This document shows, piece after piece, positions 1 to 64,000 of a stretch of DNA of 64,000 bases. The position numbers and the translations under genes were made by a program. Numbering within the stretch: position 1 is the stretch's first letter; each line of letters begins with the position of its first letter. The stretch comes from an uncultured Acidobacteriota bacterium (lineage in GTDB: Bacteria; Acidobacteriota; Vicinamibacteria; Fen-336): positions 2,656,001 through 2,720,000 of the forward strand of contig OY970399.1 in assembly GCA_963720545.1 (NCBI GenBank), read 5' to 3'. The notes under the pieces are model-generated. The model was not told the origin of the DNA and searched no databases. It saw only the letters and a program-made list of their open reading frames with translations.

Positions 1-2087
1 TGGTCGGCGATGAGGACCAGAGCCTGTATCGCTTCCGCGGCGCCACGGTGCGGAACATTCTCGAGTTCCCGCAACGGATGCCCGGCTGCGCTACAGTCAA
101 ACTAACGACGAACTACCGCTCCCACCGCGCGATCGTGGAACGCTACGACCGCTGGATGGCTTCGACGGACTGGTCGAACCGCAACGGCGCCTCATTCCGC
201 CACGACAAGACCATCGAGGCCGACGCAGCGGCAACGCATCCTGAACTACCCCTCCGTCATCGCGATCTGGGGCAAGGACAAGCGCGACGAGGCCGCTCGT
301 TTCACAGACATCGTCGAGTTCCTGAGAGGCAATCGGGTCATCGCCGACTACGGACAAGTAGCCCTGCTCCTGCACAGCGTGCGGGAGGAACACAGCGGCC
401 CGTATCTCGCCGCGCTGGAGGCCAAGGGCATCCCGACCTTCTGCCCGCGAGCCCGCGCGTACTTCGACATTCCACGAGGTCCGCTGACCTGGTCGCCTGT
501 TTCGCGGTGCTATTCGGCTGGCACGGCAACGGGCGCGGCCAGGTCGGCGGCGCGGTAGCCGAACTGGCCAACTACGTCGACGATGCCATCGTTCGAACTC
601 GCCCGCCGCTTCGGCGCACCGCACCCGCTCGCCGAAGCGCTTGCAACTATGGACCGGCGAGATCGCCGGCCCTGCAGGAAGGCGAAGCGCTCGACCTGCG
701 TCCGGCCGACTACTTCTACCACCTGCTCGCCCTCGACCCGTTCAAGAGCTGCGGTGAAGAACGAGAACATGCGCCCGCAACCTCGCGATCTTCTCCCAGC
801 TGCTGAACGTCTTCCAGAGCTACTACCACTACACCGTCGTCACGCACCGCAACCGCGAGTTCCTCCGGTTACACTTTTTCAACAGCTTCCTGCGTCTGCT
901 CTACGACGGCGGCATCAACGAGTACGAAGACCCGGACCAGCCCTTCCCCAAGGGCCACGTGCAGGTGATGACGATCCACCAAGCCAAGGGACTCGAGTTC
1001 CCGGTGGTCGTGGTTGGTTCGCTCGCGACGCAGCTCTCGAGCCCCAAGCAGATCGACCGCGACCTGCGGCCCCTTCTACCACCGCCCGCCCTTCGAGCCT
1101 GAGAACCGCATCACTCGCTTCGACCGCATGCGGCTGCACTACGTGGCTTTCTCGCGGCCGCAAAAGGTGCTCGTGCTTACGGCCCACGAGCCCCCGAAGG
1201 AGCACTTCACTCCCATCTGGCAGGGGCTCCCGCAATGGCCCTACGTGCAGAAGGAGTTGCTCGCCGCCCAGCGCTTCGAAGTGCGCGAGAGCGATGCCGG
1301 TCAAGAAGTCCTACAGCTTCACCGGCGACCTCAAGGTCTACGAGACCTGCCCGCGCCAGTACCAGTTTTTCCGCGAGTACGACTTCACGCCCTCGCGCTC
1401 GGCGGTGATCTTCTTCGGCCTGCTCGTGCACCAGACAATCGAGGAGATCCACCGCATCGCCCTCGACGGCAGGCTCGACACGCTCGACGAGCCCCGCATC
1501 CGCGAGCTCTTTGACCGCACCTTCCGCTACCTCGTCGCGAGCGACGTGCGGCCCATCGGCGATAGGGCCCGCGAAGCAGCGCTTCGTGCAGGTGATGAAC
1601 TACTTCCACCAGAACCAGCGACGAGATGCGGCGCGTCATCCAGACCGAGGTGGACGTCTCGCTGGAGAAGGACGGCTACATCCTCACCGGCAAGGTGGAT
1701 CTGCTGCTCGGCGGCGACGGCAAGCTGGAACTCCTCGACTTCAAGACCTCGCCGCGCCCGAAGGACTGCCCCGAACTGCTCGCCACTTACGAGCGCCAGC
1801 TTTGCACTTACGCCCATATCCTGGAGCGCCGCCACGGCAAACGGCACCCGGAGCGGCTGCTCCTCTACTGGACTTCCGAACCGCGCAAGCAGGATGCGCT
1901 AGTGGTTCTGTCCTACGACCAGAAGCGCGTGGAGGAGGCCGGCCTGCACTTCGACGAGACCGTGCGTCGCATTCAGGCGCGCGAGTTCGCGGTGACGACG
2001 CCGCCCGAGGCGGCAATCTGCAAGGAGTGCGACCTGCGTATGCTGTGCCACGCGGATGGCGTGATCAGCCGGGAGGCACGCGGCTGA
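1..2087 (+). CDS. UvrD/REP-like SF1 helicase with C-terminal PD-(D/E)XK (AddB/Cas4-like) nuclease; 5'-truncated by window, several frameshifts
   Basis: Helicase motifs read across frames: VGDEDQSLYRFRGA, LTTNYRS, VQVMTIHQAKGLEFPVV, LHYVAFSRPQK. C-terminus YETCPRQY...GKVDLL...LDFKT...CKECDLRMLC has nuclease residues plus a 4-Cys Fe-S-staple pattern. Stop TGA 2085-2087. Confidence 0.85.
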
Positions 2088-5000
2088 TGGCGTGCGACTA
2101 CCTGACCATCCGCGCAGAGAACGAGCGCCGCTACGGAACCGACATCGGGCGCATCGGCCCGATGCTGCTCGCCGATCGGTTACGACGATCGTACCCACTT
2201 CATCTACGAGCTTCTCCAGAACGCTGAGGACGCCCTGCTCAAGCGCGGCTCGGGTACCGGCAAGCGCTCCGTCCGGTTTCAGCTTGGGCCAGGGGCGCTT
2301 CGGATCAGCCACTTCGGCAAGCCCTTCGACCAGGCGGACGTACGCGGCATCTGCGGCATCGCGGAGAGCACGAAGGACCTCACCGCAATCGGGCGATTCG
2401 GCATCGGATTCAAGTCGGTCTACGCCTTTACCGATCGGCCAGAGATCTACTCCGGCGATGAGAGCTTTGCGATCGAGAGCTTTGTCTGGCCGGAAGCTGT
2501 TCCGCAGGCTCGCAGGGACGCAGACGAAACCGTAGTGCTTCTCCCTTTGCGTCACGGGGAGGATGCAACGGAGATCGAATCCGGGCTGAAGCGGCTGGGC
2601 GCGGGCTCGCTCCTCTTTCTTCGCGCAATCGAGGAGATCGAGTGGAGCGCGGAGAGTCGGTTATCCGGAATCTACTTGCGGAGCCAGCCGGATCGGCTTG
2701 CCGACTCGGTGCGCAGGATCACCGTCATCGGCCAGTCTGCGGGCTCGCCGGATGTGGAGGAATCCTGGATCCTTTTCTCGAAGTCGGTCTTCTCTCCTGA
2801 AGGCGAGAATGTGGGCAACGTCGAGGTTGCGTTCTCCATCGGCCGGGATACGAAGTCGGGCAGCGAGACGTTGCGCCCCATCTCGCGCTCGCCTCTCGTG
2901 GTCTTTTTCCCGACGGCCTTGGAAACGCACCTCGGGTTCCTGCTCCAAGGTCCCTTTCGGACCACGCCTAGCCGGGACAACGTGCCCGCGCAGGATGCAT
3001 GGAACCGGCATTGCGTGGCCGAGACGGCAGACGTCGTGCGTCATGCACTCCTCTGGCTGAGGGACAACGGTCACCTCGACGCGGGTGCCTTGCGCTGCCT
3101 GCCGCTTGATCGCGCGAAGTTCCCGGAAGGCGCGATGTTCGCGCCCATCTTCGAGGGCGCGCGAAGCGCGCTCGCCGCAGAAGCGTTGCTTCCCCGTCAC
3201 GGCGGCGGGCACCTGCCCGCGAAACAGGCCCGGCTTGCCCGGACCCAGGAATTGCGCGAGTTGCTGAGTCCGGCGCAGCTCACGGCGCTGCTCGGCGCAC
3301 AGACCGAACTCGCCTGGCTGGATGGCGCGATCTCGCAGGACCGCACACCGGACCTTCGGGACTACCTAATCGAGGAGTTGCAGGTCGAGGAAGTCAGACC
3401 CGAGACCATTCTCCCGAAGTTCACCGCGCAGTTCCTCGAAGCGCAGCCCGACGAATGGGTGCGCCGGCTCTATGAGTTCCTCGGCGACCAGAAGGCTCTG
3501 CACTTCCGCGCGCGTGAGCTGCCCCTCGTGAGGATCGAGGACTGCCGGCATGTCCGCGCCCAGGTCAACGGCCAGCCAGAGGCATTCCTTCCCGGCGCGG
3601 TCGCCACCGAGTTTCCGACAGTGCGCCGGGCCGTATGCAACACGGAAGGGTCCCGCACTTTTCTCGAAGCGCTCGGCCTTACGGAGCCAGACCTCGTGGA
3701 CGACGTGATCGTCAACGTGCTGCCGCGGTATTCCACGGATCAGGCCGCATTGGACTCCGAGGCGTACGCGGCCGACATCGAGCGGATGTTGCGCGCGTAC
3801 CGAACCGACTCGGACAGCCGCCGCGGCCGACTGGTCGCCGCGCTTCGCGAGACCAAGTTTGTCGCGCCACGAGCGCAGAGCGACGATGCGCCGCGAATGG
3901 CCACGCTGGGCGACGTCTACCTCGCGACTGAGCGGCTGACGCGGCTTTTCGCCGGCGTCCAAGGCGTGCGCCTTGTCGATGACGGCTACGCGTGCCTGAA
4001 GGGCGAGGACGTGCGCGACGTACTCGAAGCATGCGGCGCCGTGCGCTATCCGCGTCCGGTCGAAGACACATCGCTATCATGGGAGGAGAGGCGCAAGCTC
4101 CGCGTGCGGGCGGGGCACGCTGAGACCTCGCATCAGAACGATCGCGTAACCGACTGGTCGCTGAAGGGTCTAGAAGCCTGGATCGGGATGCTGCCGGGAC
4201 TCGGCGCCGAGGAGCGTCGGGAGCGGGCCAGCTTGCTGTGGGAAGAGCTGGCGAACTTGGAGGAGCGGCGCGGCAAGGCTGTCTTCGGCGCGGTCTATAC
4301 ATGGACGCACTACGGGAGCTACAGGGCCGACTACGACGCAGCTTTCGTGCGACTGCTCAACGGCAAGGAGTGGGTGCCGGACGCCGACGGAACTCTTCGC
4401 CTTCCGTCCGCTGTCCTGTTCGATTCGCTCGATTGGAAACCGAATCCGTTTCTGCTCTCGAAGATTCGCTTCAAGCGGCCGGTCATCGACCAGCTGGCGC
4501 GCGAGGCCGGCATCGAGCCCGGCTTGCTCGACCTGCTCAGGAAACTGGGTATCGCAAGCGAAGCCGAGCTGCGCCATCGGCTTGGTGTGCAGCAAGAAAG
4601 CCCTGCCGGCGACGAGGGCAGGGGCGAGAGCGTCGATGACGCACTGAAGAGGCTTGGAGCCACGTGAACGAACAAGCCGCGGGCGACGGATCCGACAGCT
4701 GGCGCGCCGACACAAAATGGCGCACAAGGGGGCGTCGCTCCTGGTGGAAGGCGTTCTGGCTCTAGCGGCTGGAAGCGCACTCCGGGCGGCTCGGGAGGCA
4801 GGCCGTTCATCTCCTATATCGGGACGCATACTGACGACGAGGGGCGAGACCCAGACGGCCTGGATCAGGCGTCGCGCGTGGCGCTCGAGGCGAAGGGCAT
4901 CCGCGCTGATACGCGCAGGGGTCCTCGGTGGCAGCGCACGCCGACACACAATAGCGGCTTCGATCTCTTCGAACAGGGACCGGATGGCAGGCCACGCCGC

Positions 5001-5230
5001 TGGTGCGAGGTCAAGGCGATGACGGGCCGGCTCGCGGACCGGCCGGTCGGCCTTTCGCACACGCAGTTTCAGTGCGCACGCGAGCACGGCGAGGCCTACT
5101 GGCTGTATGTGGTGGAATGCGCTGGCACAGACGAGGCTCGCCTTGTTCGCATACAGAACACCGCTGGCAAGGCACGCACCTTTACCTTCGACACGGCTGG
5201 CTCGACATCGCCGAGACAGATTCCGAATAA
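2087..5230 (+). pseudogene. Sacsin/NOV-like GHKL ATPase with C-terminal DUF3883 (restriction-endonuclease-like) domain; frameshifts and in-frame TGA at 4665
   Basis: ATG overlaps the upstream TGA. N-terminal FIYELLQNAEDA...IGRFGIGFKSVY and FLLQGPFRTTPSRDN. C-terminal GFDL...WCEVKAM...LS..Q...WLYVV. The same frame continues through TGA 4665-4667. Confidence 0.75.
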
Positions 5231-5253
5231 GAACCTCGAGAGGACTAACGCGC

Positions 5254-7103
5254 ATGGCAAAGATCGACATCACACGGACCGAGCTGGTCTGGCAAGGCAA
5301 GTACAACGAGGACGGCGCGCTGAAGGAGGTGCCGCGCGTCAGCCTGCCCTTCCAAGTCATCGAGACCGTCAACGAGAGCCGCGCCACGCGCGAGGCGAAG
5401 AAGGGCAGCGTGCAGGCCGGCCTCTTCGACTTCTATGAGGGCAAGGAGGGCGACACCTTCGAGGCGGGCTGGCGGAACAAGCTCATCTGGGGCGACAACC
5501 TGCTGGTGATGGGGTCGCTACTGGAGAAGTTTACCGGGAAGATCGACCTCATCTACATCGACCCACCGTTTCATAGCGGGGCCGATTTCTCGATTGAGAC
5601 GTCGGTTGGTGAGCAGGATCTCATCAAGGAGCCATCGTTAATCGAGGAGAAGGCATATCGCGACACTTGGGCCGGTGGTGCCGGTTCATACCTCGCGATG
5701 ATGAAACCTAGACTTGAGCTTGCGAGGGACCTCCTGGCGCCAAATGGAAGCCTATTCATCCATCTTGACTGGCATGTGGGTTACTTTGTTCGCGCGCTTC
5801 TCGATGAGGTCTTCGGTAGCGAGCGCTTCAGAAACGAAATCGTTTGGTACTACTACAACCGGTTTGCTGCTGACGGCCAGAACTTTGGGAGGAAGCACAA
5901 CGTAATCTTCTGGTACACGAAGGGTGGCGAAGTAACGTATCGGCCAATTGATGAGGCTCGCGACACCCCACAAAAGCGACTTCTCCGAAAGAAACACAAG
6001 GGTAGAGCCATTAATGTACGCGGCGAATCCGACCGAACTCGTCTACTACGACCAGACAACTAGACGCATCGACGACGTTTGGCGAATTCCGCTCGTACCT
6101 CCCGCTTCTTCGGACTACACGGGATTCGCGACACAAAAGCCCGTCGAATGAGTAAGTCGAATTCTTGAGGCTTGCAGCAGGCCAGGTGGAATTGTCGCTG
6201 ACTTTTTCTGTGGTTCTGGATCATCGCTTGTCGCGGCGGAGAAACATGGAGCCCGCTGGATCGGCTGCGATCTGGGCCGCTGGGGCATTCACGTCACCCG
6301 CAAGCGGCTGCTCGGGATCGAGAACTGCAAGCCCTTCGAGGTGCTGAACCTCGGCAAGTATGAGCGACAGTACTGGCAGGGGGTGACATTCGGCGAAACG
6401 AAGGGCAAGCCGATCGTCGAGCAGGCGCTCTACGAGTACCTGGCCTTCATCCTCAAGCTCTACCGCGCGCAGCCAGTCGCGGGGATGGCGCACCTGCACG
6501 GCAGGAAGGGCAAGGCCATGGTCCATATCGGCGCCGTCGATGCCCCCGTGACCATTGCCGAGATCGACGCAGCGGTGGGCGAGTGCGGCAAGCTTAATGC
6601 AGAGCGAGCTGCATGTGCTCGGCTGGGAGTGGGAGATGGGCCTCTATGACCTGATGGTCGAGGCCGCGAAGAAGAGCGGGGTGAAGCTTCTCCTCCTGCA
6701 GATCCCGCGGGAGGTGATGGAGCAACAGGCTGCCGCCAAGGGTGATGTGCGTTTTTTTGAACTGGCCTACCTCGAGGCGGAGATCAAACAGCCGAAGAAG
6801 CTCGCCGCGCAGGTGGTGCTCAAGGACTTCGTACTCCCCAACACCGAACTGATCCCTGAGGACGTGCGCAGCAAGGTGAAGAAGTGGTCTGACTACATCG
6901 ACTACTGGGCGGTGGACTGGGACTTTCAGAACGACACCTTCATGCAGGGATAGGTGGCCTACCGCACGCGCAAGGAGCGTAAACTTCCGCTTAGCTCCGA
7001 CGCCCACTCCTACGAGAAGAGTGGCCACTACCGCATCCTCGTCAAGGTGATCGACATCTTCGGCAACGACACCTCGCAGGCCTTCGACGTGGAGGTGAAG
7101 TAG
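5254..7103 (+). pseudogene. mod: Type III R-M modification subunit (N6-adenine DNA methyltransferase, beta class), disrupted
   Basis: NKLIWGDNL, IDLIYIDPPF (motif IV), TQKP, VADFFCGSG (motif I), C-terminal YRILVKVIDIFGNDT. In-frame TGA 6149 and TAG 6951, plus frameshifts near 6030 and 6600. Confidence 0.85.
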
Positions 7104-7105
7104 CC

Positions 7106-9885
7106 ATGGCCAAGGCCGTCATCGCCTACGACAGAGAGCTGCCTGAGATACAGGGCCGCCAGCCATGGGAAAAACAGACTTCGTACCTGGTAAAGGACGA
7201 CGCGGCTCCGACCGGCTGGCGAGCGGAGACCTCTGGCCGCCGCCCGAGCCGACTGCTGCTGGTGCCGAGGATCCGCGCCGAAGTGGACGCTTGGCGCGCC
7301 GGCAGCTACCAAGGCGCGTCCGAGGTTACGCGGCGTCTCTTCGAATACTGGTTCGGCGACGACCACGAGGTCCCCGGCTTCGGCGTGCCTTTTCGCTATC
7401 ACTTCTGCCAACGCGAGGCAATCGAAACGCTGGTGTGGCTGGTGGAGGTCGCTGACCAGCGCGACAACCAGAAGCTCATTGAAACCCACGCGACGATTTT
7501 CAAGAAAGACTTGTTCACGAAGAACATCACCTTCCAGACCACGATGGACAGCCGGCGGCAACTGCGGCGCTATGTGCCGGAACTGGACGCTGAGGGCCTG
7601 CAGGACCTGCCGCCCCAGGATCTGCGTCGCTTCGCTCTCAAGATGGCGATGCGCTCCGGCAAGACCTAGGTGGTGGCGATGGCCATCGTCTGGGCCCGCT
7701 TCCACAAGCTGCGCTTGCCGGACTCGGAGATGTCCACCAATTTCCTGATCGTCGCGCCGAACATCATCGTTTACCAGCGGCTGGAGCGCGACTTCGCTGC
7801 CAACCGCATCTTTTACGAGCTTCCGCTGATTCCTCCCGAGTGGCGCGGGGCGTTTTCGCAGAAGGTGATCCTACGCGGCGAGGCGGCCGAGCCCGACGCG
7901 TCGAGCAACCTCTTTCTCACCAACGTTCACCAGCTCTACGAGTCGCGCGACGAGGAGTGGATGCTGCAGAACGCCGTCGAGGCGCTGCTCGGCAAGGAGC
8001 CTGCGAGGGACCACGCTGCTTCAGGCCAGCGCCCCATGCTGGAGCGCGTCAAATCGCTTCAGGATCTGATCGTGCTGAACGACGAGGCCCACCACGTCCA
8101 TGACGAGGATTTGGCCTGGAGCCGGTCGCTACTCGGCGTGCATCGCGCGCTGCCGAAAGGCCTCGCACTCTGGCTCGACTTTTAAGCCACGCCCAAGGAT
8201 CAGAACGCGATGTATTTTCCTTGGACGGTCTGCGACTACCCGCTTGCCCAGGCGGTGGAGGACCGCATCGTCAAGGCGCCGCTCATCGTCACCAAGGAGG
8301 ACGACGCCAAGCAGCCAAAGGACGACCCCGATGGCGTGACAGCCGACAACATTGGTGAGAAGTACGGCTACTGGCTGCGGGCGGCCGTACAGCGTTGGAA
8401 AGATCATTACAAGGTATACAAGCAACTCGAGGTATAGCCGGTGCTCTTCATCATGGCTGAGAAGAACGTTTACGCCGATGCAATCGGCGGATACTTATTG
8501 AAAACTAAGGACTTCCGCTTCAAGGAGACCGAGGTGTTGGTCATCCACACCGACGCAGCAGGCGAGATCACCAAGAAGGACCTCGACAAGGCGCGCGAGG
8601 CCGCCCGCGACATCGACAAGGCAGAGAGCAAGGTCAAGGCGATCGTTAGCGTGATGATGCTGCGCGAGGGGTGGGACGTCCGGAACGTCACCGTGGTACT
8701 GGGCTTGCGTCCCTTCACGGCGAGGGCGGAGATACTACCCGAGCAGGTGATCGGGCGTGGCTTACGGCTGATGACTCAGGTGAGCCCAGATCGGACACAG
8801 ACTCTGGAGGTACTCGGCACCCGCAACCTGCTCAACGTGCTGCGTAGCCAGCTTGAAGCGGAGGGCGTGGGGGTCGCCAGTACCAAGATCGATCCGATGC
8901 CACCGGTCATTATCTCGCCGATCAAAGAACGTCTCGCCTACGACATCGCGATTCCGATCACCAAGCCCAGCCTCGAGCATGACATCCGCAAGCTCTCCGA
9001 ATTGGAGGTCGAGGCGCTTGACGCCATTTACGAACAGGAAGATCTCGCCGAGGTGTTCCGGATAGAAAGCTCAAGCTCGAGTTCGCGACCACTGCGACAG
9101 AGGTCCATCAGGCCGACATCGCGTCGGACGAGTTGGCACCTGCGTCTGAGCTGCTTGCCCGCATCACCAACAAGGTCATCGACCGTGCCAAGTTGCCGAA
9201 TCGGTTCGCGGAGCTCTATCCCTCGGTGCGGGGCTACGTCGCGACCCGCTGCTTCGGCAGAACTGCGAATCTTGAGGACGAGACCCTCCTTTCCCACCTT
9301 TCCCGGTTGGAGCTGCAGGATGGCATCGCTAAGTATCTCGCCCGCAAGATCGCTGAGCTGACGATCGAGCGGCGTGCCATCGAGTTCGATAAAGCTGACT
9401 TCCGATTGTCTGATACGAAGCCGTTCAGTTGGCGGCGCAATCTCCCACCGCTTGAGGCGAGGAAGACGGTCTTCAACTACGTCGCCACCTACAATGAGTT
9501 TGAGCGCCGTTTCGCCGTGTTCTTGGATAAAGGGGCGAGCGACGTGTTGCGCTTCGCGTCCCTAGGCACGACCGAGCAGGGCGAGTCCGGCACCCAGTTC
9601 CGGGTCGATTACCTGAAGCCGAGCGGTGCAATAGGCTTCTATCATCCAGACTGGGTGGTCGTGCAGAAGACGAACGTCGGCGAAGTGAACTGGATTATCG
9701 AGACCAAGGGACGCGTCTGGGAGGGCACGACGGCGAAGGATGAAGCGCTGCAGACCTGGTGCTCACGGATCAGCCTCGCCACAGGAAAAACATGGCGCTA
9801 TACCAGGATCGACCAAGTCAAGTTCGATGGGTACACGCCGATAGACCTCAGCGATTTGCTCGATTCGTTGACGCGGCAGCTGTGA
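7106..9885 (+). pseudogene. res: Type III R-M restriction subunit (SF2 helicase + PD-(D/E)XK endonuclease), disrupted
   Basis: CQREAIE, KMAMRSGKT (degenerate Walker A), NDEAHH, MLREGWDV, EQVIGRGLR, YHPDW...IIETKG. In-frame stops TAG 7667, TAA 8183 and TAG 8435, and a frameshift near 9070. Confidence 0.85.
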
Positions 9886-10087
9886 AGTGGTCGAGCACCT
9901 ACGCCTCTAAGCACTGCCCACCATCCGGACCGCGAACACGCAACATCGTCTGATTCGCCCAGAACCTGCTATACCACGGAGAAGTAGCACGTGGGACTAT
10001 ATATTGCCGGCTGTTGCTGTCGCTGTGACCGAAGTCCGCGACAGGCACGCACCCTACACGGCGGCTTCTGAAGATCGACCATCGAGT

Positions 10088-10909
10088 TGACCTGCCCCCA
10101 AATCTAGCTCGCGTTAGGTTGGCATTTCTCCGGCCGGAATGGAGGGAATGACGCGATGCAGGCTTACGACGAAACCGATCATCGGTGCGCTGAAGGAGCA
10201 CACGAAGCCGGGCTGAAGGCTCGAAGTTGATGTGTAGCACGGCCTAGGGGAGCACACTATCTACCGCTGGAATCGAAATTGGGGGCGTGGATGTGAGCGA
10301 AGCGCTGCGACTGAAACAGCTCGAGGATGAAACCGACGGCTGAAGCATTGGTAGCCGACCTGACTCTGGACTACCATGCGCTAAAGGCGGTGGCGAGAAA
10401 AAGTGGTGACGACCACGCAGCGGCGTTCTGCGGTGAAATTCCTCACGAACGAGAGTACGCGGTGAGCCAGCGTTGTGCATGTCGGCTCCTCGGCTTGAGC
10501 GAAGCGACTTGTCGCCACCGTCGCCACGCATCGACCAGAATGTCAAGATTCACGGGCAGTTGACGACTCTGGCTGCGGAGCGGTAGGGGTGGGGCAATAT
10601 CTACGTGTGCAGGGGATATTTGCGCGACGTGCTGGTCAGCGAATGAACCACAAGCGCGTCTATCGTATCTACCGCGAGGCGGCCTGGCAGTGCGACGGCG
10701 CCGTCGGAAGCGGGATCGCTGGCTCTTACCGCCGGCCGATTGCCACGCCCACGCAAGGGAACGAGCGCTGGTCGATGGATTTTGGGGTCGACGGCACCTT
10801 TGCGTGCAGCCAAGGGCACGGAGGGTGAACTCACTACACCGCACGTTAGCGTGAGCTGCAAATGGTCCCAACGGTATACTCCTGACAACACTTCTAGGTG
10901 GGGACAGCA
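10088..10909 (+). mobile_element. Degenerate, internally deleted IS3-family (IS407-group-like) insertion sequence
   Basis: Begins TGACCTGCCCCC, an IS407-like left end. OrfA remnants (GVDVSEALRLKQLEDE, LVADLTLD), AAAAAG slippery site near 10397, OrfB remnants (MNHKRVYRIYRE, NERWSMDF). The right end is inferred from a degenerate IR, CTAGGTGGGGACAGCA, at about 10894-10909. Confidence 0.7.
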
Positions 10910-10911
10910 GG

Positions 10912-13832
10912 ATGTCCTATTTCGGCGACCACTACGACTGTGTGCGCCTGCCAATCGGCGGCGCAGGGAAGCCTGGCCTACGACGTGGACAGCTCGGAGC
11001 GCTCCACGCGATCGCATCGCATTTTGTACTGAAGCGAGACGCGGCCCTCGTAACAATGCCCACAGGGTCGGGGAAGACTGCCGTCCTAGTCCTTCTGCGC
11101 CTCGCTCGAGGGCAAGGCGAGTCCTGGTTGTAACCCCTAGCCGCCTCGTGCGGGGCCAGATTGCTGAGGAGTTCGCCACGCTCTCAAGCCTCAAAGCAGC
11201 GGGAGCTCTTGCGGGAGTAGAGGACCTGCCGGCGGTTGTGGAGGTCGCAAAAAAGGATCACGTCACCGGAGGCTTGGAACAGTCTCTCTTCTGAAGGATG
11301 TCGTTGTGAGCACGCCGAACTGCGTTAGTCCAGCCCTTCGCGACGTACCGGAACCTCCCCCTGACCTTGTTCGACCTTGTGCTCGTGGACGAGGCACATC
11401 ACAGTGGGGCGCACACGTGGAACGAGTTGGTCGCCGCCTTTCCGATGGCGCAGAAGCTGCTTGTCACGGCAACACCGTTTCGTGCGGATCGCCGTGAGAT
11501 TAAGGCCACGTTGATCTACGTCTATCCGACGCGCGAGGCCTTCAACGATAAGGTGTTCGGACCCATTCGATACGAGGCGATCAAAGCCGATGCCTCCGAG
11601 GATCCCGACTCAGCCGTAGCGAAACGAGCCACAGAAGTACTTGCGGCCGACCGTAGCGCTGGCCTGTCGCACTTCCTCATGGTACGAACCGATGGTCGGG
11701 CGAGGGCAGACCACCTCGCAAAGATCTATGAGCCCACTGGACTCAAATTGCGTCTCGTTCACAGCCGTCACTCCCCGAAGGTCATCACCAAGACGATCGC
11801 GGCCCTTCGTAGGAAAGAGCTGGACGGCATCATCTGCGTGGACATGCTGGGCGAAGGCTTCGATTTCGCGAACCTCAAGATCGCCGCGATTCACAGCCCG
11901 CACAAGTCCCTTGCGATCACGCTGCAATTCATTGGCCGTTTCGCTAGGACGAATGCTCCGGACATCGGCCCTGCGACGTTCCTCGCGATTCCTTCTGACA
12001 TCGAAATCGAAGCGCAACGCATATACCGGGAGGGCTCCGAGTGGCAGGAGATCATTCCAAAACTCCTTGAGGTCCGGATTACCAGGGAGGAAAAAACGCG
12101 CGAGACACTCAGGAAATTCCACGTTGAGACGAGCGAGTCCGGTGACGTGGAAGACCTTTCACTCTACGCGTTGAGGCCGTTTTGGCACGTCCGTATCTAC
12201 AAGGTAGAGGATGGCGTCGATTTCGAAGGCGACCTTAACCTGCCTCATGGCATGAATGTCATTCATCGTGCCGAGGCTGAAGATCCTGATGCACTTATCG
12301 TCGTCACGCGGCAAGAAAGTCAGCCCGATTGGATCGACATCCCGATGTTCGAGCAGGTCGAGCACCACGTGTTCATGCTCTACTATCACGAGGCGTCCCG
12401 CCTCCTCTTCATCACGGCGTCGAAACGGACCCCGAGCCTCTACGATCGGATCGCCGCCGGTGTTGCCTCGAGTGACCCGGCTCTACTCGATCTCGACACG
12501 GTCAACAGGGCCCTCCGGGACCTTAAGGACACCGTGATGTATCAAGTGGGAATGCGGGTCCTTGGGCTCTCCAGGAGTTCCTCCTATGTCACGAAGACCG
12601 GTCCAAGACCGGCTGACGAGATTGCGCAAGGGGATGGCCGTCGCTTCGGCCAAGGGCACTGCATGGCCACCGCGGTCGACGAGGGCCAGAAGGTCACAAT
12701 CGGGCTAAGCAGCGGGTCCAAGGTGTGGGCCACCGACATACCCAGATACCCGAGCTCCTCGACTGGCTGGACGGCCTGGCCCAGAAGCTTGCTTCCGACG
12801 CGAAGGTCGATACGGGATCCGGATGGGACCGCCTGCCGAGTACACGGATTGTCTCAACTCTTCCAGACGGCCCTTTCGCCGCTGCCTGGAAGGACGTCGT
12901 CTATCGAAGCAATGTGATCATCCGTGGCCATGACGATCGCAACCAGCCCTTCGAGATACCGATCTTGGATCTCTCAATGGATATCGATCGAGCGGCCTCG
13001 TCTGCCGATGCCGTGATACTCGTGATTAGGCACGAGACGCTCTATTGGAGACTTCGTTTTTCGCTGACGGCGGCGACCCTGTTCTCGTTGGCCGAGAGCA
13101 ATTCACCAGGGCCGGTCGTTTATCACGACGGGCTTGAAGTGAGTCTCACACAGTACCTAGCCAGCGAACCCCCGTGCATATACTTCGCCGATCTCTCGGT
13201 GCTTGAAGGGCGCCAGCTCACGCGGCCCCGCTCTGACAGCCCGTTTGACGACGGTCAAGTGCGCGTGATCGACTGGGACACTGAGCAAGTCGACATCGAA
13301 GTCGAACGCGGTGCCAGCGCAAAAGGCTTGGCTTCAATTCACGACTACCTTGGCGTTCAACTTCGGCAAAAAATCTGACTCCGTAGTTGTCTACGACGAC
13401 GGTTCCTATGAGGTTGCTGACTTCATCGAAGTTGTCGGGCGTGGCGGGGACGTGTTTGTGACGTTCTACCACTGCAAGAAGTCCGCCGAATCCAAGGCCG
13501 GGGCTCGGGTTGAGGACCTCTACGAGGTCCTTGGCCAGGCCGTGAAGTCGACCGCATGGGCCTACGCCCGCGAGCGGCTATTTCGCCGCCTCCAGGAACG
13601 TGCCCATCGATCGCCCTGCCTCAACGGCGACATGAAGAAGCTCGAAACACTGTTGATGTCGAAGTTTGCACCCGATTACTACGACGTAGTAGTTGTGCAG
13701 CCCGGCCTCTCCAAGGCCAAGCTCAGCGACGAGAAGCTTGATCCGCGAGTCCGAACGCTTCTTGCTGCGACAGCTGACTACGTCACGGGGTCGGGACGCT
13801 GTCGCAGTTTCTTGATCATGTCTTCAGACTAG
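10912..13832 (+). CDS. DEAD/DEAH-type SF2 helicase with long C-terminal region ending in a putative PD-(D/E)XK-like nuclease; frameshifted
   Basis: GLRRGQ (Q motif), MPTGSGKT, DEAHH, TATPFR, DMLGEGFD, QFIGRFAR. C-terminal DDGSYEVADF...YHCKKS...LYEVLGQAVKS. Joined across ORFs 10912, 11367, 12725 and 13311. Confidence 0.8.
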
Positions 13833-14232
13833 CCCTTCCGGGTGGAAGAATTGGCGGAAGTCGCTTCATCTTGGCGAACGTCCGTTGGACGTTTAACTTC
13901 GCGGCGCGTGAATCTCTTCTATAGATGTGGCGGAAGATCCCTTCCAATTCCTTCACTTCGGCGTGGGTGATGTTGTCCCAAACCTCGAAGACGGAGCAGT
14001 GGGTCCAGAGGTCCTTCTTCCTCTTGCGGTGGGACCGAAGTCGGGGCCCAATCCCTCCTTCCGCTGCCATCCCGACATAGACGACGTCGTATCGCCGAAT
14101 CCTGGGACGATATTTGTAAAGAACGTAGATGCCGCGCATTCCGCGCGGCAGATCGTCAATGTACTGCACCGAAACGAACTCTTCTTGCCGCTTGAAGAGC
14201 CTGAGTTCGCTGACCTTTGACTTGACGTTCAC
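13816..14232 (-). CDS. Small GIY-YIG nuclease-superfamily protein
   Basis: RGIYVLY...VVYVGMA...RLRSH...ELE...LN motif series. GTG start inferred. Confidence 0.7.
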   Translation of the reverse strand: MNVKSKVSELRLFKRQEEFVSVQYIDDLPRGMRGIYVLYKYRPRIRRYDVVYVGMAAEGGIGPRLRSHRKRKKDLWTHCSVFEVWDNITHAEVKELEGIFRHIYRRDSRAAKLNVQRTFAKMKRLPPILPPGRASLKT

Positions 14233-14252
14233 GGCACGCTCCGCACGGGACC

Positions 14253-14846
14253 CTAGTGCGCGGATTGACCGCGCGGCTTGATGCTGCCTCGACGTGCCAG
14301 TGCAGCCCACGCTGCAACCGCCTTGTGTCCACGCAAGTCTGCGTACGTGTCCGTGTACGCCACGAACCAGGACAAGAGTCCATCCCATTCGGCGAGCTGA
14401 CCGGGCGGATGAAGTTGCCACCCGAGCTCCTCTAGCGTCCAGTTCGCTTTTGCGCTGTTTCGCAGCATTGATGTTGTTACTGAATTGTCGACCGTGTCGT
14501 TACCGCCGCGAGCAACAGGGTCAACATGGTCAATCGTCGGATACAGCTGCCAGTAAGCAATGTGCGTGTCGGACATCCTCCAGTTTGGGTGATAAGGAAA
14601 CGCGTCGCCGAGGCGGAGGGACAGCACGCGAAGAACGCCGGGAAACACGAGGCGGTGCCCGGAATAGCGATCGACGAAGCCGTCTCGCTTGAACAGCTCA
14701 AACGCTTCCGATGGGCGAAAAGTACGCGCTACCGGCGGCATTCGGCGGAATGGGTAGTCTTTTTGGAGGAGAGCAGTGGCCTGTCCGACGCGGGCGTGCG
14801 TCAACAGGTTGCAGACTTCCGACAAAACATCTGTTTCGGTGCCCAC
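14253..14846 (-). CDS. HNH endonuclease domain protein
   Basis: FKRDGFVDRYSG...TIDHVDPVARGGNDTVDNSVTTSMLRNSAK. GTG start inferred. Confidence 0.8.
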   Translation of the reverse strand: MGTETDVLSEVCNLLTHARVGQATALLQKDYPFRRMPPVARTFRPSEAFELFKRDGFVDRYSGHRLVFPGVLRVLSLRLGDAFPYHPNWRMSDTHIAYWQLYPTIDHVDPVARGGNDTVDNSVTTSMLRNSAKANWTLEELGWQLHPPGQLAEWDGLLSWFVAYTDTYADLRGHKAVAAWAALARRGSIKPRGQSAH

Positions 14847-14884
14847 GTGGGGGCGAGAGTATCGCAAGCAGCGGTCGACGGGGA

Positions 14885-15711
14885 CTACTTCCGGGCGGTG
14901 ACGGGAGCGCCGACGCGCAGGGGGCCCTTGCCGCGGTGCAGGGCGTTCTGGCCGAAGTAGACCTCGCCGCCTTCGCGGCGGCGGTAGGTGGCGAGGGTTG
15001 CGAGGGGTTCCTTGCCGCGGATGCCGGTGGCCTGGTCCACGGGGACGATCGAGCACCGGGCGCACGGCTTGACGATGTCGAGGGTCACCGCTTCCGACGT
15101 GCCGGGTTCGCCGATCATGAGCTGGTGCCAGTCATCCTCTTCGAATGGCGCGCTGCCGGCGATCACGAGGTTTGGGCGGAACCGGTTCATTGGCACGGCG
15201 GCTTCGCCCTTTTGCGTTGAGGCGCGCGTTCAGGTCGTCGAGCGAGGCCTGGCCGATGACGAGAAGAGGGAAGCCGTCGGCGAAACCGACGCGGCTGTCG
15301 GGTGGGGCGCGCGTTGGGTCTACGGGGCGCTCGAAGCTGTTCGGCGCGTAGACGAGGCGGCAGTCGGCGCCGAGGAACTCGCTCAGGCGCGCGGAGGCCT
15401 TGTTGTCGGCGAGCACCGCTTCGCACTCGTCGTCCCACACGACCACGGGCACGCGTGCGCGCTGCGTCATCCGGGACCGGCACCGCGATCGCCTGCATCC
15501 CCGGGGCTTCGACTACCAGACGCTGTTCGTACTCCAGCACTCTCAGCAGGGCCATCCGCGGCAGGACGCGCTGCGAGAGGAACTGTCCCTCGCCGTCCAC
15601 GAGCATCCATCGCCGGTCGAAGGCGAGGCCGAACTTGTCGAGGTTCGTTTTCTCGAGGCGGATGCCGGCGGCGGACTTCAGCGGGTAGACGTAGATGTCC
15701 TGAAGAAACAT
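14885..15711 (-). CDS. MOSC domain protein (YcbX/mARC-like); frameshifted
   Basis: IYVYPLKSAAG, DRRWML, GFADGFPLL, RFRPNLVI, KPCARC, YFGQN, spread over three frames. Confidence 0.88.
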
Positions 15712-15898
15712 GGCTGGGGTTGAGTGGACCCTAGCACCGCCCAGTCCCTGGTGCTGCCGGCGGATCAGCCAGGATCGCCGTCACGGGCGGTGAGCACCAG
15801 GTAGGTGCAGGCGTCGCGGCTGACGAAGACGGTCAGGCCACCCCAACCCATATCTCATGCATACGACCCGGCTGCAGAAGTAGGCTTGCTTCGAAAAA

Positions 15899-18313
15899 AT
15901 GGCACTGACTGATCTTCGTCACGCGCTGCGCGGATTCCGGAAGACGCCAGCGTTCACACTCGTGGCCGTGGTCTCGCTCGCACTGGCGATCGGCGCCAAC
16001 GCCTTCGTGCTGGCCGTGCTCAACACGGTGGTGCTGCGCCCGTTCGAGGTCAGCGACCCACATAGCCTCTATCAGATTCGATACGGCGCGGCGATGAGTG
16101 GCAGCAACGTGACCACCTCTTATCCCGCATTCCAGGATTTAAGGCGGCGCAACACCAGCTTCAGCGACCTGATCGGGGTCTGGGCGTACTCGGAGGCGAC
16201 CCTCGGCGAGCGTGAGTCAGGGCCCAACGTGCACGGCGTCGCGGTGTCGGCCAACTACTTCGACATGCTCGGAGTACGGCCTCAGGTGGGGAGGCTCCTC
16301 CGCGCCGACGACGAGCAGGGCGTGAACTCGGCGCCGTACGTCGTCTTGGGTGACACACTGTGGCGCGGCACGTTTCATGGCGACCCCGATGTCATCGGCA
16401 CGACGGTGAGGCTGAACGAGCAGCCCTTCACCGTGATCGGCGTTGCCGAGCCGTCGTTTCACGGGACGGAGCGTTTCTCGTGGCCGGACTACTGGATACC
16501 CATCGTCAACAACCTCGGCGGCGCGGAATACCTTCAGAACCGGGAGCGGCGTGCGGTCCTGCTGATCGGTCGGCTCAAGACGGGAGTCACGGCGCAGCGG
16601 GCAACGGCCGATCTGAACGCCATAAGCAGCCAGTTGGCGCGGGAGTATCCGAAAACGGACAAGGCCGTCTCGATACGGCTGATCCGCCCGGGGCTGATGG
16701 GCGATGACGGTGAGGGCATTCGCCGCTTCCTCTACGGAGTGAACGTACTGACGCTCCTGCTGCTGGCGGGGGTCTGCGTCAACCTCGCCAGCGCCTTTGC
16801 CGCGCGGGCGGCTGATCGCAGCCGGGAGCTGGCGGTGCGCGTCGCATTGGGATCGAGCCAGCTGCGACTGGTCCGGCAACTGCTCACCGAGGCGCTGGTG
16901 ATCACGCTCATCGGCGGTGTTGCGGGGTTGGCGAGCGCGCGCCTGTTGGTGGCAGTGCTGAACCGGTGGCCGACAGCCTTGGGCTACGGCCACCAGCGCC
17001 TGGACCTCGACCTCGATCCGCTCGTGTACCTTGCGGGGTTGCTGCTGATCGTGGGCAGCGCGCTGCTGATCGGGGTGGTGCCAGCGCGGCAGGCGTGGGC
17101 GGGCAATTCGCAGCAGATGATCAAGAACGGTGTGGCCGACTCGTCGCGCCGGCGGTTGTCCGTCCGCGACTTGCTGCTCGTCACCCAGATCGCCATCTGC
17201 ACGCTCCTGGTGACGGCTTCGTTCGTGGCCGTGCGCGGAATGCAGCGGGCCCTCGATGGCTCCTCGGCCGGTATCAAACCACAAGGGGTGATGCTGGCCA
17301 CCATCGACCTCGGCCAGCTCAAGGGGCAGCTGGCGCTCGAGAAGCAGAAGGAGATGATCGAAGCCGTCCGCGGCGTCCCCGGTGCAACGGCAGTGGGAGC
17401 GGCGAGCGAGACGCCGATGAGCGGCGCGCGGCGTTTGTACCCGGTCTACCGGCCCGAAACGACGGAGTTCACCCCGGAGAACGGCGCGCTGAGCACCCAT
17501 GTGTTTCCGATGTCGCCGGAATACCTGAAGGCCGCAGGTACACGCCTTCTCGAGGGGCGGGACGTTTCCTGGCTAGATACGACGAATACTCCGCCGGTAG
17601 CGGTGGTGAACGAAACGTTCGCGCGCACCCTGTGGGGCGGTCGTCCGGCGATCGGTCAGCACTTCGTCCTTCAGGAACGCCTCACAGAAGTCGTCGGCGT
17701 GGTCGAGGATGGCAAGTACCACAACCTGGTCGAGTCGCCGGCGGCCGCGGCCTTCGTGCCCCTTGCGCAGAACATGGGCGCTGCCGTCCTGGTCGTGAGG
17801 GCGTCGCTGCCGCCGTCGCAGATCGGCGCGTCACTGCTCCACGCGCTCCGCAGCGTTCAGCCGAACGCGCCGATCAAGCTGCAGACGTGGCCCGAGGCGC
17901 TAGCACGCGTTCTGTACCCGGCCCGGGCCGCTGCGTTCGCACTCGGCGTCATGGGTCTCTTCGCCGTGATGCTCGCGCTGACCGGGATCTTCGGCACGGC
18001 AGCGCACAACGTGAGCCGCCGCATCAAGGACCTCGGCATCCGCATGGCGCTGGGCGCGCGCGGCGCGCAAGTGGTGTCCGCCGCGGTGGGGCGGCCTACG
18101 GCTCTGCTTGCGGTGGGATCGGCCTTCGGCCTTCTGGCAGCACTAGCCGCGGGCCGGCTACTGGGCCGCATCGTCTACCAGGCGCAGCCGGGCGATCCAA
18201 CGGTGTTGGCAGGCGCGGTGCTGGCGATGGCATTGATCGGAGTCGCCGGCTCTGCCATTCCGGCCCTGCGAGCACTCGCCTTCGATCCCTCGCGACTCAT
18301 GCGGGACGAGTGA
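15899..18313 (+). CDS. ADOP-family duplicated ABC permease (MacB/FtsX-like)
   Basis: 804 aa. DLRHALRGFRKTPAFT...LALAIGAN, two periplasmic plus FtsX repeats, RELAVRVALG and GIRMALGA. Confidence 0.9.
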   Translation: MALTDLRHALRGFRKTPAFTLVAVVSLALAIGANAFVLAVLNTVVLRPFEVSDPHSLYQIRYGAAMSGSNVTTSYPAFQDLRRRNTSFSDLIGVWAYSEATLGERESGPNVHGVAVSANYFDMLGVRPQVGRLLRADDEQGVNSAPYVVLGDTLWRGTFHGDPDVIGTTVRLNEQPFTVIGVAEPSFHGTERFSWPDYWIPIVNNLGGAEYLQNRERRAVLLIGRLKTGVTAQRATADLNAISSQLAREYPKTDKAVSIRLIRPGLMGDDGEGIRRFLYGVNVLTLLLLAGVCVNLASAFAARAADRSRELAVRVALGSSQLRLVRQLLTEALVITLIGGVAGLASARLLVAVLNRWPTALGYGHQRLDLDLDPLVYLAGLLLIVGSALLIGVVPARQAWAGNSQQMIKNGVADSSRRRLSVRDLLLVTQIAICTLLVTASFVAVRGMQRALDGSSAGIKPQGVMLATIDLGQLKGQLALEKQKEMIEAVRGVPGATAVGAASETPMSGARRLYPVYRPETTEFTPENGALSTHVFPMSPEYLKAAGTRLLEGRDVSWLDTTNTPPVAVVNETFARTLWGGRPAIGQHFVLQERLTEVVGVVEDGKYHNLVESPAAAAFVPLAQNMGAAVLVVRASLPPSQIGASLLHALRSVQPNAPIKLQTWPEALARVLYPARAAAFALGVMGLFAVMLALTGIFGTAAHNVSRRIKDLGIRMALGARGAQVVSAAVGRPTALLAVGSAFGLLAALAAGRLLGRIVYQAQPGDPTVLAGAVLAMALIGVAGSAIPALRALAFDPSRLMRDE

Positions 18314-18415
18314 GGCACGCCGCCGCGCCGCCTGGTCGAGGACGATTGGACAGGGGATAGTCACCCACGTACGATCCCGCCGCAAGGCGCATTTCGATCG
18401 GGAGGGGCGACATCG

Positions 18416-19132
18416 ATGAAGATCCTATGGCCGCGCGAAACTGCCGGAGCGCTTGGTCTCGCACTGGTGCTCGTTGGCTGTTCTCCCGCCTCCGCTCCTC
18501 GTCCAGCCGAAGTGGAGGCGACTTCCAAACTCCTCCCGGAACCTGTGGTGAATCACACGGCCGCGGACGCACAACAGGGGCAGAGGATCGAGCATGGCGA
18601 GCTGATCGTTGACGTGGGCGAAGCGACGCGACAGCTGAATGCGCAGCATCATCCGCACAAGGTTCTCGAGACTCGAAGAGTGCCCGGGCCGTTCCAACCG
18701 CCGGCCATGAAAGAGGTGAAGGATTTCGCCCTGCCGAAGAGCGCTCTGGACGTGATCAACCCCGGCCCTGGCGAATACGTACACGTCATGGAGGGTCAGC
18801 GGCACGGCTACCAGAATCTGACCATCGGTATCACCTACACCGCACCGGGCGGCGCGCCGCCGATGCACACCCACAAGGGCGAGGAAGCCCACGTGCTCCT
18901 AAAGGACCAGAAGGTTCTCTACGCACTCGGCGACAAGCTGTTCGTGCAGGAGGGCCCCTACATAGTCAACATTCCCGCCGGAGTGCCGCACTCCTTCCAG
19001 AACCTGGATGACCAGGTTGCGGAACTCGTCGTCATATTTCCGAGCAACGTCTGGGAGTACGACGTTCTCGACTACTTCCCGTTCTCCACGCCTGCAGCCA
19101 AGGCGATGGCGGCAGAAGCGAGACGGCGGTAG
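18416..19132 (+). CDS. Cupin-domain lipoprotein
   Basis: Lipobox LVGC. Cupin motifs PPMHTHKGEEAH and IPAGVPHSFQN. GGAGG RBS. Confidence 0.8.
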   Translation: MKILWPRETAGALGLALVLVGCSPASAPRPAEVEATSKLLPEPVVNHTAADAQQGQRIEHGELIVDVGEATRQLNAQHHPHKVLETRRVPGPFQPPAMKEVKDFALPKSALDVINPGPGEYVHVMEGQRHGYQNLTIGITYTAPGGAPPMHTHKGEEAHVLLKDQKVLYALGDKLFVQEGPYIVNIPAGVPHSFQNLDDQVAELVVIFPSNVWEYDVLDYFPFSTPAAKAMAAEARRR

Positions 19133-19135
19133 CGG

Positions 19136-21065
19136 TCAGTCCCGCGTGCTGCCGGCCGCGGCCGCGTGGCAGCCGGAGTCGGGGCCGACCACCGGCAGCA
19201 TCAGGCGCGAGGCGCGCGTGCTGGTGCGGTAGATGCGCTGGGTGGCGGGCTGATAGTCGGACGGCTTCGCGTGGTAGATGTCGACGAATTTCTGGGGGTT
19301 GCGGTCGAACATGGGGAACCAGGTGCTTTGCACCTGGACCATCAGGCGGTGGCCCTTCTTGAAGGTGTGGAAGCGGTCGGGCAGGGAGAAGTTGAACTGC
19401 GTCGCCTTGTCGGGGACGAGGGGGACCGGTTTCTCGAAGCTCTGGTGGAAGCGGCCGCGCATGATGTCGCCGGTCAGGAGCATCTGGTAGCCGCCCATGC
19501 GGACGCGGAGCGGGTTGTCCGGGTCGGCGTCCTTCGTGTCCTCTGGCAACACGTCGATGAGCTTCACCACCCAGTCGGAGTCGGTGCCGGTCGTGGACGC
19601 GAACAATTCCACTGGTACCGGGCCGGCGATTGTCAGGTCTCTGTTAGCGGTGCTGATTCGTAGACGAGGACGTCCGGGCGGGTGGCGGCGAAGCGTTGGT
19701 CCTCGACGATGAAGCGTCTTGTTTCGCCGGTGGCGATTTCCTGGGTGTAGGGCACTGGCTTTGATGGGTCGCTGCGGTACTCGTCGAAGCTGGTCGCTTT
19801 GACTGAGGCTGGTGTTTTGTCCCACTCCAGCTTGCCGTCGCCGCTGAGGTAGAGCGCTCGCGCGCTGGCTTTAGGTGGCCACTGGGTGCAGCGCTGCCAG
19901 TTGTTGGCGCCGGTTTCGAAGGCGAGCACCTTGGGGAGGTTTGCCGGCGGGCCGTCGCGCATCAGCTCCTCGAAGAACGGCACCTCCACCTCGTTGCGGA
20001 AGGTTTCGCCGGTCTTCGCGCCGAAGTTGATGGCGCCCAGGCTGTCGCCGGGTTGCGATGCCCAGCCGCCGTGGACCCATGGGCCGAGCACCAGGTAGTT
20101 GCGGTTGCCGGGGCTGTTCTTCTCTAATCCGGCGAAGGCGAGGAGGGCGCCGTTGAAGTCTTCGGCGTCGAACCAGCCGCCGACCACCAGCATCGGGTGC
20201 TTGATGTCCTTGAGGTGCGGCGAGACGTAGCGCGACTTCCAGTACTCGTCATACGTCCCATGGCGCATCAGGTCGTCCCAGGTCGGGGAGGTGTCGCCGA
20301 AATACTTGCGGGCGTTGGCGGCGGCGCCCATCTCCATGAAGAAGCGGAAGCTGTCGGGCGTCTTGTAGTCGAACTCCGGGTCGGGCTCGGCGGTCGGCTT
20401 GGGGCGGACGCGGCCGCTCTGCGACATCCAGTCGAAGGCGTAAGCGAGCTGGAAGGCGCCGTTCGAGTGCAGGTCGTCGCCGAAGAACTGGTCTTGCGGC
20501 GGCGCTTGCGGCGACGACAGGCGAATGGCGGGGTGCGCGTTTATGGCGCCCATCGATGCTTCCCATCCCGTCCACGAGACGCCGCGTTCGGCTACTTTGC
20601 CGTTGTGGTTTGGTACGTTCTTGAGCAGCCAGGTCACGGTGTCGTACATGTCGGTGCTGGAGTTCGGGGTCTTGTCGCCTGGCATGAACGGCACCTGGTA
20701 GATGAACTCGCCTTCCGACATGCCGCGGCCGCGCACGTCCTGGTACACGAAGATGTAGCCGCGCTTGCTGAACTCGACGTAGGGGCCGCCCCAGCGGCGG
20801 AACTTGCCGGGGCCGTAGGGCGGCTGGCCGTACGCGGTGCGGTTGACGAGGAATGGGGTAGGTCTTGCCGGGCGCCGCATCCTTCGGCGTATAGATGATG
20901 GTGAAGAGCTTGACGCCGTCGCGCATCGGCACCAGCTCTTCGCGCTTGTCGTAGTGGTCGGCAAACACGTAGTTGTCGGGCTGCTGGGCGGCGGCTTGCC
21001 GCGGACTCTGCCCACGGCAGGAGGCACAGCAGGGCGGCGAGGCACAGGGGTCGGTCGAGGCGCAT
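19136..21065 (-). CDS. CocE/NonD-family serine hydrolase (alpha-amino acid ester hydrolase-like); frameshifted
   Basis: Signal peptide, VPMRDGVKLFT, YQDVRGRGMSEG, GVSWTG nucleophile elbow, VGGWFDAED, GPWVHG, PepX-like C-terminus. Confidence 0.9.
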
Positions 21066-21097
21066 CTGAAGCTCCCTCCGCAGGGCGCCATTTTGCC

Positions 21098-21158
21098 TTG
21101 ACAGAGCGCGCGGCGCGGCTCATCATAACGCAAGACTACGTCTCATAATCGTGAGACG
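21098..21158 (+). promoter_or_regulatory. Putative sigma70 promoter and palindromic operator in the divergent hydrolase/receptor intergenic region
   Basis: TTGACA at 21098-21103, a 17-bp spacer, then CATCAT. Perfect IR CGTCTCA-N6-TGAGACG at 21139-21158. GGAGG RBS before ATG 21177. Confidence 0.55.
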
Positions 21159-21176
21159 AATTCACGGAGGCTCCTG

Positions 21177-24043
21177 ATGCGAGCGATGCTGCGGCTGCCG
21201 TTTTCGTTGTTCGTGGCGCTCGCGCTGGTCGCGGCGCCGGCATTTGCCCAGGTGTTCACCGGCCGCATCGACGCCGAGGTCCGCGACGCCAGCGGTGCCG
21301 CGATGCCCGGCGTGAACGTCGAACTGTCGCGGGCCGCTCAACGGCACCGCCTCCACCGACGCGCTTGGCCAGGCGCACTTCCTGAACCTGCCGGTCGGCA
21401 CCTACAAGGTGTCGGCGGCGCTCAGCGGCTTCGCCACCTACACCGCGTCCTCGGTCTCGGTGAGCGCCGGCAGCGCGGTGCCGCTTGCGCATCGCCATGA
21501 AGGTTTCCGCGCGCAGCGAGGAGGTCGAGGTCACGGCCGAGGCGCCGCTCATCGACAACAAGAAGCAGAGCACCGGCGTCAGCATCAGCAAGGAAGAGCT
21601 GGCCGAGATCCCCACCTCGCGCGACCCGCTTTCGATCGTGCAGAACGTGCCGTCGGTGGTCACCGACCGCATCAACGTCGGCGGCTCCGAGTCGGGCGGC
21701 CGCGCCAACTACTTCGCCAAGGGCGCGTCGAACCAGGACAACACCGTCAACCTCGACGGCGTCTCGCTGCAGGACGGCGGCTACGAGTACGCGCTCGGCC
21801 GCGTCGACTTCGACTCGTTCCAGGAAGTGCAGGTCACGACCGGCGGCGCCACCACCACCAACCCGAGCCCCGGCGTGCAGGTCAACTACGTCCTGAAGCA
21901 GGGCGAGAACGTGCCGCACGGCTCGGCGCGCATCTATTTCGACAACGACAGCCTGCAGAGCAACAACGTCACGCCCGAGTACGCCGCGGTCATTGGCCAC
22001 GACAAGGGCAACCGCATCGACCGCTACATGGACTACGGCTTCGAGATGGGCGGGCCCATCGTCAAGGACAAGGCCTGGTTCTGGGGCAGCGCCTCGAAGA
22101 TGGACCTGAAGCAGAAGGACCTGGCCGGCAACCCGGCGCGCACCACCATCAAGAGCTACGCGTTCAAGTCGGCGTGGCAGGCGACGCCGGCCATCCGCCC
22201 CTCGTTCACGTTCTTCCGCAGCTCCGGCGGACCGCGCGCGCTGGGCCTGTCGCCGGCGCGTCCGCCGGAAACGGCCCTCATCATCGACGCGCCGATCTCG
22301 CTCTACAAGGTGCAGAGCGACTTCGTGCTGGCGAAGAACCTGTTCCTCACGGCGCGGCTGTCGAAGTTCAACGCCAGCCAGAACTACACGCCCGCCGGCG
22401 GCATCGACAAGAACGTGGTGCTCGACTCGAGCGGCGTGTGGTCGGGTTCCTTCTTCTACGGCACCTCGGAGCGCCCGCAGACCGCGGCGGTCGTCGACGG
22501 CAGTTGGTTCAAGGGCAAGCACGAGTTCAAGTTCGGCTTCTCGTATCGCAGCACGCCCATCACCTCGTCCTCCAAGATCGCGAGCGACGGCCAGAAGATC
22601 TGGACCTTCCGCCTCGGCAGCTTCGCGCAGGACGGCGCCATGCTCGGCCAGGTGAAGCGCGACTGGAAGAGCGACACCACCGGCCACTTCGGCAGCGCCT
22701 GGGTGGGCGACACGCTGGTGTTCAACCGCGCCACCGTCAACCTCGCGCTGCGCTTCGACCGCAGCACCGGCTCCATCAACGAGGTCACCGTCCCGGCCGT
22801 GCCCAACGAGTCGCTGCTGCCCAGCGTCACCGCGCCCGGCATCGACGCCGCCCTCAAGTACAACACGCTGTCGCCGCGCATCGGCGTGTCCTACGCGCTC
22901 GACGAAAACCGCAAGACGCTGGTGCGCGCCAGCTACGGCATGCTCTCGAGCCTGCTCAAGACCCGCGACGTCCGCGCGCTCTCGGGCATCACCTACTCGG
23001 GCGTCTACTACTTCGCGATCGACGCCAACCACGACGGCATGGCGCAGCGCTCCGAGTTCCAGGGCGGGCCCATCGGCTTCTACGGCTTCGACCCGTCGAA
23101 CCCGGCCTCCGCGGCGAAGAGCGTCAACCGCATCGACCCCAACCTGAAGACGCCGCGCACCCACGAGATCGTGCTGGGCATCGACCGCGAGCTGATGTCG
23201 AGGTGGCGGTCAACGCCTCCTTCACCTACCGGCGCTTCACCAACGTCACCTGGAAGCCGCTCATCGGCGTGCGCTCCGGCGACTACGTGCGCGGCGCCGA
23301 CATCACCGGCACCTTGTTCGGCGAGTCCTACAGCGTGCCCTACTACGGGCTGCCCGCCGACAAGCTGCCGGTTGGCAACGGCCACGAGCTCGTGAACCGC
23401 GAGGGCTATCACCAGCGCTACATGGGCTTCGAGGTGTCGGCCACCAAGCGCCTCGCAAATCACTGGATGGCGCGCGTCGGCTTCTCGACCAACTCGCACA
23501 ACGAGTACTTCGACGACCCGTGCAACAGCCATCGACGACCCGACGCCGTCGCCGGAGTCGCCCGGCATCGACGGCGGCCCGGTGGTGTTCTCGATCCTCA
23601 AGGGCTCGGTGGGCAGCGGCACCTCGTACATCGTCCAGCCGAAGTACCAGTTCATCGCCAACGGGCTCTACCAGGCGCCGTGGGGCATCAACCTCTCGGC
23701 GAACCTGCTGGTCCGCCAGGGCTACGCGATCCCGTACTACATCCACACCGTGGACCGGGTGCAGGGCAACTTCCCGCCGCAGAAGAACGTGCTCGTCGCC
23801 TCGAGCGTCGACCAGTTCCGCCTCGGCGCGCTGTCGATCCTCGACGCGCGCATCTCGAAGAGCGTGAAGCTCGGCCACGGCGTGCAGGCGGCGCTCGACC
23901 TCGACGCCTTCAACCTGCTCAACAAGTCGACGGTGCTGGCGCGCCAGCCCGACCAGAGCCTGGTGGGCGCCACCGGCTTCAACAGCATCCAGGAGATCGT
24001 CAGCCCGCGCATCGTGCGCCTCGGGCTGCGCCTCAATTTCTAG
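21177..24043 (+). CDS. TonB-dependent-receptor-like (Oar-type) outer-membrane protein with N-terminal carboxypeptidase-regulatory-like domain; frameshifted
   Basis: Signal peptide AFAQ, DASGAAMPGV, VEVTAEAPLID, DSFQEVQVTTGG, GGPIVKDKAWF, terminal PRIVRLGLRLNF. Confidence 0.85.
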
Positions 24044-24074
24044 ACCGACGCCGTCTGGCCGCAGACTTGGCGGT

Positions 24075-26255
24075 GTGAAAGGTATCGTCGGCGTCGCGTT
24101 TGCGGCGGTTCTCTGCGTCGCTTTCGCGGGGTGCCGTCGCGACGGGGCAGGCGGGGTCGCCATCAAGGGCCCCATCGTCCTCGTGTCGATCGACACGCTG
24201 CGCGCCGATCATCTTGCGGCGTACGGCTACCGCAAGTGGCCAGACGCCGGCGATCGACGCGTTCGCGCGCGACGCCGTGGTCTTCGAGCGGGCGTATTCG
24301 CATTCGCCGCAGACGCTGCCGGCGCATGCCTCCATCCTTTCCGGCCGGCTGCCGTTCGAGCACGGCGTGCGCGACAACGTCGGCTTCACCGTGAAGCCTG
24401 GGCGAGGAGCTGCTGCCGGCGCTCCTCAAGCGCAGTGGCTGGGCTTCCGCCGGTTTCGTGTCGGCGTACGTGCTGCGCAAGGAAACCGGCATCGGCCAGG
24501 GCTTCGACGTCTTCGACAGCAACCTGCCCGCGGCCTCGGGCGAGTCTTCCTTCGGCCAGATCCAGCGCAAGGGCGAGGACACGCTCGCCGCCGCGCGCGC
24601 CTGGCTGTCTGGCAGCGCGCGACCCGCGGTTCTTCCTGTTCTTCCACGTCTACGAGCCGCACAAGCCCTACGAACCGCCGGCCCGATTCGCTGCGCTTGC
24701 GCCTTATGACGGCGAGATCGCCGCGGCCGATGAGTCGTTCGGCGGGCTGCTGCAGAGCCTGCGCGACCTCGGCCTCTACGACCGGGCGCTGATCGTGCTG
24801 CTCGCCGACCACGGCGAGGGGCTCGGCGACCACGGCGAGCAGGAACACGGCCTCTTCCTCTACAACGAGACGATCCGCGTGCCGCTCCTCGTCAAGCTGC
24901 CGCAGGCGCGGGGTGGCGGACGGCGAGTCACTGCCACGGTGCAGCACATCGACCTGGTGCCGACGCTCCTCGACATGGCTGGCGTTGCGCCGCCTTCAGG
25001 GTCGGCCTTGCAGGGTCGCTCGCTGCGGCCGCTCCTCGAAGGGACGCAGACGGCGCTTCGCGAGCCCGTGGTCTATTCCGAGGCGTTTTACTCCCGCTTC
25101 CACTTCGGCTGGAGCGAGCTGTACGCGCTCACCGACTCGCGCTACCGCTACATCCGCGCGCCGAAGGACGAGCTGTACGACCTCGAGTCCGACTTCGCCG
25201 AGCGCAACAACCTCTCGGCGGCCCAGCCGCAGACCCGCACCGCCATGCGCGCGGCGCTCGCGGCAAGTCTCGCTGGTTCGAAAGCCGAAGGGCCGGGCCA
25301 GGTCTCCGCCGAGGATCGCGAGCGGCTGGCGGCGCTCGGTTACGTCGGCGGCACCGCAGCCTCGATGGATGCCGATGCCGATACGCTCGCCGACCCGAAG
25401 GACAAGGTGCGCATCCTGGAGGCGTATCGCGAGGCGTCGGCGCTGGCGGGCCAGCGCCGCTTCGCCGAGGCGCTGCCGCTCTACCGCAAGATCCTGGCCG
25501 ACGATCCGGGGATGTCGGACGTATGGCTACAACTGGCGCAGGTCAGCCAGCGAGCCGGCGACGATGCGGGCGCCGCCGGCGCCTTTAAGCGCGCGCTGGC
25601 GCTGACGCCGAACGATTCCGGGGCGGTACTGGCGCTTGGCAACCTGCTGCTGCGGCTGCGCCGGCTCGACGACGCTGAGGCTCATGCGCGCCTCGCCCTG
25701 AAGCCCGCTCCGGCCGCAGCCCACGAACTGCTGGCGCGGATCGCCCTCGTGCGCGGCGACGGCGCCGGCGCCGAACGCGAAGCGGCGCTCGCGCACGCCG
25801 CCGACCCCACGCTGCCGCTGCCGCTCTACGTCAAGGGGCTGCGCCTCCATCACGCCGGCCGCTTCGCCGAGGCGCTGCCGGCGTTCCAGGAGGCAATCGC
25901 GCTGCTCGCGGGCCGCACCATCCAGTTGAACGGGCTGCACTACTACACCGGCGACACTCTCGCGCAGCTGAACCGCTACGCCGAGGCCGAAGCCGAGTTC
26001 GACAAGGAGCTGGCGCTCTTCCCGGACAACCTCAACGCGCGGGCCTCGCTCGCCATGCTGAACGTCGCAACCGGCCGCGAGGAGCGCGTGCGCAAGTCGA
26101 TCGACGACATCCTGCGCAGCGCCCCCACGCCCGAAGGCTACGCACTCGCCGAGGAGCTTTGGACCATGTTCAAGGCGCCCGACGAGGCGCGGGCCGTGGC
26201 TCTGGCCGCGAACCGCCGCTTCGGGCCTGGCTGGCGCAAGCGAGCGCCACATTAG
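24075..26255 (+). CDS. Sulfatase/alkaline-phosphatase-superfamily hydrolase with C-terminal TPR repeats (lipoprotein); frameshifted
   Basis: Lipobox [54 protein letters not shown], then TPR-like helices. Confidence 0.85.
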
Positions 26256-26275
26256 TTTCTGCTAGCGTCCCTTTC

Positions 26276-28228
<1,953 letters not shown>

Positions 28229-28246
28229 CCCATAGCTCGAAGGTCC

Positions 28247-28369
28247 GCGAGTGGTCCTGCGCGCGGGCTTCGGGCTCAGTGGAAGATCTGTCGCCCTCAC
28301 TCGTCGGCCCGCGACATAGAACGCCCTTCTGAGTTCGCGGCCTCCACGCCCGCGCTCCGAACCACTCGC
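28247..28369. repeat. Long imperfect hairpin downstream of acs (REP/MITE-like or terminator-like)
   Basis: Nested arms GCGAGTGGT/ACCACTCGC (28247/28361), GCGCGGGC/GCCCGCGC (28261/28348), CTCAG/CTGAG and GTCGC/GCGAC. Confidence 0.5.
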
Positions 28370-28528
28370 CGTCCTCTACGTCTCGCCGAAGTCTGAGAGC
28401 TCCTTGCGCTTGCCCGAAGAATTTTCAGCCTGTCTAGCAGTCAAAGTACTGCTCGACACCCCAAAAACCCCTCCATCGCCGCGACGCTGAACGCCATTGA
28501 CTGGAGTTCGCGGCCTAACGGACATAGT

Positions 28529-28550
28529 CAACTGCGTCCGGACGCAGTTG
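28529..28550. repeat. Perfect 22-bp palindrome CAACTGCGTCCGGACGCAGTTG (left copy)
   Basis: Read directly. Shares its 18-bp core with 29255-29278. Confidence 0.9.
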
Positions 28551-28578
28551 CGTTACCAATCGGAACACTGGCTCCGAC

Positions 28579-28634
28579 GAGATCCCTCGGTCGCAGCGCA
28601 AGCGATGGGCTCCTTGGGAAAACGGGAGGGTTAC
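28579..28634 (+). repeat. Left arm of ~57-bp inverted repeat flanking the DUF4440 gene
   Basis: GAGATCCCTCGGTCGCAGCGC-AAGCGATGGGCTCCTTGGGAAAACGG-GAGGGTTAC. The first 21 nt are the exact reverse complement of 29158-29178. Confidence 0.9.
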
Positions 28635-29092
28635 TTACACGCGGGGCATGATGGGCAGCCGTGGTCGAAGATGATGCGCCACTTGCCGTCCTTCTCCTTG
28701 CGCCAGACCGAGTTGTAGGTGCCAGTGCGCGTGCCGTCCGTGTCGTAGACCGGGCCGGTCGAGAAGCCGATGTCGCCGGAGGTTCCTACGGCGACGTCCT
28801 TCGGTCCCCATGAGAACTGCGCCTTCGGACCCTCGAAGAGCGACTTCCATTCCGCCGCCACGGCGTCGCGGCCGCGCACGGCGCCCTTGCCGCCCCAGAA
28901 GACGGCTTCCTCCGAAAGCAGGGCAGTGAACGCGACGTGGTCGCGGTCGGCCATCGTCTTCGCGAACGCCGTTTCGGCGGCGCGTACTTCTTCGGCAAGC
29001 GCTTCGTTTGATGGCGCGTCTGCCGCGTGCGCTATCACAGTGCTGCTGGCAACGAGAGCTAATGCGAATCCAATCAAGGACTTGAACGTCAT
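28631..29092 (-). CDS. Exported SnoaL/NTF2-like (DUF4440/YybH) protein
   Basis: GGAGG RBS and signal peptide. EVRAAETAFAK...RGRDAV...SGDIGFSTG...YNSVWRKEKDGKWRIIFDHG. Confidence 0.88.
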   Translation of the reverse strand: MTFKSLIGFALALVASSTVIAHAADAPSNEALAEEVRAAETAFAKTMADRDHVAFTALLSEEAVFWGGKGAVRGRDAVAAEWKSLFEGPKAQFSWGPKDVAVGTSGDIGFSTGPVYDTDGTRTGTYNSVWRKEKDGKWRIIFDHGCPSCPACK

Positions 29093-29120
29093 GATGCCTC
29101 CGTTTTCGAAGGAGCCAAGC

Positions 29121-29178
29121 GTAACCGCATTCCGTTTTCCCGAGGAGTGGATCGCTGGCGCTGCGACCGAGGGATCTC
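29121..29178 (-). repeat. Right arm of ~57-bp inverted repeat flanking the DUF4440 gene
   Basis: Reverse complement reads GAGATCCCTCGGTCGCAGCGC-CAGCGATCCACTCCTCGGGAAAACGG-AATGCGGTTAC. Confidence 0.9.
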
Positions 29179-29254
29179 TTCTGACCAATACTCAGGCCAT
29201 GAGTACGACGTCCTCATCGGGTGAGTATGGGCTCGCAACTCGACCGTGCTGGGG

Positions 29255-29278
29255 GTTACTGCGTCCGGACGCAGTAAC
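29255..29278. repeat. Perfect 24-bp palindrome GTTACTGCGTCCGGACGCAGTAAC (right copy)
   Basis: Read directly. Confidence 0.9.
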
Positions 29279-29403
29279 ACCTCCGGAGGAAGTAACAGCA
29301 GATCGGTAGACGGCAACAACGGACGACGACGCAAGCGCCCGGGGAAACCGAGGAAGGGAAATCGACGGATTGGACGGGGACGGGAGGCCAATCCGTCGAT
29401 GAG

Positions 29404-30914
29404 CTAGCGAAACAAACGCGACGCGAACTCGATGAAGTTGCGGCGCCAGACTGGCCAGGCGTGGGCGCCGGCGGTTTCGTGGTACTCGTGGCGGAGCTTG
29501 CGGTCGTCGAGCCAGGCGTGCAGGCGGCGGTTCATGCCGATGAGGTGGTCGTCGGTGCCGCAGGCGAGGTAGAGGAGGCGGCGCTCTGGCGCCGGTCGTC
29601 GGCGGCGCCGGCAGCTGCAGGTCGGCGGTGAAATCGTCGTCGAGCCCGCCGGTGCTGAAGGCGCCGACCCAGGCGAAGAGCTCGGGGTGACGAAGACCGG
29701 CGAGCAGCGATTCGAAACCGCCCATCGAGAGGCCGGCGACGGCGCGATCCGAGGCGCTGGTCGAGGTTCTATAGGCAGACTCGACCGCCGGCACTACTTC
29801 GTCGATCAGGGTCCGCAGGAAGAGCGAATAGCTGCGGCGGCGCAGCGCGAGTGTCGCGCAGCCCTGAGTCCCTCACGATGTCCATCGTGCCGTAGCCGAG
29901 CGGCATCACCACGATCATCGGCACCGCGCGTTTGCTGGCGATGAGGTTGTCGAGGATGACGTGCGCACGGCCCACCGCCGACCAGCCGCTCGCGTCGTCG
30001 CTGAACCCGTGGAGCAGGTACAGCACCGGCAAACGCCCGTTGTCCTGCGCTCCGTACCCGGGCGGCGTGTACACGAAGTACTCGCGGCTGTCGCCGGCGG
30101 CCGCCGAGCGGTACGTGTGGCGGTGCAGCGTGCCGTGGGGGACGTCCTGGACCTCCCAGTCCCGCGGCGGGGTGCCAGGCACCAGCACGGCGCTGCTCTG
30201 CGACAGCAGGTTCGGGTAGTACTCGGGGTTGCCCGGATCGGTGAGCGCCACGCCGTCAACGAGGAAGTGGTAGCCGTAGAGGTCTGGTTCGAGCGGGCCG
30301 GTCGTGACGCTCCACAGCGCACCGGCTTTCGTCATGGGTACCGCCTTGCCCTCGAGCTCGAGCTCGACTACCTGGGCGCTTGGCGCCGCCAGGCGAAACG
30401 TGACCCGGCCGTCGGGCAAGGGCTCGGGCGACGATGGTGCCGCGGCCAGTGCGGCCGTCTCGGGTCGTGACGCGGGATGCCACATGAGATGCGTGATCCG
30501 CCAGCGATTCTCCGCGCGCCTGAGACCCATGACGTAGACGTCGTCGAGACGCCGCGGCGTTCCGCCCTGCCGCGGCACGAGACGGCCGCCGTTGCGGCCG
30601 CGAATCAGCGCCGTGCTGCCGCTCACGCAGATCTCGTCGAGCCGCGGCTCGATCGCGGGTGCGAAGTCGTGGAAGAGCCCCTCGTAGCGCGGCCGGATCG
30701 CGTCGATGCCGACGACCGGCGCCTCGTTGGGCGGCAGCAGCACGGCATCGGGGGCGTAACTCGCAAGCACCGCCGCCAGATCGCGGCGGTTGTCGGCGGC
30801 GACGATGCCCTCGGCCACCGCCCGCGCTGCAGCCACCGCGGGGTCCGAGGGCGGCGCGCACGCCGAGCCCTCGGCCGCGGCAGCGAGCGCTACCGCGGCC
30901 AGGACCCCAAGCAT
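29404..30914 (-). CDS. Exported fusion: SnoaL/DUF4440 domain + CBM48-like Ig domain + esterase (alpha/beta hydrolase); frameshifted near 3' end
   Basis: Signal peptide, YAPDAVLLPPNEAPVVG, DGRVTFRLAAPSA, VPHGTLH...VYTPPGY...PVLYLLHG, AGLSMGG, GAHAW. ATG overlaps the upstream TGA. Confidence 0.8.
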
Positions 30915-33538
30915 CAGAAAGCGACGCCGGTCTTGATGTAGAAGCCGATGCGGCCTTCGCTCTTGGCGACCGACAGGGTCACCGAGTTGCGGCGGTTGGG
31001 GGAGGCGAACCACAGGCCGCCGCCGACGCCGTTGTGCCACTTGTTCGAGTCTTCGCCCTTCAGGTAGACGCGGCCGACGTCGTAGAGGCCGAGGATGCCG
31101 ATCTCGCCGGGAACGAAGATGAACGCGTTGCCGAGAGCCACGCGCAGCTCCGCGTTGCCGTAGACGACGCCGTCGCCGGCATAGCGCTGCGGGCGCAGGC
31201 CGCGGATCACGCCCGGATCGTCGCCGAGGCCGCCGATCGAGCTGACCGAACGGCCGCCGAGGAACGCCGACTCGAAGTAGGGGAAGTCGCCGAACACCTT
31301 CTTGCCGCCGCCGCGCAGCATGAGGATCACCTTGCCGGGGACCGACGGGCTCAGGTACGCGGCGAGCTCGCCGTGCAGCTCGCCGAACGAGTCCTCGATG
31401 TCGAGCGCCTCCGGGTAAGCGTGGCCGCCCGCCCAGAACTTGATGCCGCGGCTGGGCCACGCGGGCTTGTCGGTGGTGTCGATGCGCGCCTCGAAGCCGG
31501 CGCCGATCTGCGCGACGCTGTCAACAGTCAGTGCCGGCGGTATGAACCCGTTGGTTCCCGGGTTGCTGAAGGCCGGGTCGAACACCGGGTTGTCCTTCGG
31601 CTCGGTGTTGGTCCACTTGAAGACCGGCTCGAGCGACAGCTCGAGCTTGCCGATCGGGAAGACGACGCGCGGCGCCACCAGGAACTGATCGTTCTCGATC
31701 TTGCTGTTCTTGTCGGGCTCGATCTTGGGCGTCTCGTTGCCGAAGCCGTAGAAACGCAGGATGTCGTAGCCGGAGCCGAGTGCCGTGAGGCCGAGGCGCA
31801 CGTTCGAGTTCTCGAGGCGCTTGTCGAAGTCGTAGACGCCGCGGAACGCCTTCACCGTGCTCGAGAAGCTGAGGCTGAAGTGGTGGCGGGCCGAGAATGG
31901 GTCCTTGCGGAAGGCGTAACTCGTCGAGGTCAGCGAGGCCGTCAGGATGGCGCCGTAGTCGGTGCCGCCGGTGAGGCGCAGTTGCTTGATGGTGCGCCGG
32001 CCCCAGTCGCGCGCCGGGATCCAGGCGCCGCTCTTGTTGGCCGGCGGCGGGACGTAGTCGCTCTGGTCCCACTTCGTGCCCTTGCCTGTGAGCACGCGGT
32101 CTTCGCTGCCCGAGGCGTACGCCTTGGTGCGGCCGCCGCCGGTGTCGTCCACCACGTCAGCGCCGTCACCGCCCACCGCGCGCACCAGGATGCCGCCGGT
32201 GTCGCCCTTGGTGACCACCTTGTCGTTGCCGCCGAACAGCAGCAGCCGGATCTCGTCGGTCTCGTTCTTGTGGAACGTGCGCTTGAAGTACGGATCCTGG
32301 CCTTCCGCGCCCAGTGTCACGGTGACGTCGCCCGAAGGCGCGCGCTCGACGTTCGCCACCTCCGCTGCGTCGGTCGCGTAGATGTCCACCTTCTGCGAGA
32401 GGAACTTGTAGAACTTCATCGCCTGGTGGTCCACTTCGTCGCGGCGCTGGCGCAGCCCCTTGATGGTGAAGGCGCCGTTTTTCACGAAATATTCGGGCGG
32501 CATGCGGCGCGCCGCCTCCTCGATCACCGCATCGGTGATCGAGGCCTTCACCTTCGCCGCCTCTTCGACGAACGCCTCGCGCTCGAGGTCGGCGAGCAGG
32601 CGGCGATCCACGTCCCAGCCGTCGAAGGTGAGCCCGTCCATGCTCGAGAAGTCGTCGCTGAAGTTGACGAGCAGCGGCAGCCCCTGGCGGAAGATGCCGA
32701 TGACGAAGCCGTCGAACTTCACGTAGGCCTGGTCGCGGTCTTCAGGGATGGGGATGAAACGGTCGTTGCCCGCGATCTTGGCCCAACGCCACTGGTTGCG
32801 GTGGCGGTCCCAGTCGCCGATCATCATGTCCACGAGCCGCGCGCGCAGGTAGGCGCGCGAATCGACGCGCACCGCCGGGCTCTCGCGCAGCCGCTGCCAG
32901 AGCTCCTCGCCGTCGATATTTTCCTCGGCCGCGACGATGCCCTTGCTGCCGCCGAACTCCTCGATGTCGCCCAGCTGGCCGGCGAATTCCTTCTGGTACT
33001 CGCCGAGCGCCTCGTCGTCGGGCACGATCACGAGGTGCGGATCGTTGTGCACCACGTCCACCGCCTTCAGCAGCGGCGCCACCATGGTGTGGCCGGCGGG
33101 ATGCCCGGACGCCATCTGGTCGGTGACGAACTTGCGGGCAAAGGTTTCGCGCAACTCAACCGGTAGCAGGCCGCTCGGGTCCTTGAGAATCGGGCGGAAA
33201 GTGTAGAGCCGGCCGTCGCCGCCCTTGAACGCGAGGCCGCGGCTCTGGCCGTGGCCGACGATGCGCGTCGGCTTGAGGCCGCCGGCGTAAGTCTGCAGGT
33301 TCAGGACGTCGGCCTTGAAAGGCGTCAGCCACAAGTCGCGGTAGTTGCTGCCGAAGAGGAAGCGGTAGAGGCCGCCCTTCTTGTAGCGAGCACCAGCCAC
33401 CACCGTGCGCGTCTCGCCGCCGGGCGCTGGCGATGCCGCCGCTTCGGGTGCCTGCGGCGCCGCAAAGGCTGCGGTGCCGGCAGGGATGAACGTGACGAAC
33501 GTAAGGACGGCAAGGACGGCCGGAATGATGCGCTTCAT
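30914..33538 (-). CDS. Outer-membrane protein: N-terminal atypical-kinase-like domain + C-terminal Omp85/BamA-type beta-barrel
   Basis: Signal peptide. Kinase-like motifs VGHGQSRG, IGDWDRHRNQW and PIPEDRDQA. C-terminal barrel signature IRGLRPQRYAGD...NAELR...LYDVGRV...GVGGG, ending GFYIKTGVAF. Confidence 0.75.
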   Translation of the reverse strand: MKRIIPAVLAVLTFVTFIPAGTAAFAAPQAPEAAASPAPGGETRTVVAGARYKKGGLYRFLFGSNYRDLWLTPFKADVLNLQTYAGGLKPTRIVGHGQSRGLAFKGGDGRLYTFRPILKDPSGLLPVELRETFARKFVTDQMASGHPAGHTMVAPLLKAVDVVHNDPHLVIVPDDEALGEYQKEFAGQLGDIEEFGGSKGIVAAEENIDGEELWQRLRESPAVRVDSRAYLRARLVDMMIGDWDRHRNQWRWAKIAGNDRFIPIPEDRDQAYVKFDGFVIGIFRQGLPLLVNFSDDFSSMDGLTFDGWDVDRRLLADLEREAFVEEAAKVKASITDAVIEEAARRMPPEYFVKNGAFTIKGLRQRRDEVDHQAMKFYKFLSQKVDIYATDAAEVANVERAPSGDVTVTLGAEGQDPYFKRTFHKNETDEIRLLLFGGNDKVVTKGDTGGILVRAVGGDGADVVDDTGGGRTKAYASGSEDRVLTGKGTKWDQSDYVPPPANKSGAWIPARDWGRRTIKQLRLTGGTDYGAILTASLTSTSYAFRKDPFSARHHFSLSFSSTVKAFRGVYDFDKRLENSNVRLGLTALGSGYDILRFYGFGNETPKIEPDKNSKIENDQFLVAPRVVFPIGKLELSLEPVFKWTNTEPKDNPVFDPAFSNPGTNGFIPPALTVDSVAQIGAGFEARIDTTDKPAWPSRGIKFWAGGHAYPEALDIEDSFGELHGELAAYLSPSVPGKVILMLRGGGKKVFGDFPYFESAFLGGRSVSSIGGLGDDPGVIRGLRPQRYAGDGVVYGNAELRVALGNAFIFVPGEIGILGLYDVGRVYLKGEDSNKWHNGVGGGLWFASPNRRNSVTLSVAKSEGRIGFYIKTGVAF

Positions 33539-33554
33539 AGTGGGCAACCTCTAA

Positions 33555-34727
33555 TCAGTCGATTCGTTCGGCATAGCGTTCGACAGCCTGGCCATCGGCC
33601 TCGACGACGACAGCAGCCAGGCGTCCCCGCCCGTTGCGGGCCATGTCGAGGCGAACATACCCCGGTTCGCCCGAAGCGAAGTGCGTGGCCGGCAGCCGGG
33701 TGGGAATTCGTGTGTGGTGGAAGGCGCCGGCGCCGCTCACGATCAGCCACCTTGCGAGGCCGCCGCCCTCGAGCAGCTGGATGCCGTGCTCGTGGCCGGC
33801 GGCCCAGGCGAACGGCGGATGCTCGCGCAGCACCGGGTTCAGGACCGACAGCATGTGCTCGTAGACGGCTGCCGGCGCGTCCTGCGGATACCAGCCGAGG
33901 GAGCGGCCCGCCGGGATGAGGGAGCCGACGACCGGCAGCGGCAGCCACAGCCAGCCCTTCCAGGCGCGCAGGGGAAAGAGATGATCGCGCATGGTGAAGT
34001 GGCCGCCGTGGCCGCCGCCCGAAACCGGCGGATGATGCGACACCAGGATCACCGGTCGGCGATCCGCGGGAGCGAGTGCCACGCGCAGCGCCGCCTGCAC
34101 CTCGCTGTCATTTGCCGCCGCGCAGGACGATCCGGGATTGCGCGGCTTCTCGCCCTGCTCGATCCACCACTGGGTGTCCAGGGCGACAATGCGCGCGCCA
34201 GGCATGAGATCGTCCTCGACCGTGGGGCCCGGGCACGCGTCTCGCGGCCGGAATCGCACCTGCGGGCGGCCGATCTCCTCGACGTAGTCGGCCTGACGCT
34301 TGACCGTCTGCCAGCCCGGCTCGCGGTCCTCGCCCCAGTCATGGTTCCCCGGGATGAACATGCTGCGGGCGCCCGAAGCCTTGAGCGGCGCCAACTGCGC
34401 GGTGAGGCGGGCGACGGCTTCGGCCCGCGTTGCATCGCCTTCCGGGGGCAGGCCCGCATCGTAGACGTTGTCGCCCAGCACCAGCACCGCGGTTGAAGCA
34501 GGGTTGGCGCGGGCCTCGCGGGCGATCGCGGCGAAGATCGGCGCGACGTTGCGCACCGGCTCGCCGGCATCGCCGACGAAGAGCAGCGTGAACAGGCGCT
34601 CGCCCGCGCCGAGCTGCGGCACGGCGCGGGCAGCGGCCAGCTCGGCGTCGTTGCGGGAATTCTCGGAGCACGCACAGCACGCGGCCAGCGCGAAAGCCAT
34701 GGCAAAGGCGCGAAGCGACGCACGCAC
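33555..34727 (-). CDS. Calcineurin-like metallophosphoesterase (lipoprotein)
   Basis: LAAC lipobox, VGDAG, LGDNVY, PGNHDW, SHHP, AGHEH. GTG start inferred. Confidence 0.85.
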   Translation of the reverse strand: MRASLRAFAMAFALAACCACSENSRNDAELAAARAVPQLGAGERLFTLLFVGDAGEPVRNVAPIFAAIAREARANPASTAVLVLGDNVYDAGLPPEGDATRAEAVARLTAQLAPLKASGARSMFIPGNHDWGEDREPGWQTVKRQADYVEEIGRPQVRFRPRDACPGPTVEDDLMPGARIVALDTQWWIEQGEKPRNPGSSCAAANDSEVQAALRVALAPADRRPVILVSHHPPVSGGGHGGHFTMRDHLFPLRAWKGWLWLPLPVVGSLIPAGRSLGWYPQDAPAAVYEHMLSVLNPVLREHPPFAWAAGHEHGIQLLEGGGLARWLIVSGAGAFHHTRIPTRLPATHFASGEPGYVRLDMARNGRGRLAAVVVEADGQAVERYAERID

Positions 34728-34732
34728 GACCG

Positions 34733-36046
34733 CTAGGCCGCGGCCTTGCTCGTCTCCGCTGCGTTCAGCTTCAGCACCCTGAACGCTAGAAACAGCCACA
34801 GCGCCACGAGCGCGAGGTTCACCACCGCGAAACCGCGGATGCCGAGCCCGAGCTGTGTCGTGCCGACGAACACCAGCACCGCCGCCAACACGTCGCCGGA
34901 ACGCACGAAGAAGGTGTCGATCGCCTGCTTGGCCTTGTACTTTTCCTCGCGGCTCGTCGGCAGCCACAGCAACTGCTTGGCGGTGTTCATCAAGGAATAA
35001 TCGGTGCCGTTCTCGGCGATCTTCGCGAGGCGCACCAGCATCAGGCCGGCGCCCGCCGCCATGATCGAATAGCTGCCGAGCGCCACGATCGGCAGCGCCA
35101 GCAGCACGCCGCGCAGGCCCATGGCCTTGACGAGGCGCGAGGCGACGAACGCCTGCAGCAGTGCCGCGAGCACCGAAGTCCAGAACAGGTAGTCGCCGTA
35201 GAAGCCGCCGATGAAGGCCTTCTTGTCGGCAAGGCTCGCCGCTGCCTCGGTAACCTTGGTGCTCAGCAGGAACTCTCCGGCGGTGTTCACCAGGTTCGTC
35301 ATGATGAGCAGCACGCCTATCGCCAGCAGGTAGGAGCTCTTGAAGACGAGGGCGAACCCGTCGCCCTTCGCGAGCACCGGCTCGGCGGCCGGGGTGCGCT
35401 GCCGCGCCTTCGCCAGGTGGTTCATGAGGTAGTAGAGGCCGAGCGAGACCAGCAGGATCGCGCCGCTCAGCCGCAGCATGAAGTGCAGCGGCTGGCCCAT
35501 CTTGAACAGCTGGCCGGCGATCTTCGCGCCGATCGGGCTGCCGAGCGTGGCGCCGATGGCGATGACGGGGAACAGCCGCTCGCCCATTTCCTTCGTATAG
35601 ATGTCGTTCGCGTAGCTCCAGAACTGCGCGATGATCGAGAGGTTGAAGATCCCGACCCAGATATAGAACACGACGCCGACGAAGCGCACGTCGAGCCTGA
35701 TCGCCACCTCGAACAGGATGATGCAGGCGACGAAGAACAGGTTGAGGGCGACGATGAGGCTGGAGCGCTTCAGGCGCGCGGCAAGCCAGCTGTAGATGGG
35801 GATGAAGGCGATTAGGGCGAGCGCCTGTCCGGCAGAGGCGTAGGTCTTCACCGCGGCGCCGCCGCCGGTGAGGATGAGCGGCTCGCGCACGGTCTTGATG
35901 ATGTAGTAGCCGAGCAGGATGAGGAAGACGTTCGCGAACATCAGCAGCACGCCGACGCCCTCGCCCCCGCGGACGTCGCTGAAGAGGCGCAGGAAACGGT
36001 CGAGGGGGGTGAGCGGGGCCGAGGAGCTTTGATCCTGGTTCGCCAT
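34733..36046 (-). CDS. Npt1/Npt2 (TLC/NTT) family nucleotide exchange transporter
   Basis: About 12 hydrophobic segments, YYIIKTVREPLIL, FYIWVGIFNL...QFWSYANDIY...RLFP, DYSL, KYKAKQAIDTFFVRSGD. Confidence 0.88.
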   Translation of the reverse strand: MANQDQSSSAPLTPLDRFLRLFSDVRGGEGVGVLLMFANVFLILLGYYIIKTVREPLILTGGGAAVKTYASAGQALALIAFIPIYSWLAARLKRSSLIVALNLFFVACIILFEVAIRLDVRFVGVVFYIWVGIFNLSIIAQFWSYANDIYTKEMGERLFPVIAIGATLGSPIGAKIAGQLFKMGQPLHFMLRLSGAILLVSLGLYYLMNHLAKARQRTPAAEPVLAKGDGFALVFKSSYLLAIGVLLIMTNLVNTAGEFLLSTKVTEAAASLADKKAFIGGFYGDYLFWTSVLAALLQAFVASRLVKAMGLRGVLLALPIVALGSYSIMAAGAGLMLVRLAKIAENGTDYSLMNTAKQLLWLPTSREEKYKAKQAIDTFFVRSGDVLAAVLVFVGTTQLGLGIRGFAVVNLALVALWLFLAFRVLKLNAAETSKAAA

Positions 36047-36161
36047 GCGGGTTTTGGTGGCCGGACGATATCACACCCGTCCGGCGCCGCCCGAGACTGC
36101 CTGCAGGTTGGGGGCTACAATCGGCGCCGATATCCCCCCTTGAAAGGGAAGGTCGGCACCC

Positions 36162-37256
36162 ATGAAGGCTTTTCGGGCGCACCTCTTTGTACCCCTTCTT
36201 TTCGTTGCCACCGGCGTCGCTTGTGGCGCCTGTGCCCACCGGGAGCTGAAGCCCGGCGAGGCCTTGACCGAGGAGGCGCGCCTCGAGGCCATCCGGCGGG
36301 CGCACGTCTGGTCGCCTGTGGTCGTCCGCAACGTCAACTTCAGGGTCGGGCCAAGCGACAAGAACAGGCCTGCGCCTGGCCAGTGGATCACCTGCGATTA
36401 CAAGCCCACCGAATCCGGCGGCAAGTCGCCCAAGTTCACCTGCGTCGGCAGCCGCGGCCAGGAGTACAAGGTCAAGTACGGCGACGACAACGCCGAGGTG
36501 ATCGGTGAGGTGCTCGCCTCACGGCTCTTGTGGGGGCTCGGCTTCGGCGCCGACCGCATGTATCCCGTGCGGGTGCGCTGCCGCGGGTGTTCCGCGGACC
36601 CGGCGGAGCACAAGGAACGCGCCGCCGGCACGGCGGTCTTCGACCCGGCGGCGATCGAGTGGCGACTGCCGGGGCGGACGCTCGAGACGCGGCCCGATTC
36701 CGGGTGGAAATGGGACGAGCTCGACGAGATCGGCCCGGGCGCGCCGCCCGGCGAGCGCGCGCACCGCGAAGGCCTCAAGCTGCTGGCGGCGTTCATCCAG
36801 CACACCGACAGCAAGTCCGACAACCAGCGCCTCAGTTGTCCGCCCGGCGCCTCTGTCGGGCGCACCGGCTGCCGCGCGCCTTTGATGATGATCCACGACC
36901 TCGGCCTGACGTTCGGCCGCAGCTCGCTGCTGAACAAGAACGAAAACAGCGTCAGGCTTGCCAGGTGGGCGACGCTGCCGGTGTGGAAGAACCCGGCGAC
37001 CTGCGAGGCCCAGCTCGGCGGATCGCTCACCGGGACCCTGAGCAACCCCGTGATCCGCGAGGAAGGCCGCGCGTTCCTGGCCGGCCTGCTGGCACAGCTG
37101 AGCGACGCGCAGCTTCGCGACCTGTTCGAAATCTCCGGCGTGAAGCATCGACCGGCCGACAGCAAGGATGAGACGGCACCCGCCTCGGTCGAACAGTGGG
37201 TGGCCGCGTTCAAGGACAAGCGGGCCCAGGTGGTGGACCACCGCTGCCCGAACTAG
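36162..37256 (+). CDS. Exported (lipo)protein with atypical protein-kinase-like fold
   Basis: Signal ending VACGAC. GGKSPKF, YKVKY, GEVLASRLLWGLGF, catalytic-loop-like HTDSKSDN, DFG-like HDLG. Confidence 0.65.
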   Translation: MKAFRAHLFVPLLFVATGVACGACAHRELKPGEALTEEARLEAIRRAHVWSPVVVRNVNFRVGPSDKNRPAPGQWITCDYKPTESGGKSPKFTCVGSRGQEYKVKYGDDNAEVIGEVLASRLLWGLGFGADRMYPVRVRCRGCSADPAEHKERAAGTAVFDPAAIEWRLPGRTLETRPDSGWKWDELDEIGPGAPPGERAHREGLKLLAAFIQHTDSKSDNQRLSCPPGASVGRTGCRAPLMMIHDLGLTFGRSSLLNKNENSVRLARWATLPVWKNPATCEAQLGGSLTGTLSNPVIREEGRAFLAGLLAQLSDAQLRDLFEISGVKHRPADSKDETAPASVEQWVAAFKDKRAQVVDHRCPN

Positions 37257-38384
37257 GACGGCGTCGGCGTCGGTGAGGGCTTCGGCGTCGGCTTCGCCGC
37301 CGGCGGCTTTGCAGTCGATTTCGGTGAGGCCGTCGGAGTCGGCTTCGGGGTCGGCTTCGGCGGTCGGCGGCCCTGGTCCCTCGGGCGTCGAGCGGCCCGG
37401 CGTCCCGACCTTGGGCACCGCCACCTCGACCGGCTTCGCTTCCGGCGACGCGGGCTTGGCCTCGGCGGGCGCGCCCGGCCGATGGATCTCGCCCGAGTCG
37501 ATCGTCTGGCCGGCGCGGTTGATCGTCTGGTAGTAGAGGTCGTTGCCGGCGATTTCCACGAGCATGAAGTGGTAGTCGGCGTCGTACTCCTTCGCCGTGA
37601 TGCCGGAGGCGCGGTTGCCGCTGCGCAGCGAGCCGCCGGCGCCCGAGACGAAGTAAGTGATGTCGCCCTTCTGCGGCTTGGTGCGCTCGTAGAAATGGTC
37701 GTGGCCTGAGAACACCACGCTGACGCTGTTCTTGACGAACAGCGGCTCGAGCACCGCGCGCGACTCGAGCGAGGAGCCGTGCAGCGCGCCCGACGAGTAG
37801 AGCGGATGATGGAAGTAGGCGACCTTCCATTCCGAGTCCGACTCGGCGAGCGTCTTGTCCACCCAGGTGAGCTGCTCCTTGTCGAGGTAGTTGCTGTCTA
37901 GCGCGTAGAAGCGCACGCTGCCCTCGCCCTTCCCTGGCCCGCTCGGTCCGCGGAACGTGTAAAAGCGCTGGCCGTCCATGTTGAACGGCTTGTAGAAGCG
38001 CTGGTTCGGGTTGTCGTGGTTGCCGAGGCTCGCGTAGAACTTCACGCCCTTGTCGAGGAGAGCCTTGTACGGGTCCTCGAACTTGAGCTTCATGTCGGCG
38101 GGACTGTCGGCGCCGTAGATGTTGTCGCCCAGCATGATGACGAACTCAAACGGGAACACCTCGTGGAAGGCGGCCATCTGCGCGCCCACCTCGTACTGCT
38201 CGCGGCGGCCGCGGCCGCTGTCGCCGATCACGCCGAAGCGCACCGAGCCGTCCTTGCGCGGCAGCTTCAGCGCGGTCTTGGCGCTGTCGTTCGACGCCTG
38301 CGAGACCTCGCGCGGCGCCTGCGAGGCAGGGCACTGGCCGAGGCCGAGCGCCAGCAGCAGGGTTAGGAACGCGGCGCCTCTCAA
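37253..38384 (-). CDS. Exported metallophosphoesterase (purple-acid-phosphatase-like) with Pro/Lys/Thr-rich tail; frameshift near 37370
   Basis: IGDSG, LGDNIY, LGNHD, FHHP, SGHDHFYER. The tail PKPTPKPTPTASPK...PTPTPS ends at TAG 37253-37255 in the alternative frame. Confidence 0.85.
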
Positions 38385-38388
38385 GATC

Positions 38389-39036
38389 TCACTTCGCCGG
38401 CAGCGGGGGAGTGCCGGCCGGCAGGAAGTCGACGATGAGGCTCGTGACCGAATCGAACAGGATCAGGTCGCGCCCGACGAAGCGGTACTGCAGCGGCGCC
38501 GGCAGCACCGGCAGCGTGGCGAGGACGCTTGCCGGCACGGTCGAGAGCGCTGCGCCCGATGGATACTCCGTATTGACGCGTGGCTTCACCGGCACCGACT
38601 CCCCGTCTTTCTGCGGGTTGCCTTCGACCACGGCGCTGCGGGCCGCACCGGTGTCCGGGCCCTGCAGCTCCTTCGCCAGCAGCCGCCTGAACACCGGCTG
38701 CACGGCTGGCGTGAAGATGTCGCCCTGCTTTGCCTGCTGGCGGGCTGCGACGATTGCGGCGGCGAGCGACGTCGTCTTCGCGTCGGCGCCCGCCGCGCTG
38801 TCGGCCCTGGGCGTGCCGAGCTTCGCAGCCTCGCGCGCATGGAGCGCAGCGTACTGCGCGACCGCGTCGCGAAACGCCTTCAGCGCCGCCTGTTCGGCCG
38901 GGCTCATCGGCACCTGCGGGCCCGCCTCGGCCTTTTTCACCTTGTTCGCCACCTTGGCGGCGGTGTCGGGCGGCGGCTGTTGCGCGAGACTACCGGCGAG
39001 AACGGCGAGGCCTAGACAACCTGCGAAGAACCCCAT
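38389..39036 (-). CDS. Exported hypothetical protein
   Basis: Signal peptide. Structured-looking C-terminus VNTEYP...TVPASVLATLPVLPAPLQYRFVGRDLILFD...LIVDFLP. Tightly packed in the operon. Confidence 0.7.
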   Translation of the reverse strand: MGFFAGCLGLAVLAGSLAQQPPPDTAAKVANKVKKAEAGPQVPMSPAEQAALKAFRDAVAQYAALHAREAAKLGTPRADSAAGADAKTTSLAAAIVAARQQAKQGDIFTPAVQPVFRRLLAKELQGPDTGAARSAVVEGNPQKDGESVPVKPRVNTEYPSGAALSTVPASVLATLPVLPAPLQYRFVGRDLILFDSVTSLIVDFLPAGTPPLPAK

Positions 39037-39049
39037 GGCGCTGCTCCAG

Positions 39050-39961
39050 TCATTTGCCGCTTGCCGGCTTTGCTTTCACCTTACGCCGCGGCTTGCCCTT
39101 TTTGCCAGCGACCGCCACCCCGTGCATGGCGCCGAGCGCCGCCGCCCAGTCCTCCTCGAAAATCGCCGCCATCTTCGCCACCACCTTGCGGTCCTTGACG
39201 ATGACGCCGACCTCGCGACGGTGGTCGAGCTCCAGCTTGCGCAGGCCCTGGCTGCCCATGAACGCCTGCTTGCCGTCGCGGATCACGGCGCGCAGGTGCA
39301 GCCGCACGCCGGGAATCTTGAGTGCCGTGAGTCCGCCGCCCGCCTTGCCCAGGATGCGCACGCTGACGCCGGCAGCGATGCGCTCCTTGATGATGCGGAT
39401 CATGCGCGTGTCGGTGAGCTTGGGGACGTGATAGATGAGCAGCTCCTTGCGCGCGCCCTTCAGGTACTCGGCCAGCCGCTCGCGCGAGTTGACCGGGCTC
39501 ACGAGGAACGACTTGGAGCCGGCCGCGTAGTCCTGGCGCAGCGAATCGGCCTCGAACAGCTTGAGCGCCTCTGCCACCAGCTCGCGCTTCTTGGAAACGA
39601 CCGCGAAGCTGCGGCTCTTCAGGTCGAGCGCCGTGTAGTTGAAGGCCAGGATGTACACGCTCTTGCGGTCCACCACCATCACCTTGCTGTGGTAGCGGAC
39701 CAGGTCGGTGTCGGTGCGGCGCACGCCGGCGCCGGTCTTGAGCAGCGCCTGCTCGAGGCGGCGCAGCTTCTTCTCGCCGCCGCGGTTGGTGTGCGCGATC
39801 AGGGTGCGCACCGCGACACCGCGGCCGGCGGCAACGGCGAGCAACTCGGCGATGTCGCGGCGGTCGAGGCGGAAGATGCCGACGTCGAGACTGGTCTTCG
39901 CCTTGCGGATCGCGCTCAGGATTGGCTCGATGCCGTCGTCGGGCTGGATGATGAGCTTCAT
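39050..39961 (-). CDS. Phospholipase D-superfamily protein (two PLD domains)
   Basis: YHSKVMVVD (HKD) and variant LHLRAVIRD...GSQ. Basic C-terminal tail. ATG overlaps the upstream TGA. Confidence 0.8.
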   Translation of the reverse strand: MKLIIQPDDGIEPILSAIRKAKTSLDVGIFRLDRRDIAELLAVAAGRGVAVRTLIAHTNRGGEKKLRRLEQALLKTGAGVRRTDTDLVRYHSKVMVVDRKSVYILAFNYTALDLKSRSFAVVSKKRELVAEALKLFEADSLRQDYAAGSKSFLVSPVNSRERLAEYLKGARKELLIYHVPKLTDTRMIRIIKERIAAGVSVRILGKAGGGLTALKIPGVRLHLRAVIRDGKQAFMGSQGLRKLELDHRREVGVIVKDRKVVAKMAAIFEEDWAAALGAMHGVAVAGKKGKPRRKVKAKPASGK

Positions 39962-40671
39962 TTGCCTGGCTTCTTTTCCGCCCAGGCCACTTCCACGGCT
40001 TCGCCCTGGCGCAGCGCCACAATCATCTCGGAGAGCTGGTCCGTGCCCTTGCCCTGCGGCACTTCGGCGGAGTACGTCATCTCCTTTTCGGTGGAGGCGC
40101 GCAACTCGAACTTCACGCCGTGCTTCTTCAGCAGCGACTCGAGCGCCGGCTTGAGCGCCGCAGGGTCGCGGGCTGCGATCTTCAGGTCGAAGGAAGCCGT
40201 CGGCCACGGCGCACGCCACTCGAGGATGCGCAGCACGCCGATGATGAAGAGGGTGCCGGCCGTGGCGAGATAGATGAGCCCGACGCCGGAGGCGAGGCCG
40301 ACGGCGAGGCAGGCGAGCAGCACGCTGGCGTCCTTCGGGTCGTCGATCTTGGCGCGGTAACGCACCAGCCCGGCGACGCCGGCGATCGCGAAGGCGCGCG
40401 CCAGGCTGGCGCCGACGATCAGCATCACCAGCGAGCCGACGATCGCCAGCATGATCTGCGTCTGGATGACGGTCGCGCCGCGCGGCGGACCGCCGGCCGG
40501 CCGAGGCCGGAAGGCGAGCACCGCCCCCAGCGCTCCCGCCACCAGCAGGCACAGGAGCGAGTGGCCGAGGTCGGCAAACGTGAAATCGGCGATCTGGTTG
40601 ATCGCCGTCAGCGAGCGCGGCGTCTCCTCGCCCGCGGGCGCAACCGCCAGCAGCACGAGCAAAGAATCCAT
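39958..40671 (-). CDS. DUF4956 / MgtC-like membrane protein
   Basis: Transmembrane segments with ARAFAIAGVAGLVRYRAKIDDPKDASVLLACLAVGLASGVG, and a C-terminal ACT-like region. Confidence 0.78.
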   Translation of the reverse strand: MDSLLVLLAVAPAGEETPRSLTAINQIADFTFADLGHSLLCLLVAGALGAVLAFRPRPAGGPPRGATVIQTQIMLAIVGSLVMLIVGASLARAFAIAGVAGLVRYRAKIDDPKDASVLLACLAVGLASGVGLIYLATAGTLFIIGVLRILEWRAPWPTASFDLKIAARDPAALKPALESLLKKHGVKFELRASTEKEMTYSAEVPQGKGTDQLSEMIVALRQGEAVEVAWAEKKPGK

Positions 40672-40749
40672 GTTCTAGAGGCCCTCCGCGGCCAGTCCGG
40701 CAGGCCGAGAATCTATCACTCAGTCTGCCGCCTACCGAGGGGGGCCGCC

Positions 40750-41760
40750 TCAGCCGGCTTTCGACATGCCGGCTATGGATACCGCGCCGCTCGCGCGCTC
40801 CACCCCGGCGCGCATCTTGGAGATGCGGATGACGTCGGTCGCGATCACCTGCAGGTAGTCGCTCGCCATCTCGAAATTGTCCTCGAACACGTCGAGCAAC
40901 GTCTCCGCCACGGTGTGCAGCGCCGTCACCTCGGTGCGCGCCGTGGCGTCGTAGAAGCGCGGCGTCTCGGAGATGCTCTCGATCGAGCCGAGCGGGCCGC
41001 CGGGGCCGAGGGTGAAGTCGATCGCATCCTCGTCGGAGCGGCAGCGCACAGCGCCGTCGATGATGACGAAGATGCCGCCCGAGGCGTCGCCCTTCTTCCA
41101 GATCTCGGTGCCGGCATCGAAGCGCACCTCGTTCATGCCGCGCGACAGCTCGGCAAGCGCGTTGATGCTGCTGCGCTTGAAGATCGGCGCCTTGCGCAGG
41201 AACGCGATGCGCTCGACGAAGTCCATCTCCTTGCGCGGCGCCGGCATGTCGAAGCTGCTGAGGTCGGTGAACACCCAGGGGTTCTCGATGAGCAGCGCGA
41301 GCAGTCGCTTCGAGCTGCCCTTGATCATCCCGTAGGTGAGGTTGAAACGGTCCTCGAGCACCTCCATGAGCGCCTCGGCGTCGATGTCGAGGCAGTGCAC
41401 GTCGGTGGCGGCGATCGCCTCGAGTCCCTGCGGGTCCTTGGCCATGTATTGCAGCCAGCCGACGGCGTCGCCAGGCCCAAGACTGGCGAGCTGCAGGTCC
41501 TCGGTGCGGATCTCGACCTGGCCTTCGATGATGAGGTGGATGGTGTCCACCATCTCGCCCATGTGCCGCATGACGGCGCCCTTGGGGAAGTAGCGCTCGC
41601 TGCACAGCTCGGCGATCACCGCGAGGTCGGTGGAGCGCGCACCGCCGGTGGCGTCGAACATCCGCAGGTACAGCACCCGCTCCAGGAGCGACGTGGAACG
41701 CACGCCGTCGACGGTTTCCCTGCGGCGAGAGCGCAGCCTCGGCTTCGACTTACCCGGCAC
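40750..41760 (-). CDS. Tandem cyclic-nucleotide-binding-domain protein
   Basis: Two repeats: LERVLYLRMF...FPKG...LIIEGQVEI and VERIAFLRKAPIF...FDAG...VIIDGAV. GTG start with AAAGGA RBS, overlapping the upstream stop. Confidence 0.82.
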   Translation of the reverse strand: MPGKSKPRLRSRRRETVDGVRSTSLLERVLYLRMFDATGGARSTDLAVIAELCSERYFPKGAVMRHMGEMVDTIHLIIEGQVEIRTEDLQLASLGPGDAVGWLQYMAKDPQGLEAIAATDVHCLDIDAEALMEVLEDRFNLTYGMIKGSSKRLLALLIENPWVFTDLSSFDMPAPRKEMDFVERIAFLRKAPIFKRSSINALAELSRGMNEVRFDAGTEIWKKGDASGGIFVIIDGAVRCRSDEDAIDFTLGPGGPLGSIESISETPRFYDATARTEVTALHTVAETLLDVFEDNFEMASDYLQVIATDVIRISKMRAGVERASGAVSIAGMSKAG

Positions 41761-44503
41761 CGGCGGTCCTTTCGGCACCGGGGATGCTGCCGGCGGCCGC
41801 ATCCAGCGCGCGCAGCGCCCGCTCGAACACCTGGCGGACGAAGAAACCGGTCTTGTGCCGGTCGAAGGCGCGCAGGCGTTCGGCGAACTGTACGAGGCCC
41901 AGCTCGCCGATATGGCCGGCGGCCAGCGAGCGGATGGTTTCGCCGGGCTGCTCCAGCAGCTCGCCGAGCAGCTGCTCGTAAGTCGGCGGTGTCCGCGTCA
42001 CCGGCCCCTGCACCGCCAGCCGCTCCGCATCCGGCACGTCGTCGATGAGGCCGATGACCAGGTCGCGCAGCGGTGGCTGCAGCACGTTCGCGGTCAGCTC
42101 GCGCGAGGTGGCGCGGATCTTGGCGCTGGTGCTGCCGAGGCCTCGGTGGATGGGCTTGAAGTTCTCGCGCGTGAAGCGCAGCGACAGCAGGCGGAACAGG
42201 CGCTCGATGGCGTGCGTCTCCTTGTCGCGCAGCAGCGCCACCAGCAGCTCGTGGCCGGGAGTGAGGCGCGCCGGCACTTCGGCGGCGCCGTTCTCGAGGA
42301 TCGCGCGCCATTCGATGAGGCGGTAGGTGGCGGCGATGGTGCGCTCGATGGCCTGGTCGAGCACCGAGTCGTCGAAGTTGATGCCGGGGTTCTCGGTGGC
42401 GATACGGCCGAGGCCGCGGATGATCTTGAAGCGCACCAGGCCGTCGTTCTCGTCGAGCAGCCGCTCCTGCAGCACCTGCAGGGCCGCCTCCGGCTCGAAC
42501 AGCACCAGCGAACGCGGCACGTGGCGGCGGATCTCGTGCGGCAGGTGCTCGTCCTTCAGCGACTCGGCCAGGAAATGCAGCGCGCGCTCGCCCTGCGCCA
42601 CCAGCGCCGCGCGCGCCGCCGGCCGCACCTCGTGGCTCACCAGGAACGACATCAGCGGCGGCAGGAAGGCGTCGTCGCGCACCGCGCCCATGGCGCGCGC
42701 CACCTCGATCTGCACCTCTTCCTCGGAGGAGTCTCCGAGGAGCGTCAACGCCGGGACGAAATCGGGCGAGGGCTGGCGCGTGATGGCGCGCGCCAGCACC
42801 AGCCGGGTGCGCGCCGAGGCGGCGCAGGCGATGCCTTCGATCGCCTCGCGGTCCTCGTCGGTGCCGAGGCCGCGCGCCACCATCACCACCAGCGCCGTGG
42901 CCCGCACCAGCGGATCGACGTCGCCCGTGGAGGCGCGCAGCGAGGCTTCGTCGGGCGCCACCGCGTTGCGGGCGCGCAGCGCGGCGGCGCGCACCTCCGG
43001 GTCGGGGTGGCCGATGAGGCGGTCGGCGACCGGATAAAAGTCGTCGCGCTTCGACAGTTCGAAGAGCTCCAGGGTGCGCAGCACGATCGCGGACGAAGGA
43101 TGGAAGAGGAGCAGCGCCGGCACCAGCCGCACCCGGCCCTCTTCCGCCAGCAGGTCGAGGGCAGCGAGCACCTCGCTGTCCTCGGCGCTGTTGAGCGAGG
43201 AGAAGAGCGACTCCAGCGAGCCCAGGTCGAGCTCCGGCATGTCCACCGAGCTGTGCATCGAACCCTCGCGCAGCGCGTCGCGGAACAAGTTGAGGTAGTG
43301 CTTCTTGATGTCGGCGGCGAACGCGATCCAGACGATGCACAAGCCGCCGGCCGCCGAGGCCAGCACGTAGTCGCCGCGCCGCAGGCCGATGTCGCTGAGG
43401 ATCGCGAGCGAGGCGATCGCCTGGCCGGCGCGCTGCGTGACGCCGTCGATGAACGGCTTGACCCGCGAGCGCAGCGCGTCGGGGATGGGGACGAACAGCA
43501 GCTCCATCGCGGTCTTGTTGAGCGAGAAGCGGAAGGCGCCGTCGGCGCCCTTCATGATCAGCGCCGCCGCCAGGCCACCGCCGAACGCGACCCCGGCGGA
43601 CCCGAGCGCCAGCAGGCTCGGCAGCACCCACAGCGCGCGGTGCAACCCGAGCAGGCGCATGAGGATGCCGGCCAGCAGGAACTGGGTGAGGAGCCCCGCG
43701 ATGTTGAGCCCCATATAAAAGGTGGCGAAGAACTCGGCGAGGTTCTCCTTCGGGATGGCGCGCGCCACCTCGCTCTTGAAGACGTAGTCGGCGACCGTGA
43801 TGGCGACCGTCGAAACCAGCACCAGCACCGTAAGGTTCTTGAGGTAGGCGTTGCCCTGGATGAGGCGCAGCGGCTCGCGCAGAGCGGCCAGGCCGCGCCC
43901 GCCGGGAGCGTCGATGGTGGTGCGCTGCAGGTAGAGGCCCGGGCCGAGCGCCGTCAGCACCATCAACAGCGCGGAAGTCGGCAAGAGCGTGTCGGCGGGG
44001 AACGAGCCGGCGACGATGCGGGCAATGCCCGAGCCGGCGACGGCACCCATGACGCTGCCGGTCGCGACCACGCGGAACACGCGCTTCGCCTGCGTCACGG
44101 TGAAGCGGTCGGACATGATCACCCAGAACTCGACCGCGGCGAGCGTGCCGAAGACGCCGGTCCAGATGTAGAGGCCGTAGACGCGGAAGTGGCCCTGGTA
44201 GCCGACGCCGGCGAGATAGAACGCCAGGGTGACGGCGGCGGCGAACAGCAGCAGGAAGCTGAGGCTGAACTTCACCGCGATCCGGCCGAGGCGCTTCAGC
44301 GGCGAGTCGGAGATGAGCATCGCGATGCCGGCGATCGCGAGGTACATGAACGGTAGCTGCGAAGCCGGCAGCCGCGACAGGAACAATGCGTCGCGCGCGG
44401 TCTCGAGGATCGTGTGGCTTGCGAGGATGCCGAACAGGCCGAAAAAGGACAAAAGCGCGGCGCTGCGCTCGTCGGCACGGATGTCGCCCAGAAAACGCGC
44501 CAT
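41750..44503 (-). CDS. Npt/TLC-family nucleotide transporter fused to HEAT repeats
   Basis: N-terminal MFS-like domain (ILETARDALFL, EFWVIMSDRF...AKRVF, FSLNKTAMELLFVPI...VKPFID), followed by HEAT-like repeats (HPDPEVRAAALRA, DVDPLVRATAL). Confidence 0.85.
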   Translation of the reverse strand: MARFLGDIRADERSAALLSFFGLFGILASHTILETARDALFLSRLPASQLPFMYLAIAGIAMLISDSPLKRLGRIAVKFSLSFLLLFAAAVTLAFYLAGVGYQGHFRVYGLYIWTGVFGTLAAVEFWVIMSDRFTVTQAKRVFRVVATGSVMGAVAGSGIARIVAGSFPADTLLPTSALLMVLTALGPGLYLQRTTIDAPGGRGLAALREPLRLIQGNAYLKNLTVLVLVSTVAITVADYVFKSEVARAIPKENLAEFFATFYMGLNIAGLLTQFLLAGILMRLLGLHRALWVLPSLLALGSAGVAFGGGLAAALIMKGADGAFRFSLNKTAMELLFVPIPDALRSRVKPFIDGVTQRAGQAIASLAILSDIGLRRGDYVLASAAGGLCIVWIAFAADIKKHYLNLFRDALREGSMHSSVDMPELDLGSLESLFSSLNSAEDSEVLAALDLLAEEGRVRLVPALLLFHPSSAIVLRTLELFELSKRDDFYPVADRLIGHPDPEVRAAALRARNAVAPDEASLRASTGDVDPLVRATALVVMVARGLGTDEDREAIEGIACAASARTRLVLARAITRQPSPDFVPALTLLGDSSEEEVQIEVARAMGAVRDDAFLPPLMSFLVSHEVRPAARAALVAQGERALHFLAESLKDEHLPHEIRRHVPRSLVLFEPEAALQVLQERLLDENDGLVRFKIIRGLGRIATENPGINFDDSVLDQAIERTIAATYRLIEWRAILENGAAEVPARLTPGHELLVALLRDKETHAIERLFRLLSLRFTRENFKPIHRGLGSTSAKIRATSRELTANVLQPPLRDLVIGLIDDVPDAERLAVQGPVTRTPPTYEQLLGELLEQPGETIRSLAAGHIGELGLVQFAERLRAFDRHKTGFFVRQVFERALRALDAAAGSIPGAERTAGAG

Positions 44504-44521
44504 GGAAAGGTGATCTTCCCA

Positions 44522-44543
44522 CGGAGTTAACGCCGAATTAACC
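44522..44543. promoter_or_regulatory. Candidate pho box (TTAAC direct repeat, 11-bp period) in the divergent NTT-HEAT/porin promoter
   Basis: CGGAGTTAACGCCGAATTAACC, with TTAAC at 44527 and 44538. Confidence 0.6.
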
Positions 44544-44611
44544 GGGCCGCCGCCGCGCCGTTACTTTGGGCCGATAGCTTGCCGCTCGAGAAAATCCCAA
44601 GGAGGGAATGA

Positions 44612-46069
44612 GTGAAGCTCATCCGCCTCACCGCTTCTTCGCCGGAATCTTGTTGTTCGCCGCAGTTGTGCTGCCTGCGCCGGCGCGGCGCAAGGCATGT
44701 ACTACAGGAGGTAGAGAAGGATGGGCGGATCTACGTGTTCGACATGACGGCCAGCCGAGGCGAGCCTTCCAGAAAACCGGCGGGGCCGAGCTTGGTGTCG
44801 CGATCACCCGCCCGGGCGCTCGGTCCGGACGGCGAGACGGTGGTCTTCGACAGCGAGCAGGCGATCAACTACTACAACTTCAAGCACGGCATCGCCGAAG
44901 TGGTTGAAAAGCCGAAAACGCCCAAGGTCGACATCGTCTACCGCGACGGCCGCACCACGGTCGACTTCGACAACGGCCAGATCCAGTTCCAGAACCGCCT
45001 GCAACTGCGCTATACGCACCAGTTGCCGCCGTCGGAGACACAGCTTCCGGGCACCTCGAACAAGGGTGACTCGAAGGGCTCGTTCCGCATCCGCCGCTAC
45101 GAGCCGCAGTTCCAGGGCTGGATCTACAAGAAGTGGATCGGCTACAAGCTCGAGTTCGCCTTCCAGGACCTGCAGAACGACGCGGTCGCCGGCGGCGCCA
45201 TCAACGACGCCTACTTCACCTACGACTTCGGCAAGGGCACGCGCAGCTTCCGCGCGCAGTTCGGCCAGTTCAAGGTGCCGTTCGGGCGCCAGGAACTGAC
45301 CTCGTCCTTCAACCAGCAGTTCGTCGACCGCTCGATCATCGCCGGCGAGTATGAGCGCGGCCGCGACCTGGGCCTGCAGCTCGACGGTCTCCTCGGCGGC
45401 GGCAAGCTCGAGTGGCGCGTCGGCCTCTTCAACGGCAACCAGCGCAACAAGACCCTGAACGACAACAACAAGTTCCAATACGACGCGCGGGTCACCTGGC
45501 TGCCCTGGGGCGAGCCCGGCTACTCCGAGAGCGACTTCGAATCCACCGACAAGCCGCTGTTCGCACTGGCCGGCCAGTGGGAGCTGAACGACTTCGCGAA
45601 CACCGTGGCGCCGGTGGTGCCGACGGGCGCTCCCGCGGGCACGCCGGCGGTGATTCCCTCGGTCACGTCCTGCCCGTGCGGCAGCGGCGCGCTGAAGCGG
45701 ACCACTTACGGCGTCGATGCCGTCCTCAAGTACAAGCGGCTGTTCCTGATGGGCGCCTTCTACAACCGCAAGATCGACCCCATTGTCAGCACCATCGAGA
45801 ACTTCAAGTCGAACGGCTACCACACACAGGCGGGCTACCTGCTCGACTCGGCGCGTCACTGGGAAGTGGCCGTGCGCTACGCGAGCTTCGACCCGACCGA
45901 CAAGACCTCGAGCAACGACCGCACCGAACTGGGCTTTGGCCTCAACTACTTCTACAACAAGCACAACGCCAAGATTCAGTCCGACTACCGGATCCTCGAG
46001 AACAAGTCGACGAAGCTGAAGGACAATTCGTGAAGTGCGCGCTTCAAACTCTAGTCTGGATCTGCGTAG
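44612..46069 (+). CDS. Phosphate-selective porin (OprO/OprP family); frameshifts at both ends, boundaries approximate
   Basis: RLQLRY, FRIRR, GQFKVPFGRQELTSS...FVDRS, GRDLG, GLNYF. Lies directly upstream of pstS. Confidence 0.82.
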
Positions 46070-46077
46070 GACGCCGT

Positions 46078-46112
46078 CGGAGTTAACACGGATTTAACAG
46101 CACGCATTAACC
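46078..46112. promoter_or_regulatory. Candidate pho box upstream of pstS
   Basis: CGGAGTTAACACGGATTTAAC...ATTAACC, with TTAAC at 46083, 46094 and 46107. The first 10 nt are identical to the 44522 site. Confidence 0.65.
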
Positions 46113-46168
46113 GGCCCGTTCCTTCGGGCCGGTACCTTTTGATCAAAGACATGGAAAGAGGCAAGCAC

Positions 46169-47132
46169 ATGAAGAGCACCGCAGCGGCGCTCCTGGCATT
46201 CGCATCCCTGGCGGGCCTGGCGCTCGCCCAGGCGGTCAAGGTGGAAGACAGCGATCACCGGGTACGCGAAGACCTCGGGCGTCTCCGGCAACATCAACAG
46301 CGTCGGCTCCGACACGATGAACAACCTGATGACGCTGTGGGCCGAGTCGTTCCTCAAGATGTACCCGAACGTCAAGATCCAGGTGGAGGGCAAGGGCTCG
46401 TCGACGGCGCCGCCGGCGCTCATCACCGGCACCGCGCAGTTCGGCCCGATGTCGCGCGCGATGCGCGCCACCGAGATCGACCAGTTCGAGAAGAAGTACG
46501 GTTACAAGCCGACGCAGATCCGCGCCTGCTACGACGCGCTCGCGGTCTACGTGAACAAGGACAACCCGCTCGAGAAGCTCGACCTCGCGCAGGTGGACGC
46601 GGTGTTCTCGAAGAGCCACCGCCGCGGCGGCAAGGCGGTCGCGACCTGGGGCCAGCTGGGGCTCACCGGCGACTGGGCCAACCGCCCCATCAGCCTCTAC
46701 GGCCGCAACTCGGCGTCCGGCACCTACGGCTTCTTCAAGGAGCACGTGCTGCAGAACGGCGACTACAAGGACCAGGTGAAGGAGCAGCCGGGTTCGGCAT
46801 CGGTCGTCCAGGGCGTCACCGAGGACCGCTTCGGCATGGGCTACAGCGGCATCGGCTACAAGACCTCGGGCGTCAAGGCCGTGCCGCTCGCGGAAAAGGC
46901 CGGCGGCTACTACTCGTCGGGCAGCTACGAGGACGTGAAGACCGACAAGTACCCGCTGCACCGCTTCCTCTACATCTACGTCAACCGCGCGCCCGGCAAG
47001 CCGCTCGATCCGGTGGTGCGCGAGTACCTGAAGCTGGTGCTCTCGAAGGAAGGCCAGGAGGTCGTCGTGAAGGACGGCTACCTGCCCCTGCCCGCCGAGA
47101 TCGTGACGCAGGAACTGGCGAAGATCGAGTAG
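46169..47132 (+). CDS. pstS: Phosphate ABC transporter substrate-binding protein; frameshift near 46260
   Basis: Signal peptide, SVGSDTM, EGKGSSTAPPAL, GPMSR, GRNSASGTYGFF, YPLHRFLYIY. Confidence 0.93.
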
Positions 47133-47213
47133 GCGCCGAGACCGAAATAGCAACCAAGACCGTGGCCAGCACTGGCGACGACGCCGCGAACCTTTGCAAG
47201 ATCCGCCGCGCGC

Positions 47214-49466
47214 GTGCGGCGGGTCAAGCTCGTCGACCGCCTGGCCACGCTCGTCATCACCCTCGGCGGCCTGTTCATCATCGCCGCCGTGTTGTTCATC
47301 TTCATCTTCATCCTGGCCGAGGCGCTGCCGCTCTTCCGCAGCGCCCGCGGCGAGGCACTGGCACCGCTGGCACTCCCGGCGCTGCCACCGAATCCGACAG
47401 CACCCGCAGCAGCAGCGGCGCCTGCTCCTGCAGGACTGCCGCCCGCCGCTGCGGCGGCGACCGGCGCCCCGGCGCTGCTGGTGAGCGGTGTTGACGAATA
47501 CCAGAAGTACGCGTACGAGCTGCTGAGCGATGGCCGCATCGTGACGCGCTCGCTCGGTGACGGCACCGTCGCGAAGAGCTTTCCGCTTGCCTCGCTCGGT
47601 ACGGCCACGATCACCTCGGCCTTCCGCTCGACCCTGCACCAGACGATCGTCGCCGGCACGTCCGACGGGCGCGTGCTGGTGGAGCAGGTCGCGTTCCAGC
47701 CGCGCTTCGAGAACGAAAAACTGGCGGATGTCGATGCGGTGGTGACGGAGACCGCGGTGATCGTGGTCGACCCCGCGGGTACGGCAAAGGTCGGCCTGCT
47801 GGGGCTGCACGAAGGCGACGAAGGCCCGACGATCGCGGCGGCGGTGGCGCCCGGCACGCTGGTGCTGGTGAAGCCCGGCGGCGAGGGCGAACCGAGCCGT
47901 GTGCAGCTCTCCTCGCGCGCCGGCGAGACGTTCACGCACGTGGCACTCGGCGCCGGCGATGCCCTGTTCGCCGCAACCGACAAGGGCGACGTCTACCACT
48001 GGGACATCGGCGCCGCCGAGCCGCGCCTGCTCGAGGTGCGCAAGCTGTCGAACGCGCCGGTCACGGCGCTCTCTTTCTCACTCGGCGAGATCAGCCTGCT
48101 GGTGGGCGACAACTCGGGCGAACTGAGCTCCTGGATCAGCGTCCGGCAGAGCGAGGACGACGCGGATCCGTCCCTGGCGCGCTCCCACGTCTACGAATCG
48201 CAGGGTGCTGCGATCACGCACATCGCCTCGTCGCCGCGCGACAAGAGCTTCGTCACCGCCGCCGCCGACGGCTCGCTGGTGCTGCGCCACCTGACCTCGG
48301 AGCGGACGCTGCTGCGCTTCCCGGGCCACGGCCAGCCGGTCACCGACCTGCTCGTGACCCCGAAGATGGACGGCATCATCACCACCACGGCGGGTCAGCT
48401 GCAGCGCTACACCGTCTCGAGCCCGCATCCCGAGGTGTCGTGGCGCGCGCTCTTCGGCAAGGTCTGGTACGAGGGCTATCCGCGGCCCGACTATGTCTGG
48501 CAGTCCACCGGCGGCAGCGACGACTTCGAGGCGAAGTTCAGCCTGATCCCGCTGGTGTTCGGCACCATCAAGGGCACGCTCTACGCCATGTTGTTCGCGG
48601 TGCCGATCGCGATCATGGGCGCCCTCTACACCTCGCAGTTCATGCACCCCTCGATCCGCGGCAAGGTGAAGCCGACGGTCGAGATCATGGCGGCGCTGCC
48701 GAGCGTCGTGGTCGGCTTCCTGGCAGGGCTGTGGCTCGCCTCGCGGGTGGAGAGATCGCTGGTGCCGGTCCTGCTCATGACCGTGCTGCTGCCGGCGTTC
48801 GGCACCGCCGGGTTCCTGCTCTGGAGCCGCCTGCCGCACGGCCTCGCGCGCCGCATCAAGCCCGGCATGGAAGTGATGCTGATCCTGCCGCTGCTGCTCC
48901 TCGGCGCGCTGTTCGCAACCTACGCCGGCCCGATCGTCGAGTCGTCCTTCTTCGGCGGCGACCTGCGGCTGTGGCTCAACTCCGCGATGAACCTCGTCTA
49001 CGACCAGCGCAACGCCCTGGTGGTCGGCCTCGCCATGGGCTTCGCGGTGATCCCGATCATCTTCACGATCGCCGAAGACTCGTTCTCGAGCGTGCCCTCG
49101 CACCTCACCGCGGCGTCGCTCGCGATGGGCGCGAGCCGCTGGCAGACGGCGACCCGCGTGGTGCTGCCGACCGCGAGCCCGGGCATCTTCTCCGCCGTCA
49201 TGATCGGCTTCGGTCGCGCCGTCGGCGAGACCATGATCGTGCTGATGGCGACCGGCAACACTCCGGTGCTCGACTGGTCGCTGTTCAACGGCATGCGCAC
49301 GCTGTCGGCGAACATCGCGGTCGAAATTCCCGAAGCGCCCTACGGCGGCACGTTGTACCGGGTGCTGTTCCTCGCCGGCCTCGCCCTGTTCATGCTCACC
49401 TTCGCAGTCAACACCGCCGCCGAGCTGGTGCGCCAGCGCCTGCGCGAGCGTTACAAGGTCATCTGA
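47214..49466 (+). CDS. pstC: Phosphate ABC transporter permease with large beta-propeller-like periplasmic insertion
   Basis: KPTVEIMAALPSVVVG, FTIAED, GFGRAVGETMIVLMATGN. Confidence 0.92.
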   Translation: MRRVKLVDRLATLVITLGGLFIIAAVLFIFIFILAEALPLFRSARGEALAPLALPALPPNPTAPAAAAAPAPAGLPPAAAAATGAPALLVSGVDEYQKYAYELLSDGRIVTRSLGDGTVAKSFPLASLGTATITSAFRSTLHQTIVAGTSDGRVLVEQVAFQPRFENEKLADVDAVVTETAVIVVDPAGTAKVGLLGLHEGDEGPTIAAAVAPGTLVLVKPGGEGEPSRVQLSSRAGETFTHVALGAGDALFAATDKGDVYHWDIGAAEPRLLEVRKLSNAPVTALSFSLGEISLLVGDNSGELSSWISVRQSEDDADPSLARSHVYESQGAAITHIASSPRDKSFVTAAADGSLVLRHLTSERTLLRFPGHGQPVTDLLVTPKMDGIITTTAGQLQRYTVSSPHPEVSWRALFGKVWYEGYPRPDYVWQSTGGSDDFEAKFSLIPLVFGTIKGTLYAMLFAVPIAIMGALYTSQFMHPSIRGKVKPTVEIMAALPSVVVGFLAGLWLASRVERSLVPVLLMTVLLPAFGTAGFLLWSRLPHGLARRIKPGMEVMLILPLLLLGALFATYAGPIVESSFFGGDLRLWLNSAMNLVYDQRNALVVGLAMGFAVIPIIFTIAEDSFSSVPSHLTAASLAMGASRWQTATRVVLPTASPGIFSAVMIGFGRAVGETMIVLMATGNTPVLDWSLFNGMRTLSANIAVEIPEAPYGGTLYRVLFLAGLALFMLTFAVNTAAELVRQRLRERYKVI

Positions 49467-51103
49467 TGAAGATCATGACGCTGGTCCGCCGCGGTGAACC
49501 GATGATCTGGTTCACCGGCAGCGCCCTCGGCATCGCCTTGCTGATGATCGCCGGGCTGATCGTCGTGATCCTCACCAACGGACTCGGCTTCTTCTGGCCG
49601 CAGCCGCTCGAGCGCATCACGCTGAAGGACGGCACCGTGGTGCTCGGCGACGTCGTGAACCGCGAGGAAGTGCCGCAGCCGGGAGAGAAGGGCGTGCCGG
49701 TGCACCGCATCCAGGTGCGCGTCGGCAACCGCGACATCGGCGGGGCCGACTTCCGCTGGATCGACGAGGCGCAGATCGCCTCTCGCGACAAGCCGCGCGA
49801 CGCGTTCTTCGTCGAGCGCCGCGAGTACGGGCCGCTCATCGGCACGCCGGTGGCCATCCGGCGCGGCGACACCGTCGTGGCCGACGGCCCGGCCGCGGTC
49901 GAAGCCGCACTGCCGGCGCTGCTGCGGCAGGCGCACCAGGATCGCCGCGCGATCCGCGCGCTCGAAAAGGACGAGATCGGCGCCATCAACATGCAGATCG
50001 AGGCGATCCGCATGAAGGGCCTGGCGCTCGACCTCGAGCACCGCAAGAACCCGGGCCTCGACCTCACCGCAAGGCGCGACGCGCTGGCGCGCGCCGACCA
50101 CACCGAACACGCGCGCTACGAGGCGAAGCAGGAGGAGCTCGCCTCGGTGATGGCGAAGGCCGGGGAGTCGCGGGTGACGTTCGCGGCCGCCGACGGCGCC
50201 ACCAAGGAGATCGCTGCGCTCGACATCTTCCGCGCCTACCCGGCGAACCAGCTGGGCCTCGGCGCGAAGGCCGCGGTCTACGCGAGCCGGCTGTGGACCT
50301 TCGTCAGCGACGATCCGCGCGAATCGAACACCGAAGGCGGCATCTTCCCGGCGATCTTCGGCACCGTGATGATGGTGTTCCTGATGAGCCTGATGGTGGT
50401 GCCGCTCGGCGTGCTCGCCGCGTTGTACCTGCGCGAGTACGCGCGCCAGGGTCCGCTGGTGCGCTTGGTGCGCATCGCGGTCAACAACCTCGCCGGCGTG
50501 CCCTCGATCGTCTTCGGCGTCTTCGGCCTCGGCTTCTTCGTCTACTTCGTCGGCGGCTCGATCGACCGCCTGTTCTTCCCGGAATCGCTGCCGACGCCGA
50601 CCTTCGGCACCGGCGGCATCCTGTGGGCGTCCCTGACCCTGGCGCTGCTGACGGTGCCGGTGGTGATCGTCTCGGCCGAGGAGGCGCTCGCGTCGGTGCC
50701 GCGCTCGATGCGCGAAGCTTCGCTCGCGATGGGCGCGACCAAGTTCCAGACGATCCTGCGCGTGGTCCTGCCGGCGGCCGCGCCGGGCATTCTTACCGGC
50801 CTGATCCTCGCCATGGCGCGCGGCGCCGGCGAGGTGGCGCCGCTGATGCTCACCGGCGTCGTCAAGCTGGCGCCCGAGATGCCACTCGACTCGGTGTTTC
50901 CGTTCTTCCACCTCGACCGCAAGTTCATGCACCTCGGCTTCCACATTTACGACGTCGGTTTCCAGAGCCCGAACGTGGAGGCGGCGAAGCCGATGGTATA
51001 CACCACCGCGATCCTGCTGCTGCTGATCGTGGTGGCCCTCAACATGACGGCGATCCTGGTGCGCAACCGCCTGCGCAGGAAGTACCAGACCTCGGCGTTC
51101 TAA
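49466..51103 (+). CDS. pstA: Phosphate ABC transporter permease
   Basis: GGIFPAIFGT, NLAGVPSIVFG, LAMARGAGEVAPL. ATG overlaps the pstC TGA. Confidence 0.93.
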   Translation: MKIMTLVRRGEPMIWFTGSALGIALLMIAGLIVVILTNGLGFFWPQPLERITLKDGTVVLGDVVNREEVPQPGEKGVPVHRIQVRVGNRDIGGADFRWIDEAQIASRDKPRDAFFVERREYGPLIGTPVAIRRGDTVVADGPAAVEAALPALLRQAHQDRRAIRALEKDEIGAINMQIEAIRMKGLALDLEHRKNPGLDLTARRDALARADHTEHARYEAKQEELASVMAKAGESRVTFAAADGATKEIAALDIFRAYPANQLGLGAKAAVYASRLWTFVSDDPRESNTEGGIFPAIFGTVMMVFLMSLMVVPLGVLAALYLREYARQGPLVRLVRIAVNNLAGVPSIVFGVFGLGFFVYFVGGSIDRLFFPESLPTPTFGTGGILWASLTLALLTVPVVIVSAEEALASVPRSMREASLAMGATKFQTILRVVLPAAAPGILTGLILAMARGAGEVAPLMLTGVVKLAPEMPLDSVFPFFHLDRKFMHLGFHIYDVGFQSPNVEAAKPMVYTTAILLLLIVVALNMTAILVRNRLRRKYQTSAF

Positions 51104-51127
51104 CGGCGTTTTTTGGTGAGATGTCGG

Positions 51128-51997
<870 letters not shown>

Positions 51998-52030
51998 TAT
52001 CACAATAGCGCGCCAGGGGAAGAAGAGAAG

Positions 52031-52711
52031 ATGGAACGACAGCACTTCGAAGAAGAGCTCGAGAAGCTGAAGCAGACGCTCCTGCACATGGGCGCGATCG
52101 TCGAGGACCACGTGCAGCGCTCGGTGCTGGCACTCATGGAGCGGCGCGAGGACCTGGCGACGGTGGTCATCGACACCGACAGGGAAATCAACGAGCTGCA
52201 CATCGAGGTCGACGACCGCTGCCTGAAGCTGCTGGCGCTGCAGCAGCCGATCGCCAAGGACCTGCGGCTCATCACCTCGGCGATGAAGATCAACTCCGAC
52301 CTGGAGCGCATCGGCGACCAGGCGGTGAACATCGCCGAGAACGTGCTCAAGATCCTGCCGCACCCGCCGCTGCGGCCGGTGATCGACATCCCGCGCATGG
52401 CGAGCCTGGCGCAGGGCATGACCCGCGACGCGCTCGACTCGTTCGTCGACCGCGACGTGGTGCTGGCGCGCAAGGTGCTGGCGCAGGACGACGAGGTCGA
52501 CCAGCTGAAGGACCAGGTGTTCCGGGTGCTGCTCACGCACATGATGGCCGACCCCGGCACCATCCAGCGAGCGCTGCCGCTGATCCTCATCAGCCGCAAC
52601 CTCGAGCGCATCGCCGACCACGCTACCAACATCGCCGAAGACGTGATCTTCTTCGTCGACGCGCGCGACGTGCGCCACCATCACGACGAAGCGCCGGCGG
52701 GTGAACGGTGA
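52031..52711 (+). CDS. phoU: Phosphate signalling complex protein
   Basis: QQPIAKDLR, DLERIGDQAVNIA, LERIADHATNIAE. Confidence 0.95.
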   Translation: MERQHFEEELEKLKQTLLHMGAIVEDHVQRSVLALMERREDLATVVIDTDREINELHIEVDDRCLKLLALQQPIAKDLRLITSAMKINSDLERIGDQAVNIAENVLKILPHPPLRPVIDIPRMASLAQGMTRDALDSFVDRDVVLARKVLAQDDEVDQLKDQVFRVLLTHMMADPGTIQRALPLILISRNLERIADHATNIAEDVIFFVDARDVRHHHDEAPAGER

Positions 52712-53445
52712 GCACCACCTCCGCACCGGCCTGGGCCCAGCCGTCCGAGCCGCGGCGGCGCGTCCTCATCATCGAGGACGACGCCGACATCGCCGAAGCC
52801 ATTGCCCACCAGCTCGAGAAGGTGTCGCTGCAGCCGATCGTGGCGCGCACCGGCGAGGAAGGGCTGCAGCTGGTGCAGCGCGGCACCGACCTGGTGGTGC
52901 TCGACCTCAACCTGCCCGGCATGGACGGCCTCGAGGTGTGCCGCACCATCCGCCGCCAGCCGCTCGGCGCGCGGCTGCCGATCGTGATGGTGTCGGCGCG
53001 CGCCGACGAGAGCGACCGCATCCTCGGCCTCGAGATGGGCGCCGACGACTACGTCGTCAAGCCGTTCAGCCTCAAGGAACTGGCGGCGCGCTGCCGTGCC
53101 GCGCTGCGCAAGACCGAGGCCGCGCGCGGCGACGCCCCCGGCTATCGCGACGCCAACTTCGACGTCGACTACGAGTCGTACATCGCGCGCCACCGCGGCC
53201 GCGAGCTGCGGCTCACGCACAAGGAGTTCGCACTCTTCCGCTGCCTGCTCGAGCGCCCCGGCAAGATCCTCACTCGCGAACGCCTGCTCGACCGGGTCTG
53301 GGGCTGCGCCAGCGACGTCGAGACGCGCAGCGTCGACGCCCACATCCGCCGGCTGCGCATCAAGCTCGGCGATGCGCGCGACCACGTCGAGACCATCGTC
53401 GGCATCGGCTACCGCTTCATCGTCGCGCCGACACCCGGCGCATAG
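52708..53445 (+). CDS. OmpR/PhoB-family response regulator (likely PhoB/PhoP)
   Basis: IIEDD, LDLNLPGMDG, GADDYVVKPF, winged helix with RSVDAHIRRLR and TIVGIGY. GTGA overlap with phoU. Confidence 0.9.
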   Translation: MSTTSAPAWAQPSEPRRRVLIIEDDADIAEAIAHQLEKVSLQPIVARTGEEGLQLVQRGTDLVVLDLNLPGMDGLEVCRTIRRQPLGARLPIVMVSARADESDRILGLEMGADDYVVKPFSLKELAARCRAALRKTEAARGDAPGYRDANFDVDYESYIARHRGRELRLTHKEFALFRCLLERPGKILTRERLLDRVWGCASDVETRSVDAHIRRLRIKLGDARDHVETIVGIGYRFIVAPTPGA

Positions 53446-54075
53446 CTACGGCTTCCTGAGGTTCCTCAGGATGCCCATGTGCATGTTGCGGGTCGCCTCG
53501 GCGTCGCGCCGCGCCGCGCGCACTTCCTCGTAGAACGCGAGATCGGTGTGCGCGGCATCCACCGCGCTCAGCACGTACTGGCCGCAGAGATGGCGGATGT
53601 GGCCGGTGCCCGACACCTTCTGGTAAGAGGCGACGATGCGCCGCGGCTCGGCCTCGGTGCCTTCGGTGAGCACGAAACCCCATGCCTCGCGCCACTCGAT
53701 CGTCATGCGCACCAGCAGCGCGCGCACCCGCACCGCCACGTCCACGTACTGGAACGCAAGGTACCCGGGCTTTGGCTCGGGCGTGCGCTTGAGCGTCGTC
53801 TTGCTCATGTCCTTGAGGCTCTCGTGCTCGAGGATGCGCGCGTAGACGCGGGCGATGGGCGCCGCGATCAACGCGCGTCCGGCGGCCCAGTCGGTGCCGT
53901 CGGCGCGCCGCGCGAACTCGTGCACGTCCGCACCGCCCGCGGCTGCCGCCGGCGGCGGGCGCAGCAGTGCGCTCACCGGCCGCGCGAAGTCGAAGCAGGT
54001 GGCGGGGTCGGCTGCCCCTGCCGCGGGCACGGCGCCAAGCGCCAGCAGGGTGGCAAGCGCGGCGGCCGCCCTCAT
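53446..54075 (-). CDS. Exported hypothetical protein, possible START/SRPBCC fold
   Basis: Signal peptide, ALIAAPIARVY pattern. ATG overlaps the upstream TGA. Confidence 0.6.
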   Translation of the reverse strand: MRAAAALATLLALGAVPAAGAADPATCFDFARPVSALLRPPPAAAAGGADVHEFARRADGTDWAAGRALIAAPIARVYARILEHESLKDMSKTTLKRTPEPKPGYLAFQYVDVAVRVRALLVRMTIEWREAWGFVLTEGTEAEPRRIVASYQKVSGTGHIRHLCGQYVLSAVDAAHTDLAFYEEVRAARRDAEATRNMHMGILRNLRKP

Positions 54076-55451
54076 TCCTGGTCGCCGTCCACGTAGCCGA
54101 GTGAGCGCAGGCGTTCGAGCTCCTCGGCGTCCACGGGCGCACGCGGTCCCGGCGCCACGCCGCGGATCGAAGCCTCGGCGCGCGCCAGTTCGCGGCGCAG
54201 CTCCTCGCGGCTCACGGCATCGACATCGAGCGCCTCGCCCGACCACACGTCGCGGTCGCGCGGCATGAACGCCTCGCGGCGCGGCGGCGTGTCCCACGCC
54301 AGGTAGCGGCTGTCCTTGTAGAGGACGCCGCGCGAGCTCCAGGGCGGCTGCTGCAGCGTGTTGAAGTAAAGAACCCGGTTGCGCGGCGTCGCGCCGCGCA
54401 GGAGATCCTCGCCGCGCAGCCCGGCCGGCGGCTGCGCGCCGACCAGCGCCGCTATCGTCGGGAACAGGTCGAGCAGGCTCGCGGTGTCGGCGCGCCGCGC
54501 CGGCGCGCGGCCCGGCACCTTGACGAGGAGCGGCACGCGCACCAGCGGCAGGTGGATGGCGTCGGAGTGCGCGAACCACTGGCCGTCCTCGCCCAGGCTC
54601 TCGCCGTGGTCGGCGGTGACGATGACTACGCTGCGCTCGGCCAGGCCGCCGCGCGCCATGCGCCGCAACAACTCGCCGATGCTGTGGTCCACGAACGCCA
54701 CTTCGCCTGCGTAGCCGGCGCGGTAGTACGCCGGCTCGCGATGGCCCTCCTGGTACTGGTAGGTCGGGATCGCGTCCTGCCCGTGATGATCCCTGGAGAT
54801 CGGCAGCTGCAGCAGGGCATCCGGCGCCTTCAGCATCCGCGGCAGGTAGCGCGCGCGCAGCTCGTCGGGGGGCAGGTACGGGCCGTGCGGGTCCATGTAG
54901 TGGATCCACAGGAATACCGGTTTCTCCGGCGTTGGCTGCAGGGAATCCAGGAGCGCCGCGGCATCGCTGGTGGTGGCGCGGCTGCGGCGCTCGGCGCCGC
55001 CCGTAAAGCGCACCGGATGCGCGTCGTCATAGGTGTCGAAGCCGGCGTCGAGGCCGCTGGCGCGGCGCACGATGTAGCTGCTGACGACCGCCGCCGTGCG
55101 AAAGCCGCGCGCCTTGAGCCAGCGCGCCAGCGTCATCGCCTGCGGTGCCATCGGCGCGGTGTTGCCGGTGACCCCGACCTCGGCGGGGTAGTGTGAGGTC
55201 ATGATCGCCGCGAGCGACGGCCGCGTCGTGGAGGTGGGCGCGAATGCCGCGTCGAACACCGTCGACTCCGCCGCCAGCTTGTCGAGTGCCGGCGTGATCG
55301 GCGCCTCGAACCCGTACGCGCCGAGGTGATCGGCGCGCAGCGTGTCTACGGTGATGAGCAGGATCAGCGCCGGCCGGGCATGCCTCGCGCCGCAGGCAGC
55401 CAGGCCGAGCGCGGCGAGCATCGCGCCGGCGGCGGCCGGGCGCAGCCTCAA
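54072..55451 (-). CDS. Sulfatase/alkaline-phosphatase-superfamily lipoprotein
   Basis: LAAC lipobox, [44 protein letters not shown]. Start is TTG 55451 or ATG 55421. Confidence 0.85.
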   Translation of the reverse strand: MRLRPAAAGAMLAALGLAACGARHARPALILLITVDTLRADHLGAYGFEAPITPALDKLAAESTVFDAAFAPTSTTRPSLAAIMTSHYPAEVGVTGNTAPMAPQAMTLARWLKARGFRTAAVVSSYIVRRASGLDAGFDTYDDAHPVRFTGGAERRSRATTSDAAALLDSLQPTPEKPVFLWIHYMDPHGPYLPPDELRARYLPRMLKAPDALLQLPISRDHHGQDAIPTYQYQEGHREPAYYRAGYAGEVAFVDHSIGELLRRMARGGLAERSVVIVTADHGESLGEDGQWFAHSDAIHLPLVRVPLLVKVPGRAPARRADTASLLDLFPTIAALVGAQPPAGLRGEDLLRGATPRNRVLYFNTLQQPPWSSRGVLYKDSRYLAWDTPPRREAFMPRDRDVWSGEALDVDAVSREELRRELARAEASIRGVAPGPRAPVDAEELERLRSLGYVDGDQE

Positions 55452-55939
55452 TCGGCGATCTCCCGCAACACTCGCGGCGGCAGGAACCAGACGAGCCGTC
55501 CACCCTCGCCGAGCGGCCCGGGGACGTCGACGAGGGCGGCACCGCCCTTGCGGAAGGCGAGCGCCGCATAGCGCTTCGTGCCCACGAGGCGCGCCAGCAG
55601 CTCCGACATGTGCGGCTCGTGGCCCACCAGCACGATGCCGTCCTTTTCGCCCTCGGCGTCGAGCGCCTTCGCGAGCGGCGCGAACTCGCCGCTCGACAGG
55701 CACTCGAGCAGCTGCGGCTTCGGCCCGCCCCACGCCTCGCGCGCGATCTGCGCCGTCTGGCGGGCGCGCAGCAGCGGGCTCGTGAACAGGGCGTCCGGGG
55801 CGTCGACGAGCCGCGCGAGGCCGCGCGCGGCCTCGGCAAACCGCTCGCGCCCTTCGCGCGTCAGGGGCCGTTCGTCGTCGGCGATGCCCGCCGTGCCTGA
55901 GTCGACGGCGATGGCGTGGCGGATGAGGAGCAGTCGCAT
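55448..55939 (-). CDS. sixA: Phosphohistidine phosphatase SixA family
   Basis: MRLLLIRHAIA, RPLT, TSPLLRARQTA, VGHEP. Confidence 0.88.
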   Translation of the reverse strand: MRLLLIRHAIAVDSGTAGIADDERPLTREGRERFAEAARGLARLVDAPDALFTSPLLRARQTAQIAREAWGGPKPQLLECLSSGEFAPLAKALDAEGEKDGIVLVGHEPHMSELLARLVGTKRYAALAFRKGGAALVDVPGPLGEGGRLVWFLPPRVLREIAD

Positions 55940-56016
55940 CGTTCTCTTGCGAGCGTACACCGCCCGCCCGCGTTTTGGCCGTTGACCTGGCGGCGGTTGC
56001 CGGCGCATAGTGCGCG

Positions 56017-58791
<2,775 letters not shown>

Positions 58792-58824
58792 TGGCCGTAG
58801 TCGTCTCCCTTTGCGGCCGCGCCG

Positions 58825-58850
58825 CGTCACGGGATTGTCACGGGTAGAAT
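58825..58850 (+). promoter_or_regulatory. Candidate response-regulator box (GTCACGGG direct repeat, 11-bp period) and -10 element upstream of ppx-ppk
   Basis: CGTCACGGGATTGTCACGGGTAGAAT, with GTCAC at 58826 and 58837 and TAGAAT at 58845. Confidence 0.55.
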
Positions 58851-58881
58851 CGAGACTCACCGGCACATCTCGTGACCCCCT

Positions 58882-60477
58882 ATGGCCAAGCCCCGGCGTC
58901 GGACAATCACCCGCAAGCCGGCCTCGGAGCCGCCCCCCGAACCGGCGCGCGCCGTTGCCGTTGTCGACATCGGCGCGAGCGCCATCCGCCTGGTCGTGGC
59001 GGAGGCACAGCCGCTGCGCGTGCTCGACGGCGCGACGCGCGCGGTGCAGCTCGGCAAGGACACCTTCACCCATGGCCGGCTCGGCGGCGCCACCATGGAA
59101 GCGGCGCTGAAGGCGCTCGAGGGGTTCCGGCGCATCCTCGACACCTACGGAGTCGTGCGCTACCGCGCGGTCGCGACCAGCGCCGTCCGCGAAGCCTCTA
59201 ACCGCGACACCTTTCTCGACCGCATCCGGCTGCGCACCGGCCTCGACGTCGAGGTCATCGACGGCTCGGAGGAGAACCGGCTCACCTACGTGGCGGTGCG
59301 CGATCAGCTGCGCAGCCACGAAGCGTGGTCGGCCGCGGGCACGCTGCTGGCGGCGGTCGGCGGCGGCAGCGCCGACTTGTCGTTTCTGCGCAAGGGCCAG
59401 CCGCTGCACTCCGGAACCTACGCGCTCGGCTCGATCCGCATGCGCCAGAGCCTGGCGTCGTGGAACGGCAGCCACGAACAGCGGGTGCGCCTGTTGCGCC
59501 GCCACATCCACAACGTGGTCGAGGACATCCGCCGCGCGCTGCCGCTGCGCGAGGTCACGCACCTGGTGGCGCTCGGCGGCGACGCGCGCTTCGCGGCCAC
59601 GCACCTGCTGAAGGAGGAGGCCGAGAGCCACGACGGCGAACTGCTGAGCGTGTCGCGCGACGCCTTCCTCGCCTTCGCCGACCAGCTCGCGGCCGAGGAC
59701 GTCGAGACGCTGGTGGAGCAGCGCCACCTGCCGCTCGCCGAGGCCGAGACGCTGGTGCCGGCGCTGCTCGCCTACCGCGAGCTCCTGACCGAGACCCAGG
59801 CGCAGGCCGTGCTGGTGCCCGACGCGTCGCTGCGCAGCGGCCTGCTCATCGACCTGCTCAACCCGGGGGAAGGCGAAGGCGAAGACTTCGGCGCGCAGGT
59901 GATCGCGGGCGCCACCAGCATCGGCGGCCGCTACGGCTTCGACGCGGCGCACGCGAAGAACGTGGCGGCGCTGGCGGTGCGGGTCTTCGACGAGCTGCGC
60001 ACCGAGCACGGGCTGTCCAACCGCGACCGCCTGCTGCTCGAGGTGGCGGCGCTGCTGCACGACATCGGCATCTTCGTGAACGTGCGCGGCCACCACAAGC
60101 ACTCGCACTACCTGATCTCGGTTTCCGAGATCTTCGGCCTGACGCGCGAGGACCTGGCGGTGGTCGCGAACGTCGCGCGCTACCACCGCCGTGCGCTGCC
60201 GCAGCGCTCGCACGTCGCCTACATGGCGCTCGACAGCGACTCGCGCATCGTCGTCAACAAGCTCGGGGCGATCCTGCGCTTCGCCAATGCCCTGGACGCC
60301 GACCACCTGCAGAAGGTCCGCGACCTGAAGGTGGCGTTCGAGGACGACGGCGTCGTGTTCGAACTCGACGGCTCGGGCGACCTCACCATGGAGCGCCTCG
60401 CCGCCGCCTCGCGCTCCGACCTGATGAGCGAGGTCTTCGGCCGGCGGGTGACCCTGCGCGAGGGAGCACGCGGATGA
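58882..60477 (+). CDS. ppx: Exopolyphosphatase/pppGpp phosphatase (Ppx/GppA) with HD domain
   Basis: VDIGASAIRL, VATSAVREASN, IDGSEE, VGGGS, ALLHDIG...HHKHS. Confidence 0.9.
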   Translation: MAKPRRRTITRKPASEPPPEPARAVAVVDIGASAIRLVVAEAQPLRVLDGATRAVQLGKDTFTHGRLGGATMEAALKALEGFRRILDTYGVVRYRAVATSAVREASNRDTFLDRIRLRTGLDVEVIDGSEENRLTYVAVRDQLRSHEAWSAAGTLLAAVGGGSADLSFLRKGQPLHSGTYALGSIRMRQSLASWNGSHEQRVRLLRRHIHNVVEDIRRALPLREVTHLVALGGDARFAATHLLKEEAESHDGELLSVSRDAFLAFADQLAAEDVETLVEQRHLPLAEAETLVPALLAYRELLTETQAQAVLVPDASLRSGLLIDLLNPGEGEGEDFGAQVIAGATSIGGRYGFDAAHAKNVAALAVRVFDELRTEHGLSNRDRLLLEVAALLHDIGIFVNVRGHHKHSHYLISVSEIFGLTREDLAVVANVARYHRRALPQRSHVAYMALDSDSRIVVNKLGAILRFANALDADHLQKVRDLKVAFEDDGVVFELDGSGDLTMERLAAASRSDLMSEVFGRRVTLREGARG

Positions 60478-62630
60478 CACCGGCGAAGCCGCGGCGCCGC
60501 GAGGTCAAGCAGCCCGAGCTGTTCCTGAACCGCGAGCTCAGCTGGCTCGAGTTCAACCTGCGGGTGCTCGAGGAAGCGGCCGACCCGAGCGTGCCGCTCC
60601 TCGAGCGGCTGAAGTTCGCGACCATCGTCGCCTCGAACCTCGACGAGTTCTACATGGTCCGGGTCGCGGCGCTCAAGCACGCGATCGAGGAGAACGACAT
60701 CGGCCCCGACCCCGCGGGAATGACGCCGGCGCAGCAACTGGCGCAGATCCGTGAGCGGGTGCGCGAGATGCTGGCGCGCCTGCACGAGCAGGCGTTGCGG
60801 CCGGTGCTTGCCGGCCTGGTCGAACGCGGCATCCGCATCGAGAAGCCGGCCGACCTGCCGGCGGCCTCGCGCCAGGCGGTGACGCGCCTGTTCCGCAACG
60901 AGGTGCTGCCGACCCTGACGCCGCTCGCGATCGACTCCTCGCGCCCGTTCCCGATGCTCGCCGGCCTCAGCCTCAACATCGCGCTGCTGCTGGAACCGGC
61001 CGAGGACGACGCCGAGGCGGAGGTGCGCATGGCGGTGGTGCAGGTGCCGCTGCGCTCGTCGCGGCTGGTGCGCGCACCCGGCGCCGAGGGCGCGACCTAC
61101 GTGCTGCTCGAGGACCTGATCCGCGACGAGCTGGGCGCGCTCTTTCCCGGCCAGAAGGTGCGCGAGACGGCGGTGTTCCGCGTCTCGCGCGATGCCGAAC
61201 TCGAGCTCGACGACGAGGGCGGCCGCAGCTTCATGGCGGCGCTCGAGGAGGAGCTGCGCAACCGCCGCCGCAGCAGCGTCGTGCGCCTCGAGGTGCAGGC
61301 CGGGGCGGGCAAGGACATCCTCGAAAGGCTCACGGTGCTGGTGGGCGTCGATCCGGCGGACGTCTACCTCATCGAGGGCCTGCTCGACCCGCGCGTCTTG
61401 TGGCCGCTCACCGACCTGGCCGCGCTCGAAGACCTGCGCGACCCGCCGCTCAAGCCGCTGCCCGGCCTCGAGCCGGACGACCTCGAGGACATCTTCAAGG
61501 TGCTCGACGACCGCACGCTGGTGCTGTTCCACCCCTACGAGTCGTTCGACCCGGTGGTGGCGCTGGTGGCGCGCGCCGCCGAGGACCCCGACGTGCTCGC
61601 GATCAAGCAGACCCTCTACCGCACCGGCGGCGATTCGTCGATCGTCAAGGCGCTGGCGCGCGCGGCCGAGTGCGGCAAGCAGGTGACGGTGCTGGTCGAG
61701 CTGCTGGCGCGCTTCGACGAACAGTCGAACATCGTGTGGGCGCGCAGCCTGGAGGAGGCGGGCGCGCACGTCATCTACGGCATCCGCGGCTTCAAGACCC
61801 ACTCCAAGATCTGCCTGGTGGTGCGCCGCGGCCGCGACGGCATCCGCCGCTACGTGCACCTCGGCACCGGCAACTACAACGAGAAGACCGCGCGCATCTA
61901 CACCGACCTCGGCATGCTCACCTCCGACGATGCCATCGGCGCCGACGCCTCGGCCTTCTTCAACGCGCTCACCGGCTATTCCGACCCGCCGGAGATGCGC
62001 AAGCTGGTGATGGCGCCGACCCGCCTGCGCGACCGGGTGCTGCGGCTGATCGCGCGTGAGAGCGAGCGTGCGCGCTCCGGCCAGCCGGCCGAGATCCGCG
62101 CCAAGGTCAACGCGCTGGTCGACGAGGACATCATCCGCGCGCTCTACGACGCATCGGCTGCCGGCGTGCGCGTGCGCCTCAACGTGCGCGGCATCTGCTG
62201 CCTGCGTCCGTGCGTCAAGGGCGTGAGCGAGAACATCGAGGTGGTGTCGGTGGTCGACCGCTTCCTCGAGCACGCGCGCATCTACCATTTTCACAACGGC
62301 GGCGAAGACGAGGTGTACCTGGCGAGCGCCGACTGGATGCCGCGCAACCTCGACCGCCGCGTCGAGCTGATGTTCCCGGTGGAGGCGCCCGAAGGCCGCG
62401 CCAAGGTGTTGGCCGCACTCGACACGCTGCTGCGCGACAACGTCAAGGCGCGGGTGCTGCAGCCGGACGGCAGCTACAAGCGGCGCAAGCCCGGCAAGGG
62501 CGAGGAGGCGGTGCGGGCGCAGGTGCGCATCCCGCAGGACCTGCAACGCGCGTGGGAGCGGCAGCGGGCGAGCGCGCCGGTGACGCTCGAGCCGGTGACC
62601 GCATTGAAGGCCGCGGCTAAGGCGCGGTAG
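60474..62630 (+). CDS. ppk1: Polyphosphate kinase 1
   Basis: FLNRELSWLEFNLRVL, NLDEFYMVRVA, HPYESF, IKQTLYRT, ARFDE, THSK, GTGNYN, RFLEHAR, SADWMPRNLDRRVE. Confidence 0.96.
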   Translation: MTPAKPRRREVKQPELFLNRELSWLEFNLRVLEEAADPSVPLLERLKFATIVASNLDEFYMVRVAALKHAIEENDIGPDPAGMTPAQQLAQIRERVREMLARLHEQALRPVLAGLVERGIRIEKPADLPAASRQAVTRLFRNEVLPTLTPLAIDSSRPFPMLAGLSLNIALLLEPAEDDAEAEVRMAVVQVPLRSSRLVRAPGAEGATYVLLEDLIRDELGALFPGQKVRETAVFRVSRDAELELDDEGGRSFMAALEEELRNRRRSSVVRLEVQAGAGKDILERLTVLVGVDPADVYLIEGLLDPRVLWPLTDLAALEDLRDPPLKPLPGLEPDDLEDIFKVLDDRTLVLFHPYESFDPVVALVARAAEDPDVLAIKQTLYRTGGDSSIVKALARAAECGKQVTVLVELLARFDEQSNIVWARSLEEAGAHVIYGIRGFKTHSKICLVVRRGRDGIRRYVHLGTGNYNEKTARIYTDLGMLTSDDAIGADASAFFNALTGYSDPPEMRKLVMAPTRLRDRVLRLIARESERARSGQPAEIRAKVNALVDEDIIRALYDASAAGVRVRLNVRGICCLRPCVKGVSENIEVVSVVDRFLEHARIYHFHNGGEDEVYLASADWMPRNLDRRVELMFPVEAPEGRAKVLAALDTLLRDNVKARVLQPDGSYKRRKPGKGEEAVRAQVRIPQDLQRAWERQRASAPVTLEPVTALKAAAKAR

Positions 62631-64000
62631 TCACGGCGCCGCCGGCCTTGCTCCAGGCCGCCATGCCGCCCTCGAGGTTGGTGAGGTCGGTGAAGCCGCG
62701 CGCGGCCAGGATGCTGCACGCGGTGCTGGCGCGATAGCCGCCGGCGCACACCACCACCACCGGGCGCGCCGGGTCGAGCGCCGGCATCTCGGAAGCGAGA
62801 CGGTCGAGCGGCAGGAACGAGGCGTCCGCGATGTGGCCGGCGTCCCACTCGGCGCGGCGGCGCACGTCGAGCACCTGCGGCTTCAGCGGCGCAGCCGCGC
62901 TCAGGCGCGCGGCCAGGGCGCCCGGTGCTGCCACCGCGAACGCGGCGAGCGGCCGGCCCGCGGCGCGCCACGCGTCCATGCCGCCCTCGAGATAGCCCGC
63001 GACGCGCTCGATGCCGACGCGCGCGAGCCGCAGCTGCGCCTGGCGCACCTCGTCCGCGGAGCCGGCCGCCAGCACCACCTGCGCGGTGAGCGGCAGCAGC
63101 GTGCCGGCCCACGACGCGAACTGGCCGTCGAGGCCGATGTTGATCGCGCCGGGCACGTGGCCGGCCGCGAACAGCGCGGCCGTGCGCACGTCGAGCGCCA
63201 CCGCGCCGTCGTCCATGAGGCGGGCGAACTCCGGAGGCGTGAGCGGTGCCGCCGCCGGCAGGTCGGCAAGCGCCACGGCGCCGCCGCGGTTCATCGCAAC
63301 ATCGTGGCCGAAGTAGGACGGCGCTTCGGGCAGGTCCTCCGTCATCAGGCGGACGAAGGCGTCGCGCGCCATCGGCTGCAGCGCGTGGTTGTTGCGGCGC
63401 TGTTCGCCGAGCGTCGACCAGGTTTCCTTCGATATGTTCTTGCCGCACAGCGAGCCGGCGCCGTGCCCGGGATAGACGACGAGGTCGTCGCGCAGCGGCA
63501 GGATCTTGCCGTGCAGCGAATCGAACAGCATGCCGGCCATCGCCTGCGACGAGATGCCGCGTGCGCCGGAGAGGTCGGGCCGGCCGACGTCGCCGATGAA
63601 GAGCGTGTCGCCGGTGAAGATCGCGGTGGGCGCCGCCGCGTCGGGCGCATCGTAGGCGAGCACGCAGATGCTGTCGGGCGTGTGCCCCGGGGTTGCGAGA
63701 AAGCGCAGGCGGGCGTTGCCGAGGGCGAGTTCGTCGCCGTCATCCAGCGCGCGGTGCGCGAACGTCGCCTGCGCCGCGCGGCTCATCAGGATCTGCGCGC
63801 CGGTGCGCGCGGCGAGCTCGCGATGCCCGCTGACGAAGTCGGCGTGCAGGTGCGTCTCGACGACGTACGCGATCTTCAGTCCCTCGCGCTCGGCGAGTGC
63901 GATGTAGTCGTCGACGTCGCGGCGCGGGTCGATCACCGCCGCCACGCCGGAATCGGCGACGAGATAGGACGCCTGCGCGAGGCAGCCCAGGTAGAGCTGT
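62617..64000 (-). CDS. MBL-fold hydrolase/persulfide dioxygenase fused to rhodanese domains; 5' end beyond window
   Basis: LYLGCLAQASY, ETHLHADFVSG, TPGHTP, TGDTLFIGDVGRPD, YPGHGAGSLCG, two rhodanese domains (CAGGYRA). Confidence 0.92.
   Translation of the reverse strand, partial: QLYLGCLAQASYLVADSGVAAVIDPRRDVDDYIALAEREGLKIAYVVETHLHADFVSGHRELAARTGAQILMSRAAQATFAHRALDDGDELALGNARLRFLATPGHTPDSICVLAYDAPDAAAPTAIFTGDTLFIGDVGRPDLSGARGISSQAMAGMLFDSLHGKILPLRDDLVVYPGHGAGSLCGKNISKETWSTLGEQRRNNHALQPMARDAFVRLMTEDLPEAPSYFGHDVAMNRGGAVALADLPAAAPLTPPEFARLMDDGAVALDVRTAALFAAGHVPGAINIGLDGQFASWAGTLLPLTAQVVLAAGSADEVRQAQLRLARVGIERVAGYLEGGMDAWRAAGRPLAAFAVAAPGALAARLSAAAPLKPQVLDVRRRAEWDAGHIADASFLPLDRLASEMPALDPARPVVVVCAGGYRASTACSILAARGFTDLTNLEGGMAAWSKAGGAVTTAP

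Follow-up and report, generated by a model that had tools for sequence, protein, structure and literature searches.

Gene content and organisation of the locus

The window analysed here is a stretch of 64,000 nucleotides from an uncultured Acidobacteriota bacterium, and the block that we describe occupies 13,590 bp of it (Table 1). A first-pass annotation had proposed a multi-gene block of about 13.6 kb with two Npt/TLC-type transporters, a tandem cNMP-binding protein, DUF4956, a PLD-fold protein, two exported metallophosphoesterases and an exported protein of no known family, and we find all of these among ten genes, all of them real. They do not form one operon. The gene g7 lies on the strand opposite to its neighbours, converging on g6, where the two stop codons overlap, and diverging from g8 over 115 bp, so that the block must comprise at least three transcription units. 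A 78-bp gap separates g2 from g3, and g3 overlaps the start of g4 (ATGA). The divergent promoter that the block was thought to have in common with the porin-pst genes would lie in a 104-bp spacer (44504-44607), but only g1-g2, or perhaps g1-g6, can use it. The genes ppx and ppk1 are indeed near, about 14 kb away.

Both the porin gene and the tail of g6 are frameshifted in the present assembly. In g6 the shift lies near 37361, and reading through it gives 376 aa ending at 37253. One contig without one base (depth under 5) supports an assembly error, and the reads of another run did not show it.

Table 1. Features of the block and its surroundings, with positions in the window.
Feature	Position	Strand	Basis
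g1, NTT(TLC-like)-HEAT fusion, 917 aa	41750..44503	-	Pfam HEAT_2 E 6e-19, TLC 19.8 bits
g2, tandem cyclic-nucleotide-binding protein	40750..41775 (start approximate)	-	PF00027 x2, E 2e-25; overlaps g1 end
g3, DUF4956/MgtC-like inner-membrane protein, 237 aa	39958..40671	-	PF16316 29.8 bits, MgtC E 1e-3
g4, predicted cytoplasmic two-domain PLD-superfamily enzyme (HxK...HxR), 303 aa	39050..39961	-	PLDc_2 x2
g5, predicted exported protein, 215 aa, no known family	38389..39036	-	no Pfam
g6, predicted exported calcineurin-like phosphoesterase, Pro/Thr/Lys-rich tail	37253..38384	-	PF00149 E 3e-15
g7, predicted exported lipoprotein-like atypical kinase, 364 aa, without Pfam family	36162..37256	+	AlphaFold model
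g8, single-domain NTT/TLC carrier, 437 aa	34733..36046	-	PF03219 59.8 bits; PDB 9j3n E 2e-12
g9, lipoprotein-like metallophosphoesterase, N-terminal part of split 'Metallo' Omp85	33555..34727	-	PF00149 E 1e-7
g10, signal peptide, kinase-like domain (DxDRHxxQ...DxD) and C-terminal Omp85 barrel, 874 aa	30914..33538	-	NF047779 E 4e-20
Pho-box-like array, four 11-bp repeats and -10-like hexamer facing porin	44526..44580	+	matrix and relatives
porin O/P (frameshifted), pstS, pstC, pstA, pstB, phoU, phoB-like regulator	44608..53445	+	gene calls
ppx and ppk1 (context)	58882..62630	+	gene calls

Predicted exported kinases and a probable split 'Metallo' Omp85

Two exported proteins had been noted for kinase motifs, and the motifs are present in both; the fold is supported for g7. 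A model of g7 from an alignment-based AlphaFold run (pLDDT 95.8) matches CtkA (Z 12.6), PI4KII (11.2), Fam20 (11.1) and CotH (10.3) in the PDB, with rmsd 3.6-5.0 A over 222-240 residues and 9-15% identity. The catalytic set of K105, E112, D216 and D246 is conserved in 121-127 of 127 aligned rows, and the protein has conserved cysteines in pairs together with a lipobox-like signal. From this model we conclude that g7 has a true atypical kinase fold of the PI3/4K-Fam20-CotH-HipA kind with a Lys/Glu/Asp/Asp set. A PDB sequence search with the g7 alignment gave no match, and CotH (PF08757) was absent from both g7 and g10 at E 0.05 in a Pfam search. The g7 family is large, with 2,208 clusters at 50% identity, and is not covered by any Pfam model.

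For g10 the kinase assignment is a putative one made from motifs only, with D247, R248, Q252, D270 and D272 invariant in 101 rows. Its N-terminal domain aligns weakly to g7 (hhalign E 0.43), and the nearest named Atlas match is CotH (0.77). The putative C-terminal Omp85 barrel had been overlooked earlier; it is recognised by NCBIfam, yet at 72.6 bits against a cut-off of 200, and the Pfam Omp85 family gives no match. The preceding protein g9 matches a fused protein, P0271 (E 2e-34), in which PPK1, a phosphoesterase, a g10-type domain and a barrel form a single chain. Both g9 and g10 are homologous to P0271 along its length, as is the PPK1 of the window to its own part. The split between the two genes is bridged by an independent contig and is real, and we read g9 and g10 as a split 'Metallo' Omp85 with the PF00149 domain and the barrel in two genes, not one chain. 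In the kinase tree g10 and 20 kinases that have an NTT partner group together in a clade with support. A comparison of the g10 clades gave no clear pattern of donor-specific residues separating NTT-linked from DUF-linked kinases.

Putative nucleotide carriers

The carrier g8 passes the gathering score of Pfam TLC (21 bits) and g1 is just under it; the cut-off of the canonical AAA family TIGR00769 (387.2) is missed by both (60.3 and 18.4 bits). Compared with 9j3n, a solved Chlamydia carrier on whose structure we found no paper in the open-access literature, g8 keeps one Glu and three basic positions (R to K once, K to R twice), whereas another Glu is replaced by Gly and two Lys by Asn/Asp. We take these charged positions to be the substrate residues of ATP/ADP carriers. 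Orthologues of g1 occur in 32 of the 40 genomes of the same family, with a cNMP gene after them; 32 genomes have both g1 and g10, six have neither and two have g10 only.

The combination of an NTT domain fused to HEAT repeats with a cyclic-nucleotide-binding gene directly downstream, as in g1-g2, has already been published (Major, Embley and Williams 2017, PMC5381601). That paper describes one NTT relative that transports NAD and another that did not move any nucleotide, and it leaves open what NTTs do in free-living bacteria.

DUF4956, the PLD enzyme and their companions

The assignment of g3 to DUF4956 is based on alignment and hydropathy in addition to its Pfam score, which is under the gathering score of 30.6 bits; aligned relatives reach 38.8-45.5. 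We considered MgtC, the nearest named relative of DUF4956, as a phosphate carrier itself and rejected this, since by the account in the relevant part of PMC6658541 it works by binding PhoR and not as a carrier.

The enzyme g4 is colinear with the catalytic core of the window's own PPK1 (hhalign 92%, E 6e-7, 259 columns), against 44% for one Cls-like control. In the PDB it matches generic PLDs and nucleases best, with PPK1 only at E 1e-4. It consists of PLD domains only and has neither the N-terminal and head domains of PPK1 nor, by hydropathy, a membrane anchor. H91, K93, H222, R248 and E250 are invariant in 58 rows, and the second motif is variable, with R in 50 and Q in 8 of these rows and mostly K in a second subfamily. 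Its HxR form was therefore rejected as a marker of PPK1 origin. The first-strand Arg is also aligned in the Cls-like control, and we found no papers on the PPK1 residues in the open-access literature. Automatic annotation names g4 a cardiolipin synthase. No VTC candidate was found in the 95% complete genome G000. The protein g5 is present at 17 of 39 PLD loci, and in relatives at two loci it is fused to a g6-type phosphoesterase.

Pho-box-like site

The Pho-box-like array starts 22 bp from the start codon of g1 and is oriented toward the porin-pst genes. Relatives have the same layout in front of their porin genes at 18 loci, and with a matrix built from 16 of these the site in the window is the third-best genome-wide. 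A matrix scan found no Pho box at the g7/g8 and g2/g3 spacers, and PhoB probably touches g1-g2 only.

Two modules in other genomes

The ten genes are not kept as one set, and we saw the full block in no other locus. The block brings together two modules that usually stand apart in other genomes. One, module B, consists of an NTT carrier, an exported kinase and an Omp85 barrel and is found at 18 of 40 fetched carrier loci; the carrier adjoins g10 in nine and a second exported kinase family, of about 550 aa and homologous to g7 (hhalign 97.8%), in eleven. At the remaining 22 carrier loci neither kinase type lies in the neighbourhood. The other, module A, consists of DUF4956, a two-domain PLD, an exported kinase and a phosphoesterase. 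The proposed tie between carriers and exported kinases is supported for g8-type carriers but does not extend to the PLD/DUF4956/g5/g6/g7 module, where an NTT carrier was found at 0 of 39 loci and, within 10 kb, at 0 of 67.

In a survey of 200 genomes with 90 g10 loci, an NTT gene was found within 4 kb in 14 and DUF4956 in 22, with no locus having both. The 80 metagenome g10 loci gave 12, 19 and again none, with ppk1 as a neighbour in 18. This exclusivity is weaker than its nominal P values of 0.014 and 0.029 suggest, because the kinase tree forces no more than three switches; two lineages account for 19 of the genomes in which DUF4956 is adjacent and the carrier absent. A second either/or pattern appears among 146 DUF4956 loci, which have PLD within 4.5 kb in 46 cases, VTC in 40 and never both, and which have no g8-type NTT within 8 kb. 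One family has g10 and DUF4956 while the g8-type carrier is missing, and in family f4, also with g10 and DUF4956, PLD or VTC is found in 0 of 27. The PLD-DUF4956 pair is also seen with true CotH and a phosphate porin, and PPK2 lies between or beside module genes at three loci and at five of 20 g10 loci.

Proposed mechanism and alternatives

We suggest that the block could be an envelope phosphorylation apparatus with two supply lines able to replace each other, one for ATP (NTT) and one linked to polyphosphate (DUF4956), an explanation that we hold to be quite possible while stopping short of calling it probable. What the data show directly is which genes are present, how g7 folds in its model, which neighbours recur and that a Pho-box-like site exists. 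The exported atypical kinases, the lipoprotein g7 and g10 with an Omp85 barrel of its own as a tether, would phosphorylate an envelope substrate, and the exported phosphoesterases g6 and g9 would take the phosphoryl mark off. Such kinases would require a phosphoryl donor beyond the inner membrane. In line B the carrier g8 would export a nucleoside triphosphate, probably ATP against spent ADP, and the NTT-HEAT/cNMP pair g1-g2 might be a regulated relative of this line. In line A a cytoplasmic phosphotransferase (the PLD g4 here; VTC or PPK1 elsewhere in the same slot) would act at DUF4956, through which polyphosphate or another activated phosphate would be passed outward. Export and location, catalytic activity, each transport step, donor and substrate are the parts of this scheme that we infer. 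Several observations weigh against it: the few tree switches, the kinase-less carrier loci, the distance of g8 below TIGR00769 and its missing Glu and two Lys, the NTT relatives that move NAD or no nucleotide, the weak alignment of g10 to g7, the PDB ranking and variable motif of g4, the missing PLD or VTC in f4, the finding that MgtC is not a carrier and the lack of clear donor-specific residues.

A second explanation is phosphate scavenging, in which nucleotides or polyP would enter through the barrel and porin and be trimmed by the phosphoesterases, the carriers would import nucleotides, and the kinase-fold proteins would bind or run in reverse. The Pho-box-like site beside g1 speaks for this, as do the repetition of the divergent layout in G016, the divergence of g10 from the porin in G003, PhoD and PAP2 in five and four of the 40 carrier loci, and pst/phoU or ppx beside module genes at four loci. 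Characterised NTTs, moreover, serve mostly for uptake in the part of PMC5381601 that treats them. The Pho linkage recurs in just two of the 18 Pho-box loci, whereas 16 have unrelated divergent genes; the two internal spacers are without a box, complete kinase catalytic sets are conserved, and the neighbouring slot holds polyP-making enzymes (VTC, PPK1), not hydrolases alone. We regard scavenging as unlikely. We think much the same, if a shade less firmly, of lipid or glycolipid remodelling, with a cardiolipin-synthase-like g4, DUF4956 as an MgtC-like adaptor and no channel, kinases whose targets would be glycans or the head groups of lipids, and a product moved by TamB or an ABC flippase. PI4KII, MavQ and Fam20 are among the top fold matches of g7, a fused ABC half-transporter occurs at 10 of 39 PLD loci, TamB adjoins g10 at five loci, and PAP2 and patatin-Omp85 are among the neighbours. 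Generic PLDs head the PDB list of g4, its automatic name is cardiolipin synthase, and stress-type genes, presumably CsbD-, BON- and GlsB-like from their motifs, surround many module A loci. Yet the g4 profile is nearer to the PPK1 core than to the Cls-like control, g4 has no anchor, the strict g4-or-VTC pattern would be left unexplained, and an extracytoplasmic lipid kinase would need a donor all the same.

It is more improbable still that the block is a loose phosphate-metabolism island of unrelated modules gathered near pst and ppk, with carriers unconnected to the kinases. Such an island would fit a ten-gene block that we saw once, modules A and B lying within about 10 kb in just one other genome of the 200 (G132), and second copies of g7 and g10 that stand alone elsewhere in the genome. 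It would also fit the surroundings of the g1 orthologues, which are mostly unrelated: of 20 fetched loci, 17 lack pst and phosphate-porin genes, and 3 of 38 orthologues lie near g10. Against it, NTT, kinase and barrel are repeatedly adjacent, with two different kinase families, more than one gene order and fusions, including one NTT-Omp85 reading frame, and the family as a whole shows g1 and g10 together.

Returning to the two supply lines, the locus hints that ATP or polyphosphate may, in some bacteria, be carried over the inner membrane to power phosphorylation in a compartment regarded as having no fuel supply. The route of ATP over this membrane into the periplasm is stated to be unresolved in the relevant passage of PMC7432876, and the locus offers named proteins both for this question and for the role of NTTs in free-living bacteria. 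The either/or patterns add the claim that DUF4956 with a polyphosphate-type enzyme may substitute for the ATP carrier of exported kinases, including CotH. It is a rather doubtful generalisation that many diderms cycle phosphorylation extracytoplasmically, with NTTs exporting ATP and DUF4956 as a VTC-like conduit through which polyP, made by VTC, by PPK1 or by a PPK1-core-like PLD standing alone, reaches kinases of the CotH type and their relatives, both lines being present at this locus. If true, it would give functions to free-living NTTs, DUF4956 and 'Metallo' Omp85s, and add a new minimal polyphosphate enzyme.

Comparison with known systems

We found no description of the whole system in the open-access literature, a search that leaves most subscription journals outside; the individual parts belong to known families. 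The pair g1-g2 shares its architecture with the published NTT-HEAT and cNBD proteins, which are uncharacterised, and single-domain NTTs like g8 are reported from free-living bacteria including Acidobacteria; unlike the window, the main text, in the portions used here, names no kinase, Omp85 or Pho neighbours (PMC5381601). The 'Metallo' Omp85 of Heinz and Lithgow (2014, PMC4104836) likewise joins a PF00149 domain to an Omp85 barrel, but in one chain where the window has g9 and g10. The parts of that paper drawn on treat the N-terminus as a metalloprotease and leave the kinase-like middle domain and carriers unmentioned. With the accessory genes cotH, VTC polyphosphate polymerase and DUF4956 of Gram-positive pel loci, in the section of Whitfield et al. 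(2020, PMC7112168) that covers them, the window has in common DUF4956, an exported atypical kinase and a cytoplasmic phosphotransferase; it has PLD in place of VTC and a non-CotH kinase in place of CotH, and the pel genes are missing.

With polyphosphate kinase 1, g4 aligns over both catalytic PLD domains and differs in the missing N-terminal and head domains. The yeast VTC complex synthesises polyP and transfers it through a membrane, and the VTC-like role of DUF4956 is proposed by analogy with it. The secreted and lumenal atypical kinases CtkA, Fam20B/C, CotH, PI4KII and HipA share their fold and catalytic residues with g7, which differs from them in its low identity and its predicted place in a bacterial envelope. 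Eukaryotic lumenal kinases are supplied by ATP carriers of the ER and Golgi, and the arrangement suggested here would resemble that supply in that an exchanger would provide for a kinase located across a membrane.

Organisation of the block

The genome to which the window belongs is a single contig of 4.09 Mb (GC 68.7%, completeness 95%) with frameshifts scattered across it; judged from what its nearest homologues are called, it is a Vicinamibacteria-like acidobacterium. The gene set reported in the first-pass annotation is there, but g7 lies on the opposite strand and g10 carries a predicted Omp85 barrel at its C-terminal end. Export of g5, g6, g7, g9 and g10 is probable, as read from their N-terminal sequences by eye and from hydropathy. 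The split between g9 and g10 is real, because an independent contig spans the junction free of gaps. Consecutive parts of a single natural protein, P0271, match g9 and g10, and a complete PPK1 sits in front (E 2e-34, 9e-55, 3e-25); the P0271 record may have arisen by reading through neighbouring genes.

Single-base indels break several window genes (a peptidase/esterase-like gene, a TonB receptor, a sulfatase-like gene, an esterase and the porin), and resemble the pattern of an uncorrected long-read assembly. The lower-GC start of the window (58-65%) holds fragmented ORFs that look restriction-modification-like by their motifs.

Features of the window and related copies elsewhere in the same genome (C1, contig)
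Feature	Position	Strand
g1 NTT-HEAT, then g2 tandem cNMP	from 44503 downward	minus
g3 DUF4956, g4 PLD, g5 exported unknown, g6 phosphoesterase	after 78-bp gap 3' of g2	minus
g7 atypical kinase	stop overlaps g6 stop	plus
g8 NTT, g9 phosphoesterase, g10 kinase-like with predicted Omp85 barrel	beyond 115-bp divergent spacer from g7	minus
Repeat array of the porin	44526	
Weaker Pho-box-like site 5' of pstS	46082	plus
Weaker Pho-box-like site 5' of ppx	58825	plus
SixA-like histidine-phosphatase gene	55451-55939	minus
Genes broken by indels	19136-31460 and 44608-44840	
Lower-GC region	1-14000	
Second g10 copy	C1:1199199-1201728	
Second g7 copy	C1:1733130-1734026	

The kinases

A kinase fold for g7, a probably exported protein, is supported by its predicted model (pLDDT 95.8, from a 127-row alignment) and its residues. 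Against 48,161 chains the best structural matches were CtkA (Z 12.6), PI4KII (11.2), Fam20 (11.1) and CotH (10.3); all 50 listed matches are kinase or kinase-complex entries, and Foldseek was concordant. K105 and E112 are each kept in 121 of the 127 rows, D216 in 126 and D246 in all 127. No Pfam model covers the family, which counts 2,208 representatives at E 0.001. Another kinase family, with members some 550 aa long, is homologous to g7 and was not found in the window's own genome. g10 is a candidate kinase: its catalytic-loop and metal-binding motifs do not vary across 101 rows, while its profile did not match that of g7 significantly. The genome has a further copy of g10 (63%, with a frameshift close to the end) and one of g7 (35%), and neither has another gene of the modules closer than about 9 kb.

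Carrier loci

Among 40 of the best-scoring loci of g8 orthologues, 9 have g10 next to the carrier and 11 have the 550-aa kinase there, usually accompanied by a free-standing Omp85 barrel; 18 have one or the other. Other genes in these loci include PPK2 (3), PPX (2), PhoD (5) and PAP2 (4). Two loci (L097, L112) hold g1-g2-g8-g10 in a single run and one (L116) a fused NTT-Omp85 frame. By coordinates, g10 lies within 4 kb of the carrier in 14 of 84 g8-type loci; either kinase lies near it in 36 of 84, a figure drawn from 88 of the 150 kinase rows listed, four of which were put in manually for lying near carriers. The NTT-barrel-kinase set repeatedly has a membrane Ser/Thr kinase and a shorter NTT-HEAT gene as neighbours (L116, L122, L127, L110).

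Several of the invariant residues, basic as well as acidic, are retained in the carrier g8. It nevertheless lacks one Glu and two Lys of the solved Chlamydia carrier, so its cargo may not be ATP.

PLD-DUF4956 loci

The g4-family loci taken from GTDB, 39 in all and many on short contigs, contain g6 (29), a g7-like kinase (28), DUF4956 (19), g5 (17) and g10 (4). The expected linkage of carriers to kinases recurs (18 of 40 carrier loci); an NTT beside PLD is found in none of the 39. The core of DUF4956, PLD, exported kinase and phosphoesterase occurs in Vicinamibacteria, Blastocatellia and Terriglobia, with classes taken from record titles.

We fetched 40 DUF4956 loci of other families, chosen among the 150 matches listed. 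The 20 strong matches have PLD in 13 and a g7-like kinase in 12; the 20 weaker ones have a second subfamily of the same PLD in 9, VTC in 3, CotH in 15 and porin O/P in 12. Among 146 listed loci of the 200-genome class sample, PLD lies within 4.5 kb of DUF4956 in 46, VTC in 40 and both in none; a g8-type NTT lies within 8 kb in none. This census excluded the window's genome, an unpublished genome (G128) and two duplicate rows, and 24 further DUF4956 rows fell outside the listed matches. We conclude from these counts that PLD occupies the slot held by the polyphosphate polymerase in a published gene set.

g4 is a candidate phosphotransferase in the polyP slot. Over 259 columns it matches the catalytic core of the PPK1 encoded in the window (92%), and it scores lower against one Cls-like control (44%). 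Generic PLDs rank above PPK1 in the PDB, and g4 is not itself a PPK1.

Some g4 orthologues (L040:3970-5379, L035, L033) carry Ala/Lys/Glu-repeat tails of 150-190 residues. In 7 of 20 loci (L224:3062-4398, L225, L227, L228, L230, L234, L235), DUF4956-PLD-porin-CotH has a pair of thymidylate-kinase-like P-loop genes next to it; the DUF4956 subfamily concerned bears a STAS domain at its N-terminus. A SixA-like histidine-phosphatase gene is grouped with CHAD, DUF4956, CotH and ppx in L223; a similar gene lies in the window between the pst operon and ppx-ppk1.

Alternative partners of g10

The genome sample contains 90 g10 loci. A g8-type NTT lies within 4 kb in 14 of them, DUF4956 is present in 22, and no locus has both. 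The best 80 of 535 metagenome loci gave 12, 19 and 0, with neither partner in 49, often on short contigs; 18 of the 80 contain ppk1 and 20 a g9-type gene. In one genome family (f4), g10 and DUF4956 occur together in the same 14 of 27 genomes, while the g8-type carrier (0/27; 0/23 at E 1e-8), PLD and VTC (0/27) were not found. A tree of 56 g10 domains requires 3 partner changes and places the window's g10 with 20 NTT-linked rows (support 99/98). The pattern thus follows clades and reflects few switches. Unusually, both modules are present in the window; one other genome, G132, has them about 10 kb apart. In some g10-DUF4956 operons (L152-L158, L302), further genes encode an SdiA-regulated/phytase-like propeller and a phosphoesterase, and TamB is often among them.

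Possible link to the Pho regulon

Of 30 porin loci examined in relatives, 18 carry four repeats of 11 bp and a -10-like hexamer, all in constant spacing. The array is a putative PhoB box, by the known consensus and its position. With a matrix built from 16 of these 18 loci, the window's site ranks third genome-wide, with one repeat unit degenerate, and two inner block spacers contain no similar site. A divergent promoter shared with porin-pst had been suggested; the array does start 22 bp from g1, but it is oriented to the porin, and a module gene is divergent from the repeat-bearing porin in only 2 of 18 loci (g1 in G016, g10 in G003; unrelated in the other 16). Among 20 fetched g1 loci, one is divergent from pst and two are near a phosphate-type porin. 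The Pho link is recurrent, not general.

The sites 5' of ppx and pstS score more weakly (11.6, >99.99th percentile). A second porin O/P type without a Pho box lies 3' of a cNMP-containing gene and 5' of an exported protein (L189, L190, L192, L197-L200); in L142 and L143 the cNMP-containing gene preceding it is an NTT-cNMP fusion.

Discussion

The reading we tentatively favour, at somewhat less than even chance, is that the kinases and phosphoesterases would form an envelope phosphorylation cycle, whose phosphoryl donor would be brought by the NTT or by DUF4956 together with a polyP-type enzyme. On this reading, kinases of the NTT clade would draw on ATP, and those of the DUF clade on polyP or a carrier-borne donor. 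Only the anatomy, the g7 fold and the co-location are directly established for this cycle. The original interpretation of the block is supported in part: the adjacency of carrier, kinase and barrel recurs, but the PLD/DUF4956 module stands apart from the NTT. The same genes might instead serve lipid or glycan remodelling, which we consider unlikely, or scavenging, which seems slightly less likely; that they are a loose island is improbable.

Searches of open-access literature turned up no account of the joined system. New here are the substitution of PLD for VTC, the alternation of NTT and DUF4956, the putative Pho box, and one locus with both proposed donor lines. Several parts of the system are in print as uncharacterised architectures, namely NTT-HEAT with cNBD (PMC5381601) and the 'Metallo' Omp85 (PMC4104836). 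DUF4956 may act as an adaptor, in the manner of MgtC (PMC6658541). The cotH-VTC-DUF4956 set, likewise uncharacterised (PMC7112168), has a polyphosphate polymerase in the slot that PLD takes here.

Follow-up and report, generated by a model that had tools for sequence, protein, structure and literature searches.

The window analysed here, a stretch of 64,000 nucleotides from an uncultured Acidobacteriota bacterium, carries a gene whose product is very probably an exported enzyme with a kinase fold (Table 1). What is new is an unnamed family of such proteins, together with a tentative genomic case for polyphosphate as their phosphoryl donor. The source of phosphoryl groups for kinases outside the bacterial cytoplasm is an open question, and the periplasm is thought to lack ATP; if the reading developed below is true, the locus would offer a small answer in three parts: a soluble kinase domain, an enzyme of 303 aa and a membrane protein. 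A literature search, outside which most subscription papers lay, turned up no paper describing the kinase family, DUF4956 in company with a PPK1-type enzyme, or an exported kinase fed by polyphosphate.

Table 1. Features of the kinase locus, in window coordinates
Feature	Position	Strand	Basis or remark
NTT/TLC-like carrier, divergent from the kinase	34733..36046	-	Pfam PF03219; TIGR00769 below cut-off
Kinase-fold protein, predicted exported, Cys-rich, atypical, 364 aa	36162..37256	+	ORF, predicted fold, conservation
Signal-like N-terminus to candidate lipoprotein Cys (C21 or C24)	36162..36233	+	Hydrophobicity rule
N-lobe motifs: GGKSPKF (K91), beta-3 Lys K105, Glu pair E112/E116	36417..36509	+	
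C-lobe motifs: HTDSKSDN (D216, K218, N221) and DLG (D246)	36801..36905	+	
Calcineurin-like metallophosphoesterase, signal-like N-terminus	37253..38384	-	Pfam PF00149; probable assembly frameshift
Small protein, signal-like N-terminus; candidate substrate or partner	38389..39036	-	No Pfam match
303-aa two-domain PLD-fold 'mini-PPK1-like' enzyme, no signal-like N-terminus	39050..39961	-	PPK1 C1-C2 active-site residues
DUF4956 membrane protein	39958..40671	-	PF16316, 29.8-30.9 bits against a cut-off of 30.6 (borderline)

The kinase-fold protein and its family

The reading frame is uninterrupted (GC3 0.89), and the motifs and many Cys residues that an earlier note on this DNA had read in it were all located where it had claimed: in kinase order, GGKSPKF at residue 86, KVK at 103, E112 and E116, HTDSKSDN at 214 and DLG at 246, with ten Cys residues at 21, 24, 78, 94, 140, 143, 226, 237, 281 and 362. 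Canonical Ser/Thr protein kinases are marked by the motifs GxGxxG, HRDLKxxN and DFG. The description of the present motifs as near-canonical is right for their order but not for their style, which is that of the CtkA/PI4KII/Fam20/CotH group; the loop has a single conserved Gly, and the Pkinase profile of Pfam gave no match. Pfam as a whole returned one sub-threshold, spurious match and no family, NCBIfam returned no match, and nothing was found among PDB sequences with either the protein or its profile. The Pfam Fam20C profile was unmatched at E 0.1 (a lead from the Atlas reached only 0.85), and the CotH profile PF08757 was also unmatched, though true CotH neighbours at other loci do match it.

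The AlphaFold2 model (pLDDT 90.1, pTM 0.88) predicts a two-lobed kinase fold. A wide structural search with the model, using VIA-align, gave Z-scores of 12.5 for CtkA (rmsd 4.0, 220 aligned), 11.6 for PI4KII-alpha, 10.8 for Fam20C, 10.7 for CotH, 9.8 for MavQ, 9.6 for actin-fragmin kinase and 9.5 for HipA; every match that Foldseek listed was a kinase-fold protein. The beta-3 Lys, alpha-C Glu, catalytic Asp and metal-binding Asp are present in order, their roles being assigned from that order and from secondary structure. On the predicted structure, placement in the atypical CtkA/PI4KII/Fam20/CotH group of the protein-kinase-like superfamily holds, and the earlier suggestion, a periplasmic kinase outside the named families but similar to CotH and Fam20C, is supported as regards export and kinase fold by the predicted fold, by conservation and by signal-like N-termini. 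The proteins closest in structure (CtkA, PI4KII-alpha, CotH, MavQ, actin-fragmin kinase and HipA) have no match to it at the sequence level. Members of this atypical group act on proteins, lipids and sugars, and the fold therefore carries no information on the substrate.

The active site of Fam20C, in the accessible text of PMC4421793, comprises K285/E311, D458 and D478, with an extra Glu, E306. The present protein resembles it in fold (Z 10.4-10.8) and in having the Lys/Glu pair, the catalytic Asp and the metal Asp, and its eight Cys residues recall four disulfides. A second conserved Glu, E112, stands ahead of the alpha-C Glu and may be the counterpart of E306, although the Glu spacing, compared by sequence, is 4 here and 5 in Fam20C (PMC4421793, accessible text). 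The proteins differ in that structural identity to Fam20C and Fam20B is only 10-13%, and in that the donor of Fam20C is ATP.

A word-indexed search recovered 1,478 relatives among 8,000 scored candidates, with no Pfam domains on the 120 relatives listed, and searching with a full profile yielded 1,711 clusters (50% identity), of which 494 reached E 1e-30 or better. The named loci are nearly all from Acidobacteriota, mostly Vicinamibacteria, with one record from Bdellovibrionia and one unclassified. Among 301 sampled genomes of the phylum the family was matched in 28, strongly in 19, and the source genome holds a second copy (35% identity). Because the family is large and occurs in soil-type Acidobacteriota, it could matter for soil phosphorus cycling.

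Residue conservation was counted in the 120 of 150 cluster representatives that cover the domain, the 30 partial ones being dropped. K91 is kept in 119, K105 in 115, E112 in 109, E116 in 108, D216 in 119, K218 in 108, D246 in all 120 and G248 in 119, and each of the eight Cys residues of the mature domain in 117-120; conservation in the family is far above chance. The K/E/D/N/D set on which the earlier reading depended has thus survived at its K, E, D and D, kept in 108-120 of the 120, but not at the N: 72 of them have Asn at residue 221 and 47 have Gln, and among 84 locus sequences Gln stands there in 57. In four Terriglobia loci (L070, L072, L074 and L079; 4/84 locus sequences) a tandem paralogue of the kinase, at about 11,200-12,600 or, in L070, at 5,888-7,240, has Asn in place of the catalytic Asp and could act as a pseudokinase partner; in 11 loci of this clade the kinase is flanked by a recurring unannotated gene of 314 aa. 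Kinase-PAP2 fusions, one adjacent PAP2 gene and one subtilase-kinase fusion were also seen (loci L043, L046, L064 and L056; representatives P0128, P0135, P0138, P0264 and P0185).

Export of the kinase to the periplasm is likely, judging from the N-termini. By a hydrophobicity rule, used instead of SignalP, 92 of the 98 representatives whose N-terminus is complete begin with a hydrophobic stretch; in a control PLD family the rule picked out 3 of 45. A lipoprotein anchor, as read earlier in the window protein, did not prove to be a family trait, a lipobox-like motif being found in only about a third of relatives (30 of the 92 signal-bearing diverse relatives; 37 of 85 locus proteins). The 121 closest sequences all have C24, and the -3 position is atypical in the window kinase.

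Gene neighbourhoods and the DUF4956 slot

As first described, the kinase gene is the only one identifiable on the plus strand between 30914 and 44503, and it stands head-to-head with the NTT-like gene across 115 bp, a gap in which no sigma-70 promoter or terminator was found. The arrangement with the phosphatase, said to be tail-to-tail with the stop codons overlapping in a CTAG, was found in part: the CTAG is there, at 37253-37256, but the phosphatase frame as assembled misses this stop and continues to 36519, while a neighbouring frame encodes a Pro/Thr-rich tail that stops at the CTAG. In two public runs, each represented by one low-depth contig, 1 or 13 bases are absent at 37350-37361, and a frameshift there through an assembly error is therefore probable, which suggests that the true gene does overlap the kinase stop. 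The stop of the DUF4956 gene overlaps the start of the mini-PPK1-like gene. None of the 15 locus proteins scanned matched the VTC-domain or CotH families. The small exported neighbour bears an automatic Atlas label, 'chorismate mutase family', which has no Pfam support and was not adopted.

Further along, an NTT-HEAT gene followed by a double cNMP-binding gene occupies 40750-44503 on the minus strand, an arrangement as in the accessible text of PMC5381601, and on the plus strand 44612-53445 and 58882-62630 hold a phosphate-selective porin, pstS/C/A/B, phoU, a response regulator, a Ppx-like gene and a full PPK1, several of these names coming from a reading of the translations. The kinase thus sits inside a large phosphate/polyphosphate region. 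Apparent mid-gene frame changes in a sulfatase-like (24075-26255) and an esterase-like gene (29192-31460) suggest further indel errors in the assembly.

At 79 loci of the kinase family the recurring neighbours were a phosphoesterase (23 loci), the small exported protein (19-20), the mini-PPK1-like enzyme (17) and DUF4956 (12), in an order and orientation that are shuffled among loci. A DUF4956 or polymerase-type gene was present in only 18 of the 79 (13 of the 53 loci of at least 15 kb). On a tree of 92 kinases, built by a quick method with long-branch warnings and with short unlinked loci excluded, this neighbourhood link needs 10 changes, at least 3 of them forced by well-supported branches, and the clade of the window kinase is linked in 14 of its 19 rows. 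Genomes with a strong kinase match contained DUF4956 in 12 of 19 cases, against 40 of 301 genomes overall, and a search for DUF4956 gave no match in the other seven. Seen from the mini enzyme, 11 of 12 loci of close orthologues in the 301 genomes held a member of the kinase family or of a Cys-free sister family, mostly adjacent, and DUF4956 lay beside the enzyme in only 6 of 12. In an independent metagenome set, many of whose loci are truncated or redundant, a kinase lay beside the mini enzyme in 8 of 25 loci of at least 4 kb and DUF4956 in 0 of 25; one locus of 12.5 kb had unrelated neighbours.

Neighbours within 5 kb were surveyed for 47 of the 48 DUF4956 matches, the window's own being left out. 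A polymerase-type gene was present at 39 of the 47 loci, comprising VTC at 18 (17 by HMM and one more by Pfam), full PPK1 at 9 and the mini enzyme at 12, and never two types together; random placement over 48 loci, the window's included, produced no overlap-free case in 20,000 draws. A kinase-like gene was present at 36 of the 47 (CotH 17, the kinase family or its sister 18, PI4K-like 1), and both kinds of gene at 30. The HMMs behind these counts were partly built from the loci counted, and VTC, PPK1 and CotH were confirmed by Pfam on the examples scanned. The accessible texts of 10.1101/768473 and 10.1101/2024.04.20.589940 describe CotH, a polyphosphate polymerase (VTC) and DUF4956 as uncharacterised accessory genes of pel operons. 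The same three slots recur here, for a polymerase-type enzyme, DUF4956 and a secreted atypical kinase, with the difference that the kinase is of the unnamed Cys-rich family and the polymerase slot is filled by a PPK1-type enzyme, mini or full length. At three loci (L173, L185 and L186) the kinase family, full PPK1 and DUF4956 lie on one strand within about 5 kb. PPK1 is a proven polymerase family, and its full-length form in the VTC slot therefore strengthens the case that DUF4956 handles polyphosphate. The nine full-PPK1 loci may represent one event because all come from one family; two PPK1 genes are present in 7 of the 8 genomes having a DUF4956-linked PPK1, and all eight genomes belong to that family.

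The Cys-free sister family consists of kinase-like proteins, predicted to be exported, whose genes often abut DUF4956 (L139, L141, L142, L145, L146, L148-L150, L168, L169, L175, L178, L180, L181, L187, L189 and L192); the two members scanned had no family match. Beside the sister-kinase/DUF4956 pairs of L168, L189 and L192, dual-specificity phosphatase-like genes replace the metallophosphoesterase. The DUF4956 protein of L157 has an additional anti-sigma-antagonist domain.

The mini-PPK1-like enzyme

The model of the mini enzyme (pLDDT 90.9) is predicted to have a fold that ties phospholipase D (Z 29.5) with E. coli PPK1 (Z 28.7), and because of this tie the fold does not decide its identity. 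NCBIfam places nuclease models above PPK1 for it, and the one match to PF13089 in the source genome is the full PPK1. Among the PDB matches listed, an unbroken match over the full length of its profile is confined to PPK1 chains; against the window's own PPK1, hhalign gave 96% over 270 columns. All 38 members compared share R31, H91, K93, N108, P156, H222, R248 and E250; the equivalents of these residues in E. coli PPK1 are, in the same order, R375, H435, K437, N459, P507, H592, R621 and E623. Of 28 close members, 20 have Arg at the position of R60 (R405) and 26 at that of R224 (R594). H435 is the autophosphorylation site of E. coli PPK1 (PMC4400040, accessible text), and R375, R405, N459 and H592 line the PPK1 pocket in a docking study (PMC7301697, accessible text). 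The arginine at R31 is absent from the PLD, Nuc and Zucchini alignments. The sequence therefore leans towards PPK1.

Like PPK1 (1xdo, 9uuh), the mini enzyme has the C1-C2 fold, by its model, and the His/Arg/Asn/Glu active-site set; it differs in having 303 residues against about 700, without an N or H domain and without a match to PP_kinase_N or the middle domain. All 28 close members have Ser at the equivalent of D470, and R564 is not retained; because of these changes and the absent domains polymerase activity is not assured. The predicted complex of the mini enzyme with DUF4956 scored 0.00, which we counted neither for nor against. A distant clade of mini enzymes (L154, L157, L188 and L190) keeps the D470 equivalent and lies beside DUF4956, CotH and porin-like genes, with dTMP-kinase-like genes near it in L154.

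Donor and substrate of the kinase

The reading that we prefer, held as possible rather than probable, takes the protein for a kinase of the periplasm that draws on polyphosphate made at DUF4956 and exported, its action being opposed by the exported phosphoesterase. The mini-PPK1-like enzyme would make polyphosphate in the cytoplasm and the DUF4956 protein would pass it outward. The kinase, with four probable disulfides, a K105/E116 ion pair, D216 as base and D246 and possibly E112 as metal ligands, would take phosphoryl groups from the polymer rather than from ATP and transfer them to a target in the envelope. This target would most likely be a protein, the small exported neighbour being one example, and the metallophosphoesterase would reverse this phosphorylation or recycle phosphate. 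For this module we infer export, catalysis, polyphosphate synthesis, transport, donor and substrate alike. The kinase sequence has no feature favouring polyphosphate over ATP, and the polyphosphate of the CotH-VTC-DUF4956 set may remain in the cytoplasm, according to the accessible text of 10.1101/2024.04.20.589940. A broader version, in which extracytoplasmic phosphorylation on polyphosphate is modular, with DUF4956 as conduit, VTC, PPK1 or the mini enzyme as feed, and CotH, the Cys-rich family or its sister using the polymer as donor, seems to us doubtful.

The polyphosphate genes might instead be mere neighbours in a phosphate-economy island, around a periplasmic kinase that uses ATP supplied by NTT-family carriers, an explanation that the earlier note implied and that we regard as fairly unlikely. 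It would account for the NTT gene diverging from the kinase gene and the NTT-HEAT/cNMP pair nearby, and the named fold relatives are, by their structure titles, ATP-binding kinases. Moreover, an NTT homologue is present in six of the seven strong-match genomes that lack a DUF4956 match, two loci of the genome sample (L196 and L197) have an NTT-like gene at a distance of about 2 kb and about 10 kb from a family member, and other kinase-like genes occur at 6 of 20 close-NTT loci (two of a kinase/Omp85 type, three of another family and one PI4K-like). However, co-occurrence with NTT genes, which the earlier note had put forward, fared poorly in both directions: an NTT-like gene was present at 2 of the 79 kinase loci and the kinase family at none of the best 20 loci of close NTT orthologues, and the NTT was rejected as the main conserved partner. 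Co-occurrence at the level of genomes says little because NTT homologues are common (129/301). The window NTT is co-oriented with a phosphoesterase and a different, kinase-like/Omp85 gene, and so seems to lead a unit of its own, NTT - phosphoesterase - kinase/Omp85. The free-living NTT, NTT-HEAT and cNBD sets of PMC5381601 resemble the window, where an NTT gene occurs as well as an NTT-HEAT gene with a cNMP-binding gene next to it, but the accessible part of that paper mentions no kinase link, and the link of NTT to the present family is rare.

An unlikely explanation, in our judgement, is a kinase for lipids, glycans or small molecules that acts at the inner membrane's outer face alongside PAP2 or metallo-phosphatases, in which case the PLD-fold neighbour would be a lipid phosphotransferase and not a polymerase. 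The best fold matches of the kinase include PI4KII and MavQ, the top one of the mini enzyme is a phospholipase D, PAP2 is fused to the kinase at 3 of the 79 loci and adjacent at one more (and fused to it in 4 of 16 long representatives scanned), and Fam20B shows that this fold can act on sugars (PMC5865150, accessible text). Yet the mini enzyme has PPK1-type arginines missing from the PLD and nuclease alignments listed and fills the VTC/PPK1 slot beside DUF4956, and a lipid or glycan substrate would leave the donor unexplained while being compatible with polyphosphate as well. Very unlikely, finally, is a catalytically weak or regulatory protein, a kinase-like sensor or scaffold that binds nucleotide or polyphosphate in phosphate stress, or an enzyme running in reverse. 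The Gln at position 221 in 47 of 120 relatives, the tandem paralogues lacking the catalytic Asp and the adjoining pst, phoU, ppx and ppk1 genes would suit such a role, but D216, D246, K105, K91 and both Glu residues are nearly invariant, which is hard to explain otherwise than by catalysis.

Other kinase-like genes were seen beside NTT genes. In the window, the minus-strand gene at 30914-33547 encodes a protein that bears a signal, kinase-like motifs in the N-terminal part and, at the C-terminus, an Omp85 barrel; it is preceded by a second phosphoesterase gene (33555-34736, minus strand), and both are co-oriented with the NTT gene. The profile of the kinase family showed no similarity to its N-terminal domain. 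A paralogue, 63% identical, lies at about 1,199,100-1,201,800 of G000:C1, and genes of this type adjoin NTT at L199 and L212 too. A third unnamed kinase-like family, of 520-570 aa and with no Pfam match, is encoded directly upstream of NTT at L209 (5378-6943), L210 (5163-6887) and L211 (2379-4052).
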